Below are positions 1 to 64,000 of a DNA stretch of 64,000 nt, in pieces. Source of the DNA: Okamejei kenojei (lineage: Eukaryota); contig CM069165.1 of NCBI GenBank assembly GCA_035221665.1, forward strand, positions 19,902,001-19,966,000. Direction: 5' to 3'. Position 1 is the stretch's first letter. Every line of letters starts with the position of its first letter. Position numbers and translations under genes: made by a program. The notes under the pieces were generated by a model, which was not told the origin of the DNA, did not search any database, and saw only the letters and a list, made by a program, of their open reading frames with translations.

Positions 1-699
1 TATGTTTCTATGTATGTCTGCTTAAGGTATTGGCTCACTTATCTCAATTGATGATACAACTGCTGATGGTAGTAGCATAATGAATTCTGAAGTGTATCCT
101 ATCTGCTCAAGTTCAAACAAATGCCTCAAAACTCATTGGCCAACGGTTCATTCTACAGCAAGACAATGATCCCAGACATACTGCGAAAGCAACAAAGGAG
201 TTTTTCAAAGCTAAAAATGGTCAATTCTTGAGCAGCCAAGTCAATCACCCGATTTGAACCCAATTGAGCATGCCTTTTATATGCCGAAGAGAAAACTGAA
301 GGGGACTAGCCCTCCAAAACAAGCAGAAGCAAAAAATGGCTGCAATACAGAGCATCACCAGATAAGACACCCAGCAACTGGTGATGTCCATGAATCGTAG
401 ACTTCAAGCAGTCATTGCATTCAAAGCATATGCAACAAAATACTAAACATGACTACTTTCATTTACATGACATTGCTGTGTCCCAAACATGGTGTCCTGA
501 AATGGGAGGACTATGTATAAACACTGGTGTAATTTCTCAATGGTGAAACCAAAATGTATAAAAATGGCCTTTATTAACATTTGACAATGTGCTCTTTAAT
601 CACCTGTGATTTTTTTACTATTACAAATCTCAAATTGTGGAGTAGGGAGGCAAATAAATAAATGATGGGTCTTTGTCCCAAACATTATGGAGGGCACTG
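1..699 (+). mobile_element. Tc1/mariner (IR/DR-type) transposon, 3' part with decayed transposase and right TIR
   Basis: Decayed DDE-region coding (QQDNDPRHT..., [11 protein letters not shown]...). Ends ...cccaaacattatggagggcactg followed by TA at 700-701. Same family as 57287-58629. Confidence 0.85.
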
Positions 700-997
700 T
701 ATACTTATCTTCTGTTTGAAAACTGCTTGGGAACGTCAACAATATAAATGGGAATTATTGCATAAAGTAATCTTCCAATTTGAATGAGCAAATGATGCAT
801 TAAAGCCTTTTTTGAAGTATACTTACAAGTGCTGGTCCCATGCATTTATTTTACCTTTTTCATTTTAAGATGTCATTAAATCTGTATTATGATGCCCTAC
901 CCTCCCACATGTTGAACTTTGCAAATGGAGTTCCAGTTAGGTATTCATTAGTTTGATCACTTTAAGCAGATCTACCAATAGCCTATGAATCTTCTGA

Positions 998-1111
<114 letters not shown>

Positions 1112-1699
1112 TAGTAATTTGTAATTTAAAACATATATATAGCTATCTGATATGATTGATTGAGCATAGTTATGGCATTTATAAAGCTGTGCTTTGTCAT
1201 GTGTGAGGAATCTGCTTGAAATATAATATTGTGGCATTCAAAACAAGTGAAATATTAACATGCAGACATTGACACTTTTGAATAACAATCTCATTTTAGA
1301 AATATTTCAAAATTTCATCTAGTTTGATTTCATATTTTACCCCAATATCCTCTTTGCAGAGTAGGCATCATGGGAGAACAAGGCAATAATGTATCAAAAT
1401 ATCAAAGGCAACATGCCTCTAATCTATATTTTAATTGCAACAAGAGTTCTATGGTCAATGCATATTTTACTACTTATTCAGATGTGTGGAGCTGTAGAAG
1501 TAACCATATGGAACTTGGAAAACTTTGTCATTCAGACCTTGCGGTCTGAACAAAATGTTGTTGCCTGCAGTCATACATATGGTAAATAACAAAAACACAC
1601 AATAAACACATATTTAACACCACCACAGTGAGTTCACCAGACACCTCCTCACTGTGGTGGAAGGCAAGTGCACTATGGTGCACTTGCCTTCATATCTTG

Positions 1700-1855
1700 C
1701 CTTCAAAATATTGAGATTGAGTTGGTACGTCATTACAAAATGTGAGTGAGACCAAACTGGGAGTAATGTGTGCCGTTCTGGAAACCTGGTTATCAGAAGG
1801 ATGTCATTAAGAAAGAAAGAATATGGAAAAGGTTCTTGAGCATGTTACCCAACAG
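1700..1855 (+). mobile_element. CR1 (HER1-like) LINE ORF2 fragment, decayed
   Basis: Resembles the CR1 ORF2 C-terminal VRPxLEYCVxFWxPxYxKDVIK region (track ORF PFWKPGYQKDVIK). Confidence 0.55.
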
Positions 1856-1944
1856 CTTTACTTGCTCAGAAGACTACGGAATTCAGCTTGTCTCCAACGA
1901 CTTACCAATTTTTAAGGTGCACCATAGAAAGCAAATTATCATTT

Positions 1945-2500
1945 TAAAAAAATGTTTTAACCTATAATAGAAAAAAGAAAAGAGAAAGAAGAGAAGAATG
2001 AGAATAGTGGTGAAGTGTAGTCCGCAGTGGTTGGCGTTAGATGAATGATGATGGTTAAGTAGACTGCGTGCTTGAGAATGTGAAAAACAAAAAGAAAGGA
2101 AAGAAAAAAGAAAAGAAAACAAGGCCCCAAAGAGAAGATGGCCTTAAGAAGGGAAAGGAAATAAGTAAAAAATCCAAAGAAGGTAGAGCTAAACAAAAAA
2201 GAAAGGGAATGTGCCTAACTCATAACGATTCACACCCATCACCTAGTTCTAAAACAATAACTTACTAGGGTTATGCTGCACCATATTATACGTAACAAAT
2301 CAATAAAAGGTGACCATATTCTTAAGAATTGTTCTTGTTTTCCTGCTAGAACGAGTCTCATTTCCTCGAGATGTAATATTTCTGACATATTTGTGATCCG
2401 CATTTTAAACGTTGGGATAGGAGCGTTTTTCCAGAATTTAAGTATACGTTTTTTTGCCGTTATCAAACCATAGTTTAGGAAACATCTTTGAAATCTTTGA
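1945..2500 (-). mobile_element. L1/Tx1-clade LINE 3' end (ORF2 C-terminus plus T-rich 3' UTR)
   Basis: ITAKKRILKFWK...LEEMR...FLRIWSPF resembles the C-terminus of fish L1 ORF2. Confidence 0.65.
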
Positions 2501-3463
2501 AAGCAAATTATCAAATGCACCACAGCTTTTATGGAAGTGCTCTGCTTTGCAAAAGACTAAGAAAATGCAGAGTTGTGGACACAGCCCAGTCCATCATACA
2601 AATCAGCCTCTTCCCATCTCCACTCTCCCCCACCCCATCCCTATTGATTTCATCTACACTTCACAGTGTCTTCAATGGCATGTTATCCATTTGATAAATG
2701 TAGCTTATTGTATTTGCTTGCGCAAGTTGCAACACCAGAGAGCCTGCAGACCTACACATGGTTAACTTTGTTCCAAATTGATTGTAAATTTAGTATTGCC
2801 CAGTAATATATAAGCAGATGTGACCTATAAATCCAATTAAGATCCTCTTTGAAACTTCCTAAAGAGTGGATTGCTTTGGCAACTGCTCTACCCAAGACAC
2901 CACAAGAAATTGCAGAGATGTGGAGGTAGCTCAAAATATCATGCAAATATTTACACTATGTTTCCTTGGGAAAGCAGCAGGGATGCAAAAGCTTTAAAGT
3001 ACAGAGCACCAGATTCAAGAACGGGCTGTTGTCAGACTCTTGAGCTGACACTCATCACCTACCTTATTGTGGCCCTGGCACTTTTTTAACCTGCACTTTA
3101 TCTAGTTATACTTTATTCTGCACATTGTTCCATTTTTCTTTTGCATTACATGTTGTACTCGTTTATGGTATGATTTGACTGGAAAGTACATAAAGGTTTT
3201 GTTCTCCATCTTGGTGCACGTGACAATAATAAACTAATACCAATAGGGTGAGAAGGGGAAAGGTAAGAGGATGCGGGAGGCAATTGTTTTGTTGCACTGT
3301 GGTAGATGCTTGGAGCATGCTGCCATTCTAATCATACTTGGAAATTATTGTTGCACTGTCCCAATATGGCGATCAGAGCATGCTCACGTAGGGTTATAAT
3401 GGTTCCAGAATTTAAGAATCAAATCGGGATTTGGTCATATGCCCTACTAGGAACAGTTACTAA

Positions 3464-3709
<246 letters not shown>

Positions 3710-5434
3710 TAAAACGCATTTTATGTCTAAAAGTTAAAGGTACGTTCAAATTGATTGGAACTTGCACCAGAACTTTGAATAATTTTGGTTTTACTCTTTT
3801 AAATCAGAAATATGTAAATGCTCACTTGAAAGGTTATCATAAATATTTACCATAAATTTCCGTGCCATCATTTGGCTTTGTTTTGGCTGGGTTTGTATTA
3901 AGTAAAATGCAAGATGTCTATTTCTGCATAAACGCGATGGGTGAAGTTAATTTTATACAGGGTGTATATAATATCTATGCAGTAATAACTTCTGTATACG
4001 TGCAAGACAAAGGTACTGCAGTATAGTGACAATAATCCTGTGGTTGACATTAAAATGGCTCCAACAGTTCCTTTTACCATTTGATAAAACTGACAGGCCC
4101 TGAACTCACCTTCATTAAGCAAATGTTAGCACTTATTTTACTCGGTGTATGGGGGTGCCAACTTTTTGTGCTTTCCTTGAAGAAGGACTTGAACCCACAA
4201 CCTCTTAAGCTAAAACTAATATCTGTTGTGGCAATATTAATGCCTCCAGGAAAAAGCCCAACCTTTTTTGTCCACGTCTACTGATGGTGCAGGATTGGCA
4301 GTACTGTTACGGCTGGTGAAGCATAAAAAATACTTGCCTGTGGATCTTCTGGGGTAGGTGGAGAGGGGAGAAACCAAAGCTACAGTTAAACTTTCTGCTG
4401 CAATTAATGCAAACTGAATGGATCCAAAATTGCATCCAGTGCCTGTAAGAGTGTGAATTTTAGCTTCAAGGCCACGAAGATTTGCCAGAAAACTGTTAAA
4501 ACCATCGATTGCGCCCAAAACAGTTTATTACTTGGATATCTTCATACTTGGTTCTACTTTAAACTGTCTGAAAATCAATAGGTTGTAAAAAATAGAACAA
4601 CACTTTCAGCCAGTCTTTGATTTAAACAAATCACACATGACCACGTTAATTAATGCAAAGTCATCAAGTCTTCCATTCTTCACCATTTATTCATGGAATA
4701 ATTATTCTAAGGAGATTCACTGGTTTGCTGCAATTCTCAAGCAACGGCAGATGATGCAGGAATGAACATTACATTTGCAACTTGAAATACAATAGTTCAA
4801 ACTAGACGCAAGGAATCTTGTGAATTTGCTGTACTATCATTGGGAATTGAAGGCTGAATTGAGAGAATGGGAAAACCTTAAGGGGCTTTCACTATCTGTT
4901 GGGTTACCTCAGAAGATCAAAGATTGTGCTACAATGCTTTTAGATATATCAAATTTCATCTGAAAACTTTAAGCGGATCATGGGTATCAAACAAGTTCTA
5001 CAGATTGTACGAAAGCTTGTATGCATTTCTGTGGTTGTTTTGTAACACACAGTAAATATTTGAAGGACATGTTAAAGCATGTGAAAACAACTGTATGAAT
5101 CTCATAATCAAACAGAACTCTTGTTAACAATTGTGAAGTATGAAGGCAAGCACTCAGACTGGTAATTTGCAATTGATAATTTTGCTGAATTTATTGGTTA
5201 TTTCTTTTGTGGTGACTACATTGAAGAAAGCAGCAATGGCACAACATTTTTCTCTCCATTTTTTAACCTGGATCAGTTACGCAGGAGGCTTGTGTGTGGG
5301 AATTGCAATGGATAAGAGACCCTCGGAGCAGCCAACAGCATCAAAAGTACAATGGAGGCATGGTATTAGAAATGTATGGAAGAGAATAAACATGCAGTAA
5401 ATTATTTAAACATAGAAGAGACTATCCACCAACA

Positions 5435-5665
5435 ATACAGCTGGTAGAGCTGCTGTGTCACAATACCAGAGACCTGGGTATGATCCTGACTTTGGGTACA
5501 GTCCGAAGTTTACATTCTCTCTGTGACTACATGGGTTTCCTCCCACATCCCACAGGTTTGTAGGTTAATTGTAAAATGACCTTCGAAGACTGGATGGATG
5601 AGATAACAAAACTAGTAAGCTGGTGATCAAAGGGCCTGTTACAATCCTATATCTTTAAACCAAAC
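5435..5665 (+). mobile_element. tRNA-derived SINE (HE1/V-SINE-like), degenerate
   Basis: tRNA-like head (tggtagagc...gggtatgatcc), then gggtttcctcccacatcc...gtttgtaggttaatt core. Similar to 25195-25390 and 60170-60652. Confidence 0.6.
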
Positions 5666-5992
5666 TATGTTTACATTTGTATTAGTGAGAAGAAAAAAAT
5701 CATTAAGGAATAAGAAATGTAGTCTTGTATTTAGTGCAGGACAACCTCAGCATTCTGTGGTTGTGCTGCTTCTTGGAAATTAAATGGGAAAGAGAAGTTG
5801 ATTTTAAATTGTCATCATCTACTTCAAATATTTATCCACTTGTCCCATGAAAGCGCCAGGAGTCTCCTAACAATGTCTAAAATGCGTATGTTGCATTGAA
5901 ATGAACTTAATCACTAATAACTAGACTTGAGCAGCTGTGAAGCATTACAAGATTTTGCCTTTTGGACCTCTTGCACAATTAACCTTATGTGA

Positions 5993-6202
<210 letters not shown>

Positions 6203-7802
6203 TAATTTTTTTTAATAACAATTTGAAACAGCATTTTGTTCAGCAATGCAGAAAAGTGTGAGTGTGAATGTGTGTTCAAAAAGTAAATGAGAAAGTGCAA
6301 AATATTTGTTCTGTTATCACAAACATGACCAGATGTTTGAAGCGTAAACTTTTGATTACATTTTTATAGCACTCCTCCCAAATAAGGAAAATGTTTTAAA
6401 ATCTACTTGTGGAAAATCAGAACACACCCTTGATACTGTGCATCTTTTGCAGGTTTTTTTGTGATTTTACTAAAACATTGAAAGTTTAGATTTTTAAGAA
6501 AATGGTGACATTTAACAGTCTAGTGAAAAATATATCATGCTAGACAAATGACTTCATGTAATTGTGGTTAAGTATTCCTTTTGTTATGTAGGTGTATTGG
6601 TTTCACATTCCAGTGTATAGAATAACAGAAAATTGAAACAGCAATATTGCTGCATATGTTTCCTCCAATACCATTTGCTGTTGTTTCATATGTGACAGTT
6701 TAAAAAAACGATTTAAAAATATCTGGATGTTCTGATGTTATAAGATAGATAGCCTGCTAGGAAGGCAAGTAATTCTAAAGAAACACATGGGCTCTTTAAA
6801 GTATGTTAAATATTGTGGAAGGAGGGTCATTGTTCAATGAGACCATGAGAATAATGTGGCTGCAATTTGAATCTATAGCCAGTGCACGAATTTACAGTTT
6901 TACCCAAGTGGGCTTAAATGAATGCTTTTGCCTCACAGCTCCAATGATTTGGCTTTTCTATCTACCTTGGATGCTACTCTCTTGCAAGCAGTTGGATTCC
7001 CAACATCCCCTCTACACGTGCTAATCTTTTTTTTTTTATCTCAAGTGTAGATAAGTGGTAAAAAGAAACAAGGGTGAGTTACTGGGCATATTAGAACAAG
7101 TTGTAAGATCACAAGGGAACCTAAATGGAAGTTGGCATGAACAGCTGCCTGGTGTCAGTGGAACCCTGGCTCTGTGTGATCAACTTTTAATTTATCTTAT
7201 AATTAAAGGGCAGAATAAAGCACATGTTCATTATCTTTGTTCATTGTAGTTGTACACATGGACGATGACAAGTTTTAAATAAATAAATTAGATTAATCAC
7301 CTTGTCATGCACATTTGTAAAGATATATCAAATACTGCAGATTTTGGAGGTACTCAACAAGTTAGGCAGCATAAGAACAGATCATAGGTCTGAAATGAAG
7401 CATCTTTTCCTAATGGAGATGCTCAAGTTGGGAAAATTATGCCATGTTGCTGAAGGAATTAAGTGTAACCATAACATTTATTTGGGCTAGATGTTTGGAC
7501 AAAATGTCACGTGTGCCTACCGTAATGGAACATTTAGAACTATTCTGAAATGTCAGTGCATTATTCAAGTAATTCATTCAACTGAGGTCTGTAGGCCATG
7601 ACAAAAGACATGTTTACAGCAAGTTGACAAAATTCACCTTAAATGTTCCCAAAGATTTATCACTGCATAGGTGCCACTAGTCTGTTTCAATTGTCTTTTA
7701 GCTGGAATGCGCCATTGTGACCTTCCAGGCCCAGACAATTTGTTTCAGAATAAGATTTTACATAAATATAATGTATAATTTAATTTTTTTCAATATAAAT
7801 TC

Positions 7803-7858
7803 AATAAAGAAAGCTACTTGCTGCAACTCCTCACAGATCACCTAGTTAAATCAATAAA
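7803..7858 (+). terminator. Candidate macroH2A2 poly(A) signals (AATAAA at 7803-7808 and 7853-7858)
   Basis: Canonical hexamers followed by U-rich sequence at the end of a repeat-free AT-rich 3' UTR. Proximal AATAAA also near 7214 and 7278. Confidence 0.45.
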
Positions 7859-7887
7859 CCACAGCTAAATTTCTTTACATTTTGATA

Positions 7888-7893
7888 TTTATT
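7888..7893 (-). terminator. Candidate GBF1 poly(A) signal (AATAAA on minus strand)
   Basis: tttatt on +, about 1.27 kb downstream of the GBF1 stop. The intervening sequence looks like a UTR. Confidence 0.45.
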
Positions 7894-9162
7894 GCTGTAA
7901 AAAGTACATTTAAATTTTCTTTAAACCATTCTTTTTATATACATTACCTATGTCTACTATCCCTCCCCCATTCTCATCCAGAGAATATGGGACAGATCAT
8001 TTAAGTTTTATCATAACCACAGAAAGTCTTGTTGCCATTTTGCACACATTAAATTAAAATCTTTGTGAAATGTACAAAATTTAGAACAAAGTAACAAAGA
8101 CTTTAAATATAGATTCTGTTGGTCTTAAGTTACACAAGCTTTGGCCTTCATGCCTATTTATGTTTTGGGTAATTTACAGCTAATTCAGGCTCTATGGGAA
8201 GCAAACAGGACAGGAATGTAAAGCAAGCTCAACATATCCACCGGCATTATTTTTTATATTACAATTTCACATCTCTAAATATAATGGTACAAGTGAAAAT
8301 CGTAACCACTGCAATTTATATTTATACACTTAATGTTTTACACTAGGTTTCCATTTAATATGCAGTATAGATACTTCCTAGAAACTGCAGACAATTGGAA
8401 ATACAAACCAAAACAATTGAACAAAAATTATTAATTGGGGTGAAAATCTAAAGTTGACAAACTTACATTTGACAACAAAAATGAGCCAAGTCTTGGGAAA
8501 GGAAATAAGCTACTACGAAATGGAACTTAACATGAGTTTTCAAAGGGTGGAATACTTTGACTCACATTTGGGTTAGGTAAAACATCCATCCTGCTGCATG
8601 ATATTTTAAAAGATCATGCATTTTATTACTGTAACAAAGTTGTTTATCTCTTGTTCTTTTGTATTATGCAACCTGAGTATCAGGGTCCTGTTGTAGCCCT
8701 TCACATTGTCACTTATCTTCTGAAAATTACTTTAAACATATAAGTTAAATAAAGGGCTACTATACAGATAACTTAATGTTAGTTTCACAGCCAAAAAACA
8801 AATTTTCATGTTCATTATAATGTGGCAAACAGCATTTTAGAAACATTGATAACTTGAGCAGACAATGAATAAAACATTGCAATGCACTACAGATGGCTTT
8901 TGCCTTCGGTCGTATTCTACATTAAATGTTTGACAGTATTTGGCGCTCAATATGGCTAATGCTCCAAAAATAAATAATGGTATCTGTGGAGCAATACATT
9001 CTTTGCAGTGATGGGATGCATGATTTCTTCACACAAATTGAACATTAGAGTCAGTTTTAAAAGGTGAGAAATTATTTTTAAAAAGCTTGACAAAAGTATA
9101 TTGTCATAATACAAAACAGAAGAACATGTTAAATAAACTGATCCTTTCCTAATCTAGAGGAA

Positions 9163-9428
9163 TTAGTTCACTTCAGATGCCGTTGACGTGTTGGCAGGAC
9201 GGGGTGGGGACAACAGTGGGACAGGAGATGTTGCTTCAATTAAAGCAGGATTAAGTATGATTGGTAAAGGCATAGGTGGAACACCAACTTGAAGTGATGA
9301 AGTAAGAGGGTGCAGAATTAAAGGGGACTGTGCAACTGACTGATTAACATCTGGCACGACACTCATCTTCACTGGTGTAGAGAGCGGAGTAAGGCTGGGA
9401 GTCCCTCCAACTTGCATGTGTTCAGAAT
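9163..9428 (-). CDS. GBF1: GBF1 last coding exon (DSEHMQ...[28 protein letters not shown])
   Basis: gtcctcag acceptor in phase 1, TAA stop, conserved C-terminus. Confidence 0.93.
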
Positions 9429-12400
9429 CTGAGGACAAAAAATATAATTAACGTTCATATTTTACGGAAAATAATTTAATAGGTTAAAACCAACATGCCA
9501 TGATTATATTGATTATTAACAGTAGAGATTGTATTTTGAAACCTGAAGATGCTGACCTCCTGCTGAATGGCAGAGCAGGAATTGGACGTTGTTGCTAGTC
9601 TTCAGATGGAAGCACAGAAACGGAGATTTGTTTAGAGGTGATAGGAGGTGTAGTGTTTGAAATATGCAAAATTGCATTAGCATTTGAGATAACAGTTCAT
9701 GTTACAAAATCTTCATTAACCAAGTGTAATGTTGGCTCCCGTTTAAGTTATGTAATTGAAATGACATACCACACTATTCAAATGCTTTATCTTTAAGTGC
9801 TTATTTCTCCACATGATTGAGTCATTGTTGCTGCTTTTAAAAAGCGTACAGTGCTATTTACTAACTTAATTTGGTATGTTATTTACAGGGTGCCATTTAA
9901 AAAAAAAAAAATTTCACAGACCACAAATGGGTTCACTTAATGGATGGATCATTACATTCTGGAGCCAATTTTGTGGATTTTGAATGGCATCTTTTAAAAT
10001 TAGTACAAAAGATCCCAAACTTCATTTGTAAAGGAAAATAAATTTGCTCGAAATTCCTCTCTTGCATTGCTTCAGATGGCTCTACATTAAATCGCACATT
10101 GACACAAACAGCTCATTGCTGCAGAAGTAACATAGTCCAAAAGCAGATATCAAATCTGAGCTAGTCGAGGTGTGGGGGTGCAGTTAATTTAAATGACATC
10201 TTTGGGGTGGAAAATTGCAACCTTCACGTGGTCCGCCCTGTTTCGACTAATGCAATCAACTCAACGTGCACAAACGGAAGATCAAATAGAACAAGTTGTC
10301 CAACAACTTTAGGCTGTGCACGTCACACGAAAGAAGAAGCAGTAATGATATCTTTGTGTCAATTACTTTAGATTTCATAAGAGATTATAAAACAAATCCA
10401 GCAATCTTCAACGTATCTAAGTAAATGTTAATATAAACATTAATTTCATACTGATTATTAAAGGAAGTCTATTTTAGGTTTAAAATCTTTACATATCCCG
10501 GTAGAGATTTACCCCATGATTTCAAAATCCCCTCATCTGAAAATTTGATTCATTATTTCTCGAGTTTTTTACTAAAATTGTTCACCAATCTGGCATCTTT
10601 TTAAAATCTAACGTGCTTAAGTGAGCTGATGATGTCACAATGCCTTTGCTCCTTTTCAACGCGCAGCCATGGGCTGCAAGTTACGCGGCCCAGCCCAGCC
10701 CCCCCCCCAAGCTCTGGATTGAAGCCGTTCAACACGTGATCAAGTCGCTGGGCTCCTTGCAGTTCTACAACATGGCGGCGGCGGCCGTTATTGGAAAAGA
10801 CGCAATAGTCTCCTCTGCCCGATCGTCTGTCACGCAGGTACGGAAGCCACGATCGGCCGGCCCTCTGCTGCTTTTCACAGTCCTCAGATCGCTCCGGGCC
10901 TTGCTCTGGTTCACGCCTGCCGCAGCCTAGCTCGGGCCTGGTTGGAAGGCCTGCTCTACGACCAGAGAGAGAGGGTGGGGGGGGTAGAGTAGAGAGTAGA
11001 GGGCGGGGGGGGGGGGGGGGGGGAGGGAGAGGAGAGGAGGGAGGGGCTCTCCCTCTCTGCCCCCCTTCCCGCTCTAGGGAGTGGTGAATATTGGGACCTA
11101 CGGGTGAGTGGTGGAGTATTGCGTTTGGGAACCAGCCCTCCCCCGTGACGTCACGGCCCCCCACCCCTCAATATCTACCCCCATCCTCCCCCCTCTAGCC
11201 GCGCCTGTGCAGTTGGGGGTTATGCGTGAGTGCATAGGGCGGGGGATGGGGTAAAGGGAGCGAATGAATAATATTAATATAATATCGGGGGGAGGAGTTA
11301 GTGTGTGTGTGGGGTGGTTGGTGTGTGTGTGACGCCGAAGCCCTCCCCCCCCCCCCCCCCCCCCCCCCCCCCCGAACTTTCCAACATGCGGAATGTGGGG
11401 ACACATTAATTTAGTGAACATACTCCAACCACCCATGGGGGATACATACAGTAATAAATATATCCTTGTATTGAAAAAGGATCCTCTTTCACTGGAACAC
11501 ATTCCCGATAATGAATTAAGATTAGATTAGTGTAAAATAACAAAAATTGACAAAATCAATAATTAGGTGAAATTAATTTCATTTGAATAATGGTATTTTA
11601 AATTAAACTATTAGTCATTTAAGACATTTCTTACATGGCTAACTCAATTTCATCAACTTAAAAGGTAATATTGTGATAATCAAAATGATTTGGAAAATGA
11701 TTTCATTTTTTCTGGAACCGCATAAAGACTAGATTTTTTTTTTGAAGCAGTCAGAAAGCTGCAAGGTCCAAGAGATCTGACCACTTGCAATAACTTGATT
11801 TTTCTCATTACTAGGTTGCGTTTCTCACTGGCTGGCCATTATTCAATCCACTATGATTTTCAAAATATTTTGAATTGCTCCATTTATTGTGCTAAGGAAT
11901 CTTTGTTAAATCGTTGGCATAATTCTTTGCCCTCAAGGGTGATTGGGATTTGACACCAAATTTAGTTTAATAAAGTATTTGACCATTTATTACTGCATGG
12001 CGAGCCAACACTGTATGCCCAAGCTCTGCTGTGGGACTTTTACCCAAATCTCTTGATTCATAGTGACTGGACTAAATTGTGCCGAGAGTAACAATGCCTG
12101 CAACAATTGTGATGGCAAGAGTCAGCTGGAGAAAAAAAAAGGGAAGTTGGACAACTTGAGGCAGGAAACCATAAATCAAATCTAAAGTTCAATTTCAGCG
12201 ACTTTTTATAATTAAAAGATGGAATACGACTTTGTACACCAAAGCCCTCCTGGCCTGAAAACTACTCAACTTTGCTCACCTTTGGCACAAGCCTCTGTGG
12301 GTTTTTCAGATGCTGTAATTTGACCAGATGGATTTGCATCTGAACCAGGGAGTATAGATGCTTGTCCACTAAGATGCTGCATTGAATTAGAAGATGGGTC

Positions 12401-15400
12401 TGGTACACCAAGGACAGGTTCTACAAAATTAAAAATCATCAGCATAATATATATTTACCTTTTTACCCCAAAAATGTGCAACTCCTTTTATATAATTCCA
12501 ACAACAATAACACTTCCAGAGATGCGCTGAATAATCAACGCCCATAATTTCGGAAGCATACAGTGATTAACAAACATTGAAAATATGCCCTGAAAAAGAG
12601 CAGTTAAAACACAGCACATTAAAGTGCCCTTTATAACACAGAAGAACCCTGATTTATTGAGGGTAAACAATAAAATTGGGAAGTAAAATATAACAAATGT
12701 CACCAAATTGTGCAGGATAAGGGGGAATATTAAAAGGTAAAAATATTTATTGTATGTGTAGACACTGCCAATTACTATTTCAGTTTCACAATTGGCCAAT
12801 ATAATGGTACTGGTTCATACTAGCTGACTCACATCAAAAATTGTGAATGCCCACACTCATGCACAGTATGTTGACATTAACTAAAACTAATTGCATACTG
12901 TGTCGAGTGGATTGAAGGAAAAATCTTCCATGAACCAAAAGAATGCTCATACCAGACGGCCCCGTATTCAAATACAGAGGCAGCATTAGGGACATACAGT
13001 GCATTCAGAAAGTTTTCAGACCCCTTCACTTTTCCTGCCACCACATGCTGGAAACTCTGCCACAAACTCTGCCATTTCAGGCATCTCTACTTTCTCATTA
13101 GCTCTACTGTATTATCTGTACTTTCACTGATATTAATTGGTCCATTTTAGAGTGATCCCCAAGGGAGCTGGCTAATGAATGCAAACTTCTTTTTGTTATT
13201 GATTCTGTTTTCCAACCTGACCACATCCTCCTTTATATCAGTATTGCTGAAAATGTGGGATCACAGTTTAATCAGCATTTCCTACTACCTTAATTTAGGA
13301 ATATGCTTAATGTCATCAAATTAAAAAGTTAAACATGGAGCATATGTTTTTCACCTTGATTAACTGTTTGTTTGAAGAGTTCATCCTTTAGACGAGGCAA
13401 GAAACAATCGATTCTTTCCCATGTAATCTCCCAAAGCTGGGAATAACCAGTCCTCGACTCAGCACAGTGAAAAATGCCAGCTGTGTCCATGACCAGTAGC
13501 ATGTTCTTTAGTGATTCTGGAATTGCTTCTAACTGAAAGGAAAGACATTATCAACATTCCACAGCAGAATGAAAAATGTACAAATAATAGAATATTTGTT
13601 AGCATATTCCACTGGAATTAAGTTTTTTTTCACTTGACAAGATAATTCATTTTATACGTTGAGAATGAGGTGCTTCAAGGCTGGGTCTGCATGAATTCAA
13701 TGCAAAACTGACCCACAGCGTTTTTTTTTATTTTAGAGTCAACGAGTTTGGGCAAAAATATTTCCTGTGCTGTCACTATTGATGATTAGATCCTAAATCT
13801 GAACATTCAGAATAAATATATAACATTCAATAGTAACTAGTAAGGAAATAAGGTCAAAACCCTTGATCATCATGTCATACCTATATACTATTAAAACTCT
13901 GTGTGTGTGTGTCTGCCGACCGACTGGCCAGATGTGCTCTTTTATACCACGGTTTGCCAAAACCACACTTTCAAACCCCGAGATATTTTCCATTTTGCCA
14001 CACATTACACTTTTACATTCACAAATGCACTCCTCGTTACATTTAGATATTTTTATGTACACTTTTTAACATAAAATCCTTCACCCCCCCCCCCCCCCCC
14101 ACACACTCACTCATTTTGTGGCCTACTGCTGGCCAGACACCATAACGGCAGCTGCTGCAGCACTCACTCATTTTGTGGCCTCCTGCTGGCCAGGCACCAT
14201 AACTGCAGCTGATGCAGCTCACGCCTCCAAAAACGCCGCCTTTTTTTTCCCCGCGGCCGATTTTCGCGACTGAAGCACGTTCGGGGACCAGACCCAACTG
14301 GTCTAGTACCTATTAAAAGTCTGATTTTGTATGTGTGTTCATTTGTTTGTGTTATTTGTTTGTGTATAATCACATCTTCTCGAAAAACCGACGCGCTAAC
14401 GGTAAAAACTTTACATATTCCGGGAGAGATTTTTTCCGTGGAGTCCAAAATCAACGCATCTCAAAAATTCATGCTTTATTTCTCGAGTTATTAATGAAAA
14501 CGTTCAAAAATCTGGAAAAACGTTGGGGAAAAAAACACTCTTCTTGCTCGAGCTGCGAGTGACGTCACCCCCCCCCCCCACCCCCCCAGACCACTCCCCC
14601 CCACCCCCCCAGACCACTCCCCCCGTACTCGGGCCCTACCTCATGGAGCCTGCAGCTGGAAGCGAGGGACTATTGCGTTCGGGAACTACCCCATGACGAC
14701 ATGCCCCCTCCCATTAAAAACTCTACGCCCCCCCTCAAACTCTACCACCCCCCATCCTGCTTCCCACGCCACCCGTGGGGGTTACGGGTAGGGGACGGGT
14801 GCGGTGGAGGAGCAGACCCAATGGATCTAGTATTTTATAAAAATGCCCTGAAGTAATTTACTGGCTGAATATTAAAGGTTTTTTACAAGATTAAGCAGCA
14901 TTTTGTATCAGATAAAGAGAATATGTAATTTTCTAATATTTTTGTTTAAACGACTAACTATGTAAGTGTTAATTATTTGCACTATCACAACGTGTATAGT
15001 TGTGTGAAGCTACAGTGTATTCAGAAAGCATTCAGACCCCTTCACTTTTTCCACATTTTGTTGTAAAATAGATTAAATTCATTTTTTTAAATCATCAATC
15101 TACACACAATAACCCCGTAATTAAAAAGTGAAAACTGGTGTTTATAAATTTTTTGCAAAGTAATGAAAAATAAATAACTGAAATATCACATTTACATAAG
15201 TATTCAGACCCTTTACTCAGTATTTTGTTGAGGCACCTTTGGCAGCGATTACAGCCTCAAATCTTCTTGGATATGACGCTACAAGCTTGGCACACCTGTA
15301 TTTGGGTAATTTCTTCCATTCTTCTCTCCAGATCCTCTCAAGCTCTGTCAGGTTGGATGGGGAGCGTCAGTGCACAGCTATTTTCAGGTCCCTCCAGAGA

Positions 15401-18400
15401 TGTTCAATCGGGTTCAAGTCCGGACTCTGGCTGGGCCACTCCAGAACATTCACAGACTTGTCACGAAGCCACTCCTGCGTTGTCTTGGCTGTGTGTTTAG
15501 GGTCGTTGGCCTGTTGGAAGGTGAACCTCCGCATCAGTCTGAGGTCCAGAAAGCTCTGGAGTAGGTTTCCATCAAGGATCTCTCTGTACTTTGCTCCGTT
15601 CATCTTTCCCTCGATCCTGAATAGTCTCCCAGTTCCTGCCGCTGAAAAACATACCTACAGCATGATGCTGCCACCACCATGCTTCACCGTAGGTATGGTA
15701 TTGGCCAGGTGATGAGCGGTGCCTGGTTTCTTCCAGACGGTATTCAGGTCAAAGTTCAATCTTGGTTTCATCAGACCAGAGAGTCCTTTAGGTGCCTTTT
15801 GGCAAACTCCAAGCGGGCTGTCATGTGCCTTTTACTGAGGAGTGGCTTCCGTGTGGCCACTCTACCATAAAGGCCTGATTGGTGGAGTGCTGCAGATGTA
15901 GTTGTCCTTCTGGAAGGTTCTCCCATCTCCACAGAGGAACTCTGGACCTCTGTCAGAGTGACGATCGGGTTCTTGGTCACATCCCTGATTAAGGCCCTGA
16001 TCCCCTGATTGATCAGTTTGGCCGGGCGATCAGCTCTATGAAGGTTCCAAAGTTTTTACATTTAAGAATGACGGAGGCCACTGTGCTCTTCAGTACCTGC
16101 AACGCTGCAGAAATTGTTTTATACCTGTCCCCAGATCTGTGTCTCTACACAATCCTGTCTCAGAGTTTCTACAGACAATTCCTTTGTCTTCATGGCTTGG
16201 TTTTTGCTCTGACATGCACTGTCAACTGTGGGACCTTATATAGACAGGTGTGTGCCTTTCCAAATCATGTCCAATCAATTTAATTTACCACAGTTGGGGT
16301 CCAATCAAGTTGTAAAAACATCTCAAGGATAATCAATGGAAACAGGATGAATCTAAGCTCAATTTTGAGTGTCATAGCAAAGGGTCTGAATATTTATGTA
16401 AATGTGATATATATATATTTTTTTTTAATTGCTTTGCAAACATTTCTAAACACCTATTTTTTCTTCTTCATTCTGAGGTATTGTGTGTAGAATGATGATT
16501 AAAAAAAAAGAGTTTAATCCATTTTAAAATAAGGCTATAACGTAACAAAATGTGGAAAAAGTGAAGGGGTCTGAATACTTTCTGAATGCACTGTATGCAA
16601 GCTTGAAGCTGTGACAGTTCTATAACAAAACCTGTGCATGCTGTATCTCTAAATTATCGACAGAAAGGATTCAAGAAAATCATCATTCATAAGATGCTTA
16701 AACAAATTGTTGAATTGTCACAAAGAAAAAAAACTGGACCAGAACTTAAACGGTAATTTTGAGGGAGACTTTGATACGAGATAGATTCTCTTACCAGCAA
16801 GTCACTGGATCCTGCATGCATATACTTGTCCATGAAATCCAGGATCGTTAACCATAGAGCAGCAAATGTTGGTAGAGACAACAATGGAGACAAATGTTGG
16901 AGGAAAACCTTTAGATGGGCAGAAAAGGAGAAATATTATTACAAAAGAAAGTCAATGTTGCCAAATGACCAGTCAAGTTCATTTAGTGGATCTTGTGTTT
17001 CAATTCAGTCTTCTTTCAAATGCTAACAACTCAGGCCCACCACTCATGAACTGAAAACATTGTACTCATATTAATCCTTTGCAACTACTATCAGTCCACC
17101 ATAGATTGTCAGAAGATTTAAACCTCTAATTTTACATAACTATACAATTTTAATGTAAATCAAATTTAGTCAATGGTAGTTCATGTGAATTATTATGATC
17201 TGATGTGAGATGCAGAGCTTGACATCAACAGCCAACAGATTGAACTGAATTTTGAACAAAAGTATAAATCACTCAATGATGTTAGTTTATTTGACTTTCT
17301 ACCGTCTATGCCGGCTGGTAAGAGAAAAATGCACTCTGGGAGGTAGCTTTCTACAAAGGTAGAAAATATTACGGTTATCTTTCCCATCCCTACTACCTTA
17401 TATTCAGCATAATGCAGTTATTCCTATTTTGTTTTACCTACTGGCTTCCAGTTCAACAACATCTCATTTGTTTATACATAGATAGCCAATAATTAGCTTT
17501 TAAAAAGAATCACCTAAAGCAATTCTCCAGATCAATTGTACAAGAGCTGCCTGAACAATGTGGATATATGGAAATACATCACCAGTAGCAACTCATGGAA
17601 CAAGTATATGTTTCTGAATCTATATTTCTGAGTCATTCATTCAATTTTGAATAATTTACACACAAAATCAAATCTTTGTTACCAGTGTGGCAAAATACTA
17701 TATTGTACATGCATAGCCCAAATGGACAGTGGACGTCATCACAGCCCCAAACCCGTCTCATCAAAACAAGGACGACAAACTCACTTTGCAAAGCAAGGTT
17801 GAAGCTCGCATTCTGGTCTCTTCCATCCCTCCGACATCAGCTGGACTGATATTCTCCAAAAGCTTGGTCAGTAATGGAAACAATACCTTCACAAACAAAT
17901 AACATGATTAAGCAATTGCTAATTTATTTTAATCTGTTTAAAACATGGATTTTTTTTAAATTGTTGGTGGTGAGGCTGCTTTGTACCTTGTTAAAGCAGG
18001 ATTCCCATTCTAAAGCATCCAGTGTTTGCAGATCATGCACTAATAGTGCTCTTTGTAGGTAAGTAAGTGCTTGCATTCTGACTTGGCGCCTGGCATCACA
18101 ACAAAGCCACGCAATGCCTGAAGAGACAATGTACAGAGATGGATTTGAGGCCCACCTAAAAGTCCGGCAGTCATTTGTTTTTAATGCATTGTACATAGCA
18201 CCACAATCTGTCTGAAAACTCTTATTTCTCCTCTGAGATTGTATTGAGATCCATCAATAAGCACTTTAACGTAAGACCATTTTGTTCTACAATCTACATT
18301 TGGAAATTGTAATGGTTCACTAGACTTTTAAATGGAACAAAACAAAACCATTCACAAAGGATTAATATGGATGTCATTTAAAAATCTTAGAAACATAGAA

Positions 18401-21400
18401 CTGTAATGCTAGTTTATAGCAAAGATAAACACAAAGTGCTGGAGTAATTCTGCGGGTCAGGCGTGCATCTGGAGAAAAAGGATTGGTGACTTTTTGGGTT
18501 GGGACCCTTCTTCAGACTGAAAGTAGGGTGGGGGGAGGGGGGAGGGGGGAGAAGAGCTGCAGGCAAGACCAGGACTAATCAGAGCCAGCCACAAACGACG
18601 TCAGGCAAGGCAGTACCCTACCTACCCAATGTTGGCAAGGGAAGAAGTGTTCTCAAGCAGAAAAAGCGTGGAGAACTGTGGAACTAATTAAAAAAAAAGA
18701 CCAGGAAGGAAGGAGGGAGAGTGTAAGTAGAAGTTACTTAAAATTAGAGGTCAATGTTCATACCGTTCGTTAGCTGGAGCTTAGTCTGAATTATTACTCT
18801 TAAAAGGCATACATTGTTCAAGCAAATGATGGACTGTTTAACCATGACATGTGCCTTGGTATAGAAGGATCCTTCCTTGGTAAGCTCTCCCATTTTCAGC
18901 ATATGAAACAATCCAAATACAGACAAAACAGGAATGAGACTTCAGGTTCTGAGGATCAAGCCATATTGATAAGAAATACAGGGCTATCCAATCCAACTGC
19001 CACCAGATAGTTTAAGAGAACAACATGGGACATTAAAAAGGCAGCACAGGAACTGGTCCCTTGTCCACAATGTGTGTGCCCAACATGATAACGTCTTCTG
19101 CCCGCATGCGATCCATCACTACGTGCCTCCATTCCCTGCACATTCATATGTCGATTACAAAAGCCTCTTAAACGCCACTATCATATCTGCTTCCATCATT
19201 CCCTTGGCAGTGCATTCCATGCTCATGGTGTATAAAAAGAAACTTGCCCCACACATCTCCTTTCCCCCTCTGACCTTAAAACTGCTCCCTCCAGCATTAA
19301 GGTCATAAGGGATAGGAGCAGAATTAGGCCATTCAGCCCATCGTCTACTCCTCCATTCAACCATGGCTATCTCTCTCTCCGTCCTAACCCCATACTCCTG
19401 CTTTCTCCCCATAACCCCTGACACCCGTACTAATCAAGAATCTATCTATCCCTGCCCAAAAAATATCCATTGACGGCCACCACAGCCTTTGGTGGCAATG
19501 AATTCCACAGATTCACCACCTTCTGATTCAACAAATTCCTCCTCATCTCCTTCCTAAAGAAACATCCTTTAAATTCTGAGGCTATGACCTCTAGTCCTGG
19601 AATCTCCCACAAGTGGAAACATCCTCCAGATCCACTCTATCCAAGCCTTTCAATATCCGGTAAGTTTCAATGAGATCCCCCCCTCATTCTTCTAAACTCC
19701 AGCGAGTACAGGCCCAGTGTCGTCAAACACTCATCATATGTTAACCCATTCATTCCTGGGATTATTCTTGTAAACCTCTGGACCCTCTCTAGATCCAGCA
19801 CACTCTTCCTCAGATATGGTGCTCAAAATTGCTCACAATGCACCAAATGCAGCCTGACCAGTGCCTCAGCATTACATCTGTTTTTGAAATAAATGCTATA
19901 ATTACGTTTGCCTTATTTGCTACTGATTCAACTTGCAGATTAACTTTTTGGGAATCCTACACCAGCACTCCCAAGTCCCTTTACATCTCCGATTTCTGGA
20001 TTCTCTCTTCATTTAGAAAATAGTTTACGCCTTTATTCCTACCATCAAAATGCATGACTCCACACTTTGCTACACTATATTCCATCTGCCACTTCTCTGC
20101 CCACTCTCTCAACCTGTCCAAGTCCATCTGCAGAGTCCCTGCTTTCTCTACAATACCTGCCCATCCACTTATTTCCAAATCATCCCCAAACTTGACCACA
20201 AAGCCTTCAATCCCCTCATCCAAATCATTAATACGCAACGGGAAGAGTAGCGGGCCCAACAGCACCGACCCCTGCGGAACTCCGTAAATTGTCTTTGACA
20301 TTTCCACTCTGGGGAAATTGGTTCCAACTGTCTACTCTATCTATGCTTCTTGGAATTTCCTCTCAGCTTCCTATGCTACAGACAAAACAATCCAAACCTC
20401 CTTTTGTAACTAATACCCTCTAACAAACGAATTTTAGATTTCATAGAATGTATTGCTGCAGATGTATCATACATCTTGTGTGATGCAACAAGCCGTGTTG
20501 GTTACACCAGTGAGGAAGCGTCATTTAGCTCCATCTAATATATCTAACTGGGAGAAGAACGGAGATACTAGGCCAATACAAAGACCTACAATATTTCATA
20601 TTTTGATATAGTGAACTTTTTCCCCCCATTTATTATATTGTTTACATATGTTTACATATTCTGCTGTGCTGCTGCAAGTCAGAATTTAATTGTTCTATCT
20701 GGGACATATGACAATAAAACACTCCTGACTTGACTCTAATTTCTGCTCATTACTTTGAAAGCACGAGCTCCAAGAGCTCATAAACATACGCAACTTATGA
20801 ACCACCTCCCCACAATCCGGTCGTAATGGCTCACCTTGCAACAGCGGACACCAGCACTTCGACCACAAAGTTCTGGCATCAGCATCAATTTTCTTTCCTG
20901 CTGGCTCCAGGTGGCGCTGTTCTTCAGCCCAAGAGCTGTAAATGTTGGCAGCTCTGGTGTGTAGTGTGTGCATCAAATCCAGAAGCTGAATCAAGAGACA
21001 CGAGCAAGTTAGCTGGCTCTTGTAGGCATTTCATATTGAAACTACAAAGTATCTTTTAAAACATGACCCTTGAGCTTGGTCCAACATTCAATTAAACCAT
21101 GGCTTGCTCTTAACTCTATTTCCTTACTTTGGTTATATTTTATACCCTTGTCCAACAAAGGTCAATTTTCAAACCTTAAACTGAAACATAGCTTTCAAGC
21201 TTCTATCGAAGACAACTACTGCATGAAGTTGTGCTTCTTGACATCACCCGAGTGCCCTAATTCAGGGTTTGAGCTAATCCCAACCAAAACACTGATATCT
21301 CGATTTAGTCCACTAAATCATCGCAAAAAAAAAAAAAGTAATTTGATCATCCCTTAATTTTCCAAAACTTGCAAGAATACAAACTACTAATCTTACAATT

Positions 21401-24400
21401 TAACCTGAGCCCCAGTATTATTCTGGTAACAATGTTACACTTGAGTAACACCCTGATTTGAACACAGCACCGACATATTTACCTCCTGTAGGACATATCT
21501 ACAGGGGGAACATACACAACAATAGGATTTGTGTGGTGTAGAGAAGAGGATTTTGGAGTATACATTCATACATATGTATAAGGCATACAAGATAGTTTCC
21601 TTCATTGGTTATCATACAGAACAAAGAACAGGAAGTCACTCTAGAATTATGTACACCTGAAGGCACAGCAACTACTAGAATTCAGATAACCATAGAATGG
21701 AAAAGGCGCAAATGTGCCATAGACCAGATTTACAAGGACGCTGAAAGGACTGGGAATGGTCTGCCACGGAGAAAACGTTGGATAAGCTAGGATTGTTTAC
21801 TTTGAAACAAAGGTAGCTGAGGGGAGACAATTAAAATGTATAAAATTGAGGTCCAAATAAACTTGGAGCACACATTTCATTGAGCACAAGTGGGGAAAGA
21901 AAAAAAGAGTATAAATTTAATCAATAAAATGTATAGTCACCCAAAACAAATTTGAGATTTTAAGTCTCAAACAGCAGCCCACAAAAAGTTAACTGAGGAG
22001 TTTAAAGGAGTTGTGTAGGACATTCCCCAAAAGGTGCACTGCTAATTTAAATCAGACAGCAATAAGACAGAGCTTGATCCAAGATGGGGAGGGAGGTGCT
22101 AGAACAGAAAGATAGTGGGAAGGCAAGTTTACTGAGTTACTCTTGGTCAATTCAAACGGTGGAAGTTTCATAATAAGAAACTCTGAAAAACTAAGAAAAA
22201 GGAATTTTTAAAAAAGGATTCCAAGTTCGACAGGACAGTCTCATTGAGAACAGGCAGCATGAGGCAAGATGAGGAATCGGAAAGACCTGCTATACTTACA
22301 TCCTGACTAACCTGCAATGACACAGTGTGATAACTTGCTGGTACACTGTCATCTTCATCATCATCACTATGCAACTTTGATGGACGATGGTTAAAAGACT
22401 TGGACCGTTTCATCGAAGTCTCCTTTTCCTTTTGTTTCTTCTTTAGTCGGTTTGATTTGTCAAATTTGTATGTTTTAGATTTCCTTTCATGTGTTTTATA
22501 CCCTGCAACAAGCCCCAAATTACAAAAATACCAACTGTGATATCAGCAAACCAATGTGGAAGGAACAAATCCAATCCAATGGTCGACAAGCCATGAGGAT
22601 GGTAACACCACAATTTTAGCCACATGTACTTTCATAGATAATACCTTACCTGGTCTCAAACAATTCTGAAAAGAAATATACGTGGCAGTCTGCAAAACAT
22701 CATCTGCCACCCCTGTAAACTGCTTCTTCTCTTAGCATTTCACAAACATGCAGACGCTCACATGCATATCATGCAAGAATGGGTACTGAGATCATAGCTG
22801 TATATTAATCTTTACTGAATGACATGATGTAATGAAAAACAGCTGGATTCCTTAGTTATTACCAATGATTTGCATGTCTATGCCTGGGTTGATTTTTGAA
22901 AGACCCAAGAGGTTTAAAATTCTAAAATTATCATTGCTGGACTGTAAAGCAAAGCAAAAAAGATACGCATAACATTTTAATTTATTAGTCACAATTTGCT
23001 GCTTAATGTGAAATGCAGATTTTTAGTGCGGATCAAGAGAAAGGAAACACTTCCACAACTTACCACCGTTGAGATTTGCTTCTACAAAGATGCGAATTGT
23101 TTTTACACAAAGTTCAAAATTTTCTGGTGTTACATGGGCAGCATCTCTTACAATAAACGACAGTGATTCCACACACTTGATAAGCGACTTAGTATCGTGT
23201 GAGCCCAGATCCTGTCCCAAAGTTAGGCTGTACTGATTGACTAGAGGAGAGCATCCCGGCTTCATGCCTTGGCCAGAGGTTTTGTTGGTATCCAAGTCAT
23301 CTCTCCCCACCTGCCAAAAATATCATCAACAATGTGAGCAATCAGATTTAGAAGTTTAGAAATATACAAAAACATTCTTGCATTATTGCTTCTTTTAGGT
23401 ATATGGTATTAGTGTGCTTCATAATCATGTATCAGTATCCAAGTATATGAAACTCGCATTAAATAGCATCTTAATCAACGTCCCACGAAACAGCACTGTC
23501 AACCTTGTGCATTTAACACACTGCAAAATATTTTGAATTATTAAATGTGCACTGGGATTTGGAGACACAAGAAACTGCAAATCTTTAGTCAGTTAGCAAG
23601 ATCCCAACTCGAAATGTTGTCTGAGCATTCCCTCCACACAAGCAGCCTGACCTGTTGTGTTCCTCCAGCACGTTCTGTTTTTCATGTTGTGCACTAGGTG
23701 AGATAGTCAGTGAGCAAAAAGTTGAGTTTTCCAAGGCTTAGAGAGACAATTACTTTCCTTTTGATGTGTAGCAACTATTTAAATTGAAAGGAACATGTTG
23801 AAATGAATTGGCCGAAGATCCTGAGAAGAAGATTGTTTGAAAGTATGGTTTCTTACCATCTGGAATATAGAAACATATTCAATAATAACTTGCAAAAATG
23901 AAAATGCATTTAGTTTTGAGGTGGAATATATAGAATTCCGAAAACAAAGTTGGAGTACAACTGATTGAATTGCCCTTCTGAAAGAAATAGAATAAGTACA
24001 TCAATCCTTCTAAGCTACTGTATCATGGACAATGCACACACCAAGGTGCTCAGTTAATCCAAAGACATTGGTAAGGTCCAATTGGAGTACTGTGTATGCT
24101 TTGATTCGCCCTGCTATAGGAAGGATGTTATTAAACTTCAAATAATGCAAAAACAGATTTATAAGGATATTATTGGGCTAGCCAGAAGAGGATGGTTCTG
24201 CCAAGTCTTCTGTTCCTGGAATATTGGAGACCAAGGGGTGACCTGATAGAGGTTTATAAAATCATGAGGGGCAATGATAAGGTGAATTGCCAGTCTGTTC
24301 CCCAGCAAAGGGTAGTCTAAATCTAGTGGGCATAGGTTCAAGGCAAGAGGGGAAAGATTTAAAATGGACCCGAGAAGCAACTTCTTCACACTGAGGGAAG

Positions 24401-27400
24401 TGGAAACATGGAACAAGCTGCCAAAAGAAGCGGTAAAGGAGGATTCAATTATGACATTTTAAAGACAGGTGGACAGTTATGTAGATAAAAAAGGTTTGGA
24501 GAGATATGGGCCAGGTGAGGCAAGTGGGACCAGCTTGGTTAGGCAACTTGGGTCGGCATCGCTGGTTTGGTCCAAAGCTGTTTCATATTGCATAGCTCTA
24601 TGGTTCTCTATTAAAAACACTCACTGCAGATTAGCAAACTGTGGTGAAAACTTTTTTTTGCAATAAATGAATGTTAATAATTTCCAAACATTATTATTAC
24701 TGTGTTTCACTATTGTTAGTTGTTTATTTTTCTTATAATACTGAACTTTGTTGTTGATTATCGTGTTTACAGAGTTCTATCTGTTGTAAGAATTCCATCG
24801 TTCCCTTTCGGGACACATGGCAATAAAACGCTCTCGACTCTTGGAAACAAGAAGTGAAAATGCGTACAGTTCACTTGTACATGACTCACCACCAGCCAGC
24901 CACTGCTGGCAATGTCAACTTCAGTGGCAGAACGGTGTACCTTGGTCTGCTTCCCATGCTCTGCATACACTTCAGAGTCTGAGGTGTAGCCACGATCTGA
25001 ATTAACTTCACTAGGATGGTAGGATGCAATTTCACTATCAGATTGCGCACCTTTTAAAGAAGCACAACATTCTTTACTGTAAGATCACGCACACTGAAGT
25101 ATAAATGCTTAAATTCCAAAATAATAACAGAAAATCCGAATCTTTATTTCTCGGCAGTTCCAACAATATCTGTGCAAGATATGGTTAACATTTCACGGGT
25201 GACACTACTGCCTAGCGGTAGATCTGCTTGCTCCCTTACAGCAGACAGAGATCCGGGTTTGATCCTGACTACAGGTGCTTGTCTGTACGTTCTCCCTGTG
25301 TGTGTTTTCTCCAAGATCCTCCCACATTCCAAAGACGTACAGGTTTGCAAGTTAATTGGCTTGGTATGAAAGTAAAATTGTCCCGAATACGTGAAGGAAG
25401 AGGAACAGTAGAGATATATTAAGATCATACAAACCAAAGTCCAGCAGAAGAACTAACGCCAATGTAGATTGATTCCATTACTTATTCTTAATGGAATAAA
25501 TGATATCTAACCTGGACACATCCCAATAGGGAACAAGCACCCAAGATGCATGAACTTTAAGCTATTTTGCTTAACTTTCCCATTGCATCTTTCTACTATT
25601 CATGCCAGGAAAAAGAACCTTGGGGCATTTTCATGCTATTTTACATTTTCAAGTTGGTACCAGCCATGCTGGGAACCATACAAAGTACAACCCTGATATC
25701 TTCCGAGAATAAACACTTGGGCCCGCTGCACACATTTACTCCACTAAACCCATCTACTTGCAACCAGATAAATGAACCCACATTGACAATGTTGTTAGTT
25801 GCCCAAAACTGAGAGTGAAGCCACTGGATGAAAACCCATGCATCTTAACTGGTTGCAACCTCATTTGGTTTTGATGCATTGGATAATTATCTAATCAAAC
25901 ACCGAGCTTGTACTGAATATGGGATTTTTGAGATCTAAATATATGCATCTCCTGCATCCCTCAAAAAACGAAAAATTGAGTAGTCAGATATCCTGGGCCA
26001 CTTACAAATTTCCTTTGTAGGTCCACTTTTCAGAGACCAGCTCACCCTGCCTATTCATATGTAGTGTAAGTGTGACATTGAAGAATGAAGGAGCTAATAT
26101 TTTAAGGAATTCAAAAAATCTACATACTTCATAATAAATCGCCTAAATTCTGAATGTGATGCGGAAAGCACCCTTTCCAGATGATCGCAATGTTTAAAGA
26201 TGTTTCTGTTAGTTAAAAATGGCAGCAATTCTCTATTACAGCAGAGCATCTTTTACAAATATTGATCTATGTTGAGTGTGCATGCACATTTAGCTGCAAT
26301 AAATTCTAATAAATTGCAATTTTAATTCCTACTATAAGATTACAAGACCATTTAGAAATACTTTGCCACCTCATAATGCCAATTTCCTGTTAGAAAGCTC
26401 GTAAAAGAGCAGGATTTCCTATTTTTAAAGTACCTAATTAACAAAGCCCACCTATCCATCTGTGACATTTATCACATTTTGTTTACTTATAATAAGCTCA
26501 GCTCAAGTTCAGTGTTTATAGCAAAGAGTGAAATTCAATACACTGTTTCATTAATGGACCCCTTGTTAGATCAATGAGATTTACAGAATATATTAGCGTT
26601 AATTAAAAAGGCTTCATTTACAGTAAGCAGCTGAAATACCGGGTATCCAATTTCACTTTGCATCCTTATTTTCAGTTTGTTTCCTTCTCCACTATCTTTC
26701 CTGCTCTGTTTTGTCTTAAACGAACCATCCTACCACAACTAGAGAGCAGTCCTGAACTACTATCTACCTCAATGGGGACCCTCGGACTATCTTTGATCGG
26801 ACTTTACTGGCTTTATCTTGCACTAAATGTTATTCCCTTATCATGCATCTGTGCACTGCGAGTGGCTCGATTGTAATCATGTATTGTCTTTCCGTTGACT
26901 GGTTAGCATGCAACAAAAGCTTTTCACTGTACCTCGGTACACGTGACAATATACTGAAACTGAAAGATTAACTGAAATGAAGTAAACACCAGCTGCTTGT
27001 TAGTGGATATGCCTTCACTTGACATAACATCTGAGCGGCTGCTTAGTAAAAGGTAATTTTGGAAATTAACCTGCATCATGGCTATCGACTCCAGATGCTA
27101 TCTGTAGAGCAGGTGGAGGTTTGACTCCTGCGCCAATACATTCTAGGAGGGTAAACAAGGTACACCAGTCATCACTCGAGTGAATGTTGGCAGCATTGGT
27201 CTTCAGCAGCTCATGCAAGCCATATGCAATCTGTCGGCTCACTCTTGATAAGACAATTGGTTTCATCATGAGCAGAACTCTCAAGGACAGAAGCACCTGA
27301 AAAATAAATCAAAATATGTTAGACAAAAATATAATTCATTTTATTTCATTCTATTATTTGAAGTGCAATTAGAACTGTCTTGATACAATACTTCATGAGA

Positions 27401-30400
27401 AGTGGCAATGGCAGAATCCGCATTGAATACTGCTGAGCACTATGTTTACAATAATACTCCTTTTTTTGCAGGAATTTACATCTACCAAAGAACATTAGAC
27501 CAGATTTCACTGGCTAGTTCTATTGTTCAAAATCCAATCTCCGGTGTTTGATGTTTGAACAACATTGTCCAAAACATCTGCACATGAACTGTCAAACTGC
27601 AACAACCCAGGCTTGCGGACAGACTGTAAATACCATATTTGTCAGTTTACTTTTGGATTCTCTACATGATTACAAAAGCAAATGACTAAAAGGAATATGA
27701 TTTAAAAAGGAACTAAACAGGTCAGTGATAATCTATTGTGTTGTGAATTTGTGGCTTCATGTTGGAAGGTAAATTCATTGATTCCTTGAATGTTCATATT
27801 CAAATTGGACTTCACATTTTTTTTTAATAAAGTTTTTTATGAGCTTGGTCCTGCAATTCCTCATACCTGTGAACTGATCTCCTCTCTGCGTAGCAACCGT
27901 ATTGCCAGCCTCAGAAGACCTACAACGGCTCTTTCAACAAGGAAGCATTGCTCTGTGGCATGAACAGTCAATTGGTACAGATGATCTCTTACAGTTTGCC
28001 AGACACAGGAGACACGATCTCTGTAAGAAAGAAAAGCATCAAATAAAAAAGAATAGAAATCTTTCACACGTGAAGTTGCTTAAGAAATCCACGAAGGCGG
28101 AAGATGAAACATCTGCCCTTCTAGTTTTACCCTTTCTCTGCATTGATGGGACCTAATCATATCTTCCAGAGGAAGCAGTGATGACAAGCATTTCTTCCAA
28201 TTTCATTTACAGTGCTATGGATTCCTCTATATTGGAGAAACCAAAGATAGATTGGATATCTTTTGTGAAGCACATTTCTATTCAGTCCACAAGGATGACT
28301 ATGAACATTCAATTTTCAATCCCATTCCCACGCTGAATTACCACTCTTGGCCTCTTACTGTTGTTCCAATGAAGCCCAATAGAAACTCAAGGAACAATGC
28401 ATTACAGACCTTGGAAGTTAATGCCAAATTCGACAATATCAGCTAATTAGTCTATCCAGATTGTATTGGAACTGGTCAATTCTGAAAGCATCCTTAACCT
28501 GCAATGTTAATACTATATCGCTCATCACAGTTGTTGCCCGACCTGCTGAGTATTTACAAGCATAGCCTGTTTTTATTTCAGATCTTCAGCATCTGTAGAA
28601 TTCTGCTTCTCCACACTGTAGCTCAAAGTTCCTGTATTTTCTTCTCTCACATAGAAAGGTAAAACACCTCTCACATACAAATCCTCCAGAGATCTTCAAA
28701 CCTTTATCACTCTCTCAACTAACAACAACACTTGCATCATACAATGTGAAAGCTGGCCTACAACTGGCCTGCTTGATCTACAACTTTTCACAGTTCTGAC
28801 AGAAAGTCATTGACTGTGGACATTAATTTTGTGGTTCCATCCATGCTGCTTGATCCAATGAACACTGCCTAGATATCTGGCCCATATTCGGCTTCTGCGA
28901 GTGATCAGTTGTTCAACCGTGAGACAGCCTAGACATTTTCTTGTACCTGTTTTCCAGCACAATCCGGAGCAGCATCTCAAGGCAAAAAGCCGCGTCTTCT
29001 TCATCGTAGGTCTCCTCGTCTGGTGTAACAGAAATGAGGGCCTAATGAAATTACAAGTTAAATTAAATTGTTTTCAAGGAAAGATGTCCAAACTAAAGCA
29101 AGCTAGTAAAGTTGGTATAAAAACACCAAAGTAAATCAACATTGCTTTAAGAATTCATCATCAATCTAACAGCTTTTTGATGAAATTGTCAAGTGTGATA
29201 GATTCACGTGGGATAGTTATAGGGCATAAACTGATTAAATAAATTCATATAATGTATTTCGCAGGTTCACAGCCCTCCAAAGAATCTGGGTCTTCCATAA
29301 GTTACTAAAATGACCTGGATTTGCCTCATCACAGCAAAACTTTTAACCAAATAGGAGATCAACAGTTAAACACAATAACTATGGCCACGAGACATGAAAA
29401 TCAATGACAAGAGCATGAGATTTGGATTGTTTACTTTATAATCATCGAACCTTCATCAGCTCTTGAAGAGACTCCAACTGTAGGAATTTGCTCTCAGTAA
29501 TCAGCTTCTCAGGGTCACATTGCTGGAATATTAAAAAAAGTTAAAAGTCATGTCATGACCAATGGGGTTGAGGTAACATCACTGCAGATAATTAAACAAT
29601 ATTTAATCAGTAAATACCCAGATGATAAATCCTAATGGCACTGTCAAATAACATGAATAATCTGAGAAATAATTAAACTAATGGAATTCTCATGAAATTG
29701 GAAGGTAATGATACCATCAAGGCCTCTAGTAAATACCACAACCACGCTGTGCAATTTACATAAAGAAAAAATAAAATTGAAGCCAGGCCAGTTCTCTTTC
29801 AGAATTATCATGGTAAAAGAATGCTAACATACTGTGGAAAGGTGGTCCCTCAAAACCTGAAGAATGGGGAATGGACGTTGAGCTGAAAGATTCTACAGAA
29901 GAACAGCAGCGGAATATCAGGTCATAGTGTTATTGGTGATTTGGATCGCTATTACACAGCTATTGAACTCACAGCCTAATGACATTTATATAATGACATT
30001 TGGGAAATTCCATTTCCAGAATTCAAGTTCATCTTCTTATGATGGCATCACAAGCCAAAATGTACACAGCAAAATTTTACAGTCTGTCATTAATGCAAGT
30101 TAACCATTCATTAGCACAGAACAGTATAGCACAGGAACAGGCCCTTCAGCCCAACATGTCTATGCCAGACATGATGGCGGGTTAAACTAATCTCCTCTGC
30201 CTGCACATGCTCTATATCATTGATAATTTTTTTTTTAATGTAGGCAGCTGCAAGGCCCATTTCAGTTATTTACAGGTATTAATAATGGTACAATCAGAAG
30301 GGAAAGTTATACTCTGACTAGTAAGACAATGAGAAATATTACCAACAAATAGAACAAAAGGAGAACAAAATGGAAAGTCGTAATAGTCTATAAGAATGAA

Positions 30401-33400
30401 AGGAACACTTCTGTGTAGACAATTCTTCTGTGTAAACTAATTTTAGAAAACAATATTTTTCCATTTCCACAACAAATCTTTTCTTAAAGGATAAGTGACT
30501 TTCAATATATAAGTCATAAAAGTCTACCAAATGTTAAACATCTTGCAAAGAGAAAAAAAAAGTACTCTTTCCAGGCAGTTAAGCAGAATTAACTTTAATT
30601 TACCTTAATGCATTCCAGAGCTGCTTGCTTGGCCTCTTCGTTCTCTATAGAGGGTCCCCTTAGACCAGACTGTTCATTGCCACTTAGTGTGAGCCAACTA
30701 ACGAAACTCAGGACTGTGGATTCACCACTGCATTTCAATACAAAACAATTTAGTTCAGCTGCAAATATTTAAAGTCAATATTACACAAAATTATTTAATA
30801 TTGATCGACTGCACCGTTTAAGATGACCAAGTAGAACCATTTTTATTTGTAACAGAATTGGAAGAAATTACTTATTTGAAACTGTCGCTAAAATGCGAGA
30901 CCAGCTTAATGTATGACCCATTCATTCGTTAAATTTCAATAAAGGACATAAGCTACTACATTGCTCCTGACAAGAGGTATAAAGGGCATCAGAGACCCAC
31001 CCCATCCTGGCCACACGCTAATTTCATTCCTGCCATCGGGAAGATGATATGGGAACCTGAAAACTGTAAAACCCAGGTTCAGGAACAGCTTTTTCTCACA
31101 TCAATCAGGCTACTAAACACCACAACGTCCAAATAAGCTCTCAACTACATATACGGGAGCATTGGTTTGTCTTTGTGCACTATTATTGTTCGTTTGTATG
31201 CGTGTGTATATAAAAATATATACTGAACTTTTTGTTTCCATTTAATATATTGGTTAGAGAGTACTATGTTTACATATTTTGTTATTCTGCTGCAAGAAAG
31301 AATTATATTGTCGTGTTTGGGACATATGACAATAAAACACTCTTGACTCTTTTTCTGCCTCTACGGTAATTTATCCTGCCAAATTGTCCCATGGTCCCAG
31401 AGGCATTAAAAATGGGTATACTTTAAAAATAAGATAATTTAGTGAAATCTCAGAGATGTAGGAACAATTGTAAGTGGATGGAGTGAAGATGTGTGTTGTG
31501 ATGAAACTCCTGGTTTATGGCCAGAGTTAGCAAATTTACACTCCAGTAATTATCCAATTATTCTCATCCATTTTGACTTCCAGGCCCCCCATTTATAATT
31601 TCTTGCATTCCCGTTCAGATTCCCAACCCTCATCACCTCATTCACGATGCACTCCTCCTCACAACCCATCTTCCAACAGCATCCCCCAAATTCCATTCTT
31701 CTCTTCCCTTCTGAAAGATGCCCTTTTCTCTGCCAATCCTTCGCCCTTATCCAAGTATATTTTACCCTTCGTAACTTTGATTTGATCTCAATTTCACAAA
31801 AGCAACATCATGGTAAATGAACATGTTTATATTCCACATATTAACAATGCAGTGGTGGTTTCAAATGAATTGTTATTCCAACATCAAAATCCTCAGTCCG
31901 CCATGTAAAGATACATCCTGAGCAGACAACAAACTGCTGAAGCAACTCGATGGGTCAGGCAGCTGCCTGACTCGCTGAGCTCCTCCAGCATTTTTTTTTG
32001 CTCAAGATTCCAACATCTGCTGTCTCTTGTGTCTCTAAATATTAATCCTACCGATTTGAGGGTGTTTCTTCCCGCTGAAGTGAGATTTTCCCATTGGGTT
32101 CCACAAAGTCTTCTACCTGCACAAACAAAGATTCACTTGCTAACAAAACTCCAGAATAATAATTGATCAACTTAGTCTAAATACTTTCAGAACTCAGGTT
32201 AAATAAAGTTATACTCATTTTTTCTTGTTTAAAAGAAATCATGCCTATGTCAAACAGGTGTAATAGCTAGGAAAGTAATACGAGTGGAATATGGAGATAC
32301 TCCAATACAAAATTAATTGTTTTTAAAAAGAAAAAAAACATGGGTATATTGTGTGCTTACCATGCTGGAAATTCGCTTGTTAACAATTTAGTGGACACTA
32401 TTTGTATACCTTGGCTATGCAAGCAAATAATTTCACTGTGACTTGTCACATGTGATCAATTCATTCACTTCCTTGACCTAAGCTATGAACTCTTTCATTT
32501 TTGACAGATACCACCTGACCCGAGTAGTTCCAAGAATCATTGTTGCTACTGCAAATTTCCATAACACAGTATTTTGCTTTTGCCATCGCTCTGATCCTCC
32601 AAGCAAGGACATTAGGATGACTTGCAGTCAATATGGTAAGAAATCATAGCCTATTGACTACAGGTAATGTATTTGAATAAAATTTCAAACTGGCTTTAAA
32701 AATTGATTAGTCGTGACCAGCAGGTGGCAGTATTGCCTCAATATTATCACAAACAGACAACACCACTAATAGGCCTAATTTTATTGGGAGCCTTTCATTA
32801 TTACAGACACTGTTGTTTCCATATCTTTTTTTGAAATAATTAACCAGTAAGGAAATAAATAAACTGAAATTAGTTTATGATTGTTAATACCTCAAGTTGT
32901 ATTTGTAGATTTCACAACCGAGCTTCCTAGGGATTCCTCCACTCGACAAACCCTCTAAAAGCGAAATCCAATACCAAATGTCAAGTGTGGAAATCTACAA
33001 GTCATGGGCAGTTCTACACCTTCACCCTGCGTGGTGCATATATAATGTAGTCAAAGTTCACCTCTCTTTGTCCAATGAAACAATGCACTATTTGTCTTCA
33101 CAAACATTGTTTTATTTTAATAACCTCTTCAAAGTCTCAATGGAACTCACTACTGTTCTGAACTCAGTAATCTCAAGCTCCTCAATTGTAAGGTAAGTTT
33201 GTGACATAAACACTCCAGCTTGGGTTGGGCACAGCCGGATTGAAGGAGGAGAGGGTAGTCTCTAGAACAGTACCAACTCTTCGTAAAAACTTATAGCTTC
33301 AGATGTAGGTTCAGATGTAGGTAGTAATCCAGAATTTATGCCGTGCACAAAGAATTTCTGCCACACCACAAAAATGAAAGAGATGGCTTGTACTCTGTCA

Positions 33401-36400
33401 ATTCATGCTTCAATAATTCTAACTGAAAAGAAAATGCTGACCCAACACTTTCAAATAAATCTGTAATGTCAGTCCAACAGTCAAATTTAACTCGAAAAAA
33501 AAACATGGATTTTTTTTCCCCTCTCCAAGACCATGATTGTCACAGCATGATATTTGAGTGAAACATGAATGGTTTCATGATTCTGATGGGGGAAAAGGAA
33601 GCTGCTCCCATTGAAATCATCAATTATATTCTCATTTCTGACGACATACTTTTCTCTAATCTTTGACTTGTCAAGGTGGAGTAAAAAGAACACAATGTAA
33701 CTACTTAACATTAGGTTAGTGCTCAACAAAATATCACATCACAACAATTTGTTAATAAATCTGAGATTAACATCTAGCTCAGATTTCACCGGAATAATAA
33801 AAGTAGCATTCTGAAGCAGTAATTCATGAAAGTTCAATGCTGGTGCACGAGGCAATGAACAAACAGGAAATCACAAAGAGGTGAAGGGAAACTGATGTAA
33901 CTACAGTTTCAATGCTAATGCCACTCCAAAATAGTTTACATGTATTTTGAATGAACATGCTTTGCTTCCGCCAATCGTCCTGCTCACCAAACATAAATTG
34001 GATTACTGTTCATTGAACATTTCCACTCAAAATGACCACAATCTCCCAGAAGTAAAAAGTTAGATTACTTCAACTCATTCCGAGAACCAGCGTGCCATCC
34101 TTGACTTTATGAAAAGGTAATTAATAAATTTAATGGCAGTGTTAAAAGCTGAAAAGGTACAAAGTTCTAGGCAGCACACCCTGCTGATTGGAGTCAGCCT
34201 GTGGAAAAAAATATTGGAACACAAGTTGAGTAATGGAAGAGAAGAATGTTGACTGGGTGGGGAAAATGGGACAGGTTGGAATTTGTAAAATGAGTGTTTG
34301 GGCTGTTGGAAGAGCAGGAATGAAAATAGAGATACGTTTGCAATGAGCAACTGGCCAATAGTCTTTGATACGTTATTATCAAATGCACCAAGATACAGTG
34401 AAAAACTGTGTTTTATCCAGTCAAGTCAAATCATGCTATGTATGACTACAATCAAGTCCTACACAAGTATGCAGGTACTGCAAAGGGAAAAATACTAGAG
34501 TGCAGAATATAATGTTACAGTATTGCAACATTACAGTCCCAGAGAAAGAAGCCCAATGTCTGCAAATATGTAGGTTGGAAGATCAGGACTACACCCTAAC
34601 TTATGGGAGGATCGTCCAGTACTCTTATGACAGAGGGGAAGTAGTTGTTCCTGAATCTGGTGGTATGTGCTTTCAAGCTTTTGTATCTTCTGCCCGTAGA
34701 GAGAAGAGTGAATGACCGGAGTTAAAAAGGTCCTTAATTATGTTGGCTGCATTCCAGAGGCAGTGTGAAGTGTAGATCAAGAGTGTTTAACTGTCAGATT
34801 TAGTGGATGGTGGGGAACCAGTTATTGAGACAGGTCACTTTATTTTTCTTAGGGATTGGAATGATGCAGGTTTCCATTAAGCAGAAGGTGATTTTGAAAT
34901 TGCACGCCACTGAACTGGCTGTTTTTTTCACCAATATCTTCAATCTCTCGCTTCAACAGTCAACTTTCCCTAGTTGCTTCATAGAAAGTACATCATTCTA
35001 GTCCCCAAGGAAAATGACCTGTCACAATGATTACTGCACAGTAGCTTATTGCAACAGTATCTCAACACTTCTATTGCTCCTCTTTCAATAGCCAAATACT
35101 AATTTTACAAATTTCAACTTGTCTCATTTTTTCCCCACCAGTCAACATTCTTCTCATTCATTACTCATCCTGTGTTGTTCCAATATTTTTTCCACAGGCT
35201 GACTGTAATCACTAGGGTGTGCTACCTAGAACTTTGTACCCTTATAGTTTTTAAACACTGCAATTAAATTTATTAATCACCTTTTCGTAACAATCTACAC
35301 AGCCAACTTCGCCATTTTTTGTTCCCTCCCTCTTTGTGCAGATTAATGCTAAAAATAACATTTTGTTTTCTCCTAGTTATAATTGAATATTTCCAAGGTC
35401 AATTAACAACCTTGGTCAATGCATGGACATTGCATGATGGGCATTGCATGCTTTCAGAGCATTTGCAACAAGAACATTTATTCAACGTATTTAATATATT
35501 TTCCCATACTTGCACGAGTACAAATTTTCAGTAAAATGTTCTGCATTCCACTGGAATGTTTCTTAATATCAAAGGACAATACAGTCAACAAATTTGTTCA
35601 ATGCAAAAAGCATACTTGTGCACCAAGTCTCCTGATAGTTATCCGAATTAGTGTACTTCAGACATCACAAGTTTCATGAGTAAATGCACTGTTCCGACAA
35701 TTAGGGTCTGGATGAACAGGGTTAAGTTTGGAGGGTTTCAAGGACCATAAACTAAAATTAATCTGAATCATGCCCATTTTTCCCCCCCATTATTTTCACA
35801 AGACTGCATGAATAACAAGCCTCTCCTTGAAATGGTATTACCCCATGTTCGTAAAATATTATCGTCTATGTAGTGAAGTTACTCCCACAACAGAGATGAG
35901 GATTTCTACCAACTATCAAGATGTATTTATTCCTTATTATTCCATGGATTAAAAATGTCTTTCCTTCTCAAACAACAAATTTGGCCCTGTCCATCATGTA
36001 CAAGGACTATTAACAGATTCCTTTTTGTCCGAACGTCTGTGCACCATGAAGTTAAGGAACCTAAAGGGGGCAATTTAAGCCATACTGTCTCCCACCAATA
36101 TCATCATCTCATTTTACTATGTGTTGGGATTTATTTTACAAAAAATGTACATGAGCTTGTCTGTCACAATAATGTCTTCATCTTTTTGCTTGGAAAAAAA
36201 TATTTCTTTATTTCATAGAACAACATCACAACGAGCATAAATAGCCATAGGCATTACTGTATTTGTAAAAGTCACCTCACATATTCACCATACTTAACAG
36301 TGGGAAGTAGTTCTGGAGGAAATAATTACCTCTATCATGGCTTTGGGCAAAAGCTCGGCACGGAAAAGTTGCAGCATCGCGTCCATAATGTTCTTCCACC

Positions 36401-39400
36401 CCTCTCTAAGAATGTCGCCATGACGATGTGACAAATTAAACACCGTCTTGGCTGCCAGTTGAGCTTTCGCATTGCTACCAAAAACATTTGGAAGATTCTC
36501 TACCGACTGCAGGAAAAGAGCACAATACAGTTAATTAACAGCAAAGCAGCCCATTGCCAATGGTTGATTTAATTAAAAGGGCCGGGATCAAATTGACACG
36601 GTTAACAACACATGAAAAACTGAAGGAGAAAGATTCAGCTAAAGAAGTTAGTGTAATATATATATATAGTGGGGCAACTAAAACAATGCAGAGAGCAGGA
36701 AAACAAATGAAATGACAGCTAATTGCAAATTTGAACAATGTAGCTTGTGATATAATAAATTGACAAGCAGATTATATATAACGTGGATAAAATACATCTT
36801 GGTGCTATGTCTTTTTGAGATTATACATTATGCAACATCATATTATTTAATAATATTAAATAATGAAAGGGGCAGTGTAAATCTGTTGTTGCCCAAAGTA
36901 TAGATCTTCGTTAAAATCTAAAGATAACACTCGAGACATTTCAAAAATAAAACATAAATGGCAAGGTTTCTTCCCCCTCAAAGCTAGCTGAACTCGCCTT
37001 CCTGTGACAGTGCAAATACTTTCCATAGATCAGAACAAATCTTCTTGCTACCTAAGGATATCCTAAGTTCATGCAATATACCTGTTTTTAACAAAAATTA
37101 AATCTTGGAGGGCAGCGAGAAAAGGAATTGCATTTTAAATGATCTTGCAGTTCACCATGCCTACAGCAGCTCTAGGACCCTTTAAATTCCAGTCGTGCCA
37201 ACGAGAGTGGCGTGTACCCAATATACCGATCCAAGAGATTCAAGATTATATCCCAATGTTATATTGCGACAGATCTATACCAAACAGTATGGAAGCCCTG
37301 GGCCGAGAGGTTGGGTAAATGCTTGGACTCAATAAAAAGGACCTGGCTCAACTAGGTTCCTGATGCAAGACCCCAGGGTCTTCTGCAACCAGGAAGTGGG
37401 TCTCAGGGCAATGCTGAAGGCACTTCCCATGTTCACCACCCGACAGAAGGCTTCTGAAAAATTAATTGGGGCACTGTTGGAGATTTCTAGTCCTCTGTTG
37501 TTTTAAGGGAAAACTGACACCCCACATTGATACCAAACAAGGTTGTTTTCCTTTCAAACACAGAATGTTCCAAACAACACTGAACGGTTTAGAATCCTAT
37601 GTCTAAAAGATGTATGCCATGATATTATACTTCAAGTGGTTCGGAAAATACTCATAAATAATGGACACAATAATTTAATCAACTGCTATTAATCACATGA
37701 GGAATTAAAAGGTTTGAATGGGATGAAATTATAAAAAATATTTTATATTTCTGCAAACAAATTCTTCATTGCAGAATTTATCCCCCCAAAAAAAGCAGAT
37801 TTTATTGAAAAAATGCAAAGACAGTCTCAGGAGTTTTATGAAATAATTAAGTATTACAAAGCACCAACCTCACTGCTAAGAGCTGTAAATTTGCACAGGG
37901 AAATAATAAGATTGTCAAACACATCACTTAGTCCATAATGAGCTGAAATCATGGCGCATTTCCTGCAGAGGAGAAAGGAAAATGATCATTAACATAACAA
38001 CTCAATATTGCTCCAACGATACAAAAGGTTAAAAAGCATTGAGTTATAATTTGATCTTACATTTATTGGTCGATGGTCCTAATAGGGTGTGTGTAATTTC
38101 AAGGAAATACAGGTTTTGACAAATAAATCTGTTACAACTTCAGTGAACAATGTCGATGAGCACAGGTATAAGGATACCCAAATTAACCAGCTTTCTACTT
38201 TCTAAAATTATCAAAGTACTAATTGAAGAAAAACCAATGACTAAGGGGGAAAAAAAAATCAAGAGCTCATCTAAATTCATCCCAATTGTTTTACTTGAGA
38301 GGCATTGATCACCAAAGTCATTCTAAATTATTGAAGATTAACTGCAGCCATGACTTTTAAATAACACCCAACAGAATGGGAATCAACTCAAGTTAAGAAT
38401 AACCACCCAAGGAATCCGACCCACATTAGAAAAAGCAATAAAGTTGATTCGTCAAAGATGCTTCACTTTGTTGAAAATCTTTTTTTAATTTTAATTTTAA
38501 TTTTTTTATTTTGCCAATTTGATTTGTTTAATATTAAACAATAAAATTGACCACTATTATTTAATACACTTCTTACATGTACCTACTTCTGCTCTCTTGT
38601 TCAGCTAGTTTTTTTTAACATTTTAATTTATTAGAGGTAAATACATCAGTGTACATCTCGTAAATATTGTTACAATCATTGTACCCCTTAATTTTAAGGC
38701 TTTTAGTGAAAAATAATAGAAAAAGAGGAAGTGAGGAAAGTGAAGGAGTTGTGAAAGTGAAAAAGCATGCCAAAGGGGAAAAAAAGCCCTTGGTCAAAGA
38801 GTTAGAGAAAGGAGATTAAGAGATAGACCCTAGAAAATAGAACAAAAAAAGGAGAGAAGAAAAAAGGAAAAGCCAGTTACTATATTATAAACATCACGCA
38901 AAAGGAATTTACCAACTCGATAGTTTTTCATCCCCCTTTACCAAGAACTGACGGCGGTACCTTTTTGAGGTACTATTGCACCCTATCCTTGTAGCAAATC
39001 TTCATTTTGATATCGAACACACACAAAAACCCAGGCCATCACTATTCTGCACAGATTTAATTCCAATATGATTACACTCTTAGCACCCATGTTCTATACA
39101 CACCCTTCTGCCAAGCATAAAACTTGTTATCAATCAGAGATCTTTCCTGTACACATTAATATTAAAACATAATTGATTAGCATTTGGTAATATTTTACCT
39201 GAATCCAGATATTGCCTTCTGTATTATTGTTTCATCTAAACTCTTGTCAAAAACATAGGAAAGTGCAGCTATAGTGGGACCCCATGTCATGGTGAATAGG
39301 TCATGATCAAAGCTTCCTGGAGGCACATGGAGGAAGATGCCTTCTGACGAGCTCCCACGATTCAAAAGTACGTTCCATATATAGTTTTCTCTCACAAAAC

Positions 39401-42400
39401 CCGTTTGTTCCTCAGGCATCACAATCTCATCATTCCTAAGGTATAACAATGTTTTTCTTTCAGATATTTCAATTGCAGAGAACTGTTATAACATTTGATT
39501 CTATGAATTTAGTTTGAGTCTCTTTTTCTAATTGACACTTTACCTACAATAGTAAACTTATTTCTTTCTTTAAATATTGCACGAGGAAAACATATTCTGG
39601 TGACAAGTGCATTTTTGATTTTCTGTACTACTAAGTCAGCTTTTGTCAGTAAATTAGGTGTTGCTAACATTTGTGCAGTTCTAAAGAAATCCCCAAACAG
39701 AAATATGTTTTAACATCAAATTTGATCATAAAATCTAGTTTCTGTTAAAATAAAAAAGCTATAATTACAAATGTAACATCTAATTACCACATTGTATGAT
39801 TTTATAACCTTACCATCTCTTTTATAACCTTACCATCCCATTTGTCTTTTATTTTCCATTAGTTAGTATTTTGATCAACAGTAACAAACAAAAGTTAATT
39901 AATAAAGATTAGAAAGATATGATCAAGAAATACGAGTATTCCACCGAATAAGTGCACCATCTGCTGTGATACTGAGTTACAAGATGATAAACCAATTCCT
40001 CGGAATTGCTCACAAGATTTGTTGATAGGGATCCACTTTTTCCTTATAAAGATCACTCCAACATGCCTTTCAGATTTCAGTCTCCAAGATAAATGGACCA
40101 TATGTGCTGGTAAAAATCTGAGAATCCCATACAATAACAATAAATCAACTAATCAGTAGCAATAAGCCAATAACCTTGGTCACCTGTTCATGTACAGCTG
40201 TTTTTGAATTGCTGGCTTTTTTGTTTTTGAATGTTAAAGCTTGTTTCAATGTCAACGTCTTTTACATTTGCAGTTTCCCAAATTCACATAAATGAGTATC
40301 CTGACGAGTAAATTATGCATCTCTCCAAAATAAGAGCAGGTAAATAGAAAGTAATTAATTGAATGCAAAAGTCTTTTGTTTGCTCAGAAAATGTGATCTT
40401 GATTAATAACTGCTTTGTTCTTTCTTTCTAATTACTTTTGGAAATACGAAACGATCCCATAAATCAGATACACTTTCCATTCATCACCTCTTTTTATTTA
40501 AATTGAAGTTTTTTTAACACTGAATCAATGTAAAACTAACTTTAAATAATTAACATCATAATTTCCCATAATAATACAACCAAGAAAAATGTGGAAACTT
40601 TCTGGATCTCAGGCAGTTCGAGCTTAATCTTTGAACTAGCTAACCCACTGTTACTGTGAATTAAAACAACATCTCTAAAGATCTTTTTGGCTCAAATTGG
40701 ATAAACTGGATGTGGAGAAGATGTTTCCACTAGTGGGAGAATCTAGGACTAGAGGTCATAGCCTCAGGATTAAAGGGCATTCCTTTAGGAAGGAGGTGAG
40801 AAGGAATTTCTTTAATCAGAGGGTGGTGAATCTGTGGATTTTTTTTGCCACAGAAGGCTGTGGAGGCCAAGTCAATGGATATTTTTAAGGCAGAGATAGA
40901 TTCTTGATTAGTACACCTGTCAGGGGTTATGGGGAGAAGGCAGGAGAATGGGGTTAGGTTGGAGAGATAGATCAGCCATGATTGAATGGCGGAGTGGACC
41001 TGATGGGCCGAATGGCCTAATTTTGCTCCCATCACTCATGACCTTAAATTCACTGCACATTTTTAAGAGGAAATGTTGTCATTACAAATTTTAACTTTGT
41101 GCCAATATTTAATAGAAGGCATTAATAATGTACCACCCAATAGATATTCCCATGTTTCCTGTGGCAAGTGATACTTGCATGTAGTTTAAAAAATATTACC
41201 ATGAACCAATCTCTGATTAAATATGATCATGCCAACAACAAATCAATGGAAATAAATTACAGGTTGAAACGCTCTCATCTGGGATTCTGTGACTCAATTC
41301 CAATGATCTGGCATGGCTTGAATCTGTAGCACAGATCTATACTAATTAACTAATTCTAAATAATTAATATCCAATATCTAAAATCAACTAAGATCTGTAC
41401 TAATCATTAACCTATCAGTGCAACACTTGAAATCTTAGCCAACAACGCTTCCAACTTATGGAAGCATCGGGTTGTGTATAGTTCTCCCAGTTCTTCCGTG
41501 ACGGGGGAGCATCTGTTCAGAGGAAGATAATCAGAGGACATTTCTGATGTCTGGGTTTTCTGTGATCTGGCACCAGTCTGGTCTCAAGGTTGCCAGATCA
41601 TAGAGTTTCAACCTGAAATTTTGATTAATTAACTCTATTCTGTTGCAATCATTTCCAAAACTTGAATTGCAAATATAGTTTTATAAAATGAAGCGCAGTT
41701 ACTCACTGCCTATAGCTTACTCAATAGATTGTTATTGTTAAAACTAAATATATTAAGGAAACTAAAGCTGACTAGGTGAAATATTGTTGTTAAACAAACT
41801 TACTTTATTCCATTGTAGATGTCTTCTAACATATCTTGGTCAAAATCTTTGGAGCCATTAACTCCTTTCAAATTCTTTTTGAATTGCTACAAAGAGAAAC
41901 ACCACAAAGCAAATTATGATCAATTATGATCAAGAATTTATAGTATGATCGCATAATAATTAACAGTGCCTTGAATCAATAGAGAAAACAAAAGGGTGGA
42001 TGGAAAGTCTAAAATCGCAAATTCACATTGGCATTGAAAATAATCAATCACTATCCTTACTAAAATCATGAGATATAACTACAGTGCTGGTACATATTTT
42101 AACATTCAGTTTATTAAACTGATTTCAGTGAATAGGTCAAGCAGACTATCTGATGAAACACAGTATGATCCATCTAATCTAAAGGGATTTAAAGGTTTAT
42201 TTTACAGTGAACATATAATTACTGTTGACTTTTGCCAAAAGGCTTGTTTCACTTCACGTTTTAAAAGGTTGACTTTGACACATCAGTAACATGTAAAGTT
42301 TCTTCATTCAGAGAGTAATGAACATTTTATTTAATGGCATAATTAATTACATTCCAAAATCAGGACAAACCCTTTCTATCAATATGAAGTTCAGAAGCTA

Positions 42401-45400
42401 TATCCTAAAATGTCCCATTTCTAAAAACCGTTACTTTAATCTGTTTATGGAACTGTGATCCATGCAAATTTACTGCCCAATGCTTATGCCAAAAGATTGA
42501 TCGATTGTAATTGATTGGGTCCAAAACACATTGGCCTGAACATGGGAAAGGTATGATATGAATGAGTTTTTAAACTGCAGCCAAATTCAGTTGAGAAAAA
42601 ACATAAGAGATGCAAAAACACTGAATCTATGCCATTGAAATGAGGAAAATCAATTTTGAGAACCACACTGCAAAATATGATCTTCAGTTTTTTATTTAAA
42701 CCATCTACATTGAAGTGTTATTAAATTAAATCTCAAGGCAGCTTTGAAATTACTCTGCCACGAACAGGCATTAATTTATCATTAATGTTGAGAAGTATTG
42801 CATGCCTAACTGCTTTAAACCCAAGTCATTAATATGAGTGATTTATGTTATGGCAACGGCAACAAGATACCAATTGGTTAAGTGGTCCTTAAAATCTTAA
42901 TTAAACATCAAACCCTTAGGGGATATTTAAAGGACCCTTTTGTTAAAATAATAATAGCAATTTAAAATGGATAGAATCAGGTAGGTGGCCTTAATCTGAC
43001 ATATTTTCTCAACAGCCTCACATACAAACTATAAAAATCAAGGCAGGGAATAATATTTAGCAGTCAATTAAAACAATTTTATAATATATCCTGTATTAAG
43101 AGATTATATTTTTCAGTAACAAAGCACCAATATTAACAATTACCACCATAATTTGTATTTTATCAAAATAAAAAGTAATAATGCTGAAGACATCAAACAC
43201 GGTCAAAGTGTGGCAACATTGAAGCCATGCAAGTGCTCATCACTGAACCTTTCCAATAGGAGCTTTGACCACCTAACGTTGACATTTCGCTTCAGCACCA
43301 TTGCTAAAACTCTCACCCTCGATACCAAATGGGGTCACCATTGTGATCAGAACCTTAACTGTGCCAGCTACATAAATGTGATAGATTGAAAAGCAGGTTA
43401 GAAGCTGGGTGCCCTTGCAAAGGTGCATCACCTGATGACCCAACACCCTTTCACTACCAACCAGGCACAGGTTAATGTGGTAATAGAAATTACACCTGAT
43501 TGAGTATAATTCCAAAGTCAGTCATGCACAAAATCAAATGCTAATAATGAAAGCGGTGGGTGACGTGCTTTCAAAAAGAATATGTGCAGATTATGACATG
43601 ATTACTATGACTCAATTATAAACGCTAATGACGCAGGTTTCATGTAGGCGTTGTGCTGAGATTGAACAGTAAACCCTTTCATCTGTGTCTTGTGTCTTTA
43701 CATTCTTATTATTTCAGCAATTAATAATGCAATGTAATAGTGAGGAGTAAATATTTTCAAAACTGATTCACCAAAGCTCCTGAAATACCTACCTCCAGTG
43801 TCATTGGCACATTTTGCTTACGAACGTTGTGATTATGCTGATCCGTATTGAGCATTATTACAGCATAAGCAAGTGCAAAGCAGGCATCGTTGTTAACAAA
43901 TGGTGATCCATTAATTTTCTGCACAGAGTAAGAGACAAATGTAGAGATTTACCACTCAGTAAATGCAAAAAAAAGTTCAAATGTATAATTTTCAATTAGT
44001 ATCAACGTGCCGATAACCAGGTGAATAAACGTTGAGAGACAAACATATACAAGTTTCCTCTTCTCCTTCCATGGTGTCAATGACATTTTTTTTAATGACT
44101 TTTTGATTGCAACCAGGTGGAGTAACAGGGAAAAACAAATCTTACAATGAGAAAACACATTCATTAAGATCTAAATCCATATTAAAATTATTCAAAATCA
44201 ATTCAAATTAAATGTTTTGTGAAATACTGCAAGCTCTTTTAAAATTATTTTCATCAAAATGAAAAAAATGAATTTATCACCTCTGAATTAAAATATTTTC
44301 TCAGTTTTCCCCAAATCTTTTGCAAGATTTTGCTCAGCTAAGAGTGTCTCTTGTTGTAAAGCATCTCACTTAGTAGCACAGGGACTAGCTTTCCACAGCG
44401 GGAACATTTACCACTCTTAAAATATAACCATGGATCTCCAATCACTGCTACTAATAATTAATTTAGCAGAAATCTGCCAACAATCATTCTGCAAGGTACA
44501 CCAACAGCAGAGACGAATAGAAAAGATCCTATAGCAGAGCAAGATAGATCACTCCTGCTAGATGCAATGGGCTGACGTGTAGTACGCAACAGAACAGAAC
44601 GTGGGCCTTTTTTTCATCCATTTCCGTGACCCGACCCGCAGTGTAATTAACAGTTTGTGTTAATAAATTAAAATTATGAAAATGAGGAGATGATTTTTAC
44701 CAAATAACTTTTATTTTTACGAGGATATTTCCGTAACCGGCTTCGGTCTCCGCACTAGTATCTTTGCTCCGCTATGGGATCTTTGGTGCGGAGACGGAAG
44801 CCGGTTACGGAAATGGGGCCTAAAATTATCCATGAATCTGCCCATGATCATACTACGTCTTTTCCAATCTATCTTGCTATAGGATCTTTGACGAATAGTA
44901 CACAAACGGTCTCCAAAGTGCTGTTAGTTGTTGCTGAACAGTAGCTGTACATTATTATTACTCAGAATTATTTTTACATATCCATAATTTATTACATTTT
45001 TATTTTGTTTTTGAAGTACATACATGCCAATGATCTGTAAAGACTTCTAATAATCTGTGAATTACAGGGGCTTCACCAGGAAGTCTGAAAGCTTCTAGAT
45101 ATGAGCGCAGTGCTTCATCAATTCTCAATCCTTGGAATGTAAATGTCCTAATTGTAAAATAAGAGCACAAATTATCAACATAGCCGCTTTACAATTTGAA
45201 AAAGAGTTTCACTGACTGTTAATTTCACTACAATGGTCAACATAATCCCAACGTTAGCAATTTTAAACCACATAAAACCCAGATCTCTCTCATATAAACA
45301 AAATGAGAATAACTGAAATCTACTTATAAACTAAACAAAACATCTGAAAGGGCAGAAAAGTTGTACCTTCCTCATTTAATTATTGATGCAGATACTGGAG

Positions 45401-48400
45401 AAGGATCAGCCAAATATTACATGCAAAACAGAGAATTGGCTTACTTCAATGGAAATTTAAAAAAAGTAACAATGATAAAGGAAACAGGCCATTGTTAGCT
45501 GGGGCTACCTGAAGTGAGAGAAATCAATATTCATACCACTGTGGGTACACAAAAGGCTGGAGAAACTCAGCGGGTGCAGCAGCATCTAAGGAGCGAAGGA
45601 GATGGGCGACGTTTTGGGTCGAGACCCTTCTTCAGATTTATCGGACAGTGGGACAACATGCCCTCTGGTGCTTGTTGATCTCCCCCTGGGGATTCCTTTT
45701 CACTATGTACTGTCACTTGGTATTTGGCCCACGGTTTCATCACCCTTGTCCAAATCTATTTGTCTTACACTTGCCCTTCATAGATTTGTGGGAGTCAGTC
45801 TGGATCCACCCTAGGTTTGAGTTTATGCTAGATTTAGGCCATTGGGCTTGTCCGTCTGTAGAGCTTCTATCCATAGCCTCTCTGCTCTTTTCCGTCTCCC
45901 TGTTGTCCAATTTATGTTTGTTTCCAGGCCCATGATCTCTAGGGACTGGATCCCATGTTGCTGGAAGTGTCTGCTAATGGGTATGGATTGGTTCCCCCTT
46001 CTGATGTTGCTGAGGTGTCCTGTCAGTCTGACTCTGATGCTGTTACCCGTTTCGCCTATGTACAGTAGGTTACACTCTTTACATCTAATTGCATACACCA
46101 CATTCTTTTGCTCACAGGTTATCCTCTGTGCTATCTGGCCTCTCTTCCCTGTCACCCTGTTCTCTATATTTTTGGCTATTACTAAGTGGCTTCATACCAC
46201 TGGTTTCTCTCACTTCAAGGAGCCCCGGCATTCCGTCTCTTTCTATCCCTCCCCCACCCAATTCGCACTAGCTTCTCATTTTCACCCAACAAACAGCTTA
46301 TAATGGCCAGTTTCCTTTATCATTGTTACTTTTTTTGCATATCTTTAATTCATTGTCCTTTTTCTCTCCACTTCACTGTCTATATCTCTCCGTTCCCTTA
46401 TCCCTAACCAGTCTGAAGAAGGGTCTTGACCCGAAACGTCACCATTCCTTTCCTCCGGTGATGGTGCCCGTCCCCCTGCATTACTCCAGCTTTTTGTGTC
46501 TATCTTCGGTTTAAACCAGGATCTGCAGTTCCTACTTAAACTAAAGGCCAAATGAGAATCTTTTTCTAATCACATATAAATTAGTTCTCAGTCTTTAACA
46601 AACATTGATGTGGAATTATGATATATATTGTGTAATTTTTGAATAAATTTGAAGCGATTACTCGAAGCCAACATTTAATGTCAACGGATCAGAGAGAGCA
46701 GTTCAGCTGTGCACAAAAATTTCAAAGACAATTTCTCCAAATGCCTTAACTCTTGGATCAGATTGTTAAATATACACCAAAGGAAAACATATGTTTCTGG
46801 GAAAAGATGAACACAATTATTACTGGGAAGCCAGCTAAATCATGTGACCCAAATAAGTACAAAATATATATTTATCATTGAAATTGGAGAAATGGATTCC
46901 ATCCGGGTTATGACATTAACAACAATGTTATACCATGCACTGAAAAATTCAAAACTGGTTTTGTTAAACAGTAATTATGTTTGTAAGGAAATAAGTATTT
47001 GATACAATTAATAGTTATCCCCTCCCCCAAAACCTCAGCTTTGGTGGATCAAGCTAGCAGATCACTGCACTAATCATTGCACTCATAATGCTAAATAACA
47101 GTCAATAAATAACTATTTTTACTGTTGACCCTTTCCCCAGGGATATCCAATTAATATTTTTCATATTATATGTTACTCATTGTACTGAAATTATTTTACT
47201 AAAGATGTTTTGAAAATGCATTTCAATACCCAACAAAACTGTCCAGAAGTTCAATACTTTTCCGATCACTGATAAACTCGCCAATCATTTTCTTGTCCAG
47301 GCGTGGATTTTCCCGCAGCCACTGAGCTACCTCACGATTATCCATGGGAGATGCAAGCAGGCCCTTTTCCTGAAGAAACTGAATGCCTTTCTTTGGTTTC
47401 TGGTTAAATTGTTCCGTTCCAGTGATAAGAAGCTTGTGAAGAGAAAAGATACAAAAACATGATACGGTTTTTTGAAGTGCTTGGAGGTACTTATATCTTC
47501 CAAAATTAACTGTTTAGGATTATATTTATACAAGTTTAAATCAAACATCTAACATGATTTAGGTCATGTTAACAAAGCTGCCAAGATTAACTTTCTATTG
47601 AGGAATCTCTTTAGCAAACAGAAATTGAAAGTAACCATAAGCTTTGCAATAAAGAGCCCACATTTTATTAACATTAAATATTTAAGACAATTGATAGTAA
47701 TCTCATTAACAGAGTGGTGTCACACCTGTTCTTTCAGATTAAGGAAGAGCAGAAATGGGAGTGAAGAGTAGCGACCCAGATGCATCAAGGCAAAACTACA
47801 ATTGGTAGGCGAATGGAAAGTATTGCGCAGGAAGCCAGTATCAGAGGAATGTGGTGTTTACAGGGATCAGGAAGNNNNNNNNNNNNNNNNNNNNNNNNNN
47901 NNNNNNNNNNNNNNNNNNNNNNNNNNNNNNNNNNNNNNNNNNNNNNNNNNNNNNNNNNNNNNNNNNNNNNNNNNNNNNNNNNNNNNNNNNNNNNNNNNNN
48001 NNNNNNNNNNNNNNNNNNTTTACCACCACCATGAAAGTTAACAGGCACTTTATGCATGTTCCATGTTATTACCATTGGATAATAACATAGTCGTAGGTGC
48101 AGTTGTAGTGGGGTCGCCATGTAGTTGTGGGTAGTCAAGGTAGTTGTAGGTAACTTTAGTTATTTGCCTTTGCTGACCGGGCATTTTCAATGGCTCATTG
48201 GGGTAAAAAAACGTAAGCACATTTTCAGAACCGCCAAACTTCACAGCTGTGTATCTTTGGCTTATTAAACGTTGTCTGGCTTCTTAAAGCTGTCTCCACT
48301 CCTTCTCCCCCCTCTTTTAAAGGACTTACCGTACACTGTGCTAGCCGTCTTAACTTTCCTGTTCATTGTGGTGTGTGGCTGTATCACCTTGGCTTTGGAC

Positions 48401-51400
48401 CGTGTGAATTTCAGACAGTTTTCCCTAGCCCCCGCCTTTGCGGGTGGGTGTGGGTGTGCATGTGTTACACTGTGACCATCTCCGTTCCAGTTCCCGGTTT
48501 TTCAGGAGAGTGCCACGAACTTGACAGTTGCTGGCAGTCTGCTGAAAAATCGCCTTCAGGTTCATTTGAGAGAAGCAGGTTTAAAGGAAAACTGAATGCG
48601 TTGGCCCAGTTACATAACTTACTTATGATAAAGTGAAAAAAGTATGAAATAAATCTAATAATGGAGCAAAAAGTAAAATCTCTCCAAGTAGTAGACATAT
48701 TTGGAAGAAAGTCTGAAGTTGTAGGACAGACCAAGACAACGATTGGCACAATTCATCCGCACCACACAAATTTACCCAAATGAATACAAGAATTACAAAG
48801 TCTAATTAACTATTAATCCGATGTCAGTACTAATCCTGCGTTAACATGACAAATCTTTTACGCAGAGCAGTTGTCTACGAAGAGAAGCAATTTCAGAAGC
48901 TTATGTGTAAATTGTAATGGGATATGCATATTATTCTGACCCAATATATGAAATGTATACTCTCAAGTTAGTAATAAATGCTCTCCATTACCTTCTTCTT
49001 GCCTTTTATCTTCAACAATTCTTGAGCAGTTGGTAGGAAAGAAGAGAATCGAGGTGGCTTTTTAGGCGTCTTCTTCTCTGCTATAATTAAGCACCAGAAT
49101 TTATTAACATTGAAAGCTTGCCTATATACATGGTAATGAATACATTTTAACATCTATCTATTCTAGCTCTTTTCAAGCCATACAACAATAAAACAATTTG
49201 CAGAAAGGCTTTCAGCTTTATGCCTGAATTCTAATCTTAAAAATTATTTCTTTCTAATAAAGAAAGCATTGACAATTAAAAATACACACAGAATGTAAAT
49301 GATTCAAGATGGCGGTTCGCCAGCTATTCAAGGGGAATTTTAGATTGCTGATAAATGCCAGCAATATTGACATCTAGAAAAATGAAAAATAATTAATTAC
49401 ATATGAAAAATACAAGGTTGAACTTTTTCCATGTCATAGGAGCAGAATTAGCCCATCGATCCGCCATTCAATCATGCTGATCTATCCTTCCCTCTTAACC
49501 CGATTCTCCTGATGTCTTCCCATAACCTTTGATACCCTTACTAATCAAGTGCCTGGCAAGCTACCATTGTTGCTCCATTGTCATTCCCACTAGATTTCAT
49601 TTCCATTCAATTTTCACCAGCTCCTCCCTTATACCTCTGTCGTTAACTTGTCCCTCTCAAACTGCAGTTTCAATTTTATCACATTATGGACACTACTTCC
49701 TCGGGGGGTTCCTTTACCTTAAACAAATCTAGTTCATGGCACAACACCAAATTCAGAATTGTATTTTCCCCGAGCAGGCTCAACGACGAGCTGCTCCAAG
49801 AAGCCACTGTACAAATTCCTTGCCTTCGGATCCAATACCAACCTGATTTTCCCAATCTACCTGCACATTGCAATCCCGCATGACCACGATAACATTGCCT
49901 TTCTTACATGCCGATTGCATATCCTGGTGTGATTTGTACTCTACATCCTAGCCACTGTTCGGAGGCCGGTATATAACTTCCATCAGGGTATTTTTACACT
50001 TGCAGTTTCTTAACTCTACCCATAAGGATTCTACATCTACTGATCCTACATCATCCTTGCTGAGGATTGAATTCCATTCCTTATCAGCAGTCACCGCACC
50101 CATCTGCCTGTCTTTTTATACGATAAGATATGTATCCTTGGATGTTCAGCACTCAGTTCTGATCCTCATTTAGCCACATCTTAGTGAGCCCACAACGTTG
50201 CACCTGTCAATTTCTAACTGTGCGATAGGCTCCTCCACTTTGTTCCATATACTACGTGCAATCAAATATAACACCTTTAATTCAGTATTCACCACCTCTC
50301 TTCTCAAATTGTTCCCCATTTTGCCTGAGCTTAGACTCTCATCGCCTCTTAAACTTTCTGTCTTATTACTTCTTCTGCTCCCTTTAACTTCATCCATACC
50401 TTTCCAATTTGCTGAACCCAAATTATTCTTTCAATTTATTTCATTCCTGGAAACAAATTACTGTTTACACAAAGTTTTACGACTATCGGAAGAAGATACC
50501 ACGCTTGTCTCATCCAGTTTATAAACTCATATTTTCAGGTTTTGGAATAAAAGACACTTATTTTTTCATTCCTCTAAATTATGGAATTACAATTAAATGT
50601 AGCAGCTTCATTACATCCTTATCAAAGACACTGATAAATTCATCAAAGACTACAAATTAACCTCAGAGCCTACCATATCCACAGCTCAACAGGATTATTT
50701 AGAATGTGCCAATTTTTTTTATTTTACTCCAAGAGATTATGGAAATACAAGAGTCATCTAATCTTTAAACTATTCAATTATTTTTCCAAAAGGATCACAC
50801 TAAGATTAAATTAAGATCTAACCTCTCATTTATTCCAGCTAAATTATACTTCTCTTTGTTACTTCATATACTAAAAAGAACTATACCACTGCCAGAAATG
50901 ATTGAAAACTGATTAATACATTTTTTCATGGGCTTCAAAAGACATAGTTTCAAAGGGACTATGTTCTTTCGTAGAATACGACTCTTTTTTTGTTGCAAGA
51001 TGAACCAAACAGGCAAGCAAAGAGTATCTCAGATTTCCCACCTGCGGGCTTATTGGCACATTGGAGTTCTCAAGATGAAAATTAAGTGTATCTGTATCAT
51101 AGAAAAACTTTTATACAACCAAGGAAGGTTTCCACCTATTGCACCCTTACCTGTTTCATTTTCCTCAAGTTGCCGACCTAGTTTCATTTTCTGCGCCATA
51201 AGATGACCACTGGTAGGAGGATGAGGTAGTGATGGTTCCACATCTGAAGGAGCTGATGCAGCATTAACCCCTGCCCTTTCATTGCCTGCAGAGAAACAAA
51301 AGACAGCAAACTTTGATGGCATTTTACTCACAACCTCGGTGTTCAAAAAGAGCTTCACACCCAAATACATATGGACGATTTTCACTATTACACTATATCT

Positions 51401-54400
51401 AACATTTATTCTGTAATCAATTGGCAGTGTAAGATCCCGCAAAGACTGATGTGATAACTGGAGTCAAAAACTGCAGATGCTGACAGTCTGAAACAAAAGC
51501 AGAAAATGGTAGAAACTCTTAGCAGGCCAAACACCATTGTGAGAAAAGAACCAAAATCAATGTTTCATGTCAGGGATATGTTTCATGTCAGCAGTATTAG
51601 ATAGCTGAGAAAACAAGAAATTTTAATTTGCAGAGAAGGATGGTGCACATCCAAATTACAGATGGTGCACATCCAAATTACATCCATTACATTAAAAAAC
51701 AGCTATTAAAGACAGAAGGGGGGGAGAAAAACATTTTAAAAATTCCAGCCACTTCAAGAGGGAGAACAATTGGTGGTTACCCAAAATTGCCAAATGCCAA
51801 GGATGCAACATACCGAGGTGAAAGATGAGGTGCTCTTCTAGAAGCTTCCACTGAGTACATTGGTGGACTTAGTTGACAAAAGTAGAGAGATTGTGGTGGG
51901 AGTGGGATTGCAAAATAAAGTGTCAGGTGACTGGAAATTCAGGGTTGTCCTGTGAAGATGAACGATATATATTGAACAACAAGCCACTGAATCTGGAGGC
52001 ATATGGGTGGAAGCTGAGGGCAAGGGAGAACCTATCCTAATTCTGCTGGGAAGAGAGAGGGGGATGGCTCCTCCCTCGCATCCATCCAGGCACCCCAAGC
52101 AATCCTTCCAGATGAGACGGAGGCTCACATGCACCTCCTGTAACCTCACCTCCATATGCTCCTCATGTGGCCTCCTTTACATTGGTGAGGGAGAGGGTGG
52201 ACCAGGCGAATGCTTACTGAATCGTCCATTATTTTAACTATTTTAACTCCTCTTTCCATTCCCGTGCTGACCTTTCTGTCCTGGGCCTCCTCCATTGCCA
52301 GAGTGAAGCAACATGGAAACTGGAGGGACAGCCCCATATATTCCACTTGGGTAGCTTAATGACATAAACACTGAATTATTTAATTTTAGGTAACTAGCAC
52401 TTAACTTAACTAGCAACTTAATGACATAAACACTGGATTATTTAATTTTAGGTAACTAGCACCCCCCCCCCCCCCCCCCCCCCGCCCCTCCTGGACTTGC
52501 GACCATTTCTCCCCCCTCCACACTCCAACCTCTGGCTTCACAATTTGCAACTCTTCTATCCATTCCTCACACCTTTTGTCCTTTCATCTCTGGCTTTTGT
52601 TCAACCATCTGCTTCGCAAAACCCTCTCTCACCTGTATCCGCCTATCACTTGCCAGGCTTTATCCTGCCACCCCCCACCATAATATTCAATCTGAAAAAA
52701 GGTCCTTATCCAAAACATCACCTATTCACGTTCTCCAGAGATGCTGCCTGACCTGCTGAGTTACTCCAGCACTTTATATCTTTTTTGTAAATCAACATCT
52801 GCAGTTCCTTGTTTGCACATGAAAGTATTGCACTTTGTCTTCTGTATGCACATTCCTTCAGAACTCAATCTTGAATTTAAAATTTCATTCCTTCTCTTCA
52901 CAGGTTTAACTGTAATTTTTTTTTCCCCTTCAGTTTTTACAATAGTTTTTACAACAGCTTCTTCCCACACCAAATAACAGATATTCCTCTGTCCTCTCCA
53001 CTGCTCTTAGTTTACCACCTCCTTTGGAAGAACGCCATTATTTTAGTACATTGGACTGTCAGTCTAAATCCTGTGTTCAGATCTCTGGAGTGCAACCAAA
53101 TCATTAAACATCTAACTCAAGGGCATGGGTACTTTCTTACAGCGACAAAGAACAAAGCACCAAAAAATTCACAGAAACCACATGATGCAAAATCAATTTT
53201 TCCATCAGCTGTGTAGAAAATATATTTTTGTGTTCAATTAATTGGGCCGGTTTTCACTGAGATGCACTGTTTTCACACTGCTGTACTGCATTGATATGCA
53301 TTGTCAGTTCCACAAAGGAAAACTCATTTGACTGAGAAGTGTCTTGAGCCGAGTGGAAAGACATTGAGAGAATCTCATGTGATCACATCGCAACATATAT
53401 CGGCTGGACCAGATACGACCCACCTGTGGATATCACCTGAATAATTGCAAATCCAAATACTTGAAACCACACAATACCTCAAACTGGTTACATCTCCACC
53501 TACACAATGTGTTCGCTCTTACAGGTGAGAGATTTTACATTGTTTTCAGAAATATTGTTAATGTGATCCAACAAGTTGGAAGATGTGAGAGCAGATCTCC
53601 AGCGAGCTGCCACTGTACCAGGGTAACATAGCCGTAAATCACAGCCAAGCAATTACCAACAGAGCTCGACCAGCAAAGTTACAGCTCGATGGTTCTTTAT
53701 TATCACGTGTCCCGAGGTATAGTGAAATTCTTTATTTTTTGCATACAGATCAGTAAGATTATTACCATGCATATGTACATCCCCAATTAAGTGTAAAAAG
53801 CCTAGAAACAGTCAACCAAGTCCATATGCAAGAGTCGCCAGGTTTTGGCACCATTTCAAAGTACCAGCTGCAGCTGGCCATAAAGGCCTTTTGCAGCTGT
53901 GGACATGAACCAAATCGTCACGCAAATCGTTCAAATCAAGTTTTGAAACTATGGCACATAATGAAATTATAACCTCACCTCAAGTGGGAATTTTCTGGAT
54001 GAAATGTCTACTAAATAAATTCCTTCAGAATCCTTCAGAAGCAATGAATTGCCAAAAGCTGCAACTGTTCAGCATCTTTAACTATTTCAAATGTTGCGAA
54101 TTTATAGTTATTTGACACGCATCTTCATTGATCCTCAAACATTCAAATCCTCAAAATGTAACCTGTTAATTTTTGTACCAACCAAACTGATTTAGCTGTA
54201 GTTTGTTTCCAGCAAAGAATAGAGAGATGCATTTCACAGCCATGCATTTATTTACGGCAAATATTTTTGTTCAGCAATTGCATTATCATTTACTTAAAGG
54301 CTTGCCCTGAAATCCTTAAACACATAACTTGATGGCATGCAGGTGTTCACTAACACATTGGCATTTACCACCAATAAAAATTCCAAAGGCTATCTTAAGA

Positions 54401-57400
54401 ACACTACTTCAACTGTCCAAGGTACAAAATAATAGATAATGCTAAGAGCTTACAAAAATACAACAGTAAATTAAGTAGAGTAATAGGTGATCTTCCTAAC
54501 TAGAGCATGAAAAGACAATAAACACCTTTCAAAGAATTGCAATATTATTTTGATTGCACATGTTACTAATTGTGTCTGACATTAAGTATGCTGCGGCTTT
54601 TTTACCTCACTTTCAAGCAGGTCCAGCCTTAAGCCAATTGGACCGATTGCTCCCAATTGGGCACTGCGCTAATTTTCCGTATTTCGAACGGAAATTCGAA
54701 TTCACGTCGTTAAATAAAGGTTTTTTTTTTAAACATTCGCCTTGTTAAATACGGATTTTTTTAAAAAACGAACATGGATAAAAACCGCTGCACCGGCCAT
54801 CAGACAAAAACGATTTGTTAACACTTGTTAACAGTCAGAAGTTAACACGTAGTTATATAATGTGTCATCAATGCATCGATCCACATCCTCAGTAACTGTA
54901 ATTGTGTTTTGACCAAGTCTTAATGACGCCACGTTCCTTTGAATAAAATTCACGGGACTCCGTGAGTATTATTAATTAATAAGAATTATTAATACTTGGT
55001 CAAAACATAATTACAATTATGATCATTGTGATCATGGCTGATCGTCCCCTATCAATAACCCGTGCCTGTCTTCTCCCCATATCCCTTGACTCCACTAGCC
55101 CCTAGAGCTCTATCTAACTCTCTCTTAAATCCACCCAGTGATTTGGCCTCCACGACCCTCTGTGGCAGGGAATTCCATAAATTCACAACTCTCTGGGTGA
55201 AAAAGTTTTTTTTCACCTCAGTCTTAAATGACCTCCCCTTTATTCTAAGACTGTGGCCCCCTGGTTCTGGGCTCCACTGCCCGCTTATCCATCATCTGTT
55301 GACCCACTCCGCTCTATGATCTTTGCTCTTGAGCTGGTCCCCTCACTGTTCAGACGGAGAGCACTGCGAGAGGCGAGTGGGCCGGCAGAAGGCGCTGAGG
55401 TCCCAGCGGCCGCTCGTAGCCACACGAGCTGCTTCCCTCACCGGCCACAATATGGTGGCTCCAGCTCCGGAGCACCGCGGTGAGTGAGTGGGTTACCGGC
55501 ATGATCCCCGACCCCCTCCTTCTCAATACTCCTGCCCTCCCCGCAACTTTACCCCTAGCCAGACTCCCCACACTCTGCAAAAGGAACTGTCCCCCCCAAT
55601 TGGTCCTTGGAACTAGTATTGTCATTCAATAAGATCACAACCGATTCAACTTATCCCGGTGTGCTCCCGTTATTCCCACCATCTCTCCACCTGCCATCAC
55701 CATCCAACCCCCACCCTTCAGTTATTTAGAAAGGAGGAGATTTGGAAGCCTTGGGCAAATTGAATTGTTACTTTCTTTATTTTTATTATTTATTTTTATG
55801 GAGAGGAGAACAATCTGGGCATGCGCGGTTTAAGATTTTTAAAAATCCGACTGACTGCCTACCCTGAGTAATTACTCACAGCAGGTGCCTGAATATGACT
55901 CATTTATAATTATATATTTTGATGAAAATTGTTCCCAATTGGGGCCCTGCACCTCCTAAGGTCGGCCGCTGCTTTCAAGGAATGCAAATACGAGTCATTA
56001 TTTCATTTGCTGCTCACATGATCGTCAAGGATGCCATTCTAGTTGGGTGGTCTAATATAAAAATTAAGTCTAGCATCACCTAATCTGATCCAAAACCAAG
56101 CCAAGTACTCAAGATTTTCCCTAATCTAACCCATCATTTTCAGATTGTCTGCCCGCTCCCTGCAATTCCTTCTTACACACAACAAATGTCAGCCTCTCTC
56201 AGGCTTTGCAGCATAGCCAGACTCTAATGTTTTAATTAGGACATATACCCAACACAAACCCGGCAACCAGAATCATGCTCCTGTGGACGCTGATCGGTAA
56301 TCAGACTATCTGCCATTCTAATGACTAGCAATGCCAGTGCTTCCGAGTAGAATACTTATTGACTTCTTTAAATAGTCAACCATAAAATAATATGGCCATT
56401 TCTTTCCATCAGTGAAATGAGAATGCTGATACAGGATACTATCCCTCTCCCCAATAAACTATTTACGTACCGTTATTTAAGCAGAATGCGGCATCGGCTT
56501 ATTATTTTCTGTAGTGGAGCCAATTCTCTTGAGCCCTTCTCGAGGAACTTGAGCCCTTCTCAAGTAATTTATGTTCAAACTTGAGTCAATTGCAAACATG
56601 GTCAAGTAACACAATCTTTACAACAAGGACAACGAAATTCAATGACAAAAACAGCTGTCACTTTTAACTGTTTGTATTTTTGACAGAGCAGCTGATGTAC
56701 GAGTAGAAAAGACACACAATTATTTCTTTATTGAAAATAATTTTGCAAAACATGAGCTCATCTAGCAGATTAACCATCCCCACGCCTCATCAATTCCATC
56801 AATACATCAGAATGTCAAGGGAAAAGCATGAACTTAATCAAGGACCATTTTCACCCCGTCATTCCATCTTCTCCCCTCTCCCAAAGGGCAGAAAATACAG
56901 AGGCTTATGAATACCATCAGATTCATAAACGGATTCTTCCTTGCCATTACCAGACTACTGAACAATCCTCCCATAAGCTAGGGGATAGTCCCATCTCCCA
57001 ACCTATTACAATCTTGCACTTATTTTATCTGCACTTTCTCTGCAACTATAATGCTATCACGGCGTAACACTATATTCTGGATTCAGATCGTTTACACTTT
57101 GCACTGCTTGAACCTGTGTACGACTTGTTCGTACTCATGTATATTATGATTTGACTGGATGGCTCCCACATTTTTTCATGCTATCACGGTATGTGTGACG
57201 ATAATAAATTAATATGATACCATTGTGGCTGTAGCAGCTCTTAAACAACAAGTGTCCCATCCCCTGGCTCTATTCCCTCAGAAATACAGTGCCCTGCTCT
57301 GCCAGGCCTGCATTGCAGCCATCTTTAGCTTATGCTTGTTTTGGGAGCTAGTCGCTAGTTTTCTCTTCAGCATATAAAAGGCATGCCAGAAAAGGCATTC

Positions 57401-60400
57401 AATTGGGTTCAATTCGGGTGATTGACTTGGCCACTTAAGAATTGACAAATTAAGCTTTGAATAAACTCCTTTGTTGCTTTAGCAGTATGTTTGAGATCAT
57501 TGTCTTGCTGTAGAATGAACCCCAGCCAATCAGTTTTGAGGCATTTGTTTGAACTTGAGCAGGTAGGATGTGTCTATACACTTCAGAATTCATTATGCTA
57601 CTACCACCAACTGTTGTATCATCAATGAAGATAAGTGAGCCAATACCTTCAGCAGCCATACATGCCCAGGTCATAACACCCCCACCACCATGTTTCACAG
57701 ATGAGGTGGTATGCTTTGGATCTTGGGTAGTTCCTCCTCTCTTCCATACTTTGCTCTTGCCCTCACTCTGATATAAGTAAATCTTCATCTCATCAGTCCA
57801 CAAGACCTTTTCCCAGAACTGTGGTTGCTCTTTTAAGTACTTCTTGGTAAACTGTAACGGGTCATACTATTTTGCAGCTAACCAGTGGTTTGCATCTTGC
57901 AGCGTAGCCTCTGTATTTCTGTTCATGAAGTTTTCTGCGGACAGTGGTCATTGACAAATCCACACCTGAAGAGTGTTTTTGATCCTGTCGGACAGGTGTT
58001 TGGGGATTTTTCTTTATTATGGAGAGAATTCTTCTGTCATCAGCTGTGGAGGTCTTCCTTGGCCTGACAGTCCCTTTGCAATTAGTAAGCTCACCAGTGC
58101 TCTCTTTCTTCTTGATAATGTTCCAAACAGTTGATTTTGGTAAGCCTCAGGTTTGGGTGATGTCTCTAACAGTTTTATTCTTATTTCTCAGTCTTACAAT
58201 AGCTTATTTGACTTCCATTGGCACAACTTTGGTTCTTATGTTGATAAACAGCGCTAAAATTTTCCAAATGTGATGGAAAGACTGGAAGAAAGACTAGGTG
58301 CTGAGAGCTCTCTTATACCTGCATTAAGGAGGCATTTACACACATCTGAGGAATTACAAACACCTGTTAAGCCATGTGTCCCAAACACTATGGTGCTCTG
58401 AAATGGGGGGGGGGGGGGGGGGAAGAGGGGAGAAACTATGTATAAACACAATTGCAATTTCACAATTGTACATGGTGAAACCATCATGTATAAAAATACC
58501 CTTTAATAACATCTGACAATGCACTTTAACCACATGTGATTTTTTTTCTATTACAAATCTCAAATTGTGGAGTACAGAGGCAAATAAATAAATGATGGGT
58601 CTTTGTCCCAAACATTATGGAGGGCACTGTAGCCCCAATTTTCTTTTGAAAGATTATTTATTCAGACTGATCTTGACAGGTAACCCCCAGATAGCTACAA
58701 TAATTGCATGGTTTTAAGAAAGGAATTGCAAGAAAACTTGAGCAATGAAACACACACACGCAGGGAGCAAGCTTCAGTTGCAAAGTAAGGGACAAACATT
58801 GACATTACAGTTTGACAGAAATGTCCTTATGTTGTAATTAGTTCCACCTAATATTGATGGTGAGATGTGTGAACATTATTATTTCACAACAGAGTTTCCA
58901 TTAAGCTTGTCAAAAATACAACATTTATTTAGGTGGCCCTCAACCACCTGTAGACAATCTACAAAGGAAGTAGTACTCACCATTAGAGTTCTCTTTGCTG
59001 TGATTAGTTTCCATTGTCAGTGTACTTCCATCCTTGTCCTGTTGGAGAGCATTATTGAGAACTCGGGCTTGGCAGTGAGCCTCCGTGCTGTCAATAACTG
59101 TTAACAAGGCCTCGAGTGACAACAAGTGAGTGGTGTACAGTTGTCCAGATACAGGAAAAGCATTCTACAAAGATAGGAAAAAAGTAGTTCAGTGTAACTG
59201 TGAAACAAATCTGCCAAATAAATCATATTTCCATAAATGCTTCAATAAGCTTGTTTGTATGATACCCCATAAAAGTTTACAATTGTAAAATGCACCAAAG
59301 TTAAATAACAAACATATTCTGTAGGTGGGGCTGAAGCTGGCTCCCACAAAGTAGACATGACACGGAGCACTGCAGAAAAAACAATTGCAGAAAAAAACAA
59401 TTCTTATATAACTTCCTATAATTCTATATTTTATATTCTATAATTGAATTGCATAATTAATGGTTTCTTTCAAAATATAACGTCGTTTAACAAACGCATA
59501 ATTATGTCAGCCTTTTCTTGTGACTAGCATATACTATGTTTTCCTGATACACATTTTCAAAAGCATGTTTTGTTTACTTTTCCTCACTTCTATCATCCAG
59601 ACAATTATCATAGTACTGATTATGAATTTCTTAATCAACCTCTTTCCTTGATAAATTAAATTGAGAAATACTACTACAATAAGATGAGAGATGAACATGA
59701 TCAATAATTCAACAGAGTGAATGTACCAAAATGTACCTTGGAAAGAAGTTTGGTAAGATCTTCAAAAAGATTACAACAGTAGAAATCACAATCAAAGTTG
59801 ATGTACAGTTCTGTGGCAAAGCTTGGGATTCGCCAGAGTTGAACTAATGCCTCCAAAGCCATCTCTTTCATTTCATAGGGCATCTTGGGATTCTCTGATG
59901 TGACCAAGTCCATTAGTTTCTTTAAATACATCTAGGGAAAAGATATCACTCCCATAAACTTCAAGAGTAAAAAATCATGGCACATTACAGTTATCTATAT
60001 CTAAACTAGAATGTTTTTTTAGCTTGCTTGAACAGCTAACCAAATATGATTTCTGATACCAAACCAACTTACAAGAAAAAGACATCAATCAAAAGCAAAG
60101 CCATTCAAACAAATTGACGTTTGTCACATCAAATGAAAATCTGCCAGTTTAGTTTAAAGATACTGTATGGAAACCGGCCAAGTCCATGCTGGCCATCAAT
60201 TACCCATCACACTAATTATATGTTGTCCCACTTTTTCGTACATTCCCTACAGATTAGGAGCAATTTCCACAAGCCAATTAACCTACAAACTTTTGTTAAA
60301 GAAGGAACTGCTGATGCTGGAGAATCGAGGGTACACAAAAGGCTGGAGAAACTCAGCGGGTGCAGCAGCATCTAAGGTGTGAAGGAGATAGGCGACGTCT

Positions 60401-63400
60401 CGACCCGAAACGTCGCCTATCTCCTTCGCTCCTTAGATGCTGCTGCACCTGCTGAGTTTCTCCAGCCTTTTGTGTAACCTACAAACTTTCACCTTTTTGG
60501 GATGTGGCAGGAAACCTGAGATTCGGAGGAAACCCATGCAGTCACAGGGAGAACGTGCACATTCCACACAAATAGTATCCGAGCTCAGGATAGATCCCGG
60601 GCTTCTGACACTGTAAAGAAGCAGCTCTACCAACTACCCCACTGTGCCACCCAATGGCATAGCTGAAAGACAGAGTGCACTTCTAAATAAAATACAGGAC
60701 AAGCCCTCATTTAGGTTCTTTGCTGGTACCAAAAAGGCTCAGATTTGTTTGGATGCCCACAATTATATTCTTAAACCCAATGCAACTGGAAAGTAATTAA
60801 GTATTTTGTACTTTAAAATAGCAACATAAATGTCAACACTTAGGAAAGTTTTGGAGATCAAAACAGAAAAATTAGTTGGAAAATTATTTTATAGCCACTC
60901 AAACATTCAACATTATATTAATCCTTGTGGAGATAAATTTTATGATCCGTGTATTCAGAATTCAAATCTCTTCTGTTTAGCCAGCTGAATACGAATGACG
61001 CATTTCATCATATTGACTTTCAGTCTGAACAAGGGTCTTGACCCGAAACGTCACCCATTCCTTCTCTCCAGAGATGCTGCCTGTCCCGCTGAGATACTCC
61101 AGCATTTTCTGTCTATCATCATACGACATATTATTTTATGAAGATAAAGATAAGCCAATTTGTTCACCACGGAGTTTAAAATGAATAAGTAAAAAGTAAT
61201 GCCCAGAAATTTGACACCCAGAACTGAAAAACGACAAGATCTCTGCATCAAGATTAAAATAAGTATTAAAATGCCCATTATTGTTGATTGCCATGAACAG
61301 TTTCATGAAGCAGGTTCAACTACCAGGGATTATAGGTTGAAATACATTAAATTTCACTTACCTCAAGTTGGAACTTAAGATGTTGCCTCATACCCTCAAA
61401 TAAAAGGAAGCATAGGCGGAGAGAAGTGGCGTATAAATTAAGACGTTCTACAATTAACAGCTGAAAAGCAAATGACATGAAACACTTATTCTATGATGCA
61501 AAGCACTAAATATGCAGTCACAAAATGTTCATGAAATTAAAAATTCCTACCTGGAACAGGTGCCGGCAGAGCTCATCTTTAATAAGACCCAGCAATGATG
61601 TGTAATTAGCAATGGATGCTGATTCCAATGCTATTGTAAGCAACTGCAAACCCATATGAATCATCACGTCAGAGTTGTGGCGATCATGTGGATTGGTGAG
61701 GGATATTAGGAAACGGAAGAGCTCTCGGATACATGGCAAACCATATGGAACCAAAGCAGCACCTGAGAGGGAGACTTGCACATTAGTCAAAGTTACACAT
61801 AATACCCCATATGAAACTTCAGCCTTTCCATCTACCTCATCTCAACCATTCAGCGCATCTTTCTGTCCCCAACTCTCACATACTTAGTTTTTTACCATAA
61901 TGTCTGAACTGGAAATGTAAATCCTTCAGTCAAGTTGATGTGTGCCGAATGAGGCCACATGCAAACTTTATTTAGTTTCCTTTCAAAGACATCGAAGCCT
62001 CTTGTTATAATGAAGGCTAAGGTGTAGATGTTGAAGTTTTTACTATTAACGGCATCACCTTATTTTACATCACTTTAATGAATTCTGTAATGTTGGTTAA
62101 ATATTTCTAAGCATTTTGGTATCCTTTCCTGCTCTTTTTAACAATGTTCTCTATCTCTATTTACCCTCCGATATTTTCATCCTGTGCAGAATTTAACATC
62201 TTTCTACCATTGACATTATGATGGTCAATCCATATTTCCAGGGTTTAGTTTATCTCAGAGACTCAAAGTCTGAGACGGATCCTGACCCGAAACATTGCCG
62301 ATCCATTCCCTCCACAAATACTGCCTGACCTGCTGAGTTACTGCCGTACAATGTGTTTTGCTTTAGATAATAAATGAAGGTGTGAGGCAGGTTTGTTGAG
62401 TTGGAAATGTAAATGTAAATCCAGAGGGAGGAAAGTAGCAGGAGAGGGTGGGGTGGTGGATGGAAGAGGGAAATAGGTGGGAGTCTAGGTGGGACAAAGC
62501 GGGGGGCAAGGGAAATGGGGAAAGGGTTGTTGTGAGGGGTTACCTAAAAGTGGAGAATGCAATATTCATATGCTTGGTTGCAAGCTGCACAAATGGAATA
62601 TGAGATGTTGTTCCTCCAGTTTGCATGTGGCCTCATTTGGCACACATCATCTTGACTGAATGATTTACATTTCCAATTCAGACATTATGGTAAGAAACAA
62701 GTTACATTTGTTTCATGATTAAAATGAAAAGGAACCCTTCCATTGCTCTGATTAATCTTGTTTGATTCCAAGATATACAAGCACTAACACCAACCTTCCT
62801 TCTGCATTGACTGAGTAAACCTAACCCCACGAGGGTTAACATAGTCCATATCATGTACTTCATGGATTGAAGCAGTGTCAGATATTTCTGTGAGGGAGTC
62901 ACGATCTTCTAACACTTCTGGAATAGATTCCACCGATGTGAATTGAGCCTTCTCTTCCTTCGGCAAAAATTCATCTAATCTTCCGCCCTTCAAAACAAAA
63001 TTAGCAAGCTTCAATTCAATTAACTTACTTAAACCCAAAGAAACACTGTAATAATAATTTAGAACAATGTTCAAACTTTCTACATATAGAGTCATAGAAA
63101 CATGATCTTCAGCCACGTGGACCATCAAACACCCATGTTTTTATTCTCCTCACATGCATATTAACTCCAAGATCGTACCACTAACTTGCACACTCAGGCA
63201 ATTTACAGTGGTTAATGACTCTACCAATAAGATGATGGGAAACGTTATCTGTCACAATCACACAGGATGTCTTTAATAGCTTTCTTCTCCTTCCACGTAA
63301 CCTGACAGAAGAGATTAAACAAGTTCTGGATTAGGGAGCTGAGGTTTCGAAGGATAGTGAAAAGATTCCTTGTTCAAAGAAGTGGGTAATGTATGCAATG

Positions 63401-63840
63401 TTATGACATGAAAATATATTGGCTGAACTGATATGCATTTTGCTTTTACACTCTAAGAAAATTCCAATATTTGCACCATAATAAACTGCTCCAAACAAGA
63501 TTAAAACAATGAAGTACACACCAGAAGGAATCAGAATAATAATTGAACAGGATGTAAAATAATAAAAATTGCTCAAAATTTCTTAATGCAATGGCATTTA
63601 CCTGAAACTCTTGCTGAGCAAGCGACTCCATAATTTTCTCTTCTGCTGGTTCACCGGAAGGGGTGCTTGCTGGAGTGAGTTGATCAAGATCAGTGAGGTC
63701 TTCTTTTGATGCTGTCTTTGAAGAAAATTCCACACCACTGTCTGTGGCAGGGCTTAAGATAATTGATGCATTTTCAGAAATAGTCGTTGAACCTGCACTG
63801 CTCACAGGTATCACCGAATGTTCCAGGAAGGATGGCTCAC
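9163..63840 (-). CDS. GBF1: GBF1 Golgi brefeldin A-resistant Arf-GEF, spliced gene: 31 coding exons in window, 5' exons outside
   Basis: HUS motif (YINFDCDFY), Sec7 domain ([16 protein letters not shown]), HDS domains and C-terminal [16 protein letters not shown]...SEVN*. All exons join in frame with GT-AG sites. Confidence 0.97.
10470..11395 (+). mobile_element. GC-rich non-autonomous repeat related to the Helitron-like elements at 13880-14830
   Basis: Shares blocks with 14309-14830 (ttacatat.ccgg.agagatt, atttctcgagtt, tattgcgtt.gggaac.a.ccc). Contains long G and C runs. Ends unclear. Confidence 0.5.
12280..12420 (-). CDS. GBF1: GBF1 exon ([17 protein letters not shown]...TEACAK)
   Basis: ttttgtag acceptor, G|gtgagc donor, open, phase 1-1. 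Confidence 0.8.
12997..13033 (+). mobile_element. Orphan Tc1 terminal fragment (same family as 15013-16593)
   Basis: TA|cagtgcattcagaaagttttcagaccccttcactttt matches the TIR tip of 15013-16593. Confidence 0.75.
13355..13532 (-). CDS. GBF1: GBF1 exon ([19 protein letters not shown]...[23 protein letters not shown])
   Basis: Conserved HDS3 peptide, splice sites present, phase 0-1. Confidence 0.95.
13880..14830 (+). mobile_element. Two head-to-tail Helitron-like non-autonomous elements (about 13880-14306 and 14309-14830)
   Basis: Both start ctat..taaaa.tct plus a TG-rich tract and end cagacccaa...tCTAG|T. No TIR or TSD. Internal 57-bp tandem repeat. Confidence 0.55.
14104..14217 (+). repeat. 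57-bp direct tandem repeat, two copies
   Basis: cactcactcattttgtggcct.ctgctggccag.caccataac.gcagctg.tgcag at 14104-14160 and 14161-14217. Confidence 0.9.
15013..16593 (-). mobile_element. Near full-length Tc1 (Sleeping Beauty-like IR/DR) transposon with pseudogenised transposase
   Basis: TA flanks on both sides. ~210-bp TIRs with inner and outer DRs (tattcagaccc). Transposase fragments [46 protein letters not shown], with frameshifts and QQDN changed to QQAN. Confidence 0.95.
16795..16908 (-). CDS. GBF1: GBF1 exon ([38 protein letters not shown])
   Basis: Conserved peptide, phase 0-0. Confidence 0.95.
17785..17886 (-). CDS. GBF1: GBF1 exon ([34 protein letters not shown])
   Basis: Conserved peptide, phase 0-0. 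Confidence 0.95.
17987..18117 (-). CDS. GBF1: GBF1 exon ([26 protein letters not shown]...CFNK)
   Basis: Conserved peptide, phase 1-0. Confidence 0.95.
18395..18775 (-). mobile_element. Penelope-like element 3' end with terminal repeat
   Basis: Reverse complement of the ctgaagaagggtc...actccagcactttgtg repeat seen at 46413 and 61025, plus the end of a GIY-YIG-type 3' region. Confidence 0.6.
19060..20400 (-). mobile_element. CR1 (HER1-like) LINE fragments, RT C-terminus and 3' UTR, at least two nested pieces
   Basis: [14 protein letters not shown]...INDLDEG...KFGDD...[21 protein letters not shown], followed by a CR1-type 3' tail. Confidence 0.85.
20835..20985 (-). CDS. GBF1: GBF1 exon ([13 protein letters not shown]...CWCPLLQ)
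   Basis: Conserved peptide, phase 0-1. Confidence 0.95.
21590..21860 (+). mobile_element. Old CR1 fragment
   Basis: Decayed ORF2 C-terminal region (LDKLGLFTL.....LRGD). Confidence 0.45.
22300..22502 (-). CDS. GBF1: GBF1 exon (GYKTHER...[17 protein letters not shown][VSQD]); alternative donors at 22312 and 22300
   Basis: Conserved [11 protein letters not shown]. Two in-frame donors, CAG|gttagt and GAT|gtaagt. Confidence 0.92.
23064..23310 (-). CDS. GBF1: GBF1 exon (VGRDD...[45 protein letters not shown])
   Basis: Conserved peptide, phase 0-1. Confidence 0.95.
24030..24610 (+). mobile_element. CR1 LINE 3' fragment
   Basis: LVRxQLEYCV...[13 protein letters not shown]...SSGHRFK coding remnants plus 3' UTR. 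Confidence 0.75.
24890..25050 (-). CDS. GBF1: GBF1 exon (GAQSDSE...[11 protein letters not shown]...[16 protein letters not shown])
   Basis: Conserved phospho-regulated linker motifs, phase 1-0. Confidence 0.93.
25195..25390 (+). mobile_element. tRNA-derived SINE (HE1/V-SINE-like)
   Basis: agcggtaga...ccgggtttgatcc (B-box-like), then cctcccacattccaaagacgtacaggtttg core. Confidence 0.65.
26700..26965 (+). mobile_element. LINE 3' end (L2 or Rex-Babar-like)
   Basis: Ends ...tttcactgtacctcggtacacgtgacaat..ctgaaactgaa. Related tails at about 3000-3245 and 56780-57220. Confidence 0.5.
27071..27296 (-). CDS. GBF1: GBF1 exon ([13 protein letters not shown]...[11 protein letters not shown]...[10 protein letters not shown])
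   Basis: Conserved peptide, phase 0-1. Confidence 0.95.
27867..28020 (-). CDS. GBF1: GBF1 exon ([14 protein letters not shown]...[24 protein letters not shown])
   Basis: Conserved peptide, phase 2-0. Confidence 0.95.
28947..29041 (-). CDS. GBF1: GBF1 exon ([32 protein letters not shown])
   Basis: Conserved peptide, phase 0-2. Confidence 0.95.
29451..29522 (-). CDS. GBF1: GBF1 exon ([24 protein letters not shown])
   Basis: Conserved peptide, phase 0-0. Confidence 0.95.
30604..30727 (-). CDS. GBF1: GBF1 exon ([16 protein letters not shown]...AALECIK)
   Basis: Conserved peptide, phase 2-0. Confidence 0.95.
30970..31350 (+). mobile_element. LINE 3' end (Rex-Babar-like)
   Basis: DPPHPGHTL...LPSGRxY...RFRNSF-like C-terminus. 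Tail gggacatatgacaataaaacactcttgact is shared with 20600-20735. Confidence 0.6.
32052..32116 (-). CDS. GBF1: GBF1 exon ([22 protein letters not shown])
   Basis: Conserved peptide, phase 0-2. Confidence 0.95.
34108..35290. repeat. Long inverted repeat, arms about 34108-34349 and 35043-35290
   Basis: The arms align in reverse complement over ~240 bp, e.g. ggtacaaagttctagg.agcacaccct and agtcagcctgtggaaaaaa.tattggaaca. The spacer contains LINE fragments. Confidence 0.9.
36330..36506 (-). CDS. GBF1: GBF1 exon ([12 protein letters not shown]...[13 protein letters not shown]...LLPKAMIE)
   Basis: Conserved HDS1 peptide, phase 0-0. Confidence 0.95.
37869..37962 (-). CDS. GBF1: GBF1 exon ([31 protein letters not shown])
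   Basis: Conserved peptide, phase 2-0. Confidence 0.95.
39199..39435 (-). CDS. GBF1: GBF1 exon ([12 protein letters not shown]...[15 protein letters not shown]...ISGFR)
   Basis: End of Sec7 and start of HDS1, phase 2-2. Confidence 0.95.
40697..41042 (+). mobile_element. CR1 (HER1-like) LINE 3' end
   Basis: [27 protein letters not shown]...[10 protein letters not shown] plus tail gatgggccgaatggcctaat. Confidence 0.88.
41804..41886 (-). CDS. GBF1: GBF1 Sec7 exon ([28 protein letters not shown])
   Basis: Sec7 peptide, phase 0-2. Confidence 0.95.
43793..43918 (-). CDS. GBF1: GBF1 Sec7 exon ([42 protein letters not shown])
   Basis: Sec7 motif 2 with the BFA-sensitivity methionine (IMLNTD), phase 0-0. 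Confidence 0.96.
44521..44890. mobile_element. 370-bp MITE with TIRs and 8-bp TSD (hAT or P superfamily)
   Basis: TIR (c/a)aaagatcctatagc...gctataggatctttg. TSD acgaatag at 44513-44520 and 44891-44898. Confidence 0.85.
45024..45147 (-). CDS. GBF1: GBF1 Sec7 exon with catalytic glutamate finger ([41 protein letters not shown])
   Basis: FRLPGE motif, phase 2-0. Confidence 0.96.
45542..46190 (-). mobile_element. Young 5'-truncated Penelope-like element with intact GIY-YIG endonuclease ORF (45823-46155) and terminal repeat
   Basis: [24 protein letters not shown]...RLTGH...HF...[17 protein letters not shown]. Flanked by a 12-bp direct repeat ttcataccactg (45530-45541 and 46191-46202). Confidence 0.88.
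46411..46443 (+). ncRNA. Minimal type I hammerhead ribozyme-like motif in a Penelope terminal repeat
   Basis: CUGAAGA-A-GGGU(CUUG)ACCC-GAAAC-GUC. Stem III is reduced to the palindrome ACGU and stem I is only ~2 bp, so activity is unproven. Confidence 0.55.
47230..47432 (-). CDS. GBF1: GBF1 Sec7 exon ([24 protein letters not shown]...[14 protein letters not shown]...FV)
   Basis: Sec7 N-terminal peptide, phase 0-2. Confidence 0.95.
47875..48018. other. Assembly gap (144 N) inside a GBF1 intron
   Basis: Run of N. The flanking exons join in frame (KKK|LLIT), so no constitutive exon is obviously missing. Confidence 0.98.
48992..49080 (-). CDS. GBF1: GBF1 exon ([30 protein letters not shown])
   Basis: Conserved KPPRFS...KKK. 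TAGCAG tandem acceptor, phase 1-0. Confidence 0.92.
49430..50410 (-). mobile_element. CR1 fragments (3' tail, endonuclease region, ORF1 end)
   Basis: [28 protein letters not shown] resembles the start of a CR1 APE endonuclease. The 3' tail is at 49430-49550. Confidence 0.7.
51151..51285 (-). CDS. GBF1: GBF1 linker exon (GNERAG...[23 protein letters not shown])
   Basis: tctgcag acceptor, G|gtaagg donor, open, phase 1-1. Confidence 0.85.
51760..52815. mobile_element. Decayed Penelope-like insertion, inverted fragment plus forward 3' end with terminal repeat
   Basis: [30 protein letters not shown] is a GIY-YIG remnant, with similar sequence on the opposite strand at 51760-52070. ~45-bp local duplication at 52355-52462. 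Confidence 0.7.
54618..55971. mobile_element. hAT-type non-autonomous element with nested CR1 tail (about 55020-55270, minus)
   Basis: Degenerate TIRs caggtccagcctta...taaggtcggccgctg, subterminal cccaattggg motifs, and 8-bp TSD ctttcaag (54610-54617 and 55972-55979). Confidence 0.78.
57287..58629 (-). mobile_element. Tc1 IR/DR transposon with decayed transposase and one TIR almost deleted
   Basis: [19 protein letters not shown]...[17 protein letters not shown]|cagtgccct at left and agggcactg|TA at right. Same family as 1-699. Confidence 0.9.
58981..59164 (-). CDS. GBF1: GBF1 exon ([33 protein letters not shown]...)
   Basis: Conserved peptide, phase 0-1. Confidence 0.95.
59737..59931 (-). 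CDS. GBF1: GBF1 HUS-box exon (MYLKKLM...[25 protein letters not shown])
   Basis: HUS box N(Y/F)DC, phase 0-0. Confidence 0.96.
60170..60652 (-). mobile_element. HE1/V-SINE-like tRNA SINE interrupted by a Penelope-derived fold-back insert
   Basis: Minus strand reads ggtggcacagtggggtagttggtagagc...ccgggatctatcc, then SINE core and CR1-derived tail. Confidence 0.7.
60294..60474. mobile_element. Fold-back Penelope terminal-repeat insertion with 15-bp TSD
   Basis: TSD taacctacaaacttt (60279-60293 and 60475-60489). 67-bp inverted arms. Nearly identical to 45545-45635. Confidence 0.85.
61018..61118 (+). mobile_element. Solo Penelope terminal repeat (hammerhead-like core with CUGAACA variant)
   Basis: cagtctgaacaagggtcttgacccgaaacgtcacccattcc...actccagcattt. 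Confidence 0.7.
61362..61460 (-). CDS. GBF1: GBF1 exon ([33 protein letters not shown])
   Basis: Conserved peptide, phase 0-0. Confidence 0.95.
61551..61762 (-). CDS. GBF1: GBF1 exon ([30 protein letters not shown]...CRHLFQ)
   Basis: Conserved peptide, phase 1-0. Confidence 0.95.
62265..62645. mobile_element. Decayed Penelope-like fragments in inverted arrangement
   Basis: Forward terminal repeat (gacccgaaac...ctgcctgacctgctgagtta) followed by a minus-strand 3' region similar to 18720-18775. Confidence 0.5.
62795..62987 (-). CDS. GBF1: GBF1 exon (GGRLDE...[10 protein letters not shown]...[20 protein letters not shown])
   Basis: Conserved [11 protein letters not shown], phase 0-1. The exact acceptor is slightly uncertain. 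Confidence 0.9.
63602..63840 (-). CDS. GBF1: GBF1 exon (GEPSFLE...[25 protein letters not shown]...QEFQ)
   Basis: Conserved DSGxEFSS...SKEDLTDL, phase 1-0. Confidence 0.9.
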
Positions 63841-64000
63841 CTTTAGACCAATAAATATATCAAACATTGAGATGACAAGATTAGTCTTTATTATCTATTT
63901 GTTCTTTCAACTCCCAATATGCAATATTGTCTTAATGTTTAAATTATGGATATGGGCTACTTTTCATTCATATATGTTAAGGTACCATTCAATACAGGTT

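Follow-up and report, generated by a model that had tools for sequence, protein, structure and literature searches.

The repeats scattered through a 64,000-nucleotide stretch of the genome of Okamejei kenojei (contig CM069165.1, positions 19,902,001 to 19,966,000; called the window here, with coordinates counted from its first letter) are, with a probability of roughly 0.8, truncated terminal repeats (pLTRs) of an endonuclease-bearing Penelope-like element (EN+ PLE), the hammerhead ribozyme of which is likely selected in active elements and likely an idle, decaying passenger in intronic copies. The motif is the already known minimal hammerhead of Penelope-like elements. It was described (min-HHR) in the pLTRs of metazoan Penelope-like elements by Cervera and De la Pena in 2014 (PMC4209133); literature searches at the level of listings found no dedicated paper on hammerheads in cartilaginous fish.

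The focal copy occupies 46201–46540 (+), antisense to the host gene, and its BLAST relatives identify it as the 5′-truncated end of a Penelope-like element, composed of the last ORF codons, the pLTR and a tail. An earlier note on this DNA had listed a dispersed repeat of about 100 bp at seven places; all seven copies were recovered by profile search and the dispersion stands, but the size does not, since the focal copy measures about 340 bp. Its motif, at 46413–46440 (+), reads exactly as had been claimed: CUGAAGA, an extra A, a 4-bp stem II (GGGU/ACCC) with a CUUG loop, GAAAC and GUC, thus both core boxes, a palindromic ACGU and a GUC triplet. The AGT right before C3 (46410–46412, +) is where many short family copies begin and likely where the element’s RNA starts. 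Ten profile matches in 16801–63800 correspond to the seven listed copies and three further pieces, namely the minus arm (60297–60402) of an inverted pair at 60.3–60.5 kb, an old fragment without the first core box (23607–23687, +) and a fragment of the downstream flank only (31962–32007, +); BLAST, repeat finding and profile search of the window agree on the copies and on the extra pieces. Position C3 of the core was placed by the profile search at 18515 (−), 45635 (−), 46413, 52692, 61025 and about 62270. Among the ten matches the focal core is the single intact one, as the earlier note had it, and the changes that it named in other copies (G8C, G12A) are present. Both core-bearing copies in host-sense orientation (18488 and 45608) carry G12A, a CpG transition: the first (18404–18521, −) together with C15.2A, the second as a stub (45527–45636, −) whose 5′ end is joined to a fragment of a second family. 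The remaining copies are an old one with G8A, G12A and G16.2A (52684–52812, +), a head-to-head inverted stub pair joined inside stem II, both arms of which are without the first core box (60297–60498), a copy with G8C (61019–61126, +) and an old copy whose first box lacks one base and whose ACGU is broken (62266–62374, +).

The host gene was recognized by Pfam matches to Sec7-domain exons, all on the minus strand: one precedes the focal intron (47223–47438, GBF1-like), one follows it (45009–45152) and a third lies at 43796–43918, so that the orientations of the copies relative to the gene are correct; the gene is probably GBF1. Head to head with the focal copy lie the GIY-YIG C-terminus and 3′ end of the second EN+ Penelope-like family (45640–46191, −; Pfam GIY-YIG, E 1.4e-8). 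The whole of 45460–46540 is a compound insertion: the focal plus-strand copy has a 12-nt inverted piece at its 5′ end, a second-family fragment is followed by a stub of another subfamily joined via a 2-nt microhomology, and an ORF-end/pLTR piece with an internal deletion is also present. Decayed GIY-YIG C-terminal fragments of the family-1 type (the family of the focal copy) lie upstream of the 52692 copy, at 52146–52400 and 51692–51868 (+), with a 62-nt direct repeat nearby at 52355/52417.

The parent element emerged from a genome search with the upstream part of the focal copy, which gave relatives running on into GIY-YIG and reverse transcriptase (RT) frames. From 150 matches of a protein search for long open frames, 20 loci picked for frame length were retrieved, and 18 of these 20 contain the intact-motif pattern. 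In the full element at locus L091, two pLTRs (1861–2171 and 5816–6096) flank an ORF (2179–5769) of 1197 amino acids, RT then GIY-YIG; Pfam finds RVT_1 (E 5e-6) and GIY-YIG (E 0.004) in it, both below the curated cut-offs, and gave zero matches for four short ORF pieces. The repeat stands as direct pLTRs on both sides of the ORF in L091, L092, L093, L095 and L098. The hammerhead motif is found in both pLTRs of L091, which confirms the Penelope pLTR origin proposed in the earlier note, and the focal copy is 82–83% identical to both of them and 89% identical to L050 over 339 nt. Some ORF-bearing copies of family 1 form large inversions, head to head and with arms of several kb, at L089/L090, L100, L101, L103 and L107.

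As read from its translation, the L091 protein has CCHH in the endonuclease and a CX4CX2C linker, as in the description of the Neptune/Nematis elements (Craig et al. 2021, PMC8557442). Family 1 shares with these EN+ PLEs, as described there, the C-terminal GIY-YIG domain with CCHH, the zinc-finger-like linker, 5′ truncation, partial tandems, inverted 5′ copies and a tail; the truncation, the inverted 5′ copies and the 3′ tail were all encountered in family 1 (inverted pairs make up 242 of 580 matches), and on the CCHH and linker marks it is a candidate Neptune/Nematis element.

The motif is not a product of chance, since 68,012 exact intact copies occur in the 2.76-Gb assembly (about 25 per Mb) against none in the reversed control, and a structure descriptor gave 45 matches in a 1.28-Mb sample of gene bodies against 0–1 in each of five shuffles. 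The features of a minimal type I hammerhead that were found are the CUGANGA and GAAA boxes, U16.1 and H17, together with G10.1–C11.1, the palindromic 15.2–16.2 and, in 42 of the 45 descriptor matches, an extra nucleotide after A9. Stem I consists only of the pairs 2.1–1.1 and 2.2–1.2 (pairing probability about 0.05) and falls short of the 4–5 bp of helix I in a typical min-HHR; because a published variant of D. virilis also has a 2-bp stem I (PMC4209133), the motif was filed as a short-helix min-HHR. Pair tables and descriptor bear out the anatomy given in the earlier note, including the stem I of about 2 bp, and hammerhead monomers are likely inactive, as it suggested. Scoring against the Rfam hammerhead models, which it proposed for a genome-wide consensus, gave no match at E up to 10, either in the window with its focal copy or in the pLTR of L091 (1950–2200).

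With the min-HHR as described in PMC4209133, family 1 has in common both boxes, the extra nucleotide between 9 and 10.1, G10.1–C11.1, the palindromic 15.2–16.2 without loop 3, the presence in both pLTRs and the dispersed, truncated state of most copies; it differs in stem I and in a stem II of 4 bp with little stem variation. The 68,012 intact motifs compare with about 9,000 reported for Xenopus in the same paper, under search definitions that differ. A type III reading via an upstream GUC was rejected because stem I fails at the first pair, and the wide-pattern matches L287 and L288 were dropped for want of a clean stem II. A propagated G8C subfamily was likewise rejected, the many G8C loci being a query effect (G8C in 5 of 315 in an unbiased sample).

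Conservation of the motif across subfamilies argues for its selection in active elements. Across the core and stem II, no position out of 22 has a common non-CpG second letter, against 11 of 47 in the flank (judged by eye; Fisher p 0.013); subfamily differences lie in the flank and spare the core. Five clusters built on the flank alone, between which flank differences are inflated by construction, agree in their majority letter throughout core and stem II. None of the catalytic positions varies between subfamilies, and the variation at N7, loop II and position 17 stays within hammerhead limits; the subfamily variants inside the motif are tolerated ones (U–A to U–G at 10.4–11.4 and 2.1–1.1, GUC to GUU, loop II). 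After insertion, CpG sites are lost in the core just as in the flank, and the non-CpG core of inserted copies is slightly less diverged than the flank (5.6% versus 7.5%, p 0.006), perhaps through seed or alignment bias. We read this pattern, from the letters of the copies, as probable selection on master copies and none after insertion.

Clear covariation of stem II, the absence of which the earlier note had counted against its reading, was not seen within family 1: the subfamily changes are one-sided, U–A to U–G only. Single changes at pair 10.3–11.3 break the pair in 1473 cases and keep it in 1340; the double change to A–U is seen 84 times against 29–32 expected, an excess that mixed copy ages could give. 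A compensatory stem II subfamily was looked for within family 1 in pair tables and genome-wide pattern counts and none was found, so that support for the fold comes from the identity of the core and from changes on one side of a pair. Folding predictions do not stand out (z −1.2 to 0.8), an alternative GAC/GUC helix hides the cut site in four of five of them, and in the cofold of two copies an extended stem II duplex (−22.9 kcal/mol) is favoured over a hammerhead-like dimer (−12.7 kcal/mol).

These observations bear on the view that the sequence is kept for another job (initiator or promoter, RT stop, protein-binding hairpin), the likeness to a hammerhead being vestigial with no cleavage at any stage. 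The motif (Y)CAGT is initiator-like, and it is there that the stubs begin; besides the missing compensatory change, there is no start peak at the cut site, and inversion junctions often fall inside stem II (starts +14 to +22 from C3). Naiad elements moreover thrive without hammerheads, according to PMC8557442. Against this stand the fixed catalytic positions (N7, loop II and position 17 being variable, within hammerhead limits), the second family, in which boxes, extra A and G10.1–C11.1 recur beside a different stem II, and the in vitro cleavage reported for related motifs (PMC4209133, PMC11167929); we consider a vestigial motif unlikely, if worth keeping in mind, and prefer a ribozyme that is selected in active elements.

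How the copies arise may be read from their ends. Most matches are units of 105–130 nt with common ends: 3′ ends fall into two groups, +98 to +103 and +121 to +128 from C3, and starts are concentrated directly before C3. In 84 non-inverted stubs without an upstream pLTR, position −1 is T in 68, −2 is G in 58 and −3 is A in 51, with −4 near background; no cap signature was seen, an extra G standing at −4 in only 6 of 41. No cleavage footprint was detected either, starts at +26 to +30 amounting to 3 of 338 non-inverted and 5 of 242 inverted matches, no more than in neighbouring bins. The frequent stub starts three bases upstream of the core, next to the near absence of starts at the cut site, make it likely that the RNA being copied was uncut. 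A reading of the CAG before the core as a splice acceptor is not supported: the stubs keep the A and G of this CAG, and no GT..AG joint is among the 15 joints listed out of 54 (in contigs, with guessed RNA status). Head-to-head pairs account for 242 of the 580 matches. Secondary start peaks are seen at +15 to +20, inside stem II, and at +40/+41, in inverted and single copies alike.

In the mechanism that we propose, the element’s protein would begin reverse transcription internally, at two sites (about +101 and +125 from C3), and copy the uncut RNA up to its 5′ end, which would lie some three bases before C3; together, these two RT start sites and the start before C3 would yield stubs of 105–130 nt, often as inverted pairs. 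Given that stem III has no loop and stem I only 2 bp, cutting would occur only as a dimer and probably only with the element’s protein, so that host pre-mRNAs would be spared. The dependence on protein is taken over by analogy from a Poseidon-clade element, PAc of Anolis carolinensis. According to Frangieh et al. (2024, PMC11167929), the PAc ribozyme needs the element’s protein for cutting, ribozyme mutants go on inserting, the template is mainly uncut RNA, and the tail is bounded by two RT start sites. PAc and family 1 have in common an ORF with RT and GIY-YIG, a hammerhead in the pLTR, two 3′ end points bounding the tail and no ends at the cut site; they differ in the linker, which is CX4CX2C (Neptune/Nematis type) in family 1, unlike PAc, and in the start of the ORF, well downstream of the ribozyme in family 1 versus inside stem II in PAc (PMC11167929). 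The start and end points, together with the even strand counts in gene bodies, fit the view that PLE hammerheads are dispensable for insertion.

The uniform ends of the short units and their density, about 452 matches per Mb, could also mark a family in its own right, non-autonomous and SINE- or retrozyme-like, that has separate masters and is moved by the Penelope protein. Non-LTR retrozymes are reported to arise from pLTRs (Li et al. 2026, 10.64898/2026.07.22.740005); they share with family 1 this derivation and a type I hammerhead, and are present in the one chondrichthyan surveyed there. But they form head-to-tail arrays, whereas family-1 copies lie dispersed or in head-to-head pairs and pass into the ORF without a break; the window copies, dispersed or inverted, are not head-to-tail units each with a hammerhead. 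Short and long copies have common subfamily letters and grade into ORF-bearing ones, and the fixed ends fit the known geometry of pLTR plus tail (PMC8557442, PMC11167929). A separate family appears quite unlikely, and the SINE-like module envisaged in the earlier note probably gives way to truncated copies of the element itself, the longer of which pass directly into its GIY-YIG and RT frame.

The earlier note raised selection as one possible cause of the mutated sense copies; were intact motifs to cut host pre-mRNA, by themselves or when paired with a second copy, those in sense orientation in introns should be purged or mutated. This was examined in 133 stretches from 50 gene-body intervals plus the window interval 16801–63800 (1,283,785 bases in total), oriented by colinear Pfam exon matches (myosin, tyrosine phosphatase, Sec7), not by annotation. 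The profile was built from 61 natural copies; short anchor intervals, remainders below 3.5 kb and copies cut by chunk borders were left out, as were the 283 of 580 matches that do not span the core. The 580 matches lean to the sense strand (305 versus 275 antisense) and 297 span the core; profile and descriptor matches alike confirm that many copies lie within host pre-mRNA. Core-intact copies number 64 of 168 in sense and 47 of 129 in antisense (p 0.81), and strictly intact ones, with stem II and the 15.2–16.2 pair, 21 of 168 (12.5%) and 22 of 129 (17.1%; p 0.32), with p 0.12 at E 1e-10; without inverted pairs, the strictly intact are 18 of 112 and 15 of 82. An independent descriptor counted 21 intact motifs in sense and 24 in antisense, the exact intact pattern 9 and 10. 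All direct strand contrasts are thus non-significant (p 0.12–1.0), and the 95% interval of the sense share of strictly intact copies is 0.33–0.65: strong purging of sense copies is excluded, mild purging still being compatible with this small sample.

Several details nevertheless lean towards purging. Both core-bearing sense copies of the window are G12A, the strictly intact share is the lower one in sense, and G12A itself is found in 46 of 168 sense (27%) and 28 of 129 antisense copies (22%; p 0.28). Relative to the flank, sense copies have diverged more in the core than antisense ones (one-sided p 0.041, or 0.075 if G12 is left out; two-sided 0.08 and 0.14, respectively). Per strand, the sampled gene bodies contain 9 and 10 exact intact patterns, fewer than the 15.8 of the genome average, and Xenopus retrozymes are described as depleted in introns (10.64898/2026.07.22.740005). 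On the other side, the deficit relative to the genome mean is present on both strands, genes with more intact sense copies number 11 and those with fewer 9, five genes contain two or three intact sense copies, and two mutated sense copies out of two have a chance p of 0.39–0.73. The CpG at G12 is intact in 48% and 50% of copies by strand and three other CpGs in 44–59%, so that G12A is CpG decay, the simpler of the two origins considered in the earlier note. The depletion check, proposed there genome-wide, gave no bias in counts over the oriented 1.28 Mb, which tells against selection on intact sense copies, with a weak core-to-flank residue in the direction that it expected. Purging by cleavage of host pre-mRNA is, on balance, very unlikely. 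Since intact motifs are as frequent in sense as in antisense, the gene-body copies are likely idle passengers; some 25 intact motifs per Mb without strand bias mean that the ribozymes likely do not cut host transcripts.

The second EN+ family (window 45640–46191, −; loci L244–L273, L316 and L317), the protein of which is 32% identical to that of family 1, differs in its ribozyme and its surroundings. A complete three-stem type I hammerhead lies upstream of its ORF in L317 (712–773, +) and in L316 (about 6276–6337, +) and is absent from the truncated window copy. As read from the sequence, that of L317 has an 8-bp stem I, a 4-bp stem II, a 5-bp stem III and GUC, and resembles family 1 in its boxes, extra A and G10.1–C11.1, while its stem II differs in sequence and is likewise paired; the Rfam model HH9 gives a weak match (16.2 bits, E 0.16, gathering threshold 52), and its predicted minimum-energy fold, that of the L317 motif, differs from the ribozyme fold. 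The 3′ end was located in 27 of 29 loci, and in 24 of these 27 the element continues into an AACC(C)T(T)AACC repeat. Among 94 matches on 44 contigs (C1–C44), 21 lie within 160 kb of the contig start and 6 of the end, lengths being known for 65. At the single contig end that was read (C43), a 5-kb degenerate CCCTAA tract is directly followed by 6.3-kb tandem units; some copies near right-hand ends are in opposite polarity, and many copies are internal.

Endonuclease-bearing PLEs are described as inserting genome-wide and endonuclease-less ones as telomeric; in the endonuclease-less Athena and Coprina elements, the 5′ end points toward the chromosome tip. We give a nearly even chance to the second family being a vertebrate EN+ PLE that targets telomeric repeats, forms 6.3-kb arrays behind terminal (CCCTAA)n with the 5′ end toward the tip, and carries a full hammerhead predicted to cut as a monomer; literature searches at the level of listings found no paper on such a telomere-array EN+ PLE family. 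If true, it would bridge EN+ and endonuclease-less PLEs, and two contrasting families would coexist naturally in one genome, one dispersed, with a minimal ribozyme that is crippled and stays uncut, the other in telomeric arrays, with a complete ribozyme; in this pair the role of PLE hammerheads in cutting units out of tandem transcripts would be directly testable.

Other features of the window were noted in passing. The intervals 15011–16597, 57400–58250 and 10–267 are presumably Tc1-like transposase remnants with inverted terminal repeats, a name taken from their translations. An 86-nt hairpin at 44.7 kb, matched as an Rfam miRNA, was dismissed as a chance match. A run of 144 N occupies 47875–48018, about 1.3 kb from the focal copy, and long inverted repeats unrelated to the hammerhead copies are found at 44728–44813, 61887–62698 and 34142–35254.
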